In this document: in pieces, positions 1 to 64,000 of the stretch
Layout of the letters: every line of letters begins with the position of its first letter
Numbering within the stretch: the stretch's first letter is position 1
Assembly (NCBI GenBank): GCA_965247115.1
Contig: CBDFGR010000003.1
Coordinates: 224,001 to 288,000, forward strand
Length of the DNA stretch: 64,000 bases
Reading direction: 5' to 3'
Source of the DNA: Myxococcota bacterium
GTDB lineage: Bacteria > Myxococcota_A > UBA9160 > SZUA-336
Translations under genes and position numbers: made by a program
Notes under the pieces: model-generated
What the model was told of the DNA's origin: nothing
Seen by the model: the letters and a program-made list of their open reading frames with translations, nothing else
Databases searched by the model: none

Positions 1-233
1 GCTGGCACGAGGAGCTTCCGGAGAAGGTCGGAGACGTCAACCTCTTCATCTCGGAGTGCGTATTCTACGAGGAGAGGTTCCCGTTCCACCTCAGCCACGA
101 GCGCTTGGCGCAGCATCGCGACCGCTTCCGCTGCGACTCGACCATCCTCACGCACATCGGCAGCGAGGTACTCGCCGAGCTCGACCGGGTCCAGTTCGAC
201 ACCTCCGAAGACGGCTCCCGCATCTCTCTCTAG
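1..233 (+). CDS. MBL-fold metallo-hydrolase (RNase Z/BN-like), 3' part only
   Basis: Frame from base 3 reads WHEELPEKVGDVNLFISECVFYEERFPFHLSH...ILTHIG...RISL to TAG at 231-233; resembles the C-terminal E, H and TH motifs of RNase Z-type MBL proteins. Confidence 0.6.
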   Translation, partial: WHEELPEKVGDVNLFISECVFYEERFPFHLSHERLAQHRDRFRCDSTILTHIGSEVLAELDRVQFDTSEDGSRISL

Positions 234-736
234 TGGGACCCCCCGTCTTGTGGGACCCGGCCCGTCTTGCGGGACCCGGCCCGCGGGCGTCCGCGGGCCA
301 CCCACCTCCGCTCAGGGCTTCGCCCTTCGCTGCGCGCGCCGCTTCTGCGGCGCTTGCATGGGTGCCAAGCCCCGTAGGAATCCGAACTTGGGGAATCCGA
401 ACTTGGGGACGGTCCTTAATCCGAACTTGTTTGGCCGAAGTCGGAACTTCTGGTCACTGAGGTGGGACTCTTGGGGCAACATCTGGTCATCTAGGCGTCG
501 CTGCGGTCGTCTCACACGGATTAAGTTCGGATTGAGGACCGTCCCCAAGTTCAGGTTTCTCGGCGAGATCTCTCCCTCTGGGCACGACGACTGGTTGATG
601 TACCGGCAACCTGCAAGCGCCGCGAATGCGGCGCGCGCAGCGAAGGGCGAAGCCCTGAGCGGAGGCGGGTGGCCGTCAGCGGCCCGCGGGTCGCTGACCC
701 GCGGGAGGACCGCTCGCGCGCCGGGTCCCGCAAGGC
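233..736. repeat. Nested inverted-repeat element (REP/REPIN-like) between convergent genes
   Basis: Outer ~90-bp arms at ~267-358 and ~612-735 in inverted orientation; inner 30-bp inverted repeat at 399-428 and 523-552 (1 mismatch); AATCCGAACTTG three times; ~19-bp tandem units at 233-280. Confidence 0.85.
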
Positions 737-738
737 TG

Positions 739-1881
739 TCAGAACGAGGGGGGGGTGGCGGTTCCGAGTACGACGGCTCGCGCGGCGCCCGTAGCGCTTG
801 GGAGGTTCGAAGCGACTCCATTTCTCGCGCACCAGCCGAGGGCGGCGAAGGCCATGGCCTCGAGGGCATCGCCGGGAATGCCATGGGAGTCTGTGGTATC
901 CACACTCGCGGGTACGAGCTCGCGTCGGAGCCCCTCCATGAGCACGGGATTGTGGGCGCCGCCCCCATACACGAACCAGCGTTCAGGCGGGACGGGGAAG
1001 AAGCGGCGGGCCGCGTCGACAACACTCTCGACAGTGAGCGCAGCACACGTCGCCGCCACGTCATCGGGTCCCGCACCCCGCGCGAGCATGGCATCACGGC
1101 TGCGCTCGAAGCGCTCGGCCGAGAAGTACTCGTGACCCGTGCTCTTTGGCGGGGGCGCGGAGAAGTATGGGTCGGCGAGCAGCTCCTGCAGCAGCGTGCG
1201 CTCGATCGTCCCGCGTGCACAGCGCTTGCCGTCGCGATCGAAGCGCTCGACTCCACCCGACGACCAGCGTACCGCGCGATCGATCCAGGCATTGCCCGGA
1301 CCGGGGTCGAACGCGATCACCGGCTCGCACACATCGGCCGGGAGGAAGCTCACGTTCGTGAAGCCGCCAATATTCAGCACTGCCCGTGCCTGTCCCGACT
1401 TGGCAAAGCGTGCGCGGTGGAAGAACGGCGTCAACGGCGCGCCCTGGCCGCCGACCGCCAGGTCCGAGCGGCGGAAGTCCGCGACGACGGGAATGCCCGT
1501 CCGCGCGTGGATGACAGCCGGCGAGCCGAGCTGGAGGGTCCCGCCTACCTCAGGATAGTGGGCAACGGTCTGCCCGTGGGAGCCGACTCCCTCGACATCA
1601 GAAGGGGATACGCCCGCCGTCTGAGTGAGGTCGAGGACCGCAGCCGCGAAACACTCGCCCAGCTCGTTGTCGAGCTGGATCAGCTCCCGCAAGCAGACGT
1701 CCTGCTGCGCCACTGCGTGAATGCGCTCGCGGAGTCCGTCGGTCAGCGGAAAGTCCTGGAACGCGACTAGCTCGAGTCCAGCAAGCCCGTCCGGCAGCCC
1801 GGCAAGCCCGTCCGGAATCCGCACGAGCGCCGCATCCACTGCATCTGCCGAGGTTCCGGAGATGAGCCCGATCCAGAGCAC
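739..1881 (-). CDS. anmK: Anhydro-N-acetylmuramic acid kinase
   Basis: GLISGTSADAVD, GSHGQTVAH, DFRRSDLAVGGQGAPLTP, LNIGGFTN, FDPGPGN, PKSTG and GGGAHN motifs. Confidence 0.95.
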   Translation of the reverse strand: MLWIGLISGTSADAVDAALVRIPDGLAGLPDGLAGLELVAFQDFPLTDGLRERIHAVAQQDVCLRELIQLDNELGECFAAAVLDLTQTAGVSPSDVEGVGSHGQTVAHYPEVGGTLQLGSPAVIHARTGIPVVADFRRSDLAVGGQGAPLTPFFHRARFAKSGQARAVLNIGGFTNVSFLPADVCEPVIAFDPGPGNAWIDRAVRWSSGGVERFDRDGKRCARGTIERTLLQELLADPYFSAPPPKSTGHEYFSAERFERSRDAMLARGAGPDDVAATCAALTVESVVDAARRFFPVPPERWFVYGGGAHNPVLMEGLRRELVPASVDTTDSHGIPGDALEAMAFAALGWCARNGVASNLPSATGAARAVVLGTATPPSF

Positions 1882-1941
1882 AATGGAAGGCTAGCTCATC
1901 GCTCGCTGGTAGGGAGGCTCGCAGGTGCGTGCCCGACGGCT

Positions 1942-2295
1942 CTAGCGCTCGGAAGAGCAGAACTCGCGCAGCGCTTCGCGGGACTCCTCGCTGAGACCGA
2001 GCAGGCGAACGCCCATCCCGGCGCAGGGCCGGTCCTTGCCCGCGCAACGGCGCTGCCAGCGCACCTCTGCGTCGCAATCCAGGGGCTCTGGCTGACCTCG
2101 TACGTGGACGCGCAGCCGCAGCGGCGCACCAGCGGAGCGTATGTTCATGGATTGGATGAAGAGTCCGGTCTCGGAGACGCTGTCCGCATAGCCGAGAAAG
2201 CGCGGCCGCGTGAGCAGCCCAGACGGCGGCGCAAGCTCGACCCGAAGTGGACGGCGCAAGGTGCGTCGGGGCGCAGAAGACTGTTGCAGTTCCAT
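1942..2295 (-). CDS. Stand-alone PilZ-domain protein
   Basis: RRTLR (RxxxR) and SVSETGLFI motifs, AEVRW...GMGVR; ATG at 2295. Confidence 0.8.
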   Translation of the reverse strand: MELQQSSAPRRTLRRPLRVELAPPSGLLTRPRFLGYADSVSETGLFIQSMNIRSAGAPLRLRVHVRGQPEPLDCDAEVRWQRRCAGKDRPCAGMGVRLLGLSEESREALREFCSSER

Positions 2296-2302
2296 CGCCA
2301 AG

Positions 2303-2330
2303 AGATCGGACGCAGTGGTTTTCGGCTTGA
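2303..2330 (-). promoter_or_regulatory. Putative sigma-28-type promoter, leaderless, for the PilZ gene
   Basis: Minus strand TCAAG(2330-2326)-N16-CCGAT(2309-2305), then 9 nt to the ATG at 2295. Confidence 0.6.
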
Positions 2331-2350
2331 ACCCTTCTGCCTGCTTTCGA

Positions 2351-2380
2351 TTGACAATTGCTCGGAGGCCCTTGTAACGT
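2351..2380 (+). promoter_or_regulatory. Putative sigma-70 promoter for the GT/methyltransferase operon
   Basis: TTGACA-N18-TAACGT, 9 nt before the ATG at 2390. Confidence 0.55.
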
Positions 2381-2389
2381 CGCGCCGTC

Positions 2390-2692
2390 ATGCCCGATCG
2401 CGTCGATGAGCGCAGCAGGATTCTGGGAGGGCTCGTCTGTCTTGGAGCGGTCGCCGGGGGTGCGCTGTTCCTGTACGGCGTCGTCATCGAGAGCTACTGG
2501 GCTCTGGCCATCCCCGTTGCAGCTCTGCTCCTGTTCGTACTGGGGCTGGTGTTCTGGATCGGCTGGACCATCGCGACGGTTCAGGTGGAGGCTGAGGGCG
2601 AGCCTCTGGGCAGCGGCGGTGCAGGCGGGGCCACGCGACCCGACACACCAGCAGAGACTCCGGAGCCAGACCGAGCCGAGCACGACACGTAG
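2390..2692 (+). CDS. Small membrane protein with two TM segments
   Basis: Two hydrophobic stretches and an acidic tail; first gene of the operon. Confidence 0.7.
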   Translation: MPDRVDERSRILGGLVCLGAVAGGALFLYGVVIESYWALAIPVAALLLFVLGLVFWIGWTIATVQVEAEGEPLGSGGAGGATRPDTPAETPEPDRAEHDT

Positions 2693-2698
2693 CCCAGG

Positions 2699-3946
2699 AT
2701 GCGGATCGCCCTCCTGACGTATCGGGGCAACATGTTCTGCGGTGGCCAGGGCATCTACACCGCGAACCTCGCCCGCGAGCTCCACGCGCTCGGTCACGAG
2801 GTGCACATGATCTCCGGGCCACCGCTGCCCGAGCTCGAGCCAGACATTCCGCTCCACGAGATCCCGAACGGCAACTACTTCGCGCGCGACGTGGAGGAGC
2901 TGATGGAGGGACCGGACCCCTTCCACGCGCTGCTGCCCTCGAACCTGTGGGAGCTCGGCCTGACACGCCTGGGGGTCTTTCCGGAAATGACCGCGTTCGG
3001 GTTTCGCCTGCTGCTGCGCTGGAGAGCGCTGCAACGCCGCTATCAGTTCGACGTCGTTCTCGACAACCAGTCGCTCTCCTGGGGCCTGCTGGGCCTGCAG
3101 GCGACGGGCGTGCCCGTCGCGGCCATGGTCCATCACCCGCTCCACATCGACCGCCTGTCTGACTTCGAGCTCGAGCCGACCTTCCGCCGCAAGTGGAAGA
3201 GGACTCTCTACTTCCCGCTCTTCATGCAAGAGCTCGTCGTGCCGCGTCTGGCTCGGATCCTGACTGTGTCCCATGCCTCCGCGAACGAGATCGAGCGCTA
3301 CTTCCACATCCCGCGCAAGGAGATCTCCGTCGTCTACAACGGAACAGACGCGGAGACCTTCCGTCCGGTCCCCACCGGCAAGGAGGCCGACCTGATCTTC
3401 GTCGGACGCACGGAGGATCGCAAGAAGGGGATCCCGTACCTGCTTGACGCACTCGCCCTCGTGCCCGACCACGTCACGCTCAAGATCGTCGACGGGCGAA
3501 TCCCCTCGGACGGACTCGTTCGGACCAAGATCGAGGAGCTGGGGCTCGAGAAGCGCATCACGATCGTCGACCGCATGCTCGAAGTCGACGAGCTCGTCCG
3601 CGAGTACGCGACGGCCCGGGTCGCCCTGGTGCCCTCGTTCTTCGAAGGCTTCGGCTTTCCCGCCTCGGAGGCGATGGCCTGCGGCCTGCCAGTCATCGCG
3701 ACGGACGGCGGGGCGCTTCCAGAAGTCGTTGGAACGAGCGGCGAGACCGGCCGCATGGTCCCGTTCCGAGACCCCCCTGCGCTCGCCGCTGCCATTCGCG
3801 AGCTGTGCGCAAAATCCGACGACGACCTCGCAGCAATGGGTCGCCGCGCCCGCCGGCGCGTGCAGAGCACGTTTCGCTGGCGCGAGACCGCGCGCCAGAC
3901 GGCTCTAGTCCTGGAGGAGGTCGTGCGTGCTCACGGTCGACCTTGA
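2699..3946 (+). CDS. Glycosyltransferase family 4
   Basis: MRIALLTYRGNMFCGGQGIY N-terminus; EGFGFPASE (EX7E) motif. Confidence 0.92.
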   Translation: MRIALLTYRGNMFCGGQGIYTANLARELHALGHEVHMISGPPLPELEPDIPLHEIPNGNYFARDVEELMEGPDPFHALLPSNLWELGLTRLGVFPEMTAFGFRLLLRWRALQRRYQFDVVLDNQSLSWGLLGLQATGVPVAAMVHHPLHIDRLSDFELEPTFRRKWKRTLYFPLFMQELVVPRLARILTVSHASANEIERYFHIPRKEISVVYNGTDAETFRPVPTGKEADLIFVGRTEDRKKGIPYLLDALALVPDHVTLKIVDGRIPSDGLVRTKIEELGLEKRITIVDRMLEVDELVREYATARVALVPSFFEGFGFPASEAMACGLPVIATDGGALPEVVGTSGETGRMVPFRDPPALAAAIRELCAKSDDDLAAMGRRARRRVQSTFRWRETARQTALVLEEVVRAHGRP

Positions 3947-4637
3947 GCGGCTGGGAGTCCGAGAGGGAGACTGGCTGCTCGATGCCGGCTGCGGTGGCGG
4001 ACGCCACTGCTTCGGCGCGATCGACCGAGGAGCAAACGTCATCGGCGTGGACCTGGACGCGGAAGGACTCGGACTCGCACGCGCGGGGATCCACGAGCGG
4101 CGCGGGGTCACGCCGGAGCCGCATGGGGGAGTGCTGCGCGGCGACGTCTTCCACCTACCCTTCGACGACGCAGCGTTCGACCGTGTGATCTGCTCGGAGG
4201 TCATGGAGCACGTGCACGACTACCGCTCCGCCGTGGAGGAGCTCGTCCGTGTGCTCCGCCGCGGCGGGACGATCGGCATCACCATTCCGACGGCACCGAC
4301 CGAGCACGCCTATCTGTGGCTAACACGCTTCTACTTCGAGAGCCCAGGCGGACACATCCGGATCTTCCGGCCGCGCGATCTTGCGCTGGCGATGTCGCGC
4401 GCGGGCCTGCAGGTCGACGGCGTGAGCTTTGCGCACTCGCTCCACTCGCCCTACTGGGCCATCCGTGCGGTCCTTGGCCTGGATAACGAGTCGCTTGCGC
4501 CCACGCGCGCCTACCGCCGGTTCTTGCTGCACGCTGGCCAGTCCAGAACCTGGACCAGGATCGAGCGAGCGCTCGACTGGGTCTTCCCGAAGAGCTTGAT
4601 CCTGTACGGAACGAGGATCGCGACGGGAAGCAGCTGA
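3927..4637 (+). CDS. Class I SAM-dependent methyltransferase
   Basis: LLDAGCGGG motif I; LPFDDAAFDRVICSEVMEHV. Confidence 0.9.
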   Translation: MLTVDLERLGVREGDWLLDAGCGGGRHCFGAIDRGANVIGVDLDAEGLGLARAGIHERRGVTPEPHGGVLRGDVFHLPFDDAAFDRVICSEVMEHVHDYRSAVEELVRVLRRGGTIGITIPTAPTEHAYLWLTRFYFESPGGHIRIFRPRDLALAMSRAGLQVDGVSFAHSLHSPYWAIRAVLGLDNESLAPTRAYRRFLLHAGQSRTWTRIERALDWVFPKSLILYGTRIATGSS

Positions 4638-5890
4638 TGCGGGTCGCACTCGTCTGCTATCGCGGGAACATGGCGAGCGGTGGGCAGGGCATCTACCTGA
4701 CCTCACTGACGCGAGCTCTGGCAGAGCGCGGCGCCGAGATCGATGTCTTCGTTGGGCCCCCTTACCCCGACCCCCTGCCCTGGGCGCGCGTCTTCCGCCT
4801 GGAGAACCAGCGGTTCTGGGGGGCACGCTTTCGCAAGGAGCGCGACGCCTTTCTCCCCCGTCCCGACCCGTTCCGGATCTTCCACCCGCTGAACTTCTAC
4901 GAGTACGCGGTGACGCGCTTCGGGTATCTGCCGGAGCTCTTCGCGTTCAGTCTGCGCGCCGCCGCTGCACTCACGAGAGAGCTCAGATCGGGCCGACGCT
5001 ACGCGCTCGTACACGACGTGCAGTCGCTGGGCTATGGGCTGCTCTGGCTTCGGGCTCTCGGGCTCCCGGTCGTGAGCACGATTCACCACCCTCTCAGCGT
5101 CGATCGTACGATGAGCCTGAGACGCGACACGGGCTTCTCCGAGCGGAAGGGCACGCTGGCCTTCTATCCAGTGCGCACCCAGGCGCGCGTGGCACGACGG
5201 CTGGACGGGATCATCACCTCGAGCGCTGCCTCCTCCGAGCAGATCGCCCTCGGGTTCGGCGTGTCTCCCGCACGCATTCACAACGTGTTGAACGGTGTGG
5301 ACCTGCCGCGGCCGCGTCGCCCCCGAGGCCGCGCGGCGAGACCTGAGCTGCTCTTTGTCGGGCGAGCGAGCGATCCGAACAAGGGCCTCGAGTATCTGCT
5401 GTCCGCGCTGGCGCTCCTGCCCCGCGACGTGACGCTGCGGGTCCTCGACGGCTACCCAGCCGAGACGCCGATGGAGGCTCAGATCCGCGCGCTTCGTCTT
5501 GGCGACCGGGTGCGGTTCGAAGGGAAGCTTCCGCGGGCGAGTCTCGAGGAGGCCTTCCGCCGCGCCAGCATCGTCGTGCTGCCCTCGCTCTTCGAGGGCT
5601 TCGGCCTCCCAGCGCTGGAAGCCCTGGCGACCGGAACACCGGTCGTAGCCACGCGCGCCGGCGCCCTTCCCGAGGTCCTGGGCAGCGCAGGCGCCGGAAG
5701 ACTCGTGCCCGCGAGGGATGCCGCCGCCCTGGCAAAGGGAATCGGAGAGACGCTCGAGAGCTGGGACGACGCCCACCGGGACGCGCTCGCCGCGCGCGCG
5801 CGAATCGAGCGTGAGTTCGGCTGGGGCGAGGTCGCCCGGCGCGTGGAAGGGGTCTACGAGTCCATCCTCCGTAGGCGACCAACCCGATGA
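4637..5890 (+). CDS. Glycosyltransferase family 4 (paralog of 2699..3946)
   Basis: MRVALVCYRGNMASGGQGIY; EGFGLPALE. Confidence 0.92.
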   Translation: MRVALVCYRGNMASGGQGIYLTSLTRALAERGAEIDVFVGPPYPDPLPWARVFRLENQRFWGARFRKERDAFLPRPDPFRIFHPLNFYEYAVTRFGYLPELFAFSLRAAAALTRELRSGRRYALVHDVQSLGYGLLWLRALGLPVVSTIHHPLSVDRTMSLRRDTGFSERKGTLAFYPVRTQARVARRLDGIITSSAASSEQIALGFGVSPARIHNVLNGVDLPRPRRPRGRAARPELLFVGRASDPNKGLEYLLSALALLPRDVTLRVLDGYPAETPMEAQIRALRLGDRVRFEGKLPRASLEEAFRRASIVVLPSLFEGFGLPALEALATGTPVVATRAGALPEVLGSAGAGRLVPARDAAALAKGIGETLESWDDAHRDALAARARIEREFGWGEVARRVEGVYESILRRRPTR

Positions 5891-6756
5891 GGGTGATCGA
5901 TCTCGATCGGGATATGTCCGACGTGATCCCCAGTGCGGGCTCTCCCGACTCCGAATACCTGTTTCGACGCATGGAGCAGGCGACCCTGGAGGCGCTCGGT
6001 CCTCACGTGGGCGCCCGGATCCTCGATGCGGCGGGAGGGCTCGGCCAGGACAGTCGCACCCTGGTACGCCGCGGCGCCTGGGCCGTCTGCGCGGAGCCAT
6101 CGCGCCGCATGTCGGCGCTCGGACGCGAGATCGAGCGAGACGCCGAAGGTGTGCTGGGCCACGACACGACTCCCATCGCCTGGGCGCGTACGTGGGGCGA
6201 GAAGCTTCCCTTTCGCAGCGGTATCTTCGACGCCACCTTCTGCAAGGGTGCCCTCGACCACTTCGACGATCCCGAGCGCTGCATCGGCGAGCTTGCCCGC
6301 GTAACGCGCCCGCACGGACGGATCGTGCTCGCCGTCGCGAACTTCGACTCCCTCGCATGCAGGTTGCAGCGCGCGCTGGACAGGCTGCGCCCGGCCGCCG
6401 CCCGCGCAGGTCGCCGTTCCTACCACGTGCCCTCCGATCACTTCACTCGCTACGACACGACACTTCTGCGTGAACAGGCCGCGCGCCATCTCGTCATCGA
6501 GGAGTGGAAGGGCATCTCGCTCCTCTGGGGATTGCGGCCATGGTCGGCGCTGATGGGGGCCCTGGGAACGAGGGCGGCGCGGCTCGTGCTCCACTGGGCC
6601 GATCGAGTCGCGGCGAGGTTCCCCGCTCACTCCGACGTGATCCTCGTCGCGGGCCGGCCGATCCCTATGAGGACTGGCTCGGATTCAGCCCGTGTCTCGT
6701 CAGCTTGCGATACAGCGTGCTCCGGCCGATCCCCAAGAGCCTCGCCGCGGCCTTGA
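5887..6756 (+). CDS. Class I SAM-dependent methyltransferase
   Basis: ILDAAGGLG; LPFRSGIFDATFCKGALDHF; the last ~30 codons overlap the convergent gene, so the 3' end is uncertain. Confidence 0.8.
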   Translation: MRVIDLDRDMSDVIPSAGSPDSEYLFRRMEQATLEALGPHVGARILDAAGGLGQDSRTLVRRGAWAVCAEPSRRMSALGREIERDAEGVLGHDTTPIAWARTWGEKLPFRSGIFDATFCKGALDHFDDPERCIGELARVTRPHGRIVLAVANFDSLACRLQRALDRLRPAAARAGRRSYHVPSDHFTRYDTTLLREQAARHLVIEEWKGISLLWGLRPWSALMGALGTRAARLVLHWADRVAARFPAHSDVILVAGRPIPMRTGSDSARVSSACDTACSGRSPRASPRP

Positions 6757-8041
6757 CGTCTCCATCGACCCGGCTGAGCGCCTCCACCAGACAGGCTCGT
6801 TCGTAGCTCGGCAACGATAGGGGTATCCCTTCGGGAATGACCGCCAGCGGAGCGGAAGAATCCCCCAGCCGCAGATCCGCCTCCGTGAGGCGCGGGCCTC
6901 GCGCCAGGGCTACGGCTGCCTCGATCGCGTTCTCGAGCTCTCGGACGTTGCCATCCCAGCGACAGGCGAGGAGCTTCTCCAGCGCGCCCTGGTCGATGCC
7001 CTCGATCCCGCTGCGCTCGCCCGTACGAGCCAGGAAGTGCTGCGCGAGCAACGCGATGTCCTCCGGTCTCTCGCGCAGGGGCGGAAGCTGAATCGACACG
7101 ACGCGGAGTCGGTAGAAGAGGTCGGAGCGAAAGCGGCCTGTTCGCATGTCGCTCGCCAGGTCGCGATTGGTTGCGGCGACGATCCGGACGTCGATCGGCA
7201 CCACCTCAGTCGCGCCGAGCGGGCGGACCTCGCGCGCCTGAATGGCGCGCAGCAGCTTTGACTGCAGCAAGAGGGCCAGCTCACCGATCTCGTCGAGAAA
7301 CAGGGTTCCGCCGTTCGCGCTGCGGAACAGGCCGAGCGCAGACCGAGCCGCTCCCGTGAAGGCGCCCGCCTCGTAGCCGAATAGCTCGCTTTCAACGAGC
7401 CCCTCGGGCAGCGCTCCACAGTCGACCGGAATGAAGGGTCCGTTCGCGCGGCGCGAAGTCATGTGGATCGCCCGAGCCACGAGCTCTTTGCCCGTACCAC
7501 TCTCCGCCTGAATGAGTACGTTGCTCTCGTTCTGCGACAGGTCACGGATCATGCCCAGCACGGAATCCATCTTCGGGGAGCACGCCACTATGCCCGCAAG
7601 CACGTCTGGCTCCTCGGCCGGGCCAGGTCCGAGGCGACGGCGGCGCCGCTCCAGCGCCCGCCGCAACGCCCTCACGATCTGGCCGGAGTCCTCGGGCTGC
7701 TTCCCCACATAGTCCGACACGCCCGCGTGCCTACACTCGGGCGTGTCGACCGAAGCGTGGCCCGTCAGCACGACGATCTCGGACTTTGGCGAACGGCTTC
7801 GAATCTCGCCGATCAGCTCTGGCCCGGACGAGCGCTCCAGCCCGAGATCGATGAGGACCACTTCGGGCTCGTGCCTGAGCTGCTCGCGGAGAGTCCGGAG
7901 GTCCGAGGCCTCCAGCCCCTCGAGCCCCTCTCCCTCGACCTGCTTCCGCAAGCTGCAAAGGACGTGCGGCTCCTGGTCCACCAGAAGCGCCCGCGCCCGG
8001 CGAGGCCTCGCAGGATCTCGAGCGTGCGACTCGTCGTCCAT
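6665..8041 (-). CDS. Sigma-54-dependent activator (receiver-AAA+-HTH, NtrC family)
   Basis: ESGTGKE, GAFTGA, LFLDEIG, FRSDLFYRL, GNVREL, C-terminal AARLLGIGRSTLYRKL; receiver slightly atypical (VDQE). Confidence 0.93.
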   Translation of the reverse strand: MDDESHARDPARPRRARALLVDQEPHVLCSLRKQVEGEGLEGLEASDLRTLREQLRHEPEVVLIDLGLERSSGPELIGEIRSRSPKSEIVVLTGHASVDTPECRHAGVSDYVGKQPEDSGQIVRALRRALERRRRRLGPGPAEEPDVLAGIVACSPKMDSVLGMIRDLSQNESNVLIQAESGTGKELVARAIHMTSRRANGPFIPVDCGALPEGLVESELFGYEAGAFTGAARSALGLFRSANGGTLFLDEIGELALLLQSKLLRAIQAREVRPLGATEVVPIDVRIVAATNRDLASDMRTGRFRSDLFYRLRVVSIQLPPLRERPEDIALLAQHFLARTGERSGIEGIDQGALEKLLACRWDGNVRELENAIEAAVALARGPRLTEADLRLGDSSAPLAVIPEGIPLSLPSYERACLVEALSRVDGDVKAAARLLGIGRSTLYRKLTRHGLNPSQSS

Positions 8042-8049
8042 CGCCCGGG

Positions 8050-8077
8050 TGATCGGAGGACGCGGGGCGCCGCTTGA
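8050..8077 (-). promoter_or_regulatory. Putative sigma-28-type promoter, leaderless, for the NtrC-like gene
   Basis: Minus strand TCAAG(8077-8073)-N16-CCGAT(8056-8052), then 10 nt to the ATG at 8041. Confidence 0.6.
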
Positions 8078-8125
8078 GGGTCCCTCACCACTAGCCTACA
8101 TTCGAAACCGCTGCTGGGGGGAGGA

Positions 8126-9507
8126 ATGATCCGCGGAACGATTCTGATCGTTGACGACGATGCGTTGTTCCGCGAGGCGCTGACGCGCTATCTGGACGCT
8201 TCCGGCCATGACGTCACCTCCGTGGGAGATCCTCAAAGCGCCGTACAGAAGCTCGAAGAGGGCGCGTTCGAGCTGGTCCTCACCGATCTCAAGATGCCAG
8301 GCATGGACGGCATCGCCCTGATCGAGCGCATCCAGCAGGTTGATCCGGACATCCTCTCGATCGTGATCACGGGCTTCGGCACCACCGATCGCTCGATCGA
8401 GGCCCTCAATCGGGGCGCCTTCTGGTTCATCGACAAGAGCTACGACCGGATCTCGAGCTTTGGCCCGCTCGTGGACAAAGCGCTCGAGTTCCGAAGGCTC
8501 AAAACGTCGAATCGACAGCTCCAACGTCAGCTCCAGGCGAAGTACGGACTGTCCAGCATCATCGGAGAGAGCGAGCCGATCTACCTGATGCTCGACATGA
8601 TTCGAAGGGTCGCGCCGACCGAAGCGCGCGTGCTGATCATTGGTGAGAGCGGTGCGGGCAAGGAGCTGGTCGCTCGCGCAATTCACTACAACAGCGCGCG
8701 CGCCGAGCGTCCCCTGGTCGCCGTCAACTGCGGCGCGGTTCCCGAGGAGCTGCTAGAGAGCGAGCTCTTCGGGCACGTGAAGGGATCCTTCACGGGCGCC
8801 ATTCGTGACCGCGAGGGCCGTTTCCGCGCCGCGGAGGGCGGGACGCTGTTCCTGGACGAGATCGGCGACATGAGCCCGTCGCTGCAGATCAAATTGTTGC
8901 GCGTGATCCAGGAGATGGAGTACGAGCCAGTGGGCTCGTCCAAGACCATGAGCGCCGACGTTCGCATCATCACGGCAACGAACCAGAACCTGCCGGAGCT
9001 GATCAAGGAGAAGCGCTTTCGCCAGGACCTGTACTTCCGCTTGAACGTCGTACCCATCGAGGTACCCCCACTTCGCGAGCGCCGCGAGGATATCTCTCTG
9101 CTGGTCGAGCACTTTCTCAAGCAGCAGCGACGCAGCTATCCGGAGCTGAAGGGCATCGACGCGCCCGCGCTCAAGCGCCTCACGAACTACGACTGGCCGG
9201 GCAACGTGCGCGAGCTCGAAGGTCTGATCGAGCGACTCTCCATCATGCGACGCGAGGGTTGGATCGCAGAAGAGGAGCTGCCGCCGGAGCTGACCGGCAC
9301 AGCGCAGATCAACCGTCGATCACGATTCCTCCCGACGGTGTCGACTTCGAAGGACTCGTGGACAGCTTCGAGTCCGACCTGATCCTCCAAGCCCTGGAAG
9401 CGACGGGCTGGAACAAGAACCGTGCTGCGAAGCTCCTCAACCTGAAGCGAACGACGCTTGTCGAGAAGATCCGCTCGAAGGGCCTTACGAAGCCGCCTGG
9501 CCTCTAG
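8126..9507 (+). pseudogene. Sigma-54-dependent activator (FleQ/FlrA-like HTH), frameshifted near 9295-9315
   Basis: Receiver and AAA+ (GESGAGKE, GSFTGA, GNVREL) in frame 8126..9382; the HTH (ALEATGWNKNRAAKLLNLKRTTLVEKIR) lies in the -1 frame ending at TAG 9505-9507; may be a sequencing indel. Confidence 0.85.
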
Positions 9508-10783
9508 CAGGCTGCGGAGAAAGTGACTGGTTGAGGGGTGGTCCTTCCGACGAGGGGGTTCACCGGCCGAGGGGCGGGGCGCGATTCCCGGTTCGAACCG
9601 GTCTTGGGCTCCGCTGATCGCGGGGCGGTTTCGCACATGACCTACGTGGCCTCCAGCAGCTTGCGGATCCGGATCAGGTTGTAGGCTGCGGCCGTGAAGG
9701 TGAAGACCCAGCCGACCCGATCCGTGCCGCGGTGTCGGGTCTTGCGCATCAGCCCCACGGTCTTCATCCAGCCGAAGACCTCTTCCACCCGTTTGCGAAA
9801 ACGCTGACTCAGTTCGTAGCCCCGGTGGCGCGTCGTCCGCCCGTCGATCGCGCTGCGTCGATTCGTCGTGTTCTGCGCCACGTGTGGGGTCACGCCCAAC
9901 TCTCGAAGCTCTTCCACGAACCCCTTCGTGTCGAAGCCCTTGTCTCCGCCCAATGTCCTCCGACGCCCGCCTCCCAGACCTTCCACCATCTCGAGCGCCG
10001 CTTCGCGCTCCGCATATCCCGACGCCTGCGTGAGCTTCGCCGCGACCACCAAGCCGTTCCGGTTCTCCGTCACCACGTGTCCCTGGTACGCGAGTCGGGC
10101 GCCTTGGCCTCTCATACCGGCGAGTCGTGCGTCGGGATCCGTCGTCGACGCATGCGTCTGGTTGCTCCGCTTCTCGCCTCGGAAGTTCACCGTCGGGTTG
10201 CCCGGGTCATCGTCGTCTCTCCGTTCCTCGTCCTTCCGTACGAAGCTCTTCTGGCTCGCCCACGCCTCGATCAGCGTCCCGTCTACCGTGAAGTGCTCCA
10301 ACGACACCCATCCCTCGGTCTCGGCCTGCTCCAGCACTGCGTCGAAGAAGTGCTCGGCAATCTCGCCCTTGAGCAGCCGGTCTCGGTTCTTCGTGAACAC
10401 CGTGGCGCTGAACACCACCTCGTCAAGCTCCAGACCCACGAACCAGCGATACAGCAGGTTGTACTCCAGCTGCTCCACCAGCTGCCGCTCGCTCCGGATG
10501 GTGTAGAGCACCTGCAGCAGCAGGGCGCGCAGCAGCTGCTCCGGGGGCACGGACGGGCGCCCTACGCCTCTGGCGTAGATCGCGTCGAAGCGCGGCGATA
10601 GCCGCTGCAGCGCCGTGTCGACCATGCGCCGCATCGCTCGAAGCGGATGATCATCCGGAATCCGCGACTCCAGCGACACGTAGCTGAACATCCCGCCCTG
10701 AAGCGTCCCCTGTCCTCTCACGCCTCCCCCTTTGGGGCTCGCTCCCAAGGTACCCTTCGATGAGGAGTTTTTCAGCAGCCTGC
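9507..10783 (-). mobile_element. IS5-family insertion sequence, copy 1 (1277 bp)
   Basis: Terminal IRs GCAGGCTGCGGAGAAAGT / GCAGGCTGCTGAAAAACT (15/18); TA on both flanks; same sequence recurs at 57751..59027. Confidence 0.92.
9642..10721 (-). CDS. IS5-family DDE transposase
   Basis: GRPSVPPEQLLRALLLQVLYTIRSERQL N-domain; VDGT, GDKGFD and RKRVEEVFG catalytic motifs; GTG start after GGGGGAGG. Confidence 0.93.
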   Translation of the reverse strand: MRGQGTLQGGMFSYVSLESRIPDDHPLRAMRRMVDTALQRLSPRFDAIYARGVGRPSVPPEQLLRALLLQVLYTIRSERQLVEQLEYNLLYRWFVGLELDEVVFSATVFTKNRDRLLKGEIAEHFFDAVLEQAETEGWVSLEHFTVDGTLIEAWASQKSFVRKDEERRDDDDPGNPTVNFRGEKRSNQTHASTTDPDARLAGMRGQGARLAYQGHVVTENRNGLVVAAKLTQASGYAEREAALEMVEGLGGGRRRTLGGDKGFDTKGFVEELRELGVTPHVAQNTTNRRSAIDGRTTRHRGYELSQRFRKRVEEVFGWMKTVGLMRKTRHRGTDRVGWVFTFTAAAYNLIRIRKLLEAT

Positions 10784-10838
10784 TAAGCACGATCGCGGGC
10801 CAGGGTGACGATTCCGTAACACCTCGAAGCCGGAAACT

Positions 10839-10852
10839 GTCAAGGATCTGAC
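10839..10852. promoter_or_regulatory. Candidate enhancer (FleQ-box-like palindrome)
   Basis: GTCA-AGGATC-TGAC, ~140 bp upstream of the sigma-54 promoter. Confidence 0.45.
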
Positions 10853-10990
10853 TCTCGGGAGGCCCGTTCCACCGCGCTCGCGCGGTCTCTCAAGGCTCCC
10901 GAGCGGCTGCTCTTCCGCCGCGACCTCAACGGCTTCGAGCGCCGCGCTGCGCAGAAACGAGTGCCTGCTGAGCCGGAGCTCATGCCTCCA

Positions 10991-11006
10991 CGGCACCTGA
11001 CTTGCA
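10991..11006 (+). promoter_or_regulatory. Sigma-54 (-24/-12) promoter of fliA
   Basis: CGGCACCTGACTTGCA = GG-N10-GC, close to TGGCAC-N5-TTGCW; 66 nt before the fliA ATG, which has a GGAGG RBS. Confidence 0.7.
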
Positions 11007-11072
11007 CATGTAGCGACCTCCACACGGAAGCTGGACCTGGCTTGTTGCGCCCACGGATTCGGGAGGTCACTG

Positions 11073-11828
11073 ATGGAGGCACTGCTGCGGGAAGCGCGGG
11101 AAAACCATGACGGGATCCCGGCGGAGCTGAAGGAGAAAATCGTTCTTCAGCACACGCCGCTGATCCGGTACATCGTCAATCGAATTGCCATACGTCTTCC
11201 ATCGCACATCGACCTTGACGACCTTCACAACACGGGCGTGATCGGCTTGATGGATGCGATCGACAAGTACGATCCCAACAAGAATTGCAAGTTCAAGACC
11301 TATGCGGAGTTCCGCATCAAAGGCGCGATTCTGGACCAGCTGCGTTCGCTCGATTGGGTGCCACGGTCGATCCGCCAGAAGAGCCGTCGACTCGAGCAGG
11401 CCTACACCGAAGTGGAACAGCGACTCGGTCGTTCCGCAACAGAGCACGAGGTTGCCGGGTCGCTTGGAATCGAGCTCGACGAGTTTCACTTTCTGCTGAA
11501 CCAGGTCCGCGGGATCTCGATGATCAATCTGGACGAGCTTCGCTCCGGGGCCGACTCGGACCAGCCGATGCACGGCGACATCTTCGAGGACGTGAAGGCG
11601 GAGAACCCCTTCATCTCGTTGAAGTCACGCGAGATGCGCCAGGCGGTGGCCGAGTGCATCGGGATCCTGCCGGAGAAGGAGCGACTCGTGATTTCGCTCT
11701 ACTACTACGAGGATCTGAACATGAAGGAGATCGGAAACGTCCTCGGCATCACCGAGTCTCGTGTGTGTCAGATCCACACAAAGGCGGTCGCTCGTCTGCG
11801 CTCGAAGCTCAGAACACTGCTCACCTGA
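11073..11828 (+). CDS. fliA: RNA polymerase sigma factor FliA/WhiG (sigma-28)
   Basis: RLPSHIDLDDL, FKTYAEFRIKGAILDQLRSLDWVPRSIR, LYYYEDLNMKEIGNVLGITESRVCQIH. Confidence 0.95.
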   Translation: MEALLREARENHDGIPAELKEKIVLQHTPLIRYIVNRIAIRLPSHIDLDDLHNTGVIGLMDAIDKYDPNKNCKFKTYAEFRIKGAILDQLRSLDWVPRSIRQKSRRLEQAYTEVEQRLGRSATEHEVAGSLGIELDEFHFLLNQVRGISMINLDELRSGADSDQPMHGDIFEDVKAENPFISLKSREMRQAVAECIGILPEKERLVISLYYYEDLNMKEIGNVLGITESRVCQIHTKAVARLRSKLRTLLT

Positions 11829-11878
11829 CGCAAGGCGGCCGGAAGAGCACCAGGAGTGGTCCGGGCGGCGAAGAATGC

Positions 11879-11905
11879 TAAAGATGTTCGCGGTCTTCCC
11901 GATAA
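11879..11905 (+). promoter_or_regulatory. Sigma-28 promoter of flgM
   Basis: TAAA-N15-CCCGATAA versus canonical TAAA-N15-GCCGATAA. Confidence 0.75.
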
Positions 11906-11934
11906 CAGAGGGGACCTTCGCGAGGAGATCGGAG

Positions 11935-12138
11935 ATGCCAAAGAAGACCCGTGCGGACCTGATCCCCCCGGTCGAGGTCGAAGACCTCTACTCGCCTGAA
12001 TACTTGAAAGACTGCGCCGATGAGGAGGCGCGCCAGGGGCGTCTGGAAGAGCTGAAGCGCAGGATCGAGCTCGGCGCCTACAAGGTCGACCCCGACTCGG
12101 TAGCCCTCCACATGATGGGCCGCGTCGACCTGGACTAG
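11935..12138 (+). CDS. flgM: Short FlgM-like anti-sigma-28 factor (67 aa)
   Basis: RQGRLEELKRRIELGAYKVDPDSVALHM matches the FlgM C-terminal helices; adjacent to fliA; GAGGAG RBS. Confidence 0.75.
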   Translation: MPKKTRADLIPPVEVEDLYSPEYLKDCADEEARQGRLEELKRRIELGAYKVDPDSVALHMMGRVDLD

Positions 12139-12140
12139 TC

Positions 12141-12417
12141 TGCCTTGTGGGACCCGGCGCGCGAGCGGTCGCGCGCCACCCACCTCCGCTCAGGCCCTCG
12201 GCCTTCGCTGCGCGCGCCGCGTCCGCGGCGCTTGCCTTGTGGGACCCGGCCGCGGGCGGCCGCGGCCACCCACCTCCGCTCAGGCCCTCGGCCTTCGCTG
12301 CGCGCGCCGCGTCCGCGGCGCTTGCCTTGTGGGACCCGGCCGCGGGCGGCCGCGGCCACCCACCTCCGCTCAGGCCCTCGGCCTTCGCTGCGCGCGCCGC
12401 GTTCCGCGGCGCTTGCA
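12141..12417. repeat. Three tandem ~90-bp REP-like units between convergent genes
   Basis: Units start at 12141, 12233 and 12323 (TGCCTTGTGGGACCCGGC...CACCCACCTCCGCTCAGG...GCGGCGCT); same family as the arms at 267-358 and 612-735. Confidence 0.9.
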
Positions 12418-12465
12418 CGGTCGCCTCCACGCTGTACTGGCGCTTCTTCACGGGACCCGAAGACC

Positions 12466-13197
12466 CTAACCAGCCAGATAGACGACTACGGCGGTGGCGT
12501 TGTCTCGGCCGCCGCTGGCGTTCGCGGCGTCGATGAGGCGAGTCGCGGCCAGGGCGGGGTCGTGCCACCAGCGCGAGAGAATCTCGTGAATTGTCGGGTC
12601 TTCCAGCTGGGCGCTGATCCCGTCTGTGCAGAGCAATAGGGAGTCGCCCTCCTCGACGCGGAGCGCGCCGATGTCCGCCTCGACGGCGTCGACCACGCCG
12701 AGGGCCCGCGTGATCACGTGGCGGTCGGGGTGCTTGCGAGCCTCTTCTTCGGACAGCTCGTGGTGGGCGATCATCTCCCCTACCGTCGAGTGATCGCTCG
12801 TGAGCCGGTAGAGTACTCCACCTCGAAGCAGATAGACGCGACTGTCTCCCACGTTCACCAATGTCGCCGTAGGGCGGTCGATCCACACGGCTGCCAGCGT
12901 CGTTCCCATACCCTCGAGGTCCGGCGCTCGGTGGACGGCCTCGCGGATCTCGCCGTTCGCAAGCCGCGCGGCCCGGCGAATCGCGCTCGTTCGGTCCATC
13001 AGGGGGGAATTGTCGAGAGCGTCACAGAACGACGTGACGCCGATCTTCGAGGCGCGGCTGCCCGCCACGTGGCCTCCGAGACCATCCGCGACCACAAAGA
13101 GTCCCCTCTCGGGCAGATTGGCGAGAGAGTCCTCGTTGACCTGACGGGTACACCCTACATCGGTACGCCCGGCCGAGATGAAGCGAAAGCCCGTCAC
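12466..13197 (-). CDS. PP2C-family Ser/Thr protein phosphatase
   Basis: TDVG, NEDS, VADGLGGH, GMGTT, NVGDSRVY, LCTDG, GGRDNAT; start GTG 13197 (alternative ATG 13209). Confidence 0.92.
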   Translation of the reverse strand: MTGFRFISAGRTDVGCTRQVNEDSLANLPERGLFVVADGLGGHVAGSRASKIGVTSFCDALDNSPLMDRTSAIRRAARLANGEIREAVHRAPDLEGMGTTLAAVWIDRPTATLVNVGDSRVYLLRGGVLYRLTSDHSTVGEMIAHHELSEEEARKHPDRHVITRALGVVDAVEADIGALRVEEGDSLLLCTDGISAQLEDPTIHEILSRWWHDPALAATRLIDAANASGGRDNATAVVVYLAG

Positions 13198-13206
13198 CGC
13201 TTCAGG

Positions 13207-13233
13207 CATCGGGCGGCGGCCGCGACGCCTTGA
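13207..13233 (-). promoter_or_regulatory. Putative sigma-28-type promoter, leaderless, for PP2C
   Basis: Minus strand TCAAG(13233-13229)-N16-CCGAT(13212-13208), then 10 nt to the GTG at 13197. Confidence 0.55.
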
Positions 13234-13302
13234 CCGAGTTCGGGCGCACCAAGCGGTGAATCTGGTATCGTTCCGCGCCAAGCTGCAAGCCATCGTGACC
13301 AT

Positions 13303-13330
13303 TCAACCGATCACGCACTTCGACCGATAG
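13303..13330 (+). promoter_or_regulatory. Putative sigma-28-type promoter for romR
   Basis: TCAAC-N16-CCGATAG, ~54 nt upstream of the ATG at 13384. Confidence 0.5.
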
Positions 13331-13383
13331 ATTCAGCAGTAGCGGCTTCTTTCAGGCCCGAGGTGTGTGGAGGTTCCGGCCCG

Positions 13384-14625
13384 ATGCCCAAGACCCTACT
13401 CCTGGCCGACGACAGTGTGACGATCCAGAAGGTGGTCGGCATCACGTTCGCGAATGAGGACGTGGAGCTCGTGACGGCTCCCAACGGGGACGACGCGCTG
13501 CGGAAGGCGCGCGAGCTCAAGCCGGACCTCGTGCTGGCAGACATCGGAATGCCCGGGCTCGATGGCTACGAGCTGTGCGCGGCCATTCGCCAGGAGCCTG
13601 AGCTGGCGAGCATCCCGGTTCTCCTCTTGACGGGTACCTTCGAGACCTACGACGAAGAGCGCGCAACCGAGGTCGGTGCGAGCGCGTACATCGCCAAGCC
13701 CTTCGAGGCACAGGCGCTGATCGATCAGGTGAACACCCTGCTGAACGCCCCGCCGGAGGTTGGCGCCCCCGATCCGGAGCCAGGTGACGACGTCGAGGCA
13801 GACAGCCCCAGTGCGAATCCCCAGCACGTGCTTGGCGCCGTGCAGCTGTCTAGGGCCGGAGTCCACGAGGGCGGAGCCGATAAGACGCTGCCCTCGGCCG
13901 AGGCTCCCGATCTGCTGGAAGGTCCTCTCGGCGCTCCCCTACCCCCGCCTGCAGGAGCGCCTGCGCCTTCGTCGGACCTCAGCTTCGAGGACCTGGACTT
14001 CCAGGGCGCGCCCGCGGGCGAGTCTGGCTCGAACACTCAGATCTTCGGCGATGCGCCGACATTTGGCTCCGACTTGAGCGGCCGTGAGAAGAGCTCCACT
14101 CCGGAGCCGGTTGCCGAGGCGATGGACACGGACCACGGCTTCGACCACAACGGCGAGACGGCGTTTCTCGATCCGATGCTGCTCCCCACGAAGCCGGACC
14201 AGGAGCCGCTGGATGACACCAGGGACGACGCCCGTACCCCAGCCAGCAGCTCACCATTCGCGGGCCTGGACGCCGCCTCCGGCGCCGCCCTGGGGAGTCC
14301 GGACGAGACGGTGATCGACACTCCCGAGGTCTTACCGGATCCCGAGCCGCTGCAGACGATGAGCTTTCCGCCGGAGTCCACGCCCGGCGAGTCCGCTCTC
14401 CTGGACCAGGCTGCCCGCAGCGCGGGACCGCAGGCGCCGCTCGACCGACAGGCGATCTCGAGCGCGATCGAGAAGCTGGCCTGGGAGGCGTTCGGCAACC
14501 TCTCGGAGGAGCTGGTTCGCGAGGTGGTCAAGAAGGTCGAGTCGATTGCCTGGGAAGTCGTGCCGGTGCTGGCCGAGCGCATGCTCCAGGAAGAGATCGA
14601 CAAGCTCAAGGGCGGACCCGAATAG
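13384..14625 (+). CDS. romR: RomR-like polarity response regulator
   Basis: N-terminal receiver MPKTLLLADDSVTIQKVVGITF, long Pro/acidic linker, C-terminal ESIAWEVVPVLAERMLQEEI typical of RomR. Confidence 0.85.
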   Translation: MPKTLLLADDSVTIQKVVGITFANEDVELVTAPNGDDALRKARELKPDLVLADIGMPGLDGYELCAAIRQEPELASIPVLLLTGTFETYDEERATEVGASAYIAKPFEAQALIDQVNTLLNAPPEVGAPDPEPGDDVEADSPSANPQHVLGAVQLSRAGVHEGGADKTLPSAEAPDLLEGPLGAPLPPPAGAPAPSSDLSFEDLDFQGAPAGESGSNTQIFGDAPTFGSDLSGREKSSTPEPVAEAMDTDHGFDHNGETAFLDPMLLPTKPDQEPLDDTRDDARTPASSSPFAGLDAASGAALGSPDETVIDTPEVLPDPEPLQTMSFPPESTPGESALLDQAARSAGPQAPLDRQAISSAIEKLAWEAFGNLSEELVREVVKKVESIAWEVVPVLAERMLQEEIDKLKGGPE

Positions 14626-14756
14626 GCCTCGCACGGCCCGGGGCTGCGCACCGGCCCCCGCCAGGTCGCATCGACCAGCCGGCGTCTCGTATAGTCGACC
14701 CGAGTCCCAGCGCGGCCCGGAGCCGGCCAGGGGCGGGAGGCGTTCCTGTGGTACGA

Positions 14757-15599
14757 ATGCCCGAGCGCTCGTCGTGGGTGTGGCTGGTCGAGGCGGCACT
14801 CGCAGAGGATCTGGGACCCGGCGATGCCACCTCGCTCGCCGTCCTGCCTGACGGCCTGGCCGGGAGGGCGCGCATCGAGGCTCGAACCCCGACCGTGGTG
14901 TCGGGCCTGCAGGTGGCGGCCGAGGTCTTCGAGCGCAACGGCGCCCAGTTTCGGGCTGCCGTGGCCGACGGTGACCTCGTCGACCCGGGCGGAGTCCTGG
15001 CGAGCGTGGACGGAGGAGCGCAGGAGATCCTGTCGGCAGAACGGACCGCGCTCAATTTCCTGCAGCGTCTCTCCGGCATCGCGCAGCTCACGCACGACTA
15101 CTGCGAGGTCGTTCGCGGTACCCGCGCCCAGATCATAGATACGCGAAAGACGACTCCGGGCTGGAGGCAGCTCGAGAAATACGCCGTTCGGTGCGGAGGT
15201 GGTGGCAACCACCGCGTCGGCCTCTTCGACGGCATCCTGATCAAGGACAACCACATTGCGGCCGTCGGCGGCGTGGCAAACGCGGTCAAGCTCGCGCGCA
15301 CCAGAGGTGCCAGGGGCCTACGGGTACGTGCCGAGGTCGAGTCCCTCGAGGCGGCTCGAGAGGCGCTCGACGCGGGCGCGGACGCGCTCCTGGTCGACAA
15401 CCAGCCCCCTGCGACGATTGCCGAGATCGTAGCCCTCGTAAAGGGGAGGGTTCCCGTGGAGGCGAGTGGCGGCGTGACGCTCGCGAACGTCGCCGCGATC
15501 GCACGCACCGGCGTCGACGAGATCTCCGTCGGAGCGCTCACACACTCCGCTCCCGCCGCGGACATCGCCCTCGAATGGAACGCGACCTCTTCGGGCTGA
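14757..15599 (+). CDS. nadC: Nicotinate-nucleotide pyrophosphorylase
   Basis: ERTALNFLQRLSGIA, DTRKTTPG, NHR, LIKDNH, EASGG, SVGALTH. Confidence 0.95.
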   Translation: MPERSSWVWLVEAALAEDLGPGDATSLAVLPDGLAGRARIEARTPTVVSGLQVAAEVFERNGAQFRAAVADGDLVDPGGVLASVDGGAQEILSAERTALNFLQRLSGIAQLTHDYCEVVRGTRAQIIDTRKTTPGWRQLEKYAVRCGGGGNHRVGLFDGILIKDNHIAAVGGVANAVKLARTRGARGLRVRAEVESLEAAREALDAGADALLVDNQPPATIAEIVALVKGRVPVEASGGVTLANVAAIARTGVDEISVGALTHSAPAADIALEWNATSSG

Positions 15600-16369
15600 A
15601 TCTGACGACGCGCTGGGTCGGGACCTGGCTCGAGATCTACAGTGAGGTGGACTCGACCAATCTCGTGGCGGAGCGGCTCGCCGCAGCCGGTGCTCCCGAG
15701 GGCACGCTCGTGCTCGGGGATCGGCAGAGCGCGGGGCGCGGTCGCCTCGGCCGGAGCTTTCACTCGCCGGGCGAGCTAGGCCTCTACATGTCGCTGCTCC
15801 TACGTCCCGGGTCTCACGACTCGCAGCTGCAGCAGTACATCTTCCTCGCGGCGCTCGCCGTTGCGGAGAGTGCCACGGAGGCACTCCCGGACTCGGTCGC
15901 CGTCGAGATCAAGTGGCCAAACGACGTGCTCCTCGACGGGAAGAAGACGAGTGGCATCAACCTCCCGGTGCAGCTCGATGGCGAACGGGTCGGCTCCGCA
16001 GTGCTCGGGATCGGCATCAATCTGAACAACTCCGACTTCCCGCCGGAGCTCCGGGCTACCGCGACGAGCCTGCGGATCGCCGGCGGCTCCCCCGTCGCAC
16101 GCACTGAGTTCGCGGAGCGGCTCCTCCTCCGGCTCGAGCGCGGGATCGACGCACTCCGCTCCGAGGGGCCCAAATGGGTCTTGGAGGGCTGGAAGAAATT
16201 CTTCAGAATGCGGGGAGCGCGGGTGCGCATCGGAGGACCGGGCGTCAGCGGAGAGGTGGAGGGAGTCGTTACCGGGGTCGACTCGGACGGTGCTCTCCTG
16301 CTTCAAGCCGACGGGAGGACCGAGAGGATCCTGGCGGGAGATGTGACAGTGCTCCACAGAGAAAGGTGA
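15575..16369 (+). CDS. birA: Biotin-protein ligase (no HTH)
   Basis: DSTN, QSAGRGRLGR, KWPNDV, GIGINL. Confidence 0.92.
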   Translation: MERDLFGLNLTTRWVGTWLEIYSEVDSTNLVAERLAAAGAPEGTLVLGDRQSAGRGRLGRSFHSPGELGLYMSLLLRPGSHDSQLQQYIFLAALAVAESATEALPDSVAVEIKWPNDVLLDGKKTSGINLPVQLDGERVGSAVLGIGINLNNSDFPPELRATATSLRIAGGSPVARTEFAERLLLRLERGIDALRSEGPKWVLEGWKKFFRMRGARVRIGGPGVSGEVEGVVTGVDSDGALLLQADGRTERILAGDVTVLHRER

Positions 16370-16376
16370 AGCCGGC

Positions 16377-17150
16377 GTGCTGCTCTCGATCGACATCGGA
16401 AACACGCACGTCGCATTGGGCCTGTTCGGCGGTCCCAAGCTCGTGCACCACTGGCGGCTCGGCACAAATCCGCACTACACCTCCGACGAGGTCGCAGCCA
16501 TATTGCGCTCGCTCTTCGAGCTCGGCGAGGTCGACCGGGGGGAGGTCAACGACGGAATCATCTCCTGCGTGGTTCCTCCACTGCTCCCTATCTTCGAGCG
16601 CACCTGCATCAAGCTGATCGGGCAGCCGCCCCTCGTGGTCGGGCCGGGCACCCGTTCGGGCATGCCGATTCGCGTCGACAATCCGCGAGAGGTGGGGGCG
16701 GACCGCATCGCGACCTCGGTGGCGGCGTACGAGATACTGGGCGGTCCCGCGATCTCGATCGACTTCGGCACCGCGACGACTTTCGACTGCATCTCGGCCG
16801 AGGGAGAGTTCATCGGGGGGGCGATCTTTCCCGGGGTCCTCCTCTCCCTCGACGCGCTGGTCCTGGGGGCCTCCAAGCTCTCGGGCGTGGAGATCGTCCG
16901 TCCCCCAGCCGTAATCGGCAAGAACACCACACACAACCTGCAGTCGGGCATGCTGTTCGGCTATGCGGGCATGGTCGACACCATGGTGAGGCGAATCCGC
17001 GAGGAACTCGGAGCGGATGCCGAGGTCGTCGGGACCGGGGGGCTGGCAGGCCTGATCGCCACGGAGGCGGAGACGATCCGTCGGGTCGAGCCCTTTCTCA
17101 CTCTGGAAGGGCTTCGCTACATCTATGAGCGAAACCGGGAGCCCGCCTGA
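16377..17150 (+). CDS. coaX: Type III pantothenate kinase
   Basis: IDIGNT, EVGADR, DFGTATT, IGKNT. Confidence 0.95.
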   Translation: MLLSIDIGNTHVALGLFGGPKLVHHWRLGTNPHYTSDEVAAILRSLFELGEVDRGEVNDGIISCVVPPLLPIFERTCIKLIGQPPLVVGPGTRSGMPIRVDNPREVGADRIATSVAAYEILGGPAISIDFGTATTFDCISAEGEFIGGAIFPGVLLSLDALVLGASKLSGVEIVRPPAVIGKNTTHNLQSGMLFGYAGMVDTMVRRIREELGADAEVVGTGGLAGLIATEAETIRRVEPFLTLEGLRYIYERNREPA

Positions 17151-17176
17151 GACGGGAGCCGGCCGAGAGGGGTTTC

Positions 17177-19237
17177 ATGAGCACGAGCTTTGCGCTGATT
17201 GGGCAGGCCGGCGACGGCAAGACGACGCTGGCGGATTCGCTTCTCATGGCTGCGGGCGTGACGAACCGCCTCGGCAGCGTCGAGGACGGGTCCTCGTACA
17301 TGAACTGGCTTCCCGAGGAGAAGACGCGGCGACTCACGATCTCCGCGTCCGTGTGCAGCTTCGAGCGCGAGGGTCAGCTGGTAACGGCGATCGACTCCCC
17401 TGGCGATACGAACTTCGCGGGTGAGGCGATTGCGGCCCTGAATGCCGTCGACAACGCGGTCCTCGTGGTCTCCGCCCGAGACGGTGTCCGCATCGGCACG
17501 GAACGGTCCTACCGGCTGGCGCGCGAGCGCGGGATCGCCGTGACCGCCGTCGCGAACAAGCTGGACCTGGAGCTGGCGGACTACGACGCCTGCGCGACCC
17601 AGCTCGAAGAGGCGCTGGAGGTCCGGGTGGTGAAGCTGCACCTCCCGGTGGGCGCCGGAGAGGATTTCTCCGGCTACGTCGACCTGCTCTCCGGGGATCT
17701 CCATCGCTATGCCACCGACGGCTCCGGCAAGGTCGAGGTAAGCGCGCCGCCCGCGGATCTCTCCGAGGAGGTCGAGACCCGGCACATGGAGCTTGTGGAG
17801 GCCGCGGCGGAGGCCGACGACACCGTGCTCGAGAAATACCTCGAGGAGGGCGAGGTCAGCGACGAGGAGGTGGTCGCGACCCTGCGCAAGGGGTTGCGCG
17901 AGGGAAGCCTGCTGCCGCTGCTCAGCGCCTGCGCGTCGAGGAACATCGGAGGCGCCGCGCTGCTGGAGGCCAGCGAGCGCTTCTTCCCGGCCGCGAGCGA
18001 CGTTGCTCCGATCCGCGGGGCGCGAGGCGACGAGGAGCTAGAGCTCAGCCCCGACCCAAACGGCCCCCTGGCGGCGCTCGTTTTCAAGTCCGTCGCGGAC
18101 CGTTATACGGGGGTGCTCTCCGTGCTCCGAGTCTTCTCTGGGAAGCTCTCGGTCGATTCTGCAGTCTCGAACGCGCGAACGGGAACGCGTGAGCGCGTCA
18201 CCAAGCTGCTCCGGGTGAACGGCGAGCACACCGAGGAGGTGAGCGAGGTCGGCCCGGGAGAGATCGCGGCACTGCCAAAGCTCAAGGACACCAAGACCGG
18301 AGACACGCTTTGCGCCGAGAAGGACTCCCTCAGCGTCACCGGCGCCCCGCCCCCGGCCGGGGTGATCTCCTTCGCCGTCCAGGCCACCGCCAAGGGCGAA
18401 GAGGACAAGGTGTTCGAGTCCCTCAATCGCCTCGTCGAGGAAGACCCGAGCCTCCAGCTGGGCCGCGACGAGCGGACCGGGGAGTTTCTGCTCACGGGCC
18501 TGGGCCAGCTCCACACCGAGGTGACGCTGGAGAAGCTCAAGCGGCTCTTCGGTGTCGATGTGACTCTCAAGCCCCCAAAGGTTCCCTACCTGGAGACGAT
18601 CAGCGGCCGCGCAGACAACGTCGAGGGAAAGCTCAAGAAGCAGTCCGGGGGACGCGGGCAGTTCGGAGTCTGCTATCTCTCGGTCGAGCCCGGCGCGCGA
18701 GGCTCAGGAGTCGACTTTCAGGACGAGATCGTTGGCGGCTCGATTCCTCGCCAGTTCATTCCTGCCGTAGAAAAGGGCGTTCGGGAAGCGTGCGAGCGAG
18801 GGACCTTCGCCGGCTACCCGCTGACCGATATCGTCATCCACTGCATCGACGGCAAGCATCACAGCGTCGACAGCTCGGAGATGGCGTTTAAGACGGCTGG
18901 CAGCCTCGGGATCAAGGCGGCGGTCTCACAGGCAAAGCCAGCGCTCCTCGAGCCGATGATGGACCTGGAGGTCACCGTTTCCGACGAGCACGTCGGAGAT
19001 GTCATGGGCGATCTGAACAGTCGGCGAGGCAAGGTCGCCGGTGTGAACTCCACAGGAAGCGTCCAGGTCGTCAAGGCGCAGGTCCCGATGGCCGAAGTGC
19101 TGAGATACGCGTCCGAACTCACCAGCATGACGGGGGGCCAGGGCGACTTCTCGATGCAATTTTCGCACTACGAGGAGGCGCCAGCGGCCGTGCGGGAGAA
19201 GATCGTCGCGGAGGCCGCGGCGGAATCCGAAGCCTAA
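17177..19237 (+). CDS. fusA: Elongation factor G paralog (EF-G2 type)
   Basis: GQAGDGKTT, NKLD, EEDPSL, KKQSGGRGQFG, HSVDSSEMAF; divergent G domain; not in the str operon. Confidence 0.9.
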   Translation: MSTSFALIGQAGDGKTTLADSLLMAAGVTNRLGSVEDGSSYMNWLPEEKTRRLTISASVCSFEREGQLVTAIDSPGDTNFAGEAIAALNAVDNAVLVVSARDGVRIGTERSYRLARERGIAVTAVANKLDLELADYDACATQLEEALEVRVVKLHLPVGAGEDFSGYVDLLSGDLHRYATDGSGKVEVSAPPADLSEEVETRHMELVEAAAEADDTVLEKYLEEGEVSDEEVVATLRKGLREGSLLPLLSACASRNIGGAALLEASERFFPAASDVAPIRGARGDEELELSPDPNGPLAALVFKSVADRYTGVLSVLRVFSGKLSVDSAVSNARTGTRERVTKLLRVNGEHTEEVSEVGPGEIAALPKLKDTKTGDTLCAEKDSLSVTGAPPPAGVISFAVQATAKGEEDKVFESLNRLVEEDPSLQLGRDERTGEFLLTGLGQLHTEVTLEKLKRLFGVDVTLKPPKVPYLETISGRADNVEGKLKKQSGGRGQFGVCYLSVEPGARGSGVDFQDEIVGGSIPRQFIPAVEKGVREACERGTFAGYPLTDIVIHCIDGKHHSVDSSEMAFKTAGSLGIKAAVSQAKPALLEPMMDLEVTVSDEHVGDVMGDLNSRRGKVAGVNSTGSVQVVKAQVPMAEVLRYASELTSMTGGQGDFSMQFSHYEEAPAAVREKIVAEAAAESEA

Positions 19238-19277
19238 CCTCGGCGGAGGGGGATGGACGGCGTGAGCGGAGGCGCCG

Positions 19278-20384
19278 TTGACCGCTGAGACCGAATCGAT
19301 CCTCGCGGCCCTGGGTCCTGCCCGGCGCTTCGCCGATCCCGACGCCCCCCAAGAGGCGCGACTCATGGCCGCGCGCGGCGCGTTGCCACTGCCACCGGCA
19401 CAGATCGCCTCGGTTCTCTTTGCGCTGACGCACGATCCTGACGCGGAGGTGAAGGAGCTCGCGTGCAGCAGCCTCGACAACCTGCCCTCCCCCATGCTCG
19501 ACGCCACGCTTGCGGGGGACGTGCACCCCGCGCTCCTCACCTACATGGCGACAAAGTTCCAGGAAGACGAGGCACAGCTGGAGAAGATCGCAATCAACGC
19601 CGCCACGTCGGACGCAACGTTCTGCAGCCTTGCCTCCCGTCCCTTTCCGCGCATCATCGACATCGTGGCGCAGAACCAGGTCCGACTGCTTCGCTGTCCC
19701 GAACTCATCGAGACGCTCGGCGAGAATCCCCTGACCGGACAGGCGACGATCGACCGCATCCTCCACTTCCTCGGTGTCGAACGCGGCGAGATGGAGGAGT
19801 CGGTGGCACCGCCCGTCGACGTACCGACTCCGCCACCGCCGGCGGACTTCGACGCCACCCAGGAGATGCTTGACCTCGACGATCCGGAGGACCTGCCTTC
19901 TGAGCTCACGTACGAGAGCGACGAGGAGGAGGACGAGATCCCCGAGGACGAGGGCCAGGACGAGGAGCGGATGCGCAGTCTCCAGGTGCTGATCCAGGAG
20001 ATGAGTGTCATGGAGAAGATCAAGCTGGCGCGTTTTGGCAACTCGGAAGCTCGCGGCTTGCTCGTCCGTGAGCGGAACAAGCTGGTCGCGACCGCCGCCG
20101 TTCGGAGTCCAAAGATCACGGACAGCGAGGTCGTCACTTTTGCGAAGTCCCGAAGCCTCCACGACGAGGTGCTCCGCATCATCGCGAACAATCGGGAGTG
20201 GACGAAGAACTACCAGGTAAAGCACGCCCTCACCACGAACCCGAAGACCCCTCAGCCGATCGCAATTAAGTTGCTCAACTATCTGACCGATCGAGACTTG
20301 AAGACGATCATGGGCAGCCGTGACGTGCCCGGACCCGTATCCATGCAGGCACGGCGACTCCTGGCTCGGAAGGGGAAGACGTAG
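19278..20384 (+). CDS. Conserved helical-repeat hypothetical protein
   Basis: 368-aa ORF with genome-like codon use, acidic linker and C-terminal EKIKLARFGN...NPKTP block; abuts the MglA-like gene. Confidence 0.75.
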   Translation: MTAETESILAALGPARRFADPDAPQEARLMAARGALPLPPAQIASVLFALTHDPDAEVKELACSSLDNLPSPMLDATLAGDVHPALLTYMATKFQEDEAQLEKIAINAATSDATFCSLASRPFPRIIDIVAQNQVRLLRCPELIETLGENPLTGQATIDRILHFLGVERGEMEESVAPPVDVPTPPPPADFDATQEMLDLDDPEDLPSELTYESDEEEDEIPEDEGQDEERMRSLQVLIQEMSVMEKIKLARFGNSEARGLLVRERNKLVATAAVRSPKITDSEVVTFAKSRSLHDEVLRIIANNREWTKNYQVKHALTTNPKTPQPIAIKLLNYLTDRDLKTIMGSRDVPGPVSMQARRLLARKGKT

Positions 20385-21182
20385 ATGGGTGTGCTGAACC
20401 GCGAGGCGCGGGAGATTCACGCCAAGATCGTCTACTACGGCCCCGCCGAGGCGGGAAAGACGACGAACCTCGAGTTCATCCATCGCAAGCTCAAGCGTGA
20501 GCACCGCGGCGACCTGCAGGTCAGCCGCATCGGCAGCGATGCCGCCTACGAGTTCGTCCCCGTCACGCTGGGCAGCGTCCGCGGCTACTCGACGTCGATC
20601 CACGTCTACACGGTGCCCAGCGGAGACGAACACCTGGAGCTTCGCCGTCAGATTCTGGACGGCACGGATGGTGTCGTCTTCGTCGCAGATCTGCGCCCCG
20701 AGAGGCACGACGCCACCATCGCAGCGGCGGCCGAGCTCAAGGAGCACCTGGATAGCTACGGACGCTCCTTCGACGAGATCGTACTCGTCATCCAGTACAA
20801 CAAACGCGGCACAACCAACGAGAATGCCCTCGACGAGCTGCACAAGCGGCTCGGCCTCGACCCGGAGGCCTACTTCGAGGCCGTCGCGAACCAGGGCACG
20901 GGCGTCCTGCAGACCCTGACCACGCTCTCCAAGCAGATCCTGTCCAACATCCGACAGGCCGCAGAGAAGGAGCCTCCCAGCGACGCTGCGGTTCCACTGG
21001 CGCGAGTGGAGCTGACCCAGCTGTCCGCCGACGAGCCCGTAGCGCACGGTGGCTTCTGCCTCGAGAGCGCAGGACCGGTCGAAGCGAGTGGCGGCGAGCT
21101 GACGATCCCCATCCTGCTGAGCGAGAGCGAATCGGGGCAGAAGGTGGAGCTCTGCCTACGGCTGAGCATCTCCGAGAGCTGA
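20385..21182 (+). CDS. MglA-like small GTPase, degenerate, with C-terminal extension
   Basis: REIHAKIVYYGPAEAGKTTNL, YTVPSG, DGVVFVAD, IQYNKRG, FEAVA. Confidence 0.85.
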   Translation: MGVLNREAREIHAKIVYYGPAEAGKTTNLEFIHRKLKREHRGDLQVSRIGSDAAYEFVPVTLGSVRGYSTSIHVYTVPSGDEHLELRRQILDGTDGVVFVADLRPERHDATIAAAAELKEHLDSYGRSFDEIVLVIQYNKRGTTNENALDELHKRLGLDPEAYFEAVANQGTGVLQTLTTLSKQILSNIRQAAEKEPPSDAAVPLARVELTQLSADEPVAHGGFCLESAGPVEASGGELTIPILLSESESGQKVELCLRLSISES

Positions 21183-21194
21183 GCGCGCCCCTGC

Positions 21195-22304
21195 TCAGGC
21201 CCAGGGCGAAGGTGCGACCGGTAGCCCGATCGCATCCGCCACACCGGCGATCGTGACCTCGCCCCGGTAGCAGTTTACCCCCCGCGCCAGGGGGGGCTGG
21301 CTGCGCAGGGCCTCATCGACCCCGCGATCACACAGGTCCAGGAGATATGGCAGGATCGCGCTCGCCAGGGCAAGGGTCGACGTGTTGGGCACGGCCCCTG
21401 GCATGTTCGTCACACCATAGTGTACGACCCCGTCGACTCTGAACGTCGGATCGTCGTGCGAGGTCGGGTGCATGGTCTCGACGCAGCCGCCCTGGTCGAC
21501 GGCGACGTCGATCACGACCGATCCCTCGGCCATCGCTGCCACCATCTTGCGAGTAACGAGAACCGGGGCGCGCGCACCGGGCCGCAGGACAGCGCCGATC
21601 ACGATGTCGGCCTCCGGAACCGTCTTCTCGAGATGTACGGCGTTCGAGTACAGCGTGTTGATCCCGCCGTGGTAGATGTCGTAGAGGTGCGAGAGGCGCC
21701 GCTGGTCGATGTCGAGCACGGACACCTCGGCGCCCAAGCCCACCGCCACACGAACGGCGGCAGTCCCGACGACGCCAGCGCCGATCACCGTGACGCGTCC
21801 ACGGGGCACACCCGGGACGCCGCCCAGCAGAATCCCGCGCCCGCCCTGGTCGGCTTGCAGATAGTGGGCCCCAATCTGGATCGAGAGCCGACCCGCCACC
21901 TCGCTCATGGGCACGAGCAGGGGCAGGGACCCATCGTCGAGCTGAACCGTCTCGAAGCCGATGGCGATGATCCCAGCATCGAGGATCTTGTGCGTGAGCT
22001 CAGCCTCCGGTGCCAGGTGCAGGAAGTCAAAGAGTGTCTGCCCCGGCCGCATGAGCGAGATCTCGCGCAGACTCGGCTCCTTGACCTTGGTGACGAGCTC
22101 CGCCGCGCCGATCACCTCCTCGGCGGTCGCAACGATCTTCGCCCCGACCTCCTCGTAGGCATTGTCGGGAAACCCGGACCCGAGGCCGGCCTGCGTCTCG
22201 AAGAAGATCTCGTGATCCCTCTCTGCGAGCGCACGCGCGCCCGATGGCAGCAGAGCGACGCGGTTCTCGCCAGCCTTCGTCTCCCTAAGAACACCTACCC
22301 TCAC
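21195..22304 (-). CDS. ald: Alanine dehydrogenase
   Basis: [45 protein letters not shown]. Confidence 0.95.
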
Positions 22305-22338
22305 CGTCGTTTCCCCTCTGGTCTTGGCTCGGAGACCC

Positions 22339-22893
22339 TCAGCCCGTCTCCTCGACCCTTCGGCCGAGAAAGCGCTGGACCTCGGGGTCCCAGTCGAAGA
22401 ACGCCGCCTCGTGCACACCATCCTCACGCACCGAGACGACCAGCTGCGCGACTCCGGGCCAAAGCGGTGAGCCATCCGGGGTCAGCGCCCCCTGCATGTC
22501 GGTGTGCGAGAGGTACGCGGGCGTATCCACGTGCGAGTGGTAGACAACGCGCAGCTCTTCACCGCGTTCCTCGGCACTTCGCAGGGCGCGGAGGAGCTCT
22601 CCCTCATCGATCCAGAAGGCGTGGCGGGCGTCGAGCTCCGACTCGCCCTGGGCACGACGCCTGCTCTGCACATTCGTGCAGCGGACAAAGCGGCTGGGAG
22701 CAGCAGCGAGCGGGCCGATCAGCAGCCCGCAGCACTCCTCGGGGTAGCACTCGCGCGCGTGTTGAAACACCTCGAGCATGAGCGACCGCGAGAGTAGACG
22801 CGGCTCGAGGGCGGAGTCCACCAGCGCGGCGGCGCGCTCGCGCCACTCCCCATCCGGACAGCTCGAGCTCTCGGAATCGGTGTGCTCGGCCAC
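22339..22893 (-). CDS. JAMM/MPN+ (M67, Mec-like) metallopeptidase
   Basis: YPEECCG and YHSHVDTPAYLSHTD (HxH-x7-S-x2-D). Confidence 0.88.
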   Translation of the reverse strand: MAEHTDSESSSCPDGEWRERAAALVDSALEPRLLSRSLMLEVFQHARECYPEECCGLLIGPLAAAPSRFVRCTNVQSRRRAQGESELDARHAFWIDEGELLRALRSAEERGEELRVVYHSHVDTPAYLSHTDMQGALTPDGSPLWPGVAQLVVSVREDGVHEAAFFDWDPEVQRFLGRRVEETG

Positions 22894-22896
22894 CGC

Positions 22897-23337
22897 TCAG
22901 ATCTCGTACATGAAGGGACTCCCGTCGGCTCTCTGCAAGCCCCGCTCCTCGGCCTGGCGACAGATATCCGCAATCGTGCGATCCGCGAGGGTACGCCGCA
23001 GGTCCTCGCTGATTGCGTCCCACACGAACCCTGGCGTGGCCGAGCCGCCGTCGACTCCGGTCTCCCCCATGCTGAGGAGAGCGCCCTGTACCGCGACGAT
23101 GACGTCCGCAACGGAGATTTCGCGGGGCGGAGCCGCGAGCAGGTAGCCACCGCCAGGGCCTCGTTTGCTCGAGACGAGCCCGGCGCGGCGGAGTCGCTGA
23201 AAGATCTGCTCCAGGTAGCGAGAGGGAATTCCCTGACGCGCGCCGATCTCTTGCAGCGAGACAGGCCCGGGTCCGCCGTAGAACGCCAGATCGAAGATGC
23301 CGTAGAGCGCGTACTTGAGCTGCTGCGTGGCCCGCAC
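22897..23337 (-). CDS. Rrf2-family transcriptional regulator
   Basis: YLEQIFQRLRRAGLVSSKRGPGGGY; lacks the three-Cys Fe-S motif. Confidence 0.9.
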   Translation of the reverse strand: MRATQQLKYALYGIFDLAFYGGPGPVSLQEIGARQGIPSRYLEQIFQRLRRAGLVSSKRGPGGGYLLAAPPREISVADVIVAVQGALLSMGETGVDGGSATPGFVWDAISEDLRRTLADRTIADICRQAEERGLQRADGSPFMYEI

Positions 23338-23461
23338 TGCGGCGAAAAATACCACTGTTCTGCAGTCAAGAAAACGGAGCCACGGCGCTCCCCACCGGCC
23401 TCGGTCGCAATCTACCGATGCAGGGGTACACTCGCCCGCCCATCAAGCGGATCGAAGGGCG

Positions 23462-25438
23462 ATGCTGCGAATCGAAGGACTCAGCAAGAGCTACGGCACG
23501 CGCCAGCTTCTGAGCGGGGTCGACCTCCACCTGCGACCCGATGACCGGATCGGTCTGGTCGGCCGCAACGGCTCCGGAAAGACCACGTTGCTGGACCTGC
23601 TGGCAGGCAAAGAGCTGCCGGAGGACGGCCGCATTCACCTTCGCAAGCAGGCGCGTCTCGGATATCTGCAGCAGGAGGTGGAGACCGGCTCGGAGCGTGC
23701 GGTGATCGACGAGGTTCGGACCGCGCAGGAGCCGATCCTGGCGCTGGAGCGCGAGCTGCGCACGATCGAGGACGAGATCGCGCGACTGGGAGCCAGCGGA
23801 GGCGCTGTCCCCGGCGAGCTCGCGTCGCGCTACGACGACGTGCGCCACCAGTTCGAACGCGCGGGAGGCTTCAAGGCCGAGGCGCTGCTGCGCGGCACGC
23901 TGGTCGGCCTCGGGCTGGGTCCCGAGGTGTGGGGGCAGCCGCTCCGCAGCCTGAGCGGCGGGTGGCTCATGCGTGTCGAGCTGGCCAAGCTACTCCTCGC
24001 CCGACCCGAGGTGCTGCTGCTCGACGAGCCGACGAATCACCTCGACCTGCCCTCTATCCGCTGGTTCGAGGGCGTGCTCGCCAGCTACCCCGGCGCCGTG
24101 CTGGTGGTCTCTCACGACCGCACGTTCCTGGATCGCCATGCCACCGGCATTGCGGAGATCGAAGCGGGGCGACTGCTCTCTTACGCCGGGAACTACAGCG
24201 CCTATCTGTTGCAGAAGGCCGCGCGGCTCGAGGAGAGCAGCGCACGCAGGCGGAACCTGGATCGCCAGATTGCACACATGGGAAAGTTCGTCGAGCGGTT
24301 CGGGGCCAAGGCCAGCAAGGCGGCTCAAGCCCGGAGCCGCAAGAAGGCGCTCGAAAAGCTACGCGCTGAGCGAGAGGGGCTCGAGACCGCGGTCCGCCAG
24401 AAGTCCATGCGCGTACGGCTCGAGAGCCCGGTGCGGTCGGGAGAGATGGTGCTGCGCCTGGAGCAAATCCGAAAGTCCTACGGCGACCATCTGGTGTACG
24501 AGGGCCTGGACCTGGAGATTCGACGCGGCGAGCGGATCGCGCTCGTAGGCCCAAATGGGGCCGGCAAGTCCACGCTCCTCCGGATCGCGTCTGGAATCCT
24601 TCCCGTGGATTCGGGCACGCGCGAAGCCGGCCACAACACGAGCTGTGCCTTCTACGCGCAGCACCAGCTGGACGCCCTGGATCGAAGGCGCACGGTGCTG
24701 CAGGAGATCGAGGCGGACGCCCAGACGCGCGACGTTCCGCGGCTCCGGAACCTTCTGGGCGCCTTCCTGTTTTCGGGTGACGACGTACAGAAGAAAGTGT
24801 CGGTGCTGTCGGGCGGGGAGGCCGCACGCCTCGCACTCGCCAAGCTCCTGCTCAAGCGCGCGAACTTCCTCGTGCTGGACGAGCCCACGAATCACCTCGA
24901 CATCGAGGCGCGCGACGTCTTGATGGACGCGCTGGCGGACTACTCCGGCACGCTCCTCTTCGTTAGCCACGACCGACTCTTCATCAACGCGCTCGCAAAC
25001 AAGGCGATCGAGATCACACGCGGAGAGCACGCGGCGCGAGTCCGACACTTCGTCGGAGACTACGACGCCTACGTGCGCCGGCTCGAAGCGGAAGAAGCGA
25101 GCTCGAACGAGCAGAGCAAGCCCGACCGGGTCGCAGAGCCGCTGGCCGAGCGAAAGCGCAGCCGCGAGTTCCGCGAGAGGGAACGGCAGCTGCGCAAGCT
25201 GCGCGCACGGGTGCACGAGCTCGAGGCGTCGATCGAGGCGACCGAGGAGCAAATCGAGGCCCTCGACTGGAAGACTGCCGATCCAGGGATCGCCCGGGAT
25301 GGACAGAAGATGCGGGAGCTGGGAGCAGCACGCAGGGAGCGAGAGCAGGCGCTGACCGAGCTTTTCCGCGACTGGGAGCGAGTCAGCGTGGAGATCGAGG
25401 CCGCCGAGGACGGCTTGCGAACGGAGGCACCCAGCTAG
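23462..25438 (+). CDS. ABC-F family ATPase
   Basis: Two NBDs (GRNGSGKT, GPNGAGKS, LSGG, LDEPTNHLD twice), no TM segments, coiled-coil tail. Confidence 0.93.
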   Translation: MLRIEGLSKSYGTRQLLSGVDLHLRPDDRIGLVGRNGSGKTTLLDLLAGKELPEDGRIHLRKQARLGYLQQEVETGSERAVIDEVRTAQEPILALERELRTIEDEIARLGASGGAVPGELASRYDDVRHQFERAGGFKAEALLRGTLVGLGLGPEVWGQPLRSLSGGWLMRVELAKLLLARPEVLLLDEPTNHLDLPSIRWFEGVLASYPGAVLVVSHDRTFLDRHATGIAEIEAGRLLSYAGNYSAYLLQKAARLEESSARRRNLDRQIAHMGKFVERFGAKASKAAQARSRKKALEKLRAEREGLETAVRQKSMRVRLESPVRSGEMVLRLEQIRKSYGDHLVYEGLDLEIRRGERIALVGPNGAGKSTLLRIASGILPVDSGTREAGHNTSCAFYAQHQLDALDRRRTVLQEIEADAQTRDVPRLRNLLGAFLFSGDDVQKKVSVLSGGEAARLALAKLLLKRANFLVLDEPTNHLDIEARDVLMDALADYSGTLLFVSHDRLFINALANKAIEITRGEHAARVRHFVGDYDAYVRRLEAEEASSNEQSKPDRVAEPLAERKRSREFRERERQLRKLRARVHELEASIEATEEQIEALDWKTADPGIARDGQKMRELGAARREREQALTELFRDWERVSVEIEAAEDGLRTEAPS

Positions 25439-25460
25439 CGCCGCGTGGGATCCGCCAGGC

Positions 25461-25490
25461 TTGCCAGCTCCCAAAGCGCTCCGCTAGCTT
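25461..25490 (+). promoter_or_regulatory. Putative sigma-70 promoter of tRNA-Leu
   Basis: TTGCCA-N18-TAGCTT, 9 nt before the tRNA. Confidence 0.45.
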
Positions 25491-25499
25491 CCGCACGGT

Positions 25500-25586
25500 G
25501 CCCAGGTGGCGGAATTGGCAGACGCGCCAGCCTCAGGAGTTGGTGTTCGCAAGGACGTGCTGGTTCGAATCCAGTCCTGGGCACCA
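25500..25586 (+). tRNA. tRNA-Leu(CAG)
   Basis: Acceptor GCCCAGG/CCTGGGC-A-CCA, anticodon arm CCAGC-CTCAGGA-GTTGG, long variable arm, GGTTCGAATCC T-arm. Confidence 0.96.
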
Positions 25587-25636
25587 GGGAAGCTGCATCA
25601 CTCACGCCCCGTGGGCTCTCGTGAATCGGGCTGCGT

Positions 25637-26428
25637 TCAACCCCGTCGAGTGAGTGGCTCCACCTCTGGCCAGACGGCCTCCCCGTTGCTGCGGAACATC
25701 TCCACCACCTGCGGTGAGAGCCACTTCGAGACGCCACCCTCGTAGGCTGGGAGCGCCTGAACACGCGCGTACCAACCGGCGACCTGCGGGCGCGCCTCTA
25801 TCAGTGGTGTCATGGCCAGGTGATCGAGCCGGAGCACGTACGGGAGCACTCCGGCATCGGCGAGACCGAAGGCGTCTCCCGAGAGCCAGCCGGTGGGTGA
25901 GAGCGACGCGTCCATATCGTCCACCAGCTCGAGCATCTGGCTCAGGCCACCCGCAAACTCGGGCGCCTTTACTCCATTCTCGATCACGCTGCGACGGGCC
26001 GCGCGCCGCCCGGGGTCGGGAATCGCTGCAATGTTCGCCTCGCGCACCTCCTCGGCCTGCCGGAGCAGCGCGGGTCGCGGCCCGATCGCGAAGGTCACGA
26101 TGCCGGTCGCCGGATGCACCTTCTCGTCGAGCCGCTTCGTCCACATCCTCGCCGTGTGACGGGCGGCTGGCTCGGCGGGCCGCATGGGCGGATCCGGGAA
26201 CGCATCGTCCAGGTACTCGTTGATGAGGGTGGACTCGATCAGCACCGCCCCGTCATGGACCAGTGTAGGAACCACGTGATTCGGGTTGAGCTTCACGTAG
26301 GCGGGATCGTGCTGCTCTCCGGCAAGCAGGTCGATCTCGTGGGAATCGAAGTCGATCCCCTTGTGGGCGAGCACCAGACGGACCTTCTGCGAGCAGGTCG
26401 ACAGGGCGTTGTGGTAGAGCGCGAGCAT
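25637..26428 (-). CDS. Glutathione S-transferase family protein
   Basis: STCSQKVR, LNPNHVVPTL, IESTLINEYL, FGLAD. Confidence 0.9.
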   Translation of the reverse strand: MLALYHNALSTCSQKVRLVLAHKGIDFDSHEIDLLAGEQHDPAYVKLNPNHVVPTLVHDGAVLIESTLINEYLDDAFPDPPMRPAEPAARHTARMWTKRLDEKVHPATGIVTFAIGPRPALLRQAEEVREANIAAIPDPGRRAARRSVIENGVKAPEFAGGLSQMLELVDDMDASLSPTGWLSGDAFGLADAGVLPYVLRLDHLAMTPLIEARPQVAGWYARVQALPAYEGGVSKWLSPQVVEMFRSNGEAVWPEVEPLTRRG

Positions 26429-26510
26429 GGATCTGGACCTCCTTCGGACCGGTGATCACCTTACTGCACCCGCGGTCTCCAGTCCGAGACGGCCCCCGAC
26501 CCTTCACAGC

Positions 26511-27306
26511 CTCGAGGCTGGTGCCTCGATCCTGCACAATCACAACGCCGACGTGCTCTTCGAGAGCAACACGCGCCATGCGGTAGAGCCCTACCTGTTC
26601 GCGCCTGGGAGCCGGTGCTCGAGCGGCGGCCCGCTGCCCTGTTCTATCCGACGATGGGCGGCGGCGGCCCCCATATCACGTGCGAGGATCGCTACGCGCA
26701 CGTGCCCGCGCTATGCGAGGCGGGTGTGCTCCGGATGGGGCCGGTGGATCCCGGCTCGCTGAACTTTGGAGGCTACGACGCGGACGGGATCCCGGCGCCA
26801 CCCGGGATCGTGTACCAGAACACCCTGGGCGACATACGCTACATGCTGGATGTCTGCCGCGAACTCGAGCTCGGACCGACCCTGTCCATCTTCGAGCCGG
26901 GTTTCTTGCGGGTGACGCTCGCCTATCAGCGAGCCGGTGCCTTGCCCCGGGGCACCTTCGTCAAGCTCTACTTTGGAGCCGAGCGGGGCCTTTTTGGTCT
27001 GCCCGGCACCGAGCGCGCGCTCGACGCCTATCGGTCGAGATGCTGGAGGGAAGCGACCTGCCCTGGTCGGTGGCTCTGCTGGCCGGAGACGTGATCCAGA
27101 GCGGACTCGCCCGGCTGGCGCTCGAGCGCGGAGGCCATCTGCGCCTCGGCCTCGAGGACTACTCGGGACCGGGCACGCCGTCCAACGAGGAGCTGATCCG
27201 GGCTGCGGTGGAGCTGGCACGGAAGGTCGGTCGGCTCATCGCCACGCCGGCGCAAGCCGCCGAGATTATGCAACTGCCGAAGACGAGCCTGCCCCGATTC
27301 GCCTAG
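26511..27306 (+). pseudogene. BKACE (3-keto-5-aminohexanoate cleavage family) pseudogene
   Basis: Three frames in succession: LEAGASILHNH, then FYPT...DPGSLN...SIFEPGFL, then GGHLRLGLED; frameshifts near 26610 and 27030; N-terminus missing. Confidence 0.8.
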
Positions 27307-27320
27307 CTTCAGCTCAAACG

Positions 27321-28337
27321 CTAGCGCCGCAGTGAGCGCAACTCTCCGCGCGCGAGCGTGATCGCCGCGTCGATCGCGCGCGTCAGACTGGTCTCGTTGG
27401 CGATACCCTGTCCGGCAATGTCGAATGCGGTGCCGTGATCGACTGACGTCCGTACAAAGGGGATGCCCATTGTGGCCGTCACGCTCTCCTCGAAGTGTTG
27501 AACCTTGATCGCGATGTGCCCCTGGTCGTGATAGAGGGCCAGCACCGCGTCGAACTCCCCTTTGATCGCTCTGTGAAACACCGAGTCGGCCGGATACGGT
27601 CCGACGATGTCCAAGTCCTCGGCGAGTGCCGCGTTGACGGCAGGTACGATCTCGTCGATCTCCTCGCGGCCGAGGAGCCCACCCTCGCCGCCGTGGGGAT
27701 TGAGCGCCGAGACCGCGATGCGCGGCCGCGGAATTCCCCAGCCGGTGAGGCTCTCCGCGGTAAGACGCAGCTTCGCAAGCACATTGTCCTTCGTCACGTA
27801 GCGCGCTGCCTCGATAAGCGACTTGTGCGTCGAGACGTGCGCCACACGAAGAGACTGATTCATGAGGATCGTCGCGGTCAGCTTTGCGCCCGTCACCCGC
27901 GCCAGAATTTCCTGATGGCCGATGTCGCCGATAAAACCTGCCGCGTGAACGGCCTCCTTGTGAATGGGACAAGTAACGATGGCTCTGACGCGGCCCTCCA
28001 GGGCCAGCGAGCTTGCGGATTCGATCGACTCGACCGCGGCGCGACCGCAGGCAGCGCTGATCTTGCCCGGAACGGCGTCCTCAGGTGTCAAGCTGGCCAG
28101 GTCGAGGACCTCGATCGTGTCCGGCTCGCCCGTTGCGTCGTCGACCTCTCCGATCCTGCGGACGGTGACGTTGGCGCCAATCAGGTCCACCGCGTCTTCG
28201 ATCGCCCAGGTTGCGCCGACGACCACCGGCACGCATCGCCCTTGGAGATCTTTGTTTGCGAGGGCGCGAGCCAGGATCTCTGGCCCGATCCCCGCAGCGT
28301 CCCCCATCGTGATGGCGATGCGCGGCCGTTCGCTCAT
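27321..28337 (-). CDS. pdxA: 4-hydroxythreonine-4-phosphate dehydrogenase family (PdxA/PdxA2)
   Basis: TMGDAAGIGPE, LNPHGGEGG, GPYPADS, YHDQGH, RTSVDHGTAFDIAG. Confidence 0.92.
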   Translation of the reverse strand: MSERPRIAITMGDAAGIGPEILARALANKDLQGRCVPVVVGATWAIEDAVDLIGANVTVRRIGEVDDATGEPDTIEVLDLASLTPEDAVPGKISAACGRAAVESIESASSLALEGRVRAIVTCPIHKEAVHAAGFIGDIGHQEILARVTGAKLTATILMNQSLRVAHVSTHKSLIEAARYVTKDNVLAKLRLTAESLTGWGIPRPRIAVSALNPHGGEGGLLGREEIDEIVPAVNAALAEDLDIVGPYPADSVFHRAIKGEFDAVLALYHDQGHIAIKVQHFEESVTATMGIPFVRTSVDHGTAFDIAGQGIANETSLTRAIDAAITLARGELRSLRR

Positions 28338-28453
28338 GTTGCCCACCCTATACCGGCTGAGCCGCCAACCGCAAAGACGACGAGGCTGAGGCGCGCCCAC
28401 CCTCGCACTGCGCTAGGCGCGTAGGTGGACTCGGACTTGGAGGTGCTGAGCCG

Positions 28454-28476
28454 CCTTCAAGCCCAGTCCTGGGCAC
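28454..28476 (+). repeat. Direct repeat of the tRNA-Leu 3' end (att-like remnant)
   Basis: CCAGTCCTGGGCAC (28463-28476) is identical to 25571-25584 and is preceded by a degenerate T-loop (TTCAAGC versus TTCGAAT). Confidence 0.6.
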
Positions 28477-28606
28477 GAGGAGAGGCCCAACACTACCCGG
28501 CCCCTGCGGATCAGCCAGGATCTGGGCTCCGAGGCGCCCAGTTTATTCGGAGCGGGCTCCGGGCGTCGAAGGGCACGGGGGTACGTCATGCTAGGCTTCG
28601 AGCGCG

Positions 28607-29398
28607 ATGAAGTCACGGGAGTTCGCGTCGGGCGACGCACACATACGATACATCGACGACCAGGGGTCGGGCGAGCCGGTGGTCCTCGTCCACGGCTTCA
28701 CCGGAAGCGCCGAGATGTGGGACGCCGTGACACCCCTAGTCTCCGGGCGCTTCCGCGTGATCGCGCTCGATTGCCGGGGGCATGGCGCGAGCAGCAAGCC
28801 GCACGACACAAATGCGTACGGCAGCGAGATGGTGGCCGACGTCGCGCGGCTGCTGGATGAGCTCACGATCGACGCCGCACACGTGGTCGGCTACTCGATG
28901 GGCGCCGAGATCGCGTTGAACTTCACGACCCGTTGGCCCGAGCGCGTCCGTTCGCTCTGCATGGGCGGCTCGGGCTGGTCCGGCCCCGACGATGCCGCGA
29001 ACTACATGCACTTGGGGGACGCGGTGGCCGAGGGTGGAAGTCTCGGCCCGCTCATTCACGCGATGCAACCGGAAGGAGCCCCTCCTCCGAGTGACGAGGA
29101 GATCGCGGTCATCGACGCGCTCCTGAGAGACAACGACCTGAAGGCCCTCGCTGCGGTCGCCCGAGCCATGCACGACATCATCAACCTTCCGCGGGAGGCG
29201 GTTGCCGGCGTGGCCGTCCCCGTACTCGGCATCTCCGGCGAGCACGATCCCGAGCGCGGCAACCTGGAGCGGATGGTGGGCGTCGTGCCGAACTTCACGA
29301 TGAAGGTGCTGGACGGCGTCGATCACATGGGGGCCGTCGCCGACCCTCGCCTGGGCACGTACATTCGGGAATTTCTGCTCGAACGCCTCGCTCGGTGA
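28607..29398 (+). CDS. Alpha/beta hydrolase
   Basis: HGF, DCRGHG, GYSMG nucleophile elbow, GEHD, DH. Confidence 0.9.
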   Translation: MKSREFASGDAHIRYIDDQGSGEPVVLVHGFTGSAEMWDAVTPLVSGRFRVIALDCRGHGASSKPHDTNAYGSEMVADVARLLDELTIDAAHVVGYSMGAEIALNFTTRWPERVRSLCMGGSGWSGPDDAANYMHLGDAVAEGGSLGPLIHAMQPEGAPPPSDEEIAVIDALLRDNDLKALAAVARAMHDIINLPREAVAGVAVPVLGISGEHDPERGNLERMVGVVPNFTMKVLDGVDHMGAVADPRLGTYIREFLLERLAR

Positions 29399-29459
29399 TT
29401 CTACGACGGGCCTCCTGGCCCATCACCACAGATAGACCCGGGCCTATGGCGGATGCGTC

Positions 29460-29900
29460 CTATTCGCTACCGCGGTGCGTTACGCGGCAAGGCACCCAGA
29501 CGTAGCCATCGGGATCGACGACGTAGCATTCGCGCAGGCCGTGACCCCTGTCAGTGGTGGGCGCCAAGATCTTGTGACCGGTATCGCGGGCGCGCCGCTC
29601 GGCTGCGTCTGGGTCGATGGCGTAGACACGCAGCTCCACTCCGGCTCCGCGCACGCCCTACGAACGATCGAGCAGTGGGTGGGTATCGTAAGTATGGTCT
29701 GCGTGCAGCATGAAGTCCGTCCCGTCGTGTTGGAGGGCCGCGAAGTCTGGGTCAGCGTACAGAGGGTCGAGCTGTAAGACCTCCCTCATGAACCGGACCG
29801 ACGTGGAGACGTCCCGCACCAACAGATTGACGCCCACGCCGCGCAGCGTGCTCGCGTACTCAGGCGCCGGCCGCCAAGGCTCGCCCGTCCGCAGTTTCAT
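29460..29900 (-). pseudogene. VOC/glyoxalase family gene with an in-frame TAG
   Basis: GVNLLVRDV...HADHTY...DRS*GVRGAGVELR...HGLRECYVVDPDGY in one frame; TAG at 29658-29660. Confidence 0.8.
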
Positions 29901-30058
29901 GAGTGGTGAATACCCCTGTCGCGTTGCCGAGTCACTGAGGCTTCCTAGCGACTGCGTACGTCGACCGATCGGAACTGCTGCCCAACCCACGCTGTTCGCC
30001 TTGGCTGGCGTTCGTCGATGCAATGCATCCTAGAGCCGTCTCCATCGAAAAATGGGGT

Positions 30059-31051
30059 TCACGCATCATCTCGGCCAGGAACGACCGTGGACTCCGGGGG
30101 CAGACCCGCGGCGACGCGGCGAATGTTCGCGAAGCCAAACTCGAGCCGGCGACTCCACGTATCCAGGCTCACGCCGGCGACGTGCGGCGTCAGGACCACG
30201 TTGTCGAGCGACGTCAGGGAGTGGTCGCCGACGAGCGGCTCGACCGCGAAGACGTCCAGGCCCGCACCCGCGAGGCGCCGCTCGAGAAGCGCTGTCGTGA
30301 GCGCGACCTCATCCACCACGGGTCCGCGTGACGTGTTGATGAGGATAGCCGAGGGCCGCATGAGGCCGAACGCCCGGGTGTCGATTAGGCTGTGTGTCTC
30401 CGGCGTGAGCGGCGCGTGCACGCTGACCACGTCGGACTCGCGCAGCAACGTGTCCAGGTCGACCCGCGTCGCCCCGGTCTCGCGCTCGACCTCTTCGGGT
30501 GCCGGCCGAGGGTCGAAGTAGCAGACGCTGACGCCAAAGCCGCGCGAGAGGCGCGCCAGCTCGCGGCCGATTCTCCCGAATCCGACTATGCCCAGCCGCT
30601 TGCCGCGAAACTCTCGCATGCTCAGCGTCTCGCGCGCCCCGAGCCAGCGCCCGGCCCGCAGCTCGCGATCATGAAGGGGTAGCTTCTTGTACACCGCCAG
30701 AATCAAGAGCAGGGCGTGCTCCGCGACCGTCGGCGCGTTGGCTCCCCCGTTGTTCGCGACGGGGACACCAGCGCGCGAGAAGCCTGCCAAGTCCAGCCAC
30801 TCGTAGCCCGCGCTCAGAATCTGAAACAGCTTGAGCCGCTTGGCGGCGGCAAGCTCCCCCGCGGACGGGTCGCCGGGATAGCCGAGCCAGAAGTCGGCGC
30901 CGGCCAGCTTCTCGAGGCGTTCGTCGGGCGACGACCCCTGCTCCAGCAGCTGGAGCGCGAAGCCCGGCGGCAGCTGCCGCTGCGCCAATTCGATGACTTC
31001 CTCGGGGACGAGCCGCTGCGCGTGGAGAAATACTATCTGCTCTTGAGCCAC
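30059..31051 (-). CDS. D-2-hydroxyacid dehydrogenase
   Basis: GIVGFGRIG, INTSRG, GLDVFAVEP, LTPHVAG. Confidence 0.92.
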   Translation of the reverse strand: MAQEQIVFLHAQRLVPEEVIELAQRQLPPGFALQLLEQGSSPDERLEKLAGADFWLGYPGDPSAGELAAAKRLKLFQILSAGYEWLDLAGFSRAGVPVANNGGANAPTVAEHALLLILAVYKKLPLHDRELRAGRWLGARETLSMREFRGKRLGIVGFGRIGRELARLSRGFGVSVCYFDPRPAPEEVERETGATRVDLDTLLRESDVVSVHAPLTPETHSLIDTRAFGLMRPSAILINTSRGPVVDEVALTTALLERRLAGAGLDVFAVEPLVGDHSLTSLDNVVLTPHVAGVSLDTWSRRLEFGFANIRRVAAGLPPESTVVPGRDDA

Positions 31052-31056
31052 GGCGG

Positions 31057-32004
31057 TTAGCGGACCCCGGCTGCGGAAAAACCGTTGTGGATGATCTGCT
31101 TGATGCGGTCTTCGGGAATCCGGACCTGCACTCCGGCTCGCTCCTCCTGCAGGAGCATTACCGACCGCGAGTCACGACCGGCCCAGCCGCGGTTCATCGC
31201 TTCGGTCATCTCCTGAAGTGTCAGATTCGCGAGGCGCATCGGCACGTCGAACTCACGGCCGAGCTCGCATGCCAGGTTCACGTCCTTGCGGGCCAGCTCC
31301 AGCGCAAAGGCCGGCGGATCGAAATTCCCGGCCAGGAAGTTGCGGCTCATCGTGTCGAACGTGCGTAGGCGGCCAAGCGCGCCCATCCGCACTGCCTCCC
31401 AAAGCGCAGCAGCGTCGACGCCGGCCTTGACGCCCATAGTGAAGGTCTCGGCGAGTGCGGCGTTGAGAATGTAGCCGCTGCAGTTGTGCACGAGCTTGGC
31501 CACCGAGCCAGCTCCAATCGGGCCGACGAGGTGGGGCGCATCACTGAACGACTGCAACACCGGCAGCCATCGCTCGAACGCCTCGGGCTCGCCGCCGACC
31601 CAGATCGCCAGCTTCCCGGACCTCGCGCCGTCGGGACCTCCGCTGACCGGTGCATCGAACACCGTGACACCGAGCGCTGCTAGCTCGGCGGCGATAGAGC
31701 GGACAACGGTAGGCGAGTTCGTGGACAGGTCAAAGTATGCAAGACCGTCGTGGGCCCCGTCCCGAATGCCTCGGTCGCCGAGCGCAACCAGCCTCACCTC
31801 CCTCGGTCCCGGGAGCGAGGTGAACACGATGTCGCTGAGCGCGGCGAGCTCCGCCGGATCGTCAGCCCACTCGGCCCCGTTCTCGACGTGCGGGTCGCCA
31901 GCGTCTCGGCGCAGGTCGTGCACGACCAGGTCGTAGCCTGCCTCGATGAGGTTCATCGCCATGCTCGACCCCATCGTTCCGAGGCCGATGAATCCGATCC
32001 TCAC
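31057..32004 (-). CDS. Beta-hydroxyacid dehydrogenase (3-hydroxyisobutyrate/tartronate semialdehyde reductase family)
   Basis: GFIGLGTMG, DAPVSGG, AKLVHN, KD motif; GTG start with GGGAGG. Confidence 0.9.
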   Translation of the reverse strand: MRIGFIGLGTMGSSMAMNLIEAGYDLVVHDLRRDAGDPHVENGAEWADDPAELAALSDIVFTSLPGPREVRLVALGDRGIRDGAHDGLAYFDLSTNSPTVVRSIAAELAALGVTVFDAPVSGGPDGARSGKLAIWVGGEPEAFERWLPVLQSFSDAPHLVGPIGAGSVAKLVHNCSGYILNAALAETFTMGVKAGVDAAALWEAVRMGALGRLRTFDTMSRNFLAGNFDPPAFALELARKDVNLACELGREFDVPMRLANLTLQEMTEAMNRGWAGRDSRSVMLLQEERAGVQVRIPEDRIKQIIHNGFSAAGVR

Positions 32005-32062
32005 GTTCGACCTCCCTGGTCGGCTCATGATGGAGTGAGACGACGCCGCCCTCGAGGGCGGC

Positions 32063-32389
32063 TCACTGGGCGCCCTTGGCCGAGGGCAGCACGTCCAGCG
32101 CGACCCGTCCGGCGTTGACCGCCGTCGGCCAGCCGCCGTAAAAGGCAAGATGAGTGATCAGACCTTTGATCTCGTCCTCGGTGACGCCGTTGTCGAGCGC
32201 CCGCTTCATGTGTAACTTGAGCTCATCAGTGCGGTAGAGCGCGGTGAGCACTGCCACGGTGATGAGGCTGCGGTCGCGCTTGGAGAGCGACTCCTCTTCC
32301 CACACATCACCGAACAGGACCTCGTCGCGGAGCTGACCGAGCTTCGGGATGAGCTCGTAGACGGGATGGGTTGCAGGGTGGTCGGCCAT
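32063..32389 (-). CDS. Carboxymuconolactone decarboxylase family protein
   Basis: LFGDVW...LSKRDRSLIT...HLAFYGGWP. Confidence 0.88.
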   Translation of the reverse strand: MADHPATHPVYELIPKLGQLRDEVLFGDVWEEESLSKRDRSLITVAVLTALYRTDELKLHMKRALDNGVTEDEIKGLITHLAFYGGWPTAVNAGRVALDVLPSAKGAQ

Positions 32390-32454
32390 CGTGACTCCTT
32401 TGCTTTCTACTCGGCGTACAGCCAGGATAGCTCGGGTAGCAGCCGAATTGGCTG

Positions 32455-32575
32455 AGATGGTCTGCACCCATCGAGCGCAGCATCTCGAGTTTCTCGGCGC
32501 GGTCCACGCAAGTCACTTCAGCCGCGAATGACTTCGCCCGGGTGAACCGTACTTGTGGCGAACCATCGCTTTCAT
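32455..32575 (-). pseudogene. Internally deleted remnant of an MDR oxidoreductase
   Basis: MKAMVRHKYGSPG joined out of frame to AKSFAAEVTCVDRAEKLEMLRSMGADH; both pieces match distant parts of 33455..34435. Confidence 0.7.
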
Positions 32576-32590
32576 CGTCCCCCCCCTCTC

Positions 32591-32745
32591 TTCATGTCGA
32601 TAATACACTAACTATAGTGTAAGAAAGACACGAATCGAACGGGTGCGACGCCTGGCGCCGGCGTCGGTATCCTGGGTCACGGGAACCCCAGTCCGCTTGA
32701 TTTCGTGTTACTCATACACTGTAGATAGTGTATATGGTACGCAGA
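32591..32745. promoter_or_regulatory. Four NrtR-type operators in two tandem pairs
   Basis: GT-N7-AC cores at 32596, 32619, 32707 and 32730 (consensus GTGT-N7-ACAC), 23-bp spacing within each pair, AT-rich. Confidence 0.75.
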
Positions 32746-32752
32746 GAGTCGG

Positions 32753-33442
32753 ATGTCCTACACCTACGAATACCCGCGAGCTGCGCTGACCGTGGACTGC
32801 GTCGTCTTCGGGCTGGGCGCCAAAGACCTCAAGGTGATGCTGATCCAGCGCGACCTGCCTCCATTCGAGGGGGAGTGGGCCCTGCCCGGTGGTTTTGTAC
32901 GGGTCGAGGAGACGGTGGACGAGGCGGCGCGGCGCGAGCTGGAGGAAGAAACCGGGCTTTCCGGCGTGTTCCTCGAGCAGCTGTACACATTTGGCGCCGT
33001 GGCTCGGGATCCGCGCGAGCGAGTGGTATCGGTCGCCTACTACGCGCTGGTGAACCTGGCCGACCAGCCGGTGCAGGCGGCCACCGATGCGCGGGAGGCG
33101 GCGTGGTTTCCGGTCCATGACGTACCGTCGCCGGCCTTCGACCACGCCGAGATCCTGGACGCGGCGCTGGAGCGGCTGCGCGGCAAGCTGGCCTACCAGC
33201 CGATCAGTTTCGAGCTCCTGCCCCAGAAGTTCACGCTCTCGCAGCTCCAGCATTTGTACGAGGTCGTGCTGGAGCGCGAGCTGGACAAGCGGAACTTCCG
33301 CAAGAAGGTGCTGGCCACGGGTCTGCTCGTGGAGACCGACGAGGTACAGCAGGACGTAGCCCACCGCGCAGCGCGTCTCTACCGCTTCGACGAGCGCAAG
33401 TACAAGCAGCTCGCCCGAGATGGCTTCCACTTCGCGATTTGA
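32753..33442 (+). CDS. nrtR: NrtR-family Nudix/wHTH regulator
   Basis: WALPGGF...[45 protein letters not shown]. Confidence 0.9.
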
Positions 33443-33454
33443 ACGGAGTTCACG

Positions 33455-34435
33455 ATGAAGGCGATTGTCTACCGCGAGTACGGTTCCCCCGACGTTCTCA
33501 AACTTGATGACATCCCAAAGCCGACGGTCAGGGACGATCAGGTCCTGATCAAGGTTCATGCAGCGACAGTAGGAACCTGGGACTGTGAAGCCCGAAGTTT
33601 CACGTTCCCCCTCTGGTTCTGGCTGCCCTTGCGTCTCGCAATGGGTCTCCGAACGCCAAGATGGCCGGTACTCGGACAGGAGCTAGCAGGGGAAATTGAA
33701 GCTGTTGGCAAGGACGTAGAACGCTTTGAGAAAGGCGACCAGGTTTTTGCATCGACCGGCCTGGGTTTTGGCGCTCATGCGGAATACAAGTGTATGTCGA
33801 GCACAGGTGCGGTCGCGATCAAACCGGCCAACATGAGCTATGAGGAAGCCGCCGGCATTCCGACCGGCGGCGACAACGCACTCCACTTTATTCGAAAGGC
33901 AGACATTCAGAGCGGAGAGAGCGTTCTCGTCAATGGCGCTGGGGGGAACATCGGCGTTGTTGCGGTACAGCTCGCCAAGCATTTCGGAGCTGAGGTCACT
34001 GCCGTGGACAGTCTGGAGAAGCTGGACATGCTACGCGCGATCGGCGCAGACCACGTCATCGACTACGCAAGAGAAGACTTTACCAGGAGCGGCAAGACCT
34101 ACGATGTCATTCTCGACGTGGTCCACAAGAGCTCGTTTTCGGGTTGCGTACGATCGCTCAAGCCAAATGGACGCTACCTGCTGGCCAACCCCAGGCTGTT
34201 CTCGATGGTTCGAGCGCTCTGGACGTCGAAGACAAGCAGCAAGAAGGTCATGTTCGAGTTCGCAGGCTCAAAGCCCAAGGATCTGGTCGCCCTCAAAGAG
34301 CTCGTCGAGGCGGGAAAGATCCGCGCGGTCATCGACAAGCGCTATCCGCTGGAACGAGCTTCCGAGGCTCATGCCTATGTGGATACGGGACGCAGAAAGG
34401 GGACCGTTGTCCTAGCCGTTCGACCCGGCGACTGA
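33455..34435 (+). CDS. NAD(P)-dependent MDR-family oxidoreductase
   Basis: MKAIVYREYGSPDVL, GQELAG, NGAGGNIG, GADHVIDY. Confidence 0.9.
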   Translation: MKAIVYREYGSPDVLKLDDIPKPTVRDDQVLIKVHAATVGTWDCEARSFTFPLWFWLPLRLAMGLRTPRWPVLGQELAGEIEAVGKDVERFEKGDQVFASTGLGFGAHAEYKCMSSTGAVAIKPANMSYEEAAGIPTGGDNALHFIRKADIQSGESVLVNGAGGNIGVVAVQLAKHFGAEVTAVDSLEKLDMLRAIGADHVIDYAREDFTRSGKTYDVILDVVHKSSFSGCVRSLKPNGRYLLANPRLFSMVRALWTSKTSSKKVMFEFAGSKPKDLVALKELVEAGKIRAVIDKRYPLERASEAHAYVDTGRRKGTVVLAVRPGD

Positions 34436-34455
34436 ACACCCCGAGGGGTGGACCA

Positions 34456-36090
<1,635 letters not shown>

Positions 36091-36207
36091 CTTCCTTTGC
36101 CCCCGAGTTGCCCTTCCAGCGCTATCCTAGCGTTATACAAGACTCCGCGCGCGGCATTCAATATCGCACCCGAACTCGTGGTAGGCTGAACGGCGACGCG
36201 AGGAGTC

Positions 36208-38112
36208 ATGAAGATGAGCTGGTTAGTTGTGGCGTGTGTCGCCGTCACGGTGTTGCTGCCGACGGCGACCCGGGCCCAGATGACGGATTCTCGGTACAAT
36301 TTCCTGTACGAGGAGAAGTGCGCGGTCTGCCACGGAACGACGAGCCTCGTCCCCCGCGCGGTCAGTCGCGAAGCCCTCCGAGCGTTTTCCCCGGAGCGGG
36401 TGTTCGAGGCGCTGACGACCGGGGTGATGGCAGCCAATGCGAGCGAGCTCTCGGAGGAGGATAAGCGCGGGCTGGCCGCATTCCTGACCGGGCGCCCGTT
36501 CGGGAACGTCGCGGACCGCTCGGCGCAGGCGATGCCGAACCAGTGCGCCAGTGGCATGCCGATGGGCGATCCGTCGGCCGGGCCGCACTGGAACGGCATG
36601 AGCCCCGATCCCGCCACCAGCACTCGCTTTCAGCCGGCCGCTGCTGCGGGGCTTACGGTGGAACAGCTGCCGCGGCTGCGACGGAAGTGGGCGTTCGGCT
36701 TTCCGGATGGCAGCGCTGTCCGCGGCCAGCCGACGGTGGCGGGGGGACGGGTGTTCGTGGGTAGCGACAACGGGATGGTGTACGCACTCGACGCAAAGAC
36801 CGGCTGTGTGCACTGGTCCTTTGAGACCGGGGAAGCCGTGGTGACAGCCGTCAGCGTGGGTACCGTGCCCGGGTCGCAAGATCGCTACGCCGCGTACTTC
36901 GGGGATTTCCGGGCAAACGTCTATGCCGTGGACGCCGAGACGGGCGAGCGGCTGTGGACGGCGCAGGTGGACGACCACGAGATGGCGAAGATCACGGGTT
37001 CGCCCGTGCTCGATGCCCAGGGGGGACGCCTGTATGTGTCGGTAGGTTCGTGGGAGGAGGGCCGTACCGACCTCAACCCCTTGTACGAGTGCTGCACATC
37101 GCAGGGCAGCGTGGTTGCCCTGGACGTGAAGACCGGCCAGCAGATCTGGAAGACCTACACGATCCCCGAGCGTCCCAGGCCGGTCAGGAAGAGCTCGGCC
37201 GGCACGCAGCTGTACGGCCCAGCGGGTGCCGGGGTCTGGGCGGCACCCACGCTCGACTATCGGCGCCGCGTCCTCTATGTCGGCACAGCCAATGGCTATA
37301 TCAACGTGCCGGACTCGGGCTCCACTGACGCCGTCATCGCCTTCGACCTCGACACCGGCAAGAGGCGCTGGTCGACCCAACTGCTTGCTGGCGATTTGAA
37401 CTGCGTGGAAGGTGGAACGACTGATGCCGAGCGCAATTGTTCCCGCACGACACGGAATCCCAACGACGATGTGTCCGGGTCGCCCGTCCTGTACACGCTG
37501 CCGAACGGCCGCCAGATTCTGATCGCCGGGCAGGAGAGCGGAAGAATCACGGCACTGGACCCCGACAGTAACGGCGCTGTGCTGTGGGTTGCGCAGCCCG
37601 GTGACGCGGCATGGCCACAAGGCTCCGGCATGGGCGCCGCCGCGGATGGAGAGCTCTACTACAGACCGCTCGCGTCGTGCTCGTCGGCAGCCGGTGCCGC
37701 CCAGGCGCCCGCAATGGCTTGTGCCAACGAGACGGGTGCGATGGTCGCATTCCGGCCCTCGACGGGCGAGCGGGTCTGGTCCACGACGCACCCGAAGCCG
37801 ACGAATTGCTCCGACCCCGAGGCGATCTGGTGCAGCTCGGGACTGTTCGGGGCGGCGACGGTCATCCCCGGTGTCGTGTTCGCGGGGGCGAGAGACGGCA
37901 CCCTGCGCGGGTACTCGACGCGGGACGGCGAGGTCCTGTGGGAATACAACACCATGCAAGAGTACGAGACGGTGAACGGCGTGCGAGCCAAGGGGGGCTC
38001 GATCGGTGGCCATGGGCCGGCGATCGTCGGGGGGATGCTGTTCATGGGCTCCGGCTACAACGTCACCCAGACGGCCTCTGGCAACGTGCTGCTCGCGTTC
38101 GAAGTCGAGTAG
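36208..38112 (+). CDS. PQQ-dependent quinohaemoprotein dehydrogenase (PVA-dehydrogenase-like)
   Basis: Signal peptide, N-terminal CAVCH, KWAFG, YECCT, repeated ALDAxTG..W propeller motifs, C-terminal GNVLLAF. Confidence 0.88.
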   Translation: MKMSWLVVACVAVTVLLPTATRAQMTDSRYNFLYEEKCAVCHGTTSLVPRAVSREALRAFSPERVFEALTTGVMAANASELSEEDKRGLAAFLTGRPFGNVADRSAQAMPNQCASGMPMGDPSAGPHWNGMSPDPATSTRFQPAAAAGLTVEQLPRLRRKWAFGFPDGSAVRGQPTVAGGRVFVGSDNGMVYALDAKTGCVHWSFETGEAVVTAVSVGTVPGSQDRYAAYFGDFRANVYAVDAETGERLWTAQVDDHEMAKITGSPVLDAQGGRLYVSVGSWEEGRTDLNPLYECCTSQGSVVALDVKTGQQIWKTYTIPERPRPVRKSSAGTQLYGPAGAGVWAAPTLDYRRRVLYVGTANGYINVPDSGSTDAVIAFDLDTGKRRWSTQLLAGDLNCVEGGTTDAERNCSRTTRNPNDDVSGSPVLYTLPNGRQILIAGQESGRITALDPDSNGAVLWVAQPGDAAWPQGSGMGAAADGELYYRPLASCSSAAGAAQAPAMACANETGAMVAFRPSTGERVWSTTHPKPTNCSDPEAIWCSSGLFGAATVIPGVVFAGARDGTLRGYSTRDGEVLWEYNTMQEYETVNGVRAKGGSIGGHGPAIVGGMLFMGSGYNVTQTASGNVLLAFEVE

Positions 38113-38133
38113 CGAGTCAGGCTCCGCCGCAGC

Positions 38134-38931
38134 TCAATCCGCGTGCTTGCGGATGTTGGCTTCCACTTCCTTCCGAAACGGTCGGAGCTCGGGCGCAAAC
38201 GCCGGGTGCTCGGAGAGCGCATCGTAGTGGGCGATGGCCCTTGGATGCTGATCCCAGTTGATGGGCTCGCAATCCATCTCGCGGACGGTATTCGCCCACG
38301 CGCGCTCTCTCGAAAAGAGTGCGATCTCAGCGGCGAAGCATACATCGGCCAGCGTGACATCGGAGCCTACGAGGAACTCGCTCGATCCGTCCAACGCTTG
38401 ATCGATTCCGGAGAGATAGGTGTGAAACGCATCCTTCGCGCGCTGGTAGACCTCGGGCGTCAAGGATCCGCCACCCAGTGCCAGAAGGTAGATCTGGCAA
38501 TCCCGCGCGAACACCAGACTTGCATCGAGGAAGCTGTCGATGCGCGAGGCCGTGTACGGATCGGTGCCGTAGGCGGGATAGTTGCTCGCACCGATCCTGG
38601 CCACCGCACGCATGATGCTGTTGGACTCGAAGATGCCGATCGAGCCATCCGGGCTGAATGCGGCGGGCACCGTGCCCCAAGGATGGGCCTCGAGGAAAGC
38701 ATCGGTCTTGAACAGATTCGTGCGAAACCCTGTGTGGCCCTGGCGCGATAGGTCTCTGTTCGGTCGATCGTCTTCGCTCAAGGGGCGTGCGTCGAAGTCC
38801 CACAGCCAGTCGGCGAGCTCGTGCCCCTTCGCGCCATGGACTTCAACGTCCACGTCGCAGAGTCGCGCCGTGATCGTGGCTTTCCAGACTCTGGGATTCG
38901 GCAGGTAGGAAAAGATGCGAAGCTGTGCCAT
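38134..38931 (-). CDS. GST-family protein (EF-1gamma-like)
   Basis: HPWGTVPAAF, IFESNSI, FLVGSDVTLAD. Confidence 0.8.
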   Translation of the reverse strand: MAQLRIFSYLPNPRVWKATITARLCDVDVEVHGAKGHELADWLWDFDARPLSEDDRPNRDLSRQGHTGFRTNLFKTDAFLEAHPWGTVPAAFSPDGSIGIFESNSIMRAVARIGASNYPAYGTDPYTASRIDSFLDASLVFARDCQIYLLALGGGSLTPEVYQRAKDAFHTYLSGIDQALDGSSEFLVGSDVTLADVCFAAEIALFSRERAWANTVREMDCEPINWDQHPRAIAHYDALSEHPAFAPELRPFRKEVEANIRKHAD

Positions 38932-38975
38932 GTCCTCTCCCCGGCAGCCTAGCAGATGGGTACCCTGCCGAGCTG

Positions 38976-41186
38976 CTACTTCGATGATTCCTTGAGCCGA
39001 GCGAGCCAGGGGGTCAGCTCCTGCGGAACCGCGGTGAAGCGGATCGAGAAGCCCGCGCCCAGAGACAGCGATCCGACGACCTTGGCGTAGAACTCGGGCA
39101 GCGAGTCGGCCTTTCCAGCGGGCAGCAGCTCGACCTTGATGTCGCTCAGCGGGGCGAGGGATTGATCGCAGAGCACCTCGCCGCCGATCGACGACAGGCC
39201 CACGAGCGTCCCGGGCAGCGTGGCGCCGTCGAGGTGTTTGGACTGCAGGACCGCGAACCGCAGCGGAACGCCGTCGCGAAGCGCAACCATCACCTCCTCG
39301 CTCTCTGGGAGGAACAGGTCGTAGGAGCCCTGGATCCCCCGAAGATCGTAGACGGTGGTCGGCTCGATGCCCTTGGCGGCAATCTCCCGCTGCTCGCCGA
39401 CCTGCAGGCTATCGCCCACCTCGAGCCGCGTCGCAGCAGAGATCAGCACCTGGCCGCCGACCGTGTAGGACTCGATCCGGGAGGCGAGATTGACCGAGCT
39501 TCCGACCACACCGTACTTCGCGCGCGTATCGGACCCGATGTTGCCGACGACGACCTCGCCGGTGTTCACACCGATTCCCATCTCCAACTCGGGGAGTCCG
39601 TCGCGGCGGTTCGCCTCGTTGACCGAGTCCATGGCGAGCTGCATCGCGACCGCGCAGGCGACCGCGCTTTCGGCGTGGTCCGCCCGCCGAACGGGTGCGC
39701 CGAAGATCACCAGGATCGCGTCGCCGATGAACTCGTCGATCGTGCCTTGGTGTCGCGCGATGACCTCGACCATCGCACCCAGATAGCGGTTGAGGATGGC
39801 CACAACCTGCTCGGGCACCAGACGCGCCGCCATCGAGGTGAAGCCTCGCAGATCCGACATCAAGATGGTGACCGGGCGGGTTTCGCCGCCAAGCTTGAGA
39901 CCTTCCGGTTGGTCGAGCAGGTTGTCGACGATGTCGTCGGACAGGTAGCGGCCGAAGGTGTGGCGGATGAAGCGGTTGTGCTTCTCGAGACTCTGGTTGG
40001 CGTCGTTGAGCTGCGCATTCGACCCCAGAAGCGCCGCCTCGCTCTCGTGGAGCTGAACGCGCATCTGGTTGAACGAGCCAGTCAGGTCCCCGAGCTCGTC
40101 GTCGGTCGTGATCGGCAGGTCCTGCCGCAGGCGGCCCAAAGCGAGCTCGCGGGTCGCATTCGAGAGCACGGAGATGGGCCGGGTGATCTGATTCGACCGA
40201 TAGCTCGCCAACACATAGGCGATCCCGCCCATCAACAGGATCAACACCGAAGCCACCACCATCGCACTCGTGCCGGCAAACGTGATGAACTTCGTGTCCC
40301 GGTCCATCAGAGCGGACTGGCTGGCGGCCAGCGAATCGAGCAGCTCGCTCACGTGCTGCGTGAGCGGAATCGTCTCGGTGCTCATGCGGTGAAGCGCGGC
40401 GTTCCACGAGGGACCGCGGCGGACGGCCCGCGCTTCTTCGGCGAACTGGCGATACCAGGGCAGCTCTTCGATCAGATAGGCGACCCGGTCGCGCTGGGGT
40501 TGGGGAAGCAGAGCGGCTTGTCGCATTGCGGCGTCCAGTGACTGCTCGGCGTCGCTCAAGGCCACAGAGAAAGCGCGGTCCCACTGCTGTTCGCCGTCGG
40601 CCACGAACCGCGCAAGCGCGTGCTGGGCGGTCGACAGCTCGTCTCGGAAGCTCGCGGCCGCGGCGCGCAGCTCGGGCGTGGAAGCCGAGTCCTCGAGCAG
40701 CCCACCGATCACCCGCCGCAGCTCTCGGGCAATCGGTTCCAGGCGCTGGCGCACCGCGCGCGACGCCCGTAGGTTGCCCTCGGTCCGGGCGACGTCCTCC
40801 ACCCACCACTGGGACTCCTTGAGCTCGACCAGTCCGAGGGACAGCTCGGCGAGCCGCGCGTGGTCCGCCGGATCCGGCCAGGTGTCGCGGAGCAGCTGGA
40901 TGTCGGCAAGGGCCGGCTCGATCCGCTGGCTCCAAGCGACCCGTCGCTCGGAGCGGAAGCGCGGATCCCCCAGCGCAACCCACCCCCGCAGACCCGCGAG
41001 CGAGTGCTGGAGACCGATCTGGGCGCGCTGGGTGGCAACGACTGCGGGGGCGCGTTGCTGGGCGAGATGATCGCTGTACGTGCGCAGCCAGAGTGTGGTG
41101 ATCAGGCTGACCAGCAACAAGACCACACCGATCGCGGTCAGCGTGAGCGACAGCTGCATCAGCTTCTGGCGTAGGGTGACCTTCAC
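38976..41186 (-). CDS. Membrane class III adenylate cyclase (periplasmic sensor, HAMP, catalytic domain, C-terminal beta domain)
   Basis: Two TMs, DELGDL HAMP, SDLRGFT, FIGDAI, GNIGS, VNLASRIES. Confidence 0.9.
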   Translation of the reverse strand: MKVTLRQKLMQLSLTLTAIGVVLLLVSLITTLWLRTYSDHLAQQRAPAVVATQRAQIGLQHSLAGLRGWVALGDPRFRSERRVAWSQRIEPALADIQLLRDTWPDPADHARLAELSLGLVELKESQWWVEDVARTEGNLRASRAVRQRLEPIARELRRVIGGLLEDSASTPELRAAAASFRDELSTAQHALARFVADGEQQWDRAFSVALSDAEQSLDAAMRQAALLPQPQRDRVAYLIEELPWYRQFAEEARAVRRGPSWNAALHRMSTETIPLTQHVSELLDSLAASQSALMDRDTKFITFAGTSAMVVASVLILLMGGIAYVLASYRSNQITRPISVLSNATRELALGRLRQDLPITTDDELGDLTGSFNQMRVQLHESEAALLGSNAQLNDANQSLEKHNRFIRHTFGRYLSDDIVDNLLDQPEGLKLGGETRPVTILMSDLRGFTSMAARLVPEQVVAILNRYLGAMVEVIARHQGTIDEFIGDAILVIFGAPVRRADHAESAVACAVAMQLAMDSVNEANRRDGLPELEMGIGVNTGEVVVGNIGSDTRAKYGVVGSSVNLASRIESYTVGGQVLISAATRLEVGDSLQVGEQREIAAKGIEPTTVYDLRGIQGSYDLFLPESEEVMVALRDGVPLRFAVLQSKHLDGATLPGTLVGLSSIGGEVLCDQSLAPLSDIKVELLPAGKADSLPEFYAKVVGSLSLGAGFSIRFTAVPQELTPWLARLKESSK

Positions 41187-42133
41187 GACGGGTTCAGCCA
41201 GCCGGGCCGGGAACCGGCGAGCTGCTCGAGCTCCAGCAGCTGGCGTTCGAGCAGCAGCGCCCGCTGGTATACGTGCGACGGAAAGCGTCGCCCCGGGTAG
41301 TAGGCCTCTCGAGGCGGTGGGACGTCATCGAGCTGCTCCCACAGGTAGGTGAGCTCGGACACGAGCAGGGTTGCCACGTCGTAGACATCACTGGGAATCG
41401 CGTTTGCGAGGTTCCCCTCATGGACCTCGAGGCTGAGCATCGACAAGTTCGACTCCCCGGCAATTCGTCGGACAATCGCGAAGCAGTTGAGCAGCTTGCG
41501 GTAGACGTCGGACGGCCGCTTGCCGCTCTCGAAGACCGGCGTTTCTGGGATCCGATCGCCGGGAAACTGCGCGCGCAGGCGCGCGGTGTAGCCAATCGCC
41601 AGGGTCAGCTGCTGGTAGACCTCAGCGGGGGAGAACGGTTGGTCGAGCAGCAGGTTGAGCTGCTGACTCGCTTGCAAGATGGCGAGGATCACGTCGTCCG
41701 GCGTTTTCGACGGATCCGGAGCTTCCGGGGCGACCGCGTGGTTGATGCCCAGCTTGTCCTGCACCTGCCGAATCCTGCCGAGTGCGTTGTTGACCACGGC
41801 CAGTACGTCCGCGGGCTTGATCTCGCCGTCCGGCCGCGGGAGATCGTCGACGATCTCGCGGGTATGCTCGAAGCTCAAGCGGTTGGCCTTGCGGAACAGC
41901 GTCAGCGCCTGGAAGTACACCTCCCGGGGCGCGACCCCCGCGATCCGACCCCCTCCCTCGAGGCGCTTGGGCTTCCCCATCTCGTAGCGGACCAGTTCGA
42001 GGTCCTGCTGGAGCAGCATCACTCGCGCGTGGACGTCGGAAGGGGCGATGGGTGGGGCGGAGCCGGCCGGAGACGCCGTCGTCAGCAGCAACAGGGACAT
42101 GAGCCAGCCAGGCCGTCTTGTGCGGATTCTCAC
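41183..42133 (-). CDS. Secreted helical-repeat hypothetical protein
   Basis: Signal-like N-terminus (start may be 42100); eight P-x-[DEH]-V motifs; stop overlaps the cyclase start (GTGA). Confidence 0.75.
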   Translation of the reverse strand: MRIRTRRPGWLMSLLLLTTASPAGSAPPIAPSDVHARVMLLQQDLELVRYEMGKPKRLEGGGRIAGVAPREVYFQALTLFRKANRLSFEHTREIVDDLPRPDGEIKPADVLAVVNNALGRIRQVQDKLGINHAVAPEAPDPSKTPDDVILAILQASQQLNLLLDQPFSPAEVYQQLTLAIGYTARLRAQFPGDRIPETPVFESGKRPSDVYRKLLNCFAIVRRIAGESNLSMLSLEVHEGNLANAIPSDVYDVATLLVSELTYLWEQLDDVPPPREAYYPGRRFPSHVYQRALLLERQLLELEQLAGSRPGWLNPS

Positions 42134-42248
42134 TATCCTGTCATGCTACCGCGCCGGGGCAGCGCGGGATCAGGTCGCGGCGGGACCCCCTGAGGAAGCA
42201 GGGTGCTCGGTAGAATCCCGGCTTCACGGACCTCCGGGAGGAGTCCCA

Positions 42249-45200
42249 ATGCCCATCGAGAGCCTGCTCATCGCCAACCGGGGTGAGATTGCGATCCGCG
42301 TCGCCCGAGCCGCTGCCGATCTCGGCATCCGCAGCGTTGCGGTGTACGCTGAGGACGACGCCGAATCGCTGCACACCCGCGTTGCGGACGAGGCCGTCCT
42401 GCTCGGAGGCAAGGGCGTGCCCGCGTATCTGGACATCGACGCGATCGTCCGGGCCGCGCGGGACAGCGCCAGCGACGCTGTGCACCCGGGCTACGGATTC
42501 CTGGCCGAGAACGCGGAGCTGGCTCGCGCCTGCGCCGCGGCAGGAGTCACGTTCGTCGGCCCCAGTGTCGAGAATCTGGCCCTGTTCGGCAGCAAGAGCG
42601 AGGCACGTCTCGCCGCGCAAGACGCCGACGTCCCTGTCCTGCGCGGGACCGACGGCCCCACCTCGCTGGAGGAAGCAAGAGCGTTCATGGACTCGCTCGG
42701 GGACGCCCGCGCGATCATGATCAAAGCCATCGCCGGGGGCGGCGGGCGGGGTACCCGCGCCGTGACCGACGTCGATGCGCTGGAGAAGGCGTACCAGCGC
42801 TGCCAGTCTGAGGCCCAGCGCGCTTTTGGAAACGGCGACGTATACGTCGAGGAGTACATGCCGCGCGCGCGGCATATCGAGATCCAGATTGTCGGCGACG
42901 CGGACGGCGCCGTTGTCCACCTGGGCGAGCGCGAGTGTTCCGCGCAGCGCCGCTACCAGAAGATCGTCGAGGTCGCGCCCGCTCCCCATCTCCCCGGAGA
43001 CCTGCGCAACCGCATCACCAACGCTGCCGTCCGTCTCGCCACCCACGCCGGGTATGACAACCTGGGCACTTTCGAGTTTCTCGTCGACGCCGCGCAGATG
43101 GGCGAGGATGCTCCCTTTGCGTTCATCGAGACGAACGCCCGCTTGCAGGTCGAGCACACGGTCACCGAGGAGGTAACGGGGGTCGATCTCGTGCAGACGC
43201 AGCTGCGCATCGCCGGAGGCGAGTCGCTCGCCGACCTCGGCCTCAGCGACCCTGGAATCGCGGCACCCCGCGGCTACGCCATCCAGGTCCGCATCAACAT
43301 GGAGACGCTCACGCCAGAGGGCGATTTCCGGCCCTCTGGCGGCGTCCTCACCGCCTACGACCCCCCCAGCGGGCCTGGCATCCGCACCGATGGTTTTGGC
43401 TACACCGGCTACCGCACCAGCAGGAGCTTCGACTCCCTCCTCGCCAAGGTGATCGCGCATTCGCCGACGGCTGACTTCCAGCGCGCCGTCGACCGCTCCT
43501 ACCGCGCCCTGTCCGAGTTCCGAATCGAGGGCATCGATACGAACATCCCCTTCCTCCAGGCGCTCCTGCGCCACCCGGACTTCGGTTCCGGCGGCATCTA
43601 CACGCGCTTCATCGACGATCACGCCGAGGCTCTCGTTGCGGAGTCCACGGGACACCGGCAGCGCTTCGTCGAGACGCTACCGCCCGCCCCTGAGAAGCAG
43701 ACGGGACTCGCGGGCGCACGGGTCGACAGTCGGGACCCGATGGCGCTCTTCGAACACGACCGCGCTGTCAAAGAAACCCAGTCTGCCGCCGCCACGGAAG
43801 TGACGGCACCCGACCTCGCGGGACCTGATGGCAGCGTGGGTCTCTCCGCTCCGATCCAGGGCACGATTGTCAGCGTCCTCGCCGCCGAGGGAGACACAGT
43901 CTTCGAGGGCCAGCAGCTGATCGTGATGGAAGCGATGAAGATGGAGCACGTGATCACCGCCCCTCACTCCGGCATCGTCCGGCGCGTCTCTGTCTCTGAA
44001 GGCGACGTGATCCTCGAAGGGCACGCTCTCGTCTTCGTCGAGGAGGCGGACGTCGGCGAGGGCGGCGGGCGCGTAGAAGAAGTTGTCGACCCCGACTTCA
44101 TCCGCCCCGACCTGCAGGAGAACATCGACCGCCACGCTCACACTCTGGACGAGAACCGCCCGGAGGCCGTGGACAAGCACCGCAAGCGCGGCTTCCGCAT
44201 GCCGCGGGAGAACCTGGCCCAGCTCGTGGATCCGGGCTCCTTCCGGGAGTACTGGCCGCTGATCGTCGCGCGGCAGCACCAGCGCTACGACGCGGAGACG
44301 CTGCGCAAGAACACCCCCGCCGACGGCTTGATTGCGGGCACAGCCTCGATCAACGGCGAGCACTTCGACGAGGAGCGTTCGCGGGCCGTCGTGGTCTCTT
44401 ACGACTACACCGTCCTCGCCGGCACCCAGGGCGGCCGAAACCACTACAAGCAGGATCGGATGTTCGAGCTGGCAAATCGCTTTCGGATGCCGCTCGTCTT
44501 CTTCACGGAAGGCGGCGGCGGTCGTCCCGGCGACGACCGGATCGGGCCCGGTGTCGCCTTCGACACCTATACCTTCACACAGTTCTCGAAGCTCAGTGGG
44601 CTCGTCCCGCTGGTGGGCGTGAACAACGGCCGCTGCTTCGCCGGCAACACCGCCCTTCTGGCCTGCTGCGACGTGATCATCGCCACCGAGGCCTCCACCA
44701 TCGCCATGGGAGGTCCCGCGATGATCGAAGGCGGTGGTCTGGGCGTCTACACGCCGGAAGAGGTGGGGCCCATGTCCTTCCAGGTTCCGAACGGCGTGGT
44801 CGACATCCTCGTGAAAGACGAAGAGGAGGCCGTAGAGGTCGCCAGGAAGTATCTCTCCTACTTCCAGGGCCCGATCCGCGACTGGGAGGCACACGACCAG
44901 CGACCGCTACGCCACGTGGTCCCGGAGAACCGGCTGCGCCTGTACAACATGCGCGAGATCGTCGAGACGATCGCCGACAAGGACTCCGTCCTCGAAATCC
45001 GCGAGAAGTTCGGCGTCGGCGTGATCACCGCCTTCATCCGTGTGGAAGGCAGACCCATGGGGCTCATCGCCAACAACCCGTACCACCTGGCGGGCGCGAT
45101 CGACTCGGACGGTGCGGACAAGGGCGCGCGCTTCATTCAGCTCTGCGACGCATTCGACATCCCCGTGCTCAGCCTGATGGACTGCCCGGGCATGATGGTC

Positions 45201-45656
45201 GGGCCGGACGTGGAGAAAACGGCGCTCGTCCGGCACTGCGTGCGCATGTTCAACGCAGGCGCAAACCTGACCACGCCGCTCTTCGGCGTTGTTGTGCGCA
45301 AAGCCTACGGGCTCGGGGTTCAAGCGATGTGCGGCGCCAGCTCGCTCGTGGGGTTCTTCACCGTGGCCTGGCCCACCGCCGAGTTCGCCGGTATGAACAT
45401 CGAAGGAGAGGTAAAGCTCGGATACCGGAACGAGCTTGCCGCGATCGAGGATCCGGAGGAGCGCATCGCCGAATACGAGCGCCGGGTCACGCGGCGCTAC
45501 GAGAACGCCAAGGCCGTCAACGCCGCTGCCGGGGGCGGCCTCGACGATGTGATAGACCCCGCGGAGACACGCTCCTGGATCGCCACGAGCCTGCGCCGCC
45601 TGCCCCCCACGCCGCCGCGGACCGGCAAGAAGTACCCCTACATCGACACCTGGTAG
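42249..45656 (+). CDS. Single-chain acyl-CoA carboxylase (BC-BCCP-CT)
   Basis: ANRGEIA, HPGYGFLAEN, GGGGRG, RLQVEH, EAMKM, CT domain. Confidence 0.92.
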   Translation: MPIESLLIANRGEIAIRVARAAADLGIRSVAVYAEDDAESLHTRVADEAVLLGGKGVPAYLDIDAIVRAARDSASDAVHPGYGFLAENAELARACAAAGVTFVGPSVENLALFGSKSEARLAAQDADVPVLRGTDGPTSLEEARAFMDSLGDARAIMIKAIAGGGGRGTRAVTDVDALEKAYQRCQSEAQRAFGNGDVYVEEYMPRARHIEIQIVGDADGAVVHLGERECSAQRRYQKIVEVAPAPHLPGDLRNRITNAAVRLATHAGYDNLGTFEFLVDAAQMGEDAPFAFIETNARLQVEHTVTEEVTGVDLVQTQLRIAGGESLADLGLSDPGIAAPRGYAIQVRINMETLTPEGDFRPSGGVLTAYDPPSGPGIRTDGFGYTGYRTSRSFDSLLAKVIAHSPTADFQRAVDRSYRALSEFRIEGIDTNIPFLQALLRHPDFGSGGIYTRFIDDHAEALVAESTGHRQRFVETLPPAPEKQTGLAGARVDSRDPMALFEHDRAVKETQSAAATEVTAPDLAGPDGSVGLSAPIQGTIVSVLAAEGDTVFEGQQLIVMEAMKMEHVITAPHSGIVRRVSVSEGDVILEGHALVFVEEADVGEGGGRVEEVVDPDFIRPDLQENIDRHAHTLDENRPEAVDKHRKRGFRMPRENLAQLVDPGSFREYWPLIVARQHQRYDAETLRKNTPADGLIAGTASINGEHFDEERSRAVVVSYDYTVLAGTQGGRNHYKQDRMFELANRFRMPLVFFTEGGGGRPGDDRIGPGVAFDTYTFTQFSKLSGLVPLVGVNNGRCFAGNTALLACCDVIIATEASTIAMGGPAMIEGGGLGVYTPEEVGPMSFQVPNGVVDILVKDEEEAVEVARKYLSYFQGPIRDWEAHDQRPLRHVVPENRLRLYNMREIVETIADKDSVLEIREKFGVGVITAFIRVEGRPMGLIANNPYHLAGAIDSDGADKGARFIQLCDAFDIPVLSLMDCPGMMVGPDVEKTALVRHCVRMFNAGANLTTPLFGVVVRKAYGLGVQAMCGASSLVGFFTVAWPTAEFAGMNIEGEVKLGYRNELAAIEDPEERIAEYERRVTRRYENAKAVNAAAGGGLDDVIDPAETRSWIATSLRRLPPTPPRTGKKYPYIDTW

Positions 45657-45681
45657 GGGTCCGCCTTCCCTCCGAGGCCAT

Positions 45682-46443
45682 TCAGTTCACCAGCAGGCGC
45701 TGCGCCTGGCCGACGTACCCGCGGTTCCACGTGGGTGAAATGGTGAGCTCGTTGATGCAGATGTGCGGGGGAAGCTCGGCCAGGAAGCGTACGAGCTCTC
45801 CACAGTCCTCCGCCTGCACCATCTGCGCCCGGTCCTTCTCACTCACCGGGATTGGCCGGTTGTCGAGAATCGGTGTGGCCACCTCACCGGGGCACACCGC
45901 GCAGGCCCGCACACCATGAACTCCCGCTTCCATATTGATGCTCTCGTTCATCGCGTTCATCGCGTGCTTGGCGGCGCAGTAGGCCGGGCCCGACACCATG
46001 GAGACCTGTCGGCCGGCCCACGAGGAGATGTTGACGATTAGCCCGTCCTGTTGCTCGATCATCTGAGGAAGCACGGCTCTGACGCAGTAGAAGGCGCCGT
46101 CCAGATTGATCCGAATCACGTTCTCCCAGTCGTCCGCCGACAGATTGTGCCAGTTGCGCTTCTTCACATTGATGCCAGCGCTGGAGACGAGCACGTCGAG
46201 CCGCCCGAACCGCTCGATGATCCGATCCGCGGCGGCATCCACCGCGTCGCGGTCAGCCACGTCCAGGGGTTCGAGGCTCGCACGATCGCCGATCTTGCCG
46301 GCCACCTCGTCCAGCTTCTGCTTGCGGCGGCCCGAGAGCGCCACGTGCATGCCTGCGTCTGCGAGCGCAACGGCCGCGGCCTCACCGATCCCCGTCCCGG
46401 CCCCCGTGACCCACGCCACCTTGTCGTTCAAATCCCGTAGCAT
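45682..46443 (-). CDS. SDR-family oxidoreductase
   Basis: TGAGTGIG, YCAAK. Confidence 0.92.
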   Translation of the reverse strand: MLRDLNDKVAWVTGAGTGIGEAAAVALADAGMHVALSGRRKQKLDEVAGKIGDRASLEPLDVADRDAVDAAADRIIERFGRLDVLVSSAGINVKKRNWHNLSADDWENVIRINLDGAFYCVRAVLPQMIEQQDGLIVNISSWAGRQVSMVSGPAYCAAKHAMNAMNESINMEAGVHGVRACAVCPGEVATPILDNRPIPVSEKDRAQMVQAEDCGELVRFLAELPPHICINELTISPTWNRGYVGQAQRLLVN

Positions 46444-46518
46444 TCCGTCCTGTTCCTCCCGCTCATGTCTCGAGTGGATCTAGACTACCAGGCAATCGCG
46501 GGAAACAAGGAGGGAGCG

Positions 46519-49500
46519 GTGGCGCTGCACAAACGGGTCCTGATCGCCAACCGGGGTGAGATCGCCATTCGGATCGCCAAGGCCGCGTCTGCACTCGGGA
46601 TGGAGTCGGTGGGCGTGTACGCGCCGGCCGACGCCTTGTCACTCCACACCCGGTTCACGACCGAGTCGTTTGAGATCAGCGCACGAGGAGCAGCGACCGA
46701 CCCCGTGCGCGCCTACCTGGATGCCGAGGCACTCATGCGCGTCGCCAAGGCAAGCGGCTGTGATTGTGTTCACCCGGGCTACGGCTTCCTGGCCGAGAAC
46801 GCCGCGTTTGCGGATCGGTGTGCCTCCGCAGGCCTCGTCTTCATCGGGCCGTCGCCCGCGACGCTCTCCCTGTTCGGCGACAAGCTCCGAGCGCGGGCGC
46901 TCGCGCAATCACTCGAGATCCCCGTCGTTCCCGGAAGTGTTGAAGCCCTGGCGTCTTCGAACGAAGCGTCGTCCAGCGCAGACGATCTCGGCTACCCCGT
47001 CATGTTGAAGGCGTCTTTCGGGGGCGGCGGCCGCGGCATGCGCGAGGTCGAGAACACCGAGCAGCTGAGCGAGGCGTTTGCTCGCTGCCGAAGCGAAGCG
47101 GAGGCCGCGTTCGGCGACGGCTCCGTCTTCGTCGAGAAGCTCATCGCTCGACCGCGTCACATCGAGGTGCAAGTCCTGGCGGACGCGCATGGAAGTGTGG
47201 TCCACCTCCACGAACGCGACTGCTCGGTGCAGCTCCGAAACCAGAAGGTTGTGGAGATCGCGCCTGCACCCGGCTTGGACTGCGCTCTTCGGGACCGGAT
47301 CCTTGCGGACGCGATCAAGCTCGTCGGGGCCGCCCGCTACGTCAATGCAGGAACCGTGGAGTTTCTGGTCTCTCCGGAGACCGGGAAACACTACTTCATC
47401 GAATGCAACCCGCGAATCCAGGTCGAGCACACCGTGACGGAGCAGGTGACGGGCATCGACCTGGTCGAGGCGCAGTTTCACGTCGCGTCCGGCGCATCCC
47501 TCGAGTCGCTGGGACTGGGCGACCAGGACGCTGTCGGTGACCCGCGTGGCTTTGCCGTGCAGGTCAGAGTCGTCGCACAGGGCACCGGCACGATTACCGG
47601 CTACAAGGAGCCCTCCGGCGCGGGAGTGCGGGTCGACGCGTGTGGCTACATGGGCTACAGCCCGCCGCCCCAGTTCGATCCGCTGCTCGCGAAGCTGATC
47701 GGTTCGTCCAGCTCCGCTTCATCCTTTGTCTCCGCGGTCGGCCGAACGCTCGCCGCGCTCGCCGAGTTTCACCTCGCCGGGCTGCCGACGAATCTGGCCC
47801 AGCTGCGTGCCATCCTCTCGCACCCGGGTTTCCGCGCCGGTGATGCGCGGACGTCGTTCCTCAGGGAGCAGCCGGAGATCCTGCGGACCGGGCTCTCCTC
47901 GTCCTCTGAAAGTGATGCCCTGGCCTTTTTCGAGCAGCAAGCGAGCAGCGTTGGTGTGAGCGCGCGCGCGGCTGCGCGTTCGTCGACCGGGTCTCCGCTT
48001 GCGCCGCTCGAGGTGGTAGACGGGCAGCAACGCGTGGAGTGCCCCATCGCAGGCTCCGTCATCGAGGTTCGCCTGCGAGCAGGTGACGCCGTCGCAGCGG
48101 GCGATCCACTTCTGATCATCAGCACCATGAAGATGGAGACGGCCGTCACGGCGACCTGCTCCGGCACCCTCACTGCCGTTCAGTCCCTCCGCGAAGGGGA
48201 CAACGTGGTGGCGGGGCAAGTGGTGGCGGTCATCACGCCCACCGAGGGCGATTCGCGAGGGCACACTCCGGCGCAGCCCCGCGAAGAGAGCTGGGCCGGA
48301 GTCCTCGAAGAGATCGCGACGCTCCAGAATCTGGCACACGCGAGGCTGGCGCCCGGCTCCGACGACCCCGGCGTCGTCCGACAGCGCCGTCGCGGCAAGC
48401 TCACTTGCCGAGAGCGGATCGCGCTACTACTGGACGAGGGCTCTTTCCGTGAAGTGGGCAGTGTCGCTGGCTTCGCCTCCTATGACGAAAACGGCACCGC
48501 CGTGGACTTCACGCCCGCCAACCACGTCGGGGGTTGGGGCAGGCTCGACGGTCGCACGGCGATCGTCTGCGCCGATGACTTCACGTCCCGCGGTGGGCAC
48601 GCGGACGGTGCCATCGGCGCGAAGAGCATGTACCTGGATCGCCTCTCGCTGGAGCTCCGGTCGCCAGCGGTGAGAATGCTGGACGGCTCGTCGGGCGGAG
48701 GCAGCGTGGCCGCCATGGTGCCGCAACAGAAGCAGGAAGGAGAGAGCGGCGCGAAGGAGAGCCGCGGGGCCATCAAGGCCGGTCGGCCGCGGGTCGCCGG
48801 TGGCGGCGGCTCATTCCTACCAGGGCATCTGGGCAGCGCCCAATACACAGAGCAGCTCTTCACAGTGCCAGTGGTGAACATGCTGCTCGGCAGTGTGGTG
48901 GGCATCGGTGCGGCGAAGGCCGTGCTCGGTCACTTCTCGGTCATGGTTCGCGACATCGCGCAGCTCTTCGTCGCCGGACCGCCCGTCGTGAGCCACGCGA
49001 TGGGGTACGACATTACCAAGGAAGACCTCGGCGGGTGGCACATCCACTGCAAGAACGGCTCGGTGGACAATCTCGCGGAGACGGAGGAAGAGGCGGCGGA
49101 GATGGCCAAGCGCTTCCTCTCGTACCTACCCTCGAGCGTCTACGAGCCGCCGCCGGTGCTGCCACCAGACCCGAGCGACCCACCCGACCGCCGCGCCGAG
49201 GAGCTCCTCAACCTGATCCCCAGAAAACGAACCACGACGTTCGACATGCGCCGCGCCATCCGCCTGATGGCCGACGCCGATTCGTTCTTCGAGCTCGGCC
49301 CGCTCTGGGGTACCGATCAGATCACCGGCTTCGTGCGCTTCAACGGCCACCCGCTCGGCGTCATCGCGTCGGACAGCAGACACGAGAATGGCGGCGCGCT
49401 CACAGCGGACGGCTGCGACAAGCTCACGCGCCACCTGGACCTGTGCGACCTCTTCCACGTGCCCATCCTCAACCTGATCGACAACCCCGGCTTTGCCGTC

Positions 49501-49950
49501 GGGCTGGAGCACGAGATCGCGGGGACCATTCGCAAGGGCGGCGAGTGGATGGTCGCCTTCGCGCAGGTTCGCGCACCCATCTTTTCGGTGCTCATGCGGC
49601 GGAGCTTCGGCGTGGCCGGCAACAACTTCGCCACGCCGCTCTCTCGGGCATCGATGCGCGTGACGTGGCCGGCGGCGGACGTCGGCGGCATCCCTCCGGA
49701 AGGGGGCATCGAGGCCGCCTACAAGCGCCAGCTGGCGGAGGCGGATGACCCCAAGGCGCTTCGGGCGGAGATCGAGGCGCGGATCGAGGGTGCACGTGGA
49801 CCCTTGGGGCCGCTCTCCAAGTTCCAGATCGAGGAGATGATCGACCCCAGAGATACGCGGCGCCTGATCTGTGAGTGGGTCGAGACGGCGTACAAGATCG
49901 TCTCGGAGCCCGCGGGACTCGTGCCCCGACCGCTGCAGTTTCGGCCGTAG
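46519..49950 (+). CDS. Second single-chain acyl-CoA carboxylase (BC-BCCP-CT)
   Basis: ANRGEIA, HPGYGFLAEN, NPRIQVEH, STMKM biotin motif, CT domain; GTG start after AGGAGG. Confidence 0.9.
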   Translation: MALHKRVLIANRGEIAIRIAKAASALGMESVGVYAPADALSLHTRFTTESFEISARGAATDPVRAYLDAEALMRVAKASGCDCVHPGYGFLAENAAFADRCASAGLVFIGPSPATLSLFGDKLRARALAQSLEIPVVPGSVEALASSNEASSSADDLGYPVMLKASFGGGGRGMREVENTEQLSEAFARCRSEAEAAFGDGSVFVEKLIARPRHIEVQVLADAHGSVVHLHERDCSVQLRNQKVVEIAPAPGLDCALRDRILADAIKLVGAARYVNAGTVEFLVSPETGKHYFIECNPRIQVEHTVTEQVTGIDLVEAQFHVASGASLESLGLGDQDAVGDPRGFAVQVRVVAQGTGTITGYKEPSGAGVRVDACGYMGYSPPPQFDPLLAKLIGSSSSASSFVSAVGRTLAALAEFHLAGLPTNLAQLRAILSHPGFRAGDARTSFLREQPEILRTGLSSSSESDALAFFEQQASSVGVSARAAARSSTGSPLAPLEVVDGQQRVECPIAGSVIEVRLRAGDAVAAGDPLLIISTMKMETAVTATCSGTLTAVQSLREGDNVVAGQVVAVITPTEGDSRGHTPAQPREESWAGVLEEIATLQNLAHARLAPGSDDPGVVRQRRRGKLTCRERIALLLDEGSFREVGSVAGFASYDENGTAVDFTPANHVGGWGRLDGRTAIVCADDFTSRGGHADGAIGAKSMYLDRLSLELRSPAVRMLDGSSGGGSVAAMVPQQKQEGESGAKESRGAIKAGRPRVAGGGGSFLPGHLGSAQYTEQLFTVPVVNMLLGSVVGIGAAKAVLGHFSVMVRDIAQLFVAGPPVVSHAMGYDITKEDLGGWHIHCKNGSVDNLAETEEEAAEMAKRFLSYLPSSVYEPPPVLPPDPSDPPDRRAEELLNLIPRKRTTTFDMRRAIRLMADADSFFELGPLWGTDQITGFVRFNGHPLGVIASDSRHENGGALTADGCDKLTRHLDLCDLFHVPILNLIDNPGFAVGLEHEIAGTIRKGGEWMVAFAQVRAPIFSVLMRRSFGVAGNNFATPLSRASMRVTWPAADVGGIPPEGGIEAAYKRQLAEADDPKALRAEIEARIEGARGPLGPLSKFQIEEMIDPRDTRRLICEWVETAYKIVSEPAGLVPRPLQFRP

Positions 49951-49955
49951 GCCCC

Positions 49956-51005
49956 ATGGCATCGGAGATGCGCAACGCTGCTCACGCGGCCGGAGCTCAG
50001 AGACGGATGTCCCCGTGGCCCCTTGAGCTCGCGAGCTGGCTCCCGCTGCCGAGCCTCACCGTGTCGCTCGGTGTAGGCGGCGTGACCCTGACGTGCTTCG
50101 TGGCTTCAGGCGCCTGGTTTCCTGAGGACTACTCGCCGCTGTGGAGCTCGTCTCGCCAGATCACAGGCATGGCGCTCACCTTCGTGCTGCTCCTGACCTA
50201 CCTGTCCGGCTTCTTTATCTACACGTCGTCGAAGACGCTTGCGTACGTGGAGGAGTTGCGTCCCTCGTTCGTCGGGGCCGAGGCGGATGCGCTGGTAGTC
50301 CGGCTGAACCAGTTGAGGCCGTCGCACTACTACCTCGCCACCGCGGCCGGGGTCGTCCTCGGCATCTTCAACATCGATTGGCGCGCATTTCGCGGCATCG
50401 GGAACCTGCCTCACTGGCCCATGGACCTCTGCCTCACGCTCGGGTCCATGCTGGTCTGGATCTTCGTCGCGCAGATCATCTACAGCCGTGCCCACAACGC
50501 CGTCCTGCTGTCACGCCTGGGACGCGAGCACGTAGTCATCGACCTGTATCGAATCGCCTCCTTGAAGCCCTTCGCGCGCATTGGGATCCTGGACGTGCTG
50601 CTCACCATGGGCGCTCTCGCGATCACCCCACTGCAAGCGCTGGATGCAGAGTTCCGACTCTTCAACTACTCGTTCGGCTTCTCGATCGGATTGCCTGCTG
50701 CCCTCTTCCTGCTGGTCAGCCCGATGTGGGGCATTCACCGACGGCTGCGAGACGAGAAGGCCCGTGAGGTCGCAGAGCTCGAGTCCAGCATTGCAACGGC
50801 GAGGCGCGGGCACGCTGCGGATGCGATCGTGCACCTAAACGCTCTCCTCGAGCGACGTGGGTACGTCCAGGCCCTGCACCCCTGGCCGATGGATCTGAGG
50901 AGCGTGTCGCGGGTGGGGTTCTATCTGGTCATTCCCCCACTCGCGTGGATCGGGGCGGCGCTGGTGGAGATGGCCGTTCAGGCATTCATCGGCGCGAACG
51001 TATAG
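49956..51005 (+). CDS. Multi-pass membrane protein of unknown function
   Basis: About seven hydrophobic segments; start uncertain. Confidence 0.7.
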   Translation: MASEMRNAAHAAGAQRRMSPWPLELASWLPLPSLTVSLGVGGVTLTCFVASGAWFPEDYSPLWSSSRQITGMALTFVLLLTYLSGFFIYTSSKTLAYVEELRPSFVGAEADALVVRLNQLRPSHYYLATAAGVVLGIFNIDWRAFRGIGNLPHWPMDLCLTLGSMLVWIFVAQIIYSRAHNAVLLSRLGREHVVIDLYRIASLKPFARIGILDVLLTMGALAITPLQALDAEFRLFNYSFGFSIGLPAALFLLVSPMWGIHRRLRDEKAREVAELESSIATARRGHAADAIVHLNALLERRGYVQALHPWPMDLRSVSRVGFYLVIPPLAWIGAALVEMAVQAFIGANV

Positions 51006-51024
51006 CTCGGTCCCTTGTGATCGC

Positions 51025-51960
51025 TCAGAAGATGGCGACGGGGTTCACGGGCGAGCCCGTACCGCGCTCGATCTGGAGCGGGGCCACGATCAGGAAAAAC
51101 TCCCAGCGCTCCCGTGTCGCACAGGCCGAGGCCAGCAGATCGAGCCGCAGGTTGTCCAGCAGATGCACCCCCATCGCAACCAGCGTGCACTGGTGAATCG
51201 GCATCGGCCAGCCCTCGGCATCGCCGTTCGGGATGGCGTCCGAGACCCCGTCACAGCCCAGCACCGCGATCCGCCGCTCGTGCAGCCAGGGCACGCAGCT
51301 GCCATCGAGGCCCGCCAGGCCATCCAGCGGAGGCCAGGTACCCATGGCTGCACGCCGGGCGTCGCGGCCCGTCCCCACGAGCAGGATGTCCCCCTCCTCC
51401 ACGCGCACGTTCTGGGCCCGTTCGGCGGCGTCGAGCTCTTCCGGGCGGATCCGCTCGCCGATCTCGAGCCACTCCACCCCGCGCAGTCGCGGGATGTCGA
51501 GCAGAACCCCGCGGCTCGCGATGCCGTCCTTTGCGGCGATGATGCTGTTTCGAAGCGCGCCGATGCTCTTCACGTCGCTGGCGTCGAAGCCGTTGTACAT
51601 CTTCTTGTTGACGAACACGTGGCAGAGCGCGTCGATGTGCGAGACCGCCATGCCGTGGAAGGCGACACCGATGTAGTCCATGGCCGCCTCCAGGCCCGGG
51701 ATCCCCGTACTCGTGCACGCATCTCCTGCCACGACCATCATGTGCTGCGCCGGGTTCGGGTTGTCGACCGCCGGCCGGGTCGGGAACGTGAGCGAGCAGC
51801 TCACGGACTCTCCGTCCTGGACGAGCGCCGCTCCCATCGCGCGCTTCTTCGGCGTGATGTAGTTCAGCGCCCCGCGCTCGTCGCTCGCACCCCACTTCCC
51901 CCAGTTCTTGACGTCTTCGAAGATCTTCTCGAAGTCGCTCACGCTCAGATTCTCAGCCAT
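51025..51960 (-). CDS. Cyclase family (kynurenine formamidase-like) metal hydrolase
   Basis: NWGKWG, HGMAVSHIDALCH, RGVLLD, GTGSPVNP. Confidence 0.9.
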   Translation of the reverse strand: MAENLSVSDFEKIFEDVKNWGKWGASDERGALNYITPKKRAMGAALVQDGESVSCSLTFPTRPAVDNPNPAQHMMVVAGDACTSTGIPGLEAAMDYIGVAFHGMAVSHIDALCHVFVNKKMYNGFDASDVKSIGALRNSIIAAKDGIASRGVLLDIPRLRGVEWLEIGERIRPEELDAAERAQNVRVEEGDILLVGTGRDARRAAMGTWPPLDGLAGLDGSCVPWLHERRIAVLGCDGVSDAIPNGDAEGWPMPIHQCTLVAMGVHLLDNLRLDLLASACATRERWEFFLIVAPLQIERGTGSPVNPVAIF

Positions 51961-52049
51961 GACTGTCTCCTTCGCGGGTTTCATGCGGTCCTTCTGCGGC
52001 TGCGCCACACCATCGTACAGCGCCCGCGCAGAGCGCGTACAATTTCAGC

Positions 52050-52421
52050 ATGGCACGGGCTCGGAACCCGCTCGACCGCTTGCGGAAGATCATCGGCGCT
52101 TGGCCGGAAACGGACGAACGCCTCTCGCACGGCGCACCCACCTTCTGGGGCGGCAAGAGGACGTTCGCAAGCTTTCACGTGGATCATCACGGAGACGGTC
52201 GTGTGGCCGTGTGGTGCAAGGCTCTGGCCGAGTTCCAGCAAGACCTCGTGGACACCGACCCCGAGATCTTCTTCGTTCCGCCATACGTCGGTCCCAGCGG
52301 GTGGGTGGGCATCCGCCTCGATCGCGATGTCGACTGGGAGCTAGTCGCCGAGGTGCTGGAGGAAGGCTATCGGCTCGTAGCTCCCAGGCGCGCTCTTGCG
52401 CAGCTGGACACCGAAGCGTGA
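52050..52421 (+). CDS. MmcQ/YjbR family protein
   Basis: SHGAPTF, DHHGDGR, FFVPPYVGPSGWVG, YRLVAP. Confidence 0.85.
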   Translation: MARARNPLDRLRKIIGAWPETDERLSHGAPTFWGGKRTFASFHVDHHGDGRVAVWCKALAEFQQDLVDTDPEIFFVPPYVGPSGWVGIRLDRDVDWELVAEVLEEGYRLVAPRRALAQLDTEA

Positions 52422-52512
52422 CAACTCCTCCGGGGAAGTTCGTGTCGATCGCTGCACCAGTGCAGCTTGCGTATTGCATAGCAATCGGCGTGGCGGGTGG
52501 TACTTTCGCGCC

Positions 52513-52728
52513 ATGAAACGTCTACTCGTTCTCGCCGTGCCCCTGTTCGCCCTCTCGTGCAGCATCTCGCCGGTCGTTACGGATCGCGATAATTCGGATC
52601 CCCGTTTCGAGAGCTGCCGGAGCGCTGCTCGCGACTACTGCAAACACGCCCTGGACACGCCCGAGAGCCAGATGAAGGCATGCGTCGCGAGGAGCGCGTT
52701 CGAGTGCACCAGCGGAGGTGCATCCTAG
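52513..52728 (+). CDS. Small Cys-rich lipoprotein
   Basis: MKR, hydrophobic stretch and ALSC lipobox; four further Cys. Confidence 0.65.
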   Translation: MKRLLVLAVPLFALSCSISPVVTDRDNSDPRFESCRSAARDYCKHALDTPESQMKACVARSAFECTSGGAS

Positions 52729-52750
52729 CGGCGCTCTGGCGAGCGCCTCC

Positions 52751-53197
52751 TCACGTTTCGACCAGCTCCTGGAACAACGTCCGAGCCAGCTCCATGCGGC
52801 TGATGCCCTTTGGGGCAACCTTCATATCGAGGCGCGCACTCTCGAGATCGAAGTCCGCGTTGCGGAAGTCACTCGCGGACAGGCCGTTGGCCTCGAGGTA
52901 CTCGCGGAGCTCGTCATCCGACATATCGAAGCGCCTGGCCACCGCTGCGCGCTCCTGTCGGGCGTACCCTTCCCGTTCCGTGATCCCGAGCAGTGCGCAG
53001 AACACGCTGAACGGGCTCAGCTCGAGCAGCTCGGGCACGCTCTCGCCATGAGACCTGCCCTCGGGGGCAGCAGTCGAAGGGCGTGGGCTCCTGTCCCGCG
53101 GCGCGTCCCGTCTCGAACGAGAGCGGCCTCGCCTGCGCTGTCGTCTTGGTCCGTCCACTGGTCCTCTTGGACTTCGTCCGGGGGGAGGTCCTCTCAT
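52751..53197 (-). CDS. Hypothetical protein (Arg-rich disordered N-terminus, folded C-domain)
   Basis: Protein-like C-domain FSVFCALLGIT...VARRF...DFDLESARLD; follows gpgS. Confidence 0.6.
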   Translation of the reverse strand: MRGPPPGRSPRGPVDGPRRQRRRGRSRSRRDAPRDRSPRPSTAAPEGRSHGESVPELLELSPFSVFCALLGITEREGYARQERAAVARRFDMSDDELREYLEANGLSASDFRNADFDLESARLDMKVAPKGISRMELARTLFQELVET

Positions 53198-53234
53198 CGA
53201 CCAGTTCGGAGCTTTGCTGGATGCAAAACCCCGC

Positions 53235-54446
53235 TCAGCTCCTGCGGTCGAGCTCCACGGCATAGCGCAGATCCGCCATGAACTCTGGGAACGCGGCGAT
53301 GACACGATGCCAGTTCGGGATCAGGGGCCTGCGCATGGGATCTCGCACGAACTCGAGCCCAGCCGCGCGGAGCCCAGTCGTGAAGGTCTCGACCATGAGC
53401 TCCTCGTAGTGCTGATCGAAGTGCAAACCGTTGATCAGGGCCTCGTCCGCATAGGCGGATACGGTGTCCTGCGCCTGCCGCAGATAGGCGGCACCCAGCG
53501 TATTCAGGAAGCCGGCGTCGAACTGCACTCCTCTGCTCGCGAGGTTCTGAAACAGAGATGTGGCAATGTCGATCACCATTCGATGTAGCCCGCGAGAGGG
53601 GTCCTCCGGAGACAGCTCCTGGTGTCTGTGGTCGTAGTTGTCGCAGAGCTCCACCTGACAAACGCGCTGCGGCGAGGCGTTGCGGAGCACCTCGGCCATC
53701 AGGCCGACCTCCAGCCCCCAGTCGCTGGGGATCCGGATCTGGCGAGCGAGGTCGACCTTGAGCGCGAACTCCCCGGCCAGCGGGTAGCGGAAGCTGTCGA
53801 TGAACTCGAGCAGCGGCAGGGAGCCAAGCGTCTGCTTCAAGGAACGAACGAGGGGCGTGACAAAGAGTCGGGTCGCCCGGCCGTGCAGCCGATCCGTCGC
53901 GCGCCCGTAGTAGCCCTTGCAGTAGTCGTAGTCGAGGTTGGGGTGAACGACCGGAAAGCACAGCCTGGCAAGGAAATCGGCCTCATACGTAGCCACGTCG
54001 CAGTCGTGAAAGACCAGCGCTTGGGCCACCCCATCCGAGAGCGCGTACCCGGCCCCGATCCAGACGGCCCGACCCTTGCCATCGGGTCCCGGCGCGAGCC
54101 TGTTCTCGTGCAGGCGTTCGAGAAGCTCTCCGACCGTCGGGCCCCCTCCCCAGATGCAAACCGCTTCTGGAACGGAGCGAAAGAACTTCTGCACGTCGTG
54201 AAATCCCGACGCATCGCAGGCTCCCGAAACGCTGACCACAACCTGGTGCAGGTACGGGACGCGCCGCAGCACTTCGACGATGTGCGCGAGCGCCGGAGCT
54301 TGGATCTCCGTGTGCAGGCAGGGCAGAACGAGGGTAACGGGTCGTTCGCGCGAGAAGTGCTTGAGCTCCGCCTCAAGACGTTCCAACGCTGGAGGTCCCA
54401 GCCGGTGGAGCGTCGTGATGAGCCCGGTCTGATGAAAATCGCTCAC
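53235..54446 (-). CDS. gpgS: Glucosyl-3-phosphoglycerate synthase
   Basis: MSDFHQTGLITTLH, GKGRAVW, HDCD, YPLAGEF, DWGLEVG, YDHRHQ. Confidence 0.8.
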   Translation of the reverse strand: MSDFHQTGLITTLHRLGPPALERLEAELKHFSRERPVTLVLPCLHTEIQAPALAHIVEVLRRVPYLHQVVVSVSGACDASGFHDVQKFFRSVPEAVCIWGGGPTVGELLERLHENRLAPGPDGKGRAVWIGAGYALSDGVAQALVFHDCDVATYEADFLARLCFPVVHPNLDYDYCKGYYGRATDRLHGRATRLFVTPLVRSLKQTLGSLPLLEFIDSFRYPLAGEFALKVDLARQIRIPSDWGLEVGLMAEVLRNASPQRVCQVELCDNYDHRHQELSPEDPSRGLHRMVIDIATSLFQNLASRGVQFDAGFLNTLGAAYLRQAQDTVSAYADEALINGLHFDQHYEELMVETFTTGLRAAGLEFVRDPMRRPLIPNWHRVIAAFPEFMADLRYAVELDRRS

Positions 54447-54510
54447 GTCGGCGCCAGCTTAGCGGTTGCAGGGTGGAATGACTACGATGCCCCCGATGGC
54501 CGTGGGGGGA

Positions 54511-55464
54511 ATGGCTGCAGCGCGCAGGCGCAAGATCGGATTGGCGCTGGGCGCTGGTGGCGCGCGCGGCTTCGCTCACATCGGCGTGTTGCGCGGGCTT
54601 GCGGAAGCAGAAATTCCGGTCGACGCGATCGCCGGCAGCAGCATCGGCGCTCTCATCGGGGCCGTCTATGCTGCGGGCCAGCTCGAGAACTTCGAGCGCC
54701 AGGTGCTCGACCTGGATTGGTCGGACATCGTGCGTATCTTCGACCCGGTCTGGCCGCGCTCGGGACTGATCTCCGGTGAGCGCGCGATCACGTGGCTACA
54801 GGGGCTCATCGGCGATTGGAAGATCGAGGACCTGGCCATTCCCTTCGTCGCAGTGAGTGTCGACCTCATCACCGGGGAGGAAGTCCTGATCCATGAGGGG
54901 CGCGTCACGGATGCGATCCGGGCAAGCATCTCGATTCCCGGCATCTTCGTGCCGCAGCGCGCGGGCCGACGTCTGCTGGTCGACGGCGCGCTGCGAAATC
55001 CCGTCCCGATCTCGGCCCTCTCCGCACTCGGTGTAGACATGAGCATCGCGGTGAACCTGCACGGCCAGCCGGTACGAGAGCTCTCGCGGCCCTCCGCACG
55101 CAGCTCCTGGACGCCTCGGACCAGCGTAGGCCAGCGGGCCGGAGAGATGGTCGAGCGCGGCCTCGCTCGTTTCTGGCGTCGCGGAAAGGCGACCGCAGAG
55201 GCCGAAGAAGGCGGCCCAAACCTCTTCGAGATCTTGACCGCATCCATGACGGTCATCGAGCACGAGCTCGCGCTGCACCGCCTGGCACGGGAACCCGCCG
55301 ACGTGGTGATCGAGCCCGACGTGCACTCGATCCGTTCCCTCGAGTTTCAGAAGGCACGCAAGGCAATTCAGGCGGGGCTGCGTCAGACGAGAGAGCAGAC
55401 AGAGGAAATTCGCGCCGCGGCCAGAAAGCGTGCCAGGCGGACACGGACCGAAACGCTCTCCTGA
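54511..55464 (+). CDS. Patatin-like phospholipase (RssA/NTE family)
   Basis: GAGGARG, GSSIG, VDGAL. Confidence 0.9.
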   Translation: MAAARRRKIGLALGAGGARGFAHIGVLRGLAEAEIPVDAIAGSSIGALIGAVYAAGQLENFERQVLDLDWSDIVRIFDPVWPRSGLISGERAITWLQGLIGDWKIEDLAIPFVAVSVDLITGEEVLIHEGRVTDAIRASISIPGIFVPQRAGRRLLVDGALRNPVPISALSALGVDMSIAVNLHGQPVRELSRPSARSSWTPRTSVGQRAGEMVERGLARFWRRGKATAEAEEGGPNLFEILTASMTVIEHELALHRLAREPADVVIEPDVHSIRSLEFQKARKAIQAGLRQTREQTEEIRAAARKRARRTRTETLS

Positions 55465-55477
55465 GCGCGGAGTCGAG

Positions 55478-55840
55478 CTACAAGACCTCTTCCGACTCGG
55501 GAAGGACGTCGCGCAGCAGCTCCTGAGTCTCAGAGTCGACGTCGATGAAGCTGAGCGCGACCTCCTGCGAGAAGGCGTCGAGCTCGGTCACCCGGACCAG
55601 AGTCCCCACCACGCTGACCGTCCTGTCGCTCAGATTCAGCTGCACCCGCACGGTCTCGCCCGGATCGAGCTCCAGGCCCACGCACTGAAAGCGCACGCCA
55701 GCCATCGAGAGGTCCAATGCGTGAGCCAGCCCTCGGGGTCTGGAAACGCGCTCGATCGACACGACCGACTCCGTCATCACTCGCGGATACTTCCGGCGGT
55801 CGAAGCTTTGATCCGTCTTCACGAGGGTGCCTTCCGGCAC
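55478..55840 (-). CDS. Stand-alone PilZ-domain protein
   Basis: DRRKYPR and DLSMAG c-di-GMP motifs; start 55840 or 55822. Confidence 0.85.
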   Translation of the reverse strand: MPEGTLVKTDQSFDRRKYPRVMTESVVSIERVSRPRGLAHALDLSMAGVRFQCVGLELDPGETVRVQLNLSDRTVSVVGTLVRVTELDAFSQEVALSFIDVDSETQELLRDVLPESEEVL

Positions 55841-55885
55841 CTCTCTTCGGGCGGATCGCAGCGGCGACTTTAGCGGCGGAAGACG

Positions 55886-56935
55886 CTAGAAGAGACGGAG
55901 CTGGCGAGCGTCACTCTCGCGGCCGCCCGCGCGAAGATTGGAGACCTGCAGGCGCAGGCGGCGCACGTGTCGCGCTCCCGCCTGCGCGCGCACGAGCAGC
56001 TGCAGGGCCGCCTCGCCGATCTCGGTCTGTCCATCGATCGCTTCGTCTACCGTCTGCGTGCGCGTCATCTGGGTCCCGTCGACGTAGGACAATCCCAGTG
56101 TCACGGTGCGGGCGGCACGCCGTTCCCGTGTCAGCATCCCTTCGAGCTCGGCGGCGAGCTCGAGCAGCTCATCGCCGAGTGAGCGCAGGTCCAGCGTCGC
56201 CTCGGACAGCGTGCGCTCCCGCGACAGGGACTTTGCGGGCGGTCGCGGGCGCAGCGGCGCAACGTCCTCGCCAAGCGCCAGCGAGCGGAAGGTGGCGGCG
56301 TTGCGCCCGGCAAGCTGCTCGAGCTCTTCCTGCGGGATTCGTTGAAGATCACCGATCGAGTCGAGGCCGCTCGCGGCGAGCTTCTTTGCCGTCGCTGGAC
56401 CCAGTCCCCAGATCTCGGTTAGGGAGAAGCGACTGAGAAAGCTGAGCGCCTCGTCAGGCTTGACCTCGCGGATGCCGCCCGGACCGGGGTGCCGAGCGCC
56501 CAGATACGCGACGAAGCGCGTCGGCCCGATGCCCGCAACGGAGTGCAAGCCGAGCTCCGCCTGCATGTGCACGCAGAGCTCGGCGGCGAGCGGCAGCGCT
56601 TCGAGCTGCGGCGGCACCTCGAGAAAGGTTCCGTCTACGCCGAATTCCTCGATCCGATCCGTGGTCGCGCGCAGCAGCGCGCGGGTCTCCGCCGCCACCG
56701 CGCGGTACCGCTTGAGTCGGGTGCGCCGAAACATGGCGTCAGGACAGCGTTCGAGCGCTTCGCGCGCCTCCATTCCTTCCACAACGCCGCGCTTGCGCGC
56801 CTCGACGCTCACGCCCGTCACGCTGCCGCGTTTGCGCGGATCACCGCCGACCACGACGGGCCGGCCGCGCAGCTCGTGGTTGTCCGCCTGCTCTACCGCT
56901 GCGTAGAAGCCGGGGATGTGGATGAAGATGATCAT
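55886..56935 (-). CDS. DinB-like Y-family polymerase homolog with a degenerate active site
   Basis: FYAAVEQ, LRGRPVVVGG, EARKRGV, IWGLGP, KSLSRERT, C-terminal QLRLF; catalytic acids substituted. Confidence 0.85.
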   Translation of the reverse strand: MIIFIHIPGFYAAVEQADNHELRGRPVVVGGDPRKRGSVTGVSVEARKRGVVEGMEAREALERCPDAMFRRTRLKRYRAVAAETRALLRATTDRIEEFGVDGTFLEVPPQLEALPLAAELCVHMQAELGLHSVAGIGPTRFVAYLGARHPGPGGIREVKPDEALSFLSRFSLTEIWGLGPATAKKLAASGLDSIGDLQRIPQEELEQLAGRNAATFRSLALGEDVAPLRPRPPAKSLSRERTLSEATLDLRSLGDELLELAAELEGMLTRERRAARTVTLGLSYVDGTQMTRTQTVDEAIDGQTEIGEAALQLLVRAQAGARHVRRLRLQVSNLRAGGRESDARQLRLF

Positions 56936-56944
56936 TCGCGCGGC

Positions 56945-57750
56945 CTACTCTCGAGACGGACGCAGTTCCCAGGATCCGACTCGATGATAGGCGACGTCGC
57001 TCTCGTGTATCCAGAGGGTCTGGGGACTGCCCGCCAGCCAGGCAGCGAGCCCGTCGTCGTAGTGCTCGCTACCGGAGTGGCCAGATTGCCCCCCGGCCAG
57101 GCCGAACTGCGCATGACCCGGATCCGCCAGATCGACCGCGTATCGCAGTCCGGGGCCCACGTAGGCGCCTTTGCGCAGGAGCTCGCCGTGATACATCGTC
57201 CAGATCGAATCGGGATCCCCACCGACGGGATGTGGACCCCGACCCAGGGCTCGACCCAGCCAACGGATGCGACCGTGGCCGAGCTGCTCGAAAGCATGGC
57301 GGAGCCGCAGCTGATGGAGCGCCCCCCAACCCCAGCGGCCGGGATTCGTGCCGACCTCGGCCTGCAAAAAACGCCACGTCTTCACCAGCGCCAACTCCAC
57401 CACCGCGGTCGTTGCCGCCGGGCGTGCTCGATCCAGAAGGCGCTCTAGGATGACACCCGGCAAGGGCTCAGAAGCGGCCAGGATCTCGTCCCCCCAGTCT
57501 GAGCCCAGACGCGCGTTGAGCAGCTCGCGGGTCAGCTCGTGACGGAAGACGTGGTACACGAGCGCTCCCCGCGAGGCCGTGTCCGTTCGACCGTCCCACT
57601 CGCGCAGAATCGTCCGCAGTGTGACGGCATTTGCAGACTTCAGCTCGACAGCATCGAAGAGCTCGCGGACGACATGTCGGCCGCGCTCCGACTCCTGCTC
57701 TCGCTGCAGCGCGAGCACGCGAGCGAGCTCGAACGGTGGGCCCTCGCCTA
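56945..57750 (-). pseudogene. Penicillin acylase (peptidase S45) 3' fragment truncated by the IS
   Basis: LREWDG, WGWGALH, GPGLRYAVDL, GGQSGHSGSEHYDD; 5' two-thirds absent. Confidence 0.85.
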
Positions 57751-59027
57751 GCAGGCTGCGGAGAAAGTGACTGGTTGAGGGGTGGTCCTTCCGACGAGGG
57801 GGTTCACCGGCCGAGGGGCGGGGCGCGATTCCCGGTTCGAACCGGTCTTGGGCTCCGCTGATCGCGGGGCGGTTTCGCACATGACCTACGTGGCCTCCAG
57901 CAGCTTGCGGATCCGGATCAGGTTGTAGGCTGCGGCCGTGAAGGTGAAGACCCAGCCGACCCGATCCGTGCCGCGGTGTCGGGTCTTGCGCATCAGCCCC
58001 ACGGTCTTCATCCAGCCGAAGACCTCTTCCACCCGTTTGCGAAAACGCTGACTCAGTTCGTAGCCCCGGTGGCGCGTCGTCCGCCCGTCGATCGCGCTGC
58101 GTCGATTCGTCGTGTTCTGCGCCACGTGTGGGGTCACGCCCAACTCTCGAAGCTCTTCCACGAACCCCTTCGTGTCGAAGCCCTTGTCTCCGCCCAATGT
58201 CCTCCGACGCCCGCCTCCCAGACCTTCCACCATCTCGAGCGCCGCTTCGCGCTCCGCATATCCCGACGCCTGCGTGAGCTTCGCCGCGACCACCAAGCCG
58301 TTCCGGTTCTCCGTCACCACGTGTCCCTGGTACGCGAGTCGGGCGCCTTGGCCTCTCATACCGGCGAGTCGTGCGTCGGGATCCGTCGTCGACGCATGCG
58401 TCTGGTTGCTCCGCTTCTCGCCTCGGAAGTTCACCGTCGGGTTGCCCGGGTCATCGTCGTCTCTCCGTTCCTCGTCCTTCCGTACGAAGCTCTTCTGGCT
58501 CGCCCACGCCTCGATCAGCGTCCCGTCTACCGTGAAGTGCTCCAACGACACCCATCCCTCGGTCTCGGCCTGCTCCAGCACTGCGTCGAAGAAGTGCTCG
58601 GCAATCTCGCCCTTGAGCAGCCGGTCTCGGTTCTTCGTGAACACCGTGGCGCTGAACACCACCTCGTCAAGCTCCAGACCCACGAACCAGCGATACAGCA
58701 GGTTGTACTCCAGCTGCTCCACCAGCTGCCGCTCGCTCCGGATGGTGTAGAGCACCTGCAGCAGCAGGGCGCGCAGCAGCTGCTCCGGGGGCACGGACGG
58801 GCGCCCTACGCCTCTGGCGTAGATCGCGTCGAAGCGCGGCGATAGCCGCTGCAGCGCCGTGTCGACCATGCGCCGCATCGCTCGAAGCGGATGATCATCC
58901 GGAATCCGCGACTCCAGCGACACGTAGCTGAACATCCCGCCCTGAAGCGTCCCCTGTCCTCTCACGCCTCCCCCTTTGGGGCTCGCTCCCAAGGTACCCT
59001 TCGATGAGGAGTTTTTCAGCAGCCTGC
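57751..59027 (-). mobile_element. IS5-family insertion sequence, copy 2 (1277 bp)
   Basis: Same IRs, length and translated ORFs as 9507..10783; TA (CTAG context) at both ends. Confidence 0.92.
57886..58965 (-). CDS. IS5-family DDE transposase
   Basis: Protein identical to 9642..10721. Confidence 0.93.
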   Translation of the reverse strand: MRGQGTLQGGMFSYVSLESRIPDDHPLRAMRRMVDTALQRLSPRFDAIYARGVGRPSVPPEQLLRALLLQVLYTIRSERQLVEQLEYNLLYRWFVGLELDEVVFSATVFTKNRDRLLKGEIAEHFFDAVLEQAETEGWVSLEHFTVDGTLIEAWASQKSFVRKDEERRDDDDPGNPTVNFRGEKRSNQTHASTTDPDARLAGMRGQGARLAYQGHVVTENRNGLVVAAKLTQASGYAEREAALEMVEGLGGGRRRTLGGDKGFDTKGFVEELRELGVTPHVAQNTTNRRSAIDGRTTRHRGYELSQRFRKRVEEVFGWMKTVGLMRKTRHRGTDRVGWVFTFTAAAYNLIRIRKLLEAT

Positions 59028-59428
59028 TAGGCGTTGGATGCGCCCCACGCCTTGATGTCTACCTCGGGAGGCACCGGGACAAATACCATTCGTACGGGGC
59101 CCTCGAGTACCTTGCTGGTGTGCCCTTTTCCCTCGACGGTGTCCGGCATGAACACCTCGCCGGGGCCCCAGCGGCGCTTCTCTCCGTCGGTTGTTCCGAT
59201 CTCCCACACGCCGGTCAGCATGATGCAGAGCTGGCGCGTGGGCGCGTTGTGCCAGTCCTGAAACGTGCCTGACGGCGCCTCGTAGACCCGGACCGCCGGC
59301 GATGCGAAGGCCTCGCTGAAGCGCAGGGCGTTCCCCCAGGCGTCCGTGGTGCTTCTCTCCAGCGGAACGTCGAACTCGTCGAACGCAGAGCCCCCGTCCG
59401 CGTTCGTGTAGAACCGAGTCACGTGCAT
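59027..59428 (-). CDS. Cupin-like protein
   Basis: DWHNAPTRQ...E...DTVEGKGH; AGGAG RBS; stop coincides with the IS end. Confidence 0.8.
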   Translation of the reverse strand: MHVTRFYTNADGGSAFDEFDVPLERSTTDAWGNALRFSEAFASPAVRVYEAPSGTFQDWHNAPTRQLCIMLTGVWEIGTTDGEKRRWGPGEVFMPDTVEGKGHTSKVLEGPVRMVFVPVPPEVDIKAWGASNA

Positions 59429-59444
59429 GTGGTCTCCTGTGCGG

Positions 59445-60482
59445 CTAGCGCTGTACCGGCAAGCTGGCGCGGGCCCACGCCAGCATGCCGCCCTCGAGAT
59501 TCTCCACGTCTCGGAAGCCCGCTCGCTGCAGCATGGCGGTTGCGCTCGCCGAGCGCGCACCGGCGCGGCAGACCACGACGATGCTCTGATCGACGTAGCC
59601 GGCCAGCTTGGGCAGTCGGTGCTCCAGCGCATCCATCGGAACCAGGATCGCCCCCTCGATGTGTCCGAGCTCGCCGACGAACTCCTCGGGCTCGCGAACG
59701 TCGATCACGAAGGGTCGGGAGTCCGAGTGCAGGCTGCGAGCAAGTGCCGCCGGCTTGACCTGCCGGACGCCGGCGACCTCGGGGAAGTTCGGAAACGCGA
59801 CCTCGCCGGCCTCGAAGCTGGACTGGTTGACCTGCAGGACCTCCTGGATCTGGTCTGGAAGATCCAAGCCCAGGTTGGCCATCTGCTCGATGTACTCCTC
59901 GCGCGTCTTGCCGAGAAAGCGCTGGTTGGAGCGCTTCTCCTCGCCAATGGTCGAGCTGGAGAGGCCCTTGTAGTCGTGGCCCGGCCAGACCACCGTCTCG
60001 TCGGGGAGTTTGAACAGCCGCTGGGTGACAGCGTCGTACTGAGCACCCGGGTCGCCACCGGGGAAGTCTGTTCGGCCCGATCCTCCGATGAACAGCGTAT
60101 CTCCCGTCAGTACGGCGCCAGGAAGCCGCAGGCACATGGAGTCCGGCGTGTGGCCGGGTGTGTGAAGGACCTCGATGCGCGCGTCGCCCAGCTCCAGCAC
60201 CTCGCCGTCCTGGACGTGGTCGTCGACGATCGGATTCGGGCTCTCGCGGTGCATGACCAGCGGGGCCCCGAAGCCCTCCTTGATCTCCCGACTCATCATC
60301 AGGTGATCTGCGTGCGTGTGCGTCTCGACGAGCAGATCGAGGCGAAGGTCCCGGCCAGACAGCTCCCGCCTGTAGCGCTCGACCCGCTCGCGCACGGGGT
60401 CGACCAGGGCTGCGTGGATCCCGGACACGAGCAGGTAGGTCTTGCAGTTCGCGTCGTTGAGCTGGTGAATCGTGAACGCCAT
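59445..60482 (-). CDS. Persulfide dioxygenase (MBL)-rhodanese fusion
   Basis: ETHTHADH, TPGHT, TGDTLF, GRTDF, PGHDY; rhodanese CRAGARS. Confidence 0.88.
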   Translation of the reverse strand: MAFTIHQLNDANCKTYLLVSGIHAALVDPVRERVERYRRELSGRDLRLDLLVETHTHADHLMMSREIKEGFGAPLVMHRESPNPIVDDHVQDGEVLELGDARIEVLHTPGHTPDSMCLRLPGAVLTGDTLFIGGSGRTDFPGGDPGAQYDAVTQRLFKLPDETVVWPGHDYKGLSSSTIGEEKRSNQRFLGKTREEYIEQMANLGLDLPDQIQEVLQVNQSSFEAGEVAFPNFPEVAGVRQVKPAALARSLHSDSRPFVIDVREPEEFVGELGHIEGAILVPMDALEHRLPKLAGYVDQSIVVVCRAGARSASATAMLQRAGFRDVENLEGGMLAWARASLPVQR

Positions 60483-60597
60483 GGCTCTCCGCGGAACGGA
60501 ACTCCCGGTAGTCTGACAGCGGGTTTGCTACAGCGTCAAACGTTCGGAAACCGCTGTGGCGCGTCGGCTAGAATGCAGCTGAACAGGGAGGGAACTC

Positions 60598-61398
60598 ATG
60601 AGCAGGCTACAGGGCAAGGTCGCGATCGTGACGGGGGCGGCGTCGGGGATTGGCGAGGGAACCGCCCAGCGTTTCGCCGAAGAGGGTGCGCAGCTCGTGA
60701 TCTGCGACGTGCAGGCAGACAAGCTCGAGGATGTCGCGGCGAGCATAAACAGCGCGCGCGGGGAGAAGGTCTGCGTCGCCGTCCCAGCGGACGTCTCCCG
60801 GGCCTCAGACGTCGAGGGCGTCTGCCAGCAGGCGGCCGAGCGCTTCGGTGGCCTGGACATCATGTACAACAACGCCGGCATCGCACGGAGAGAGGGCAAC
60901 GTGCGCGACTGCCCCGAAGAGGTCTACGACCAGATCATGGCGATCAATCTGAAGGGCGTCTGGCTCGGCATGAAGTATTCCCTTCCACTGCTGGAACGGA
61001 GGGGGGGCGGCTCGATCATCTCCACCTCGTCGATCGCCGGGCTGGCCGGGCTCTCCGGCATCGGCGCCTACTGCGCCTCCAAGGGCGGCGTGATCGCCTT
61101 GACGCGCGCCGCCGCGGGCGAGTGGGCAGCGAAGCGGATCCGCATCAACTGCATCTGTCCTGGCGGCATCGCGACACCCATCATGGCCAGGGATCCCGAT
61201 GCAGCGCGGGACAACATCGCGCGCATCCACCCGATCGGTCGCAGCGGCGAGTCCCTCGACATCGCCAATGCGGCGCTGTGGCTCGCAAGCGATGAGTCCA
61301 CGCTCGTCACCGGACAGGCCATCGTCGTCGACGGGGGCTGGACCGGTACGGACCGCCGCTACGACGAGCTGAACCACGCCGACTGGACCAAGGTCTGA
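60598..61398 (+). CDS. SDR-family oxidoreductase
   Basis: TGAASGIG, NNAG, YCASK. Confidence 0.93.
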   Translation: MSRLQGKVAIVTGAASGIGEGTAQRFAEEGAQLVICDVQADKLEDVAASINSARGEKVCVAVPADVSRASDVEGVCQQAAERFGGLDIMYNNAGIARREGNVRDCPEEVYDQIMAINLKGVWLGMKYSLPLLERRGGGSIISTSSIAGLAGLSGIGAYCASKGGVIALTRAAAGEWAAKRIRINCICPGGIATPIMARDPDAARDNIARIHPIGRSGESLDIANAALWLASDESTLVTGQAIVVDGGWTGTDRRYDELNHADWTKV

Positions 61399-61476
61399 GC
61401 GTGCGGCCGGAGCCCGATTTCTCGGACCTCGATCCGTAACTCTCCCGAGCTGCTATGGTCTCGGGGACCTGGAGGA

Positions 61477-62619
61477 GTGTTCATGCAGCTACCGTACGAG
61501 AACATCATCGATGCGGACGGCCACATCCTGGAGCCCCCTGACCTCTGGGAGCGCTACATCGACCCTCCACTCCGCGATCGGGCGCTCCGGGTACGCGAGC
61601 ACGACGGCCGGCAGGTGATCGAGATGGACGGGGAACGGTCCCGCTTCTTCGACTTCAGGGTACTCAGCACCCTGGGCGCGATGGGCAAGAGCCCGGCGGA
61701 GGTCGAGGCGATGCTGGGCGATAGCCACTACCCCGACAGCGCTCCCTTCGGCTCGGCCGATCCCAAGGAGCGGGTCGAGCTGCTGGATCGCGAGGGACTC
61801 GCCAAGGCCATCCTCTACCCCAGTATCGGTCTGGTGTGGGAGTGCGAGCTGGATGATCCGGAGCTCCACATGGCCTATGCGCGCGCCTACAACCGCTGGA
61901 TCTGCGAGTTCTGCGGCGACAGCGGCGGTCGGCTGGTCGCGATCGCGCACATCTCGCTGGTCGAGCCGCTCGAGGCTGCCGCCGAGCTGGAGCGCTCGGT
62001 GCGCGCGGGCGCAAAGGGCGCCTTCTTGTCGCCCTATACCCGCACGCGTATCCCGCACGCTCATCCCGACCACGACGTCTTCTGGGCCAAGGCGCAGGAA
62101 CTCGACGTCCCGGTTGCCATCCACCCGATGAGCGAGCACCCAAAGATCCGGACCTACCAGCGCTTCGACGGCATGAAGCAGGCCCGCTGGATGCAGAACG
62201 CGCTCGGCATGCAGGGTCCGCAGCAGGCCTTCTACGGCCTCTTCCAGTGGGGGCTCTTCGATCGCTTCCCGCGGGTAAAGGCAGTGCTGCTCGAATCCGG
62301 CGCCGGCTGGATCGGCGCTTCCCTCGACCGCATGGACACCACGTTCGAGACGTCGCTCGGCGACGGCGTGCCGCTAAAGGAGAAGCCGAGCTTCTACTTC
62401 AGGCGACAGTGCTGGATCTCGGGCGATCCCGACGAGAAGGCCCTCCCACTCATCATCGATCACGTGGGCAGCGACCGTTTCTTCTGGGCCACCGACTTCC
62501 CGCACTTCGATCACCCCGGAAACTACATCGAAGAGCTCGAGCACCTGGTATCCGGGCTCTCGGAGACCACGGGCCGGAACATCCTCGGCGACGCGGCCGC
62601 AGCGGCCTACGGTCTGTAG
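61477..62619 (+). CDS. Amidohydrolase_2 family protein
   Basis: IDADGH, YNRW, AIHP, LESGAGW, WATDFPH. Confidence 0.9.
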   Translation: MFMQLPYENIIDADGHILEPPDLWERYIDPPLRDRALRVREHDGRQVIEMDGERSRFFDFRVLSTLGAMGKSPAEVEAMLGDSHYPDSAPFGSADPKERVELLDREGLAKAILYPSIGLVWECELDDPELHMAYARAYNRWICEFCGDSGGRLVAIAHISLVEPLEAAAELERSVRAGAKGAFLSPYTRTRIPHAHPDHDVFWAKAQELDVPVAIHPMSEHPKIRTYQRFDGMKQARWMQNALGMQGPQQAFYGLFQWGLFDRFPRVKAVLLESGAGWIGASLDRMDTTFETSLGDGVPLKEKPSFYFRRQCWISGDPDEKALPLIIDHVGSDRFFWATDFPHFDHPGNYIEELEHLVSGLSETTGRNILGDAAAAAYGL

Positions 62620-63797
62620 CGCAATCCGATGCGGTCGGGCGCAACTTCCTCCCAGCCGTGGTTGTCCAGTCCGAATAGGTACTTGCCAGCCGACTCGTAG
62701 TGCACGGGCAGCGCGGCAGCGTGCTGCTTCGAAACGTGGACGTCGCGGAAGAAGCGCTCCAGGCGGTTGCCGTCGAAGATCGCGTTCGTTCCTGCCGCGT
62801 GAAAGACGATGTCGACGGCCCGAACCGCCTCGTGGACCGCATGGATGATCGCGAGGCGCAGCTGCACGATCGCTGGCAATGGGTCGCGCTCCCTGTCTTG
62901 CGCCGCCTCCCAGCCCGTGTGCAGGGCGTCTACGAGATAGGCACGCGCGGCGCTCACGATCGCCTCCGCCTGTCCGATCTGCGCCTGGACGGGAGGCCGG
63001 TCGCGGAGCAGGTCGGCCGACGCGGCAGAGGACTTCTGACTCGCTAGTCTGCAAAACTCGTCGATGGCGGCCCGGGCGATTCCCAGCGAAACTCCGGCGT
63101 TCAGCGACCAGCCCCAGAGGATCACGAATCGCCCCCGGTACAGCGGATCATCCACGGCATCGCGGCCGCCTCCCGGTCGATAGGCTCGCTCGCGCGGGAC
63201 GAATACATCGCGAACCTCGAAGTCGCGACTGGCCGTCCCGCGCATTCCAAGAACGTGCCAGGTATCGATGACCTTGCCCTCGGAGACGGGGATGTAGGTC
63301 ATGACTTCCGCGTCTGCGTCTTCCGCGGTGCAGGTCGCGAAGATCCAGTTCGAGTGGGTGACCCCACTGATGAAATTCCAGCGACCGCTGACGCGGTAGC
63401 CGCCCTCGACCTCGGTCGCGGTACCGAGCGAGCGGGCCGAGCCCGCGATCCTGACACGTCCGTCGGGGCCCTCCATCGCGCGGACCACGTCTTGCGGCAG
63501 CCAGCCAAAGACGGTGCTGATGGTCGAGGAGTTCATCGCGACCCAGCCAACCGACCCATCGGCCTTGGAGAGCTCCTCGACGACTCGGAGCGCCGTCAAC
63601 GGATGCGCTTGCTCGCCGCCGTGGCTCCTCGGCGCAAAGAGCATGAAGAGGTTGGCGGCGGCCATGGCATCGGCGAGATCTGGCGGGATCTGCCTCGCCT
63701 CATCGATGCGGTCCGCCAGAGCGAGGATCCGCGGGACGAGGGCCAGGGCCCGAGCCACGAGCTCCTCGTCGACTTCATCGAGCTCGGATCGCTTCAT
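62607..63797 (-). CDS. Acyl-CoA dehydrogenase-fold flavin monooxygenase (HsaA-like)
   Basis: GRWNFISG, DTWHVLGMRGTAS, LERFFRDVH; start uncertain (63797 or 63863). Confidence 0.85.
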   Translation of the reverse strand: MKRSELDEVDEELVARALALVPRILALADRIDEARQIPPDLADAMAAANLFMLFAPRSHGGEQAHPLTALRVVEELSKADGSVGWVAMNSSTISTVFGWLPQDVVRAMEGPDGRVRIAGSARSLGTATEVEGGYRVSGRWNFISGVTHSNWIFATCTAEDADAEVMTYIPVSEGKVIDTWHVLGMRGTASRDFEVRDVFVPRERAYRPGGGRDAVDDPLYRGRFVILWGWSLNAGVSLGIARAAIDEFCRLASQKSSAASADLLRDRPPVQAQIGQAEAIVSAARAYLVDALHTGWEAAQDRERDPLPAIVQLRLAIIHAVHEAVRAVDIVFHAAGTNAIFDGNRLERFFRDVHVSKQHAAALPVHYESAGKYLFGLDNHGWEEVAPDRIGLRYRP

Positions 63798-63918
63798 GCG
63801 GAGAGATCGTACAACCAATTGTGGATCATATGGGGCCGACGGAACGTCCGCTTCTCGAGTCAATCGTAGAGCGAGCCCCTGTAAGCTACACGGTCAGAAG
63901 TCACGAGGAGCAAGTGAA

Positions 63919-64000
63919 GTGAGCTTCAAGCATCCGGCCGAAGAGAACTTCGGCGGCATCATCGGGCGCACCGTCAGTGAGTCCACCCCCTGGTGGCCCG
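63919..64000 (+). CDS. Probable arylsulfatase, 5' end only
   Basis: GAGGAG RBS; MSFKHPAEENFGGIIGRTVSESTPWWP resembles the arylsulfatase N-terminal FxGxIGRT...SxPWWP. Confidence 0.55.
   Translation, partial: MSFKHPAEENFGGIIGRTVSESTPWWP

Follow-up and report, generated by a model that had tools for sequence, protein, structure and literature searches.

Broad sigma-28 regulons are already known from Bdellovibrio and Rubrobacter. In Bdellovibrio bacteriovorus the attack-phase consensus of FliA, TTAAG-N16-CCGATA, is present in 92 of 140 promoters with mapped transcription start sites (PMC3627812). Its targets include the NtrC-family gene Bd1891 and type IVb pilus genes, with +1 about 9 nt after CCGAT (PMC3627812; PMC5430801); this FliA has also previously been tested with E. 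coli reporters. WhiG of Rubrobacter radiotolerans, a sigma-28-family factor, is predicted to drive type IV pilus and c-di-GMP enzyme genes (PMC8325347; PMC12871210). We found no published account that places a type IVa pilus motor together with MglAB/RomR under sigma-28. The literature searched, which most subscription papers lie outside, held no case of sigma-28 control of type IVa pili or of MglAB/RomR in Myxococcota, and it does not describe joint transcription of the pilus motor and the MglA/MglB/RomR module for myxobacteria.

The window, a 64,000-nt stretch of a myxobacterial genome (G000), has a GC content of 66.0%, which an earlier note had put at about 68%. The gene names given in that note hold: a PilZ protein, two sigma-54 activators, FliA, FlgM (weakly), a PP2C phosphatase and a protein of RomR architecture (see table; gene starts are those of our own simple gene caller). 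Three exact matches to TCAAG-N16-CCGAT occur in the window, before pilZ, ntrC_A and pp2c as the note had reported; 100 shuffles gave a mean of 0.13 and none reached 3. The distances to the start codons were also given correctly, and all three starts are in frame. The related sequences TCAAC-N16-CCGATAG (13303-13330) before romR and TAAAG-N15-CCGATAA (11879-11905) before flgM were found as claimed; both genes have leaders, the ATG of flgM lying 31 nt downstream of its site. A sixth site, before the second PilZ gene, had been overlooked. Contigs of runs X4 and X7 have an unbroken ntrC_B reading frame and lack the IS5-family insertion; 28 full copies of this element are present genome-wide. RomR is defined by a receiver domain, a variable Pro-rich linker and a conserved Glu-rich RomR-C (PMC3441718). 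The Glu-rich tail is kept in 22 of 23 loci, the remaining locus ending early, and a search of the tail against the PDB gave no meaningful match.

Table. Genes and predicted promoter elements in the window, with ortholog counts where available
Feature	Position	Strand	Remarks
pilZ, single-domain PilZ	1942..2295	-	PF07238, E 1.2e-9; RxxxR present, D/NxSxxG (second c-di-GMP motif) unmatched
sigma-28-type site TCAAG-N16-CCGAT before pilZ	2305..2330	-	ATG 9 nt downstream; site and 9-11 nt start in 8/8 orthologs
ntrC_A, REC-AAA+-HTH sigma-54 activator	6665..8041	-	GAFTGA
sigma-28-type site before ntrC_A	8052..8077	-	ATG 10 nt downstream; site in 15/16 orthologs, 9-11 nt start in 15/15
ntrC_B, sigma-54 activator	8126..9507	+	GSFTGA; frameshift near 9298 in this strain; without sigma-28 site
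IS5-family insertion	9506..10785	-	strain-specific; outside regulon
sigma-54 -24/-12 type site before fliA	10992..11006	+	sequence pattern
fliA (sigma-28), copy a	11073..11828	+	TIGR02479, 278.9 bits (cut-off 189.6)
sigma-28-type site TAAAG-N15-CCGAT before flgM	11879..11903	+	11/11 orthologs, and a further 6/6
FlgM-like protein, 67 aa, predicted anti-sigma-28	11935..12138	+	PF04316, 29.6 bits (cut-off 25)
pp2c, Stp1/IreP-type PP2C Ser/Thr phosphatase	12466..13197	-	GTG start; NF033484, 230.8 bits (cut-off 230)
sigma-28-type site before pp2c	13208..13233	-	GTG 10 nt downstream; site in 14/16 orthologs, 9-11 nt start in 4/14
weaker sigma-28-type site TCAAC-N16-CCGAT before romR	13303..13328	+	leader 55 nt
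romR	13384..14625	+	receiver domain, Pro-rich variable linker, Glu-rich conserved tail; architecture per PMC3441718
second PilZ gene	55478..55840	-	both c-di-GMP motifs present
sixth site TAAAG-N17-CCGAA	55846..55872	-	before second PilZ gene

Scanning the whole genome showed the motif to be enriched just upstream of starts, and specifically for this spacer. For TMAAG-N16-CCGAT, 41 of 53 matches lie upstream of genes (background 7%), while spacers of 10-14 and 18-22 give 0-19%. With held-out training, matrices placed 33/42 and 42/71 matches at N16 upstream, against 0-7 at control spacers. Shuffles, control spacers, the opposite strand and held-out training together rule out a chance origin. 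Codon bias inside genes produces 12-26 matches at some other spacers, and these do not lie upstream of genes. The form T(C/A)AAG-N16-CCGAT gives 122 scored sites, of which about 10-20 are expected to be false, and the motif precedes about 110 genes; at the -35 element TCAAG is commoner than TAAAG, and the GC ahead of CCGAT is weak.

The regulon is thus far larger than the window shows, and its content supports the sigma-28 reading and the control of surface-motility and polarity genes that the note had proposed. Flagellar targets are fliC, a second flagellin, motAB, flgN-flgK-flgL and flgM, and make up only 5 of the 122 first genes. Pilus and polarity targets are pilB-pilT-pilC, pilMNOP, mglBA and romR. 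Kinase and c-di-GMP enzyme genes are also preceded by the motif, as are 16 of 26 PilZ genes, compared with 9 of 250 genes picked at random. A few first genes have clearly metabolic functions. A sensor/regulator pair follows pilB-pilT-pilC, and pilA has a sigma-54-type site; fliA and flgM lie about 29 kb from the pil cluster and outside the flagellar cluster. The idea of a host without a flagellum is refuted by the flagellin and flhA genes of G000. The description of the flagellar sigma factor as "redeployed" is half correct: this genome still has flagellar targets in the regulon, and it is in flagellum-less relatives that non-flagellar targets alone can remain.

The earlier description of the targets as mostly leaderless is not supported. 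With leaderless defined as a start codon no more than 2 nt from the predicted +1 and no Shine-Dalgarno sequence, only 22 of 119 targets are candidates, and the arrangement is conserved for pilZ and ntrC_A but not for most pp2c orthologs (table). Around the predicted +1 the sites form a clear peak (1, 6, 22, 6 and 5 in 4-nt bins), and 19 of the 22 candidates have no later Shine-Dalgarno-led start.

Conservation of the sites in orthologs was borne out for pilZ, ntrC_A, pp2c and flgM (table); ntrC_B, the negative control, has a site in 1 of 19. The romR site reaches a score of 14 or more in half of its 20 orthologs; the remaining 10 score 11.8-13.8. Across the class the site is kept before pilB in 30/30 loci and before mglB in 28/30 (G009 and G010 have no good site), with controls at 0-1/30. 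FliA is present in 30/30 high-quality genomes; flagellin and FlhA are each found in the same 14 and absent from 16. The missing flagellin is unlikely to be an assembly artefact because FlhA is missing from the same 16 genomes. Among flagellated genomes the N16 count is at least twice the N19 count in 13 of 14, and among those without flagellar genes in 13 of 16; G013, G025 and G032 fall under twofold, and G035 has FliA yet no excess (32 vs 35). Flagellin-negative genomes keep the pilB site in 12/12 cases and the mglB site in 14/14. Because the genomes are MAGs of related organisms, the counts lack independence, and a missing gene or site may reflect a gap in the assembly. Wiring of this kind throughout the phylum was rejected: all 4 named loci that fall within the class clade have the mglB site, against 1 of 72 outside it, in a survey of 80 loci (4 dropped, one without mglB and three with too little upstream DNA) of which only 23 were placed on the tree and the rest judged by MglB identity of at most 60%. 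N16 and N19 counts were compared in just two genomes outside the class, at 50 vs 22 (G041) and 74 vs 48 (G156), and we base no claim on them.

Two genomes lack both FliA and the motif signal; these are the only clean cases of FliA loss and both are smaller genomes (3.4 and 2.2 Mb). In G012 (89% complete), where FliA, flagellin, pilB and mglB are all missing, there are 2 motif matches against 10 control matches; its congener G020 has 42 against 6. G132 (91% complete) is without FliA and has 2 against 4. By contrast, G165 (96% complete), in which fliA is truncated to its 3' third, keeps 22 matches against 7 and its pilB site. The pilus ATPase family PF00437 has no match in G012 and one in G132.

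We consider it very probable that the motif is the -35/-10 promoter of sigma-28 (FliA), joining flagellin, the type IVa pilus motor, MglA/MglB/RomR, and c-di-GMP and Ser/Thr signalling as one programme. The dependence of the sites on FliA is something we infer from the sequences; the RNA run X20 consists of scattered short contigs. A sigma-54 activator, likely the adjacent NtrC_B as a candidate activator of fliA, would switch fliA on through the conserved -24/-12 site, whose loose pattern is found at 31/31 fliA loci and strict pattern at 18/31 (background 32 of 4852 gene upstream regions). Either FliA copy could then read the sites. Transcription would start about 9 nt past CCGAT, so that around one transcript in five, those of pilZ and ntrC_A included, would be leaderless. 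FliA would feed back to sigma-54 through ntrC_A and the regulatory pair behind pilB-pilT-pilC, with pilA carrying its sigma-54-type site. The FlgM-like protein, which is also among the targets, would damp the loop in family f1. As to autoregulation, a site lies upstream in only 1 of 29 fliA loci; three copy-b loci have one.

The match of the FlgM-like protein to PF04316 is over the cut-off and covers profile positions 23-54 only (the C-terminal sigma-binding helices). NCBIfam gave no match, and the matches to FlgM in the PDB are weak (E 0.052 and 0.26). A match is found in 9 of 11 flagellin-negative genomes of family f1, whereas the 16 genomes from other families, including 7 flagellated ones, have none; as the Pfam matches are weak, misses may reflect divergence. 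On this distribution the protein does not co-occur with the flagellar export gate. Release of the putative anti-sigma factor without flagellar export (e.g. by proteolysis or partner switching) is proposed for family f1 because the protein is kept where no export gate exists. A class-wide extension, that sigma-28 serves primarily as master switch of type IVa pili and MglAB/RomR polarity, with the flagellum an optional passenger and the FlgM-like protein freed in this way, is tentative, and we hold it with somewhat less than even confidence.

It is also possible, if doubtful, that the sites are sigma-28 promoters of a life-stage switch (hunting or dispersal, as in Bdellovibrio) that takes in much more than pili and polarity; this can be true together with the promoter reading above. 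The further targets rho, lon, an Hsp70, a 482-aa sigma-70-family gene, divIVA, lytic transglycosylases and proteases would suit such a switch, as would the 70-96% identity of FliA across the class and the role of Bdellovibrio FliA as a phase regulator whose knockout was reported lethal (PMC3627812, PMC5430801). FliA looks dispensable once pili go, however, because G012 lacks both it and the pilus ATPases, and G132 comes close to the same state; that FliA was not found in either genome argues against essentiality across the class.

The earlier note had the local FliA controlling the targets. The sigma-28-type sites stand, but attribution to the local copy is not supported as stated because a second FliA shares its recognition helices and six relatives keep sites without copy a. 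Copy b (G000:C3:523166-523924) scores 278.4 bits against TIGR02479, close to the score of copy a and with the same cut-off, and only the Pfam r2, r3 and r4 regions are matched. Residues D81, R84 and R91 of E. coli FliA read the promoter. Their equivalents in the 6PMI alignment, D88, R91 and R98, are invariant among 24 sequences. Recognition regions 2.4 and 4.2 are nearly letter-identical between the copies, and a sigma-54 site precedes both. Copy a is found across the class, syntenic with flgM, pp2c and romR, whereas copy b has a patchy distribution and branches as a separate clade, as might be expected if copy b had another job and copy a alone read the sites. We regard this as unlikely, since G011, G016, G019, G022, G023 and G024, which have no copy a between ntrC_B and flgM on a single contig, retain the pilZ, ntrC_A and flgM sites in 6/6 cases. 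Five of the six have copy b by tree; the G011 fragments are unplaced.

Reading of the motif by another sigma factor or DNA-binding protein, its sigma-28 likeness being incidental, we judge very improbable. The predominance of TCAAG and the weak GC could be taken that way, as could five other sigma-70-family proteins that score against FliA, and G165 with its broken fliA and retained sites. Against it, flagellin, flgM, motA and flgK operons have the motif, mapped Bdellovibrio FliA promoters match it, TCAAG forms among them, and it is lost with FliA in G012 and G132. An ordinary class-3 flagellar regulon with stray matches, or a pattern arising by chance from high GC content, can be dismissed: in-gene codon bias does yield matches at other spacers, but not upstream of genes, few first genes are flagellar, and FliA and the sites are kept in the 16 genomes without flagellin and FlhA.

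Since the sites persist in relatives without flagellar genes, our prediction is that FliA governs surface motility and cell polarity throughout this group of uncultured myxobacteria. The class offers natural experiments, in which the flagellum is lost and the regulon kept, the FliA copy is swapped, or sigma factor, pili and promoters are lost together. Dozens of genes that belong to no known family are on the site list too, which makes them candidates for a role in motility or polarity.

The arrangement resembles the canonical flagellar cascade, running from sigma-54 through FliA to class-3 genes, predicted for Geobacter sulfurreducens (PMC2725144), with sigma-54 sites before fliA, flagellar rod genes and pilA and sigma-28 sites before flagellin, motAB, flgKL and flgM. 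Here, however, fliA and flgM adjoin romR and are not in a flagellar cluster, and the mglB site is present in 0 of 19 loci titled as Geobacter/Desulfuromonadales-type. In the accessible parts of the WhiG accounts (PMC8325347; PMC12871210), Actinomycetota have two paralogous sigma-28 clades, WhiG1 and WhiG2, like copies a and b; Rubrobacter WhiG has 12 mapped promoters against about 110 genes here, and no MglAB/RomR module is reported, unlike here. The anti-sigma factor described there is the c-di-GMP-armed RsiG, whose motif E(X)3S(X)2R(X)3Q(X)3D was not seen by eye in our 21-sequence FlgM-like alignment. The Bdellovibrio FliA regulon has the same motif and more than 90 promoters, mostly non-flagellar and some leaderless; 20 FliA rows of its Table S2 (count by eye) start on the first base of the gene, close to the 22 of 119 candidates here. 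Bdellovibrio romR (Bd2761), mglA (Bd3734), pilB (Bd1509) and pilT (Bd1510) lie outside the 140 promoters, whereas conserved sites are found here, and those genes show higher expression in the other phase from that of flagellin and fliA (2 vs 642, 7 vs 193, 6 vs 42 and 5 vs 19 RPKM). The regulon described here, unlike that of Bdellovibrio, persists in genomes without flagellar genes, and swimming, twitching and polarity would all be under a single sigma factor, the opposite of the Bdellovibrio arrangement, in which romR, mglA and pilB fall outside the FliA phase.

The exact motif TCAAG-N16-CCGAT occurs three times in the window, each copy on the minus strand (0.13 expected from shuffled sequence) and each just before a start codon, as the earlier note had described. 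The variants it placed before romR and flgM are both present, and an additional, sixth site lies upstream of a second PilZ gene. Family scans confirmed its gene identities for PilZ, two sigma-54 activators (ntrC_A and ntrC_B), FliA and PP2C; the FlgM match is weak. The romR product carries the REC domain, Pro-rich linker and conserved Glu-rich tail of RomR.

Coordinates of sites, genes and repeats (unlabelled positions refer to the window; C1–C3 are contigs of its genome, G000, and L numbers are fetched loci)
Feature	Position	Strand	Remark
TCAAG-N16-CCGAT site	2305-2330	-	exact match; in-frame start 9 nt downstream
TCAAG-N16-CCGAT site	8052-8077	-	exact match; in-frame start 10 nt downstream
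TCAAG-N16-CCGAT site	13208-13233	-	exact match; in-frame start 10 nt downstream
ntrC_B	8126-9507		frameshifted near 9298, C-terminal piece split off
IS5-family element	9506-10785		between ntrC_B and fliA
fliA copy a (local)	11073-11828	+	
second PilZ gene	55478-55840		
second IS5-family copy	about 57750-59027		
REP-like palindromic repeat arrays	about 235-730 and 12140-12420		
MglA-like small GTPase gene (by eye)	20385-21182	+	N-terminus like MglA; no upstream site
other putative MglA-like gene	G000:C1:152299		upstream site present
sigma-70-family gene, 482 aa	L242, G000:C2:1050666-1052114		preceded by a site
flagellar cluster	L033:12519-13318 (G000:C3)		no flgM between rod-binding gene and flgN
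81-aa ORF	L032:8981-9226 (G000:C3)		after fliA copy b; no family in Pfam or NCBIfam

A genome scan (4852 genes from our own caller) revealed clear positional enrichment: 41 of 53 matches to T(C/A)AAG-N16-CCGAT are positioned upstream of genes (background 7%). At other spacers the upstream share is 10/25 (N15), 4/5 (N17) and 0-19% (the remainder). With a weight matrix 102 of 147 matches at N16 are upstream of genes, compared with 18, 9 and 4-11 upstream matches at N15, N17 and control spacers, respectively; when the matrix was trained on part of the genome and applied to the rest, 33/42 and 42/71 matches at N16 were upstream. Removal of overlaps left 122 sites, 10-20 of which are expected to be false.

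The targets had been described as mostly leaderless. This is wrong, because an in-frame ATG or GTG lies 8-11 nt after CCGAT at only 22 of 119 sites (neighbouring bins hold 1-6; three sites with tiny ORFs were left out of the 122) and the pp2c geometry is kept in only 4/14 orthologs. The geometry is retained in 8/8 pilZ and 15/15 ntrC_A orthologs, and a conserved leaderless minority among the targets is likely. Table S2 of the Bdellovibrio study places the start site about 9 nt after CCGAT, and by our count by eye 20 of its FliA rows start on the gene's first base (PMC3627812).

The motif is conserved in the class of uncultured relatives to which G000 belongs, which may be UBA9160 (Vahlivitia). 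The gene order ntrC-fliA-pp2c-romR is mostly preserved across 20 fetched fliA regions, and sites (weight-matrix score at least 14) precede pilZ in 8/8 orthologs, ntrC_A in 15/16, pp2c in 14/16, flgM in 11/11 and romR in 10/20 (the other ten score 11.8-13.8), against 1/19 for the negative control ntrC_B. In L116, from genome G010, the orientation of flgM and of the ntrC pair seems to be flipped with respect to fliA, with the sites still there. Sites scoring at least 14 precede pilB in 30/30 fetched loci (from 36 genomes with a match, G000 included) and mglB in 28/30 (from 38, likewise), with 0-1/30 for controls. In a phylum sample FliA of at least 70% identity was found in 26/28 same-class genomes; 56 of the 122 others have a FliA match, all at 53% or less. 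The mglB site is present in 4/4 named loci inside the class clade versus 1/72 outside (by record title Geobacter-type 0/19, Polyangia-type 0/20, Anaeromyxobacter 0/1), and the MglB tree separates the class from these three groups. A strong mglB site outside the clade (L161) and genome G041, outside the class (FliA at 53%; 50 N16 versus 22 N19 matches), may indicate the same wiring in other lineages.

Natural gene losses allow comparison of genomes with and without FliA or flagella. All 30 high-quality genomes have FliA; 14 of them have flagellin, and the same 14 have FlhA. Motif matches at N16 outnumber those at N19 by a factor of two or more in 13/14 flagellated (medians 42 vs 12) and 13/16 non-flagellated genomes (44 vs 7). 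G012, which lacks FliA, flagellin, pilB, mglB and any PF00437 match, has 2 versus 10; its congener G020 has 42 versus 6. G132, also without FliA, has 2 versus 4. Two genomes provide counter-evidence: G035 shows no N16 excess over N19, and G165 keeps its sites although only the 3′ third of its fliA remains and neither ntrC gene is present, a gap that could reflect a recent deletion or a misjoin. Control had been ascribed to the local FliA; this copy is not required, because six genomes lacking it between ntrC_B and flgM, five with a tree-assigned second copy (copy b), keep the sites (pilZ, ntrC_A and flgM 6/6, pp2c 5/5, romR 2/5).

G000 has flagellin, flhA and two FliA genes, 70% identical, both above the TIGR02479 cut-off and sharing regions 2.4 and 4.2. 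A sigma-54-type site lies upstream of fliA in 31/31 loci by a loose pattern and 18/31 by a strict one (background 32/4852 gene upstream regions); from its position, the adjacent ntrC_B would be the likely activator. In this strain the activator may be impaired, given the IS5 insertion and the ntrC_B frameshift. Contigs of public run X1, possibly the source sample, match the window; those of X4 and X7, from related strains, have no IS5 at fliA and an intact ntrC_B frame. G000 holds 28 full IS5 copies and 168 matches to a 92-nt REP-like unit that is also very deeply covered in contigs of public runs. The usual place of flgM is between the rod-binding gene and flgN; the only FlgM-like gene of G000 adjoins fliA. 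This gene tracks family rather than flagella (20/24 in family f1, 0/16 elsewhere; 9/11 flagellin-negative f1 genomes). The 81-aa ORF recurs behind copy b in 6/6 other loci fetched (56-66% identity) and is a possible regulator of that copy.

By our tally, flagellar targets account for 5/122 sites (fliC, a second flagellin, motAB, an operon with flgN-flgK-flgL, and flgM). PilZ genes account for 16 (16/26 PilZ genes versus 9/250 random genes have a site) and pilus- or secretin-related genes for 9: pilB-pilT-pilC with a sensor/regulator pair, an HTH gene with pilMNOP, an ABC-transporter unit beside pilA, a PilT-family gene, three prepilins, a PilY1 unit and a secretin-N gene. Polarity or cytoskeleton genes follow with 5 (romR, mglB-mglA, bactofilin, divIVA, an MJ0042 zinc ribbon; MglA confirmed against solved structures, E 9e-101), Ser/Thr signalling with 7 (2 kinases, 4 FHA, PP2C) and c-di-GMP or HDOD genes with 6. 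The other sites precede genes for regulators and envelope enzymes, a number of metabolic genes and many genes with no assigned family. In place of the motif, pilA and flgF have sigma-54-type sites. Sites before the 482-aa sigma-70-family gene, rho and lon (L274, L045) suggest a second regulatory tier.

We conclude that the regulon is real, conserved, class-wide and of sigma-28 type, a reading upheld by the sequence tests for such promoters; it very probably depends on FliA. Our literature search turned up no description of such wiring in Myxococcota. The regulon does not fall into the canonical class-3 flagellar type, and we saw no sign of a WhiG-RsiG switch when an alignment of 21 FlgM-like sequences was inspected by eye for the RsiG motif. 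In its way of working it resembles the Bdellovibrio FliA regulon, whose consensus from mapped start sites is TTAAG-N16-CCGATA (PMC3627812). Its content differs: none of romR, mglA, pilB and pilT is listed among the 140 Bdellovibrio promoters, and their expression is higher in the opposite phase to that of flagellin (column order deduced from the flagellin and fliA rows; PMC3627812), whereas here all four belong to units with a site.
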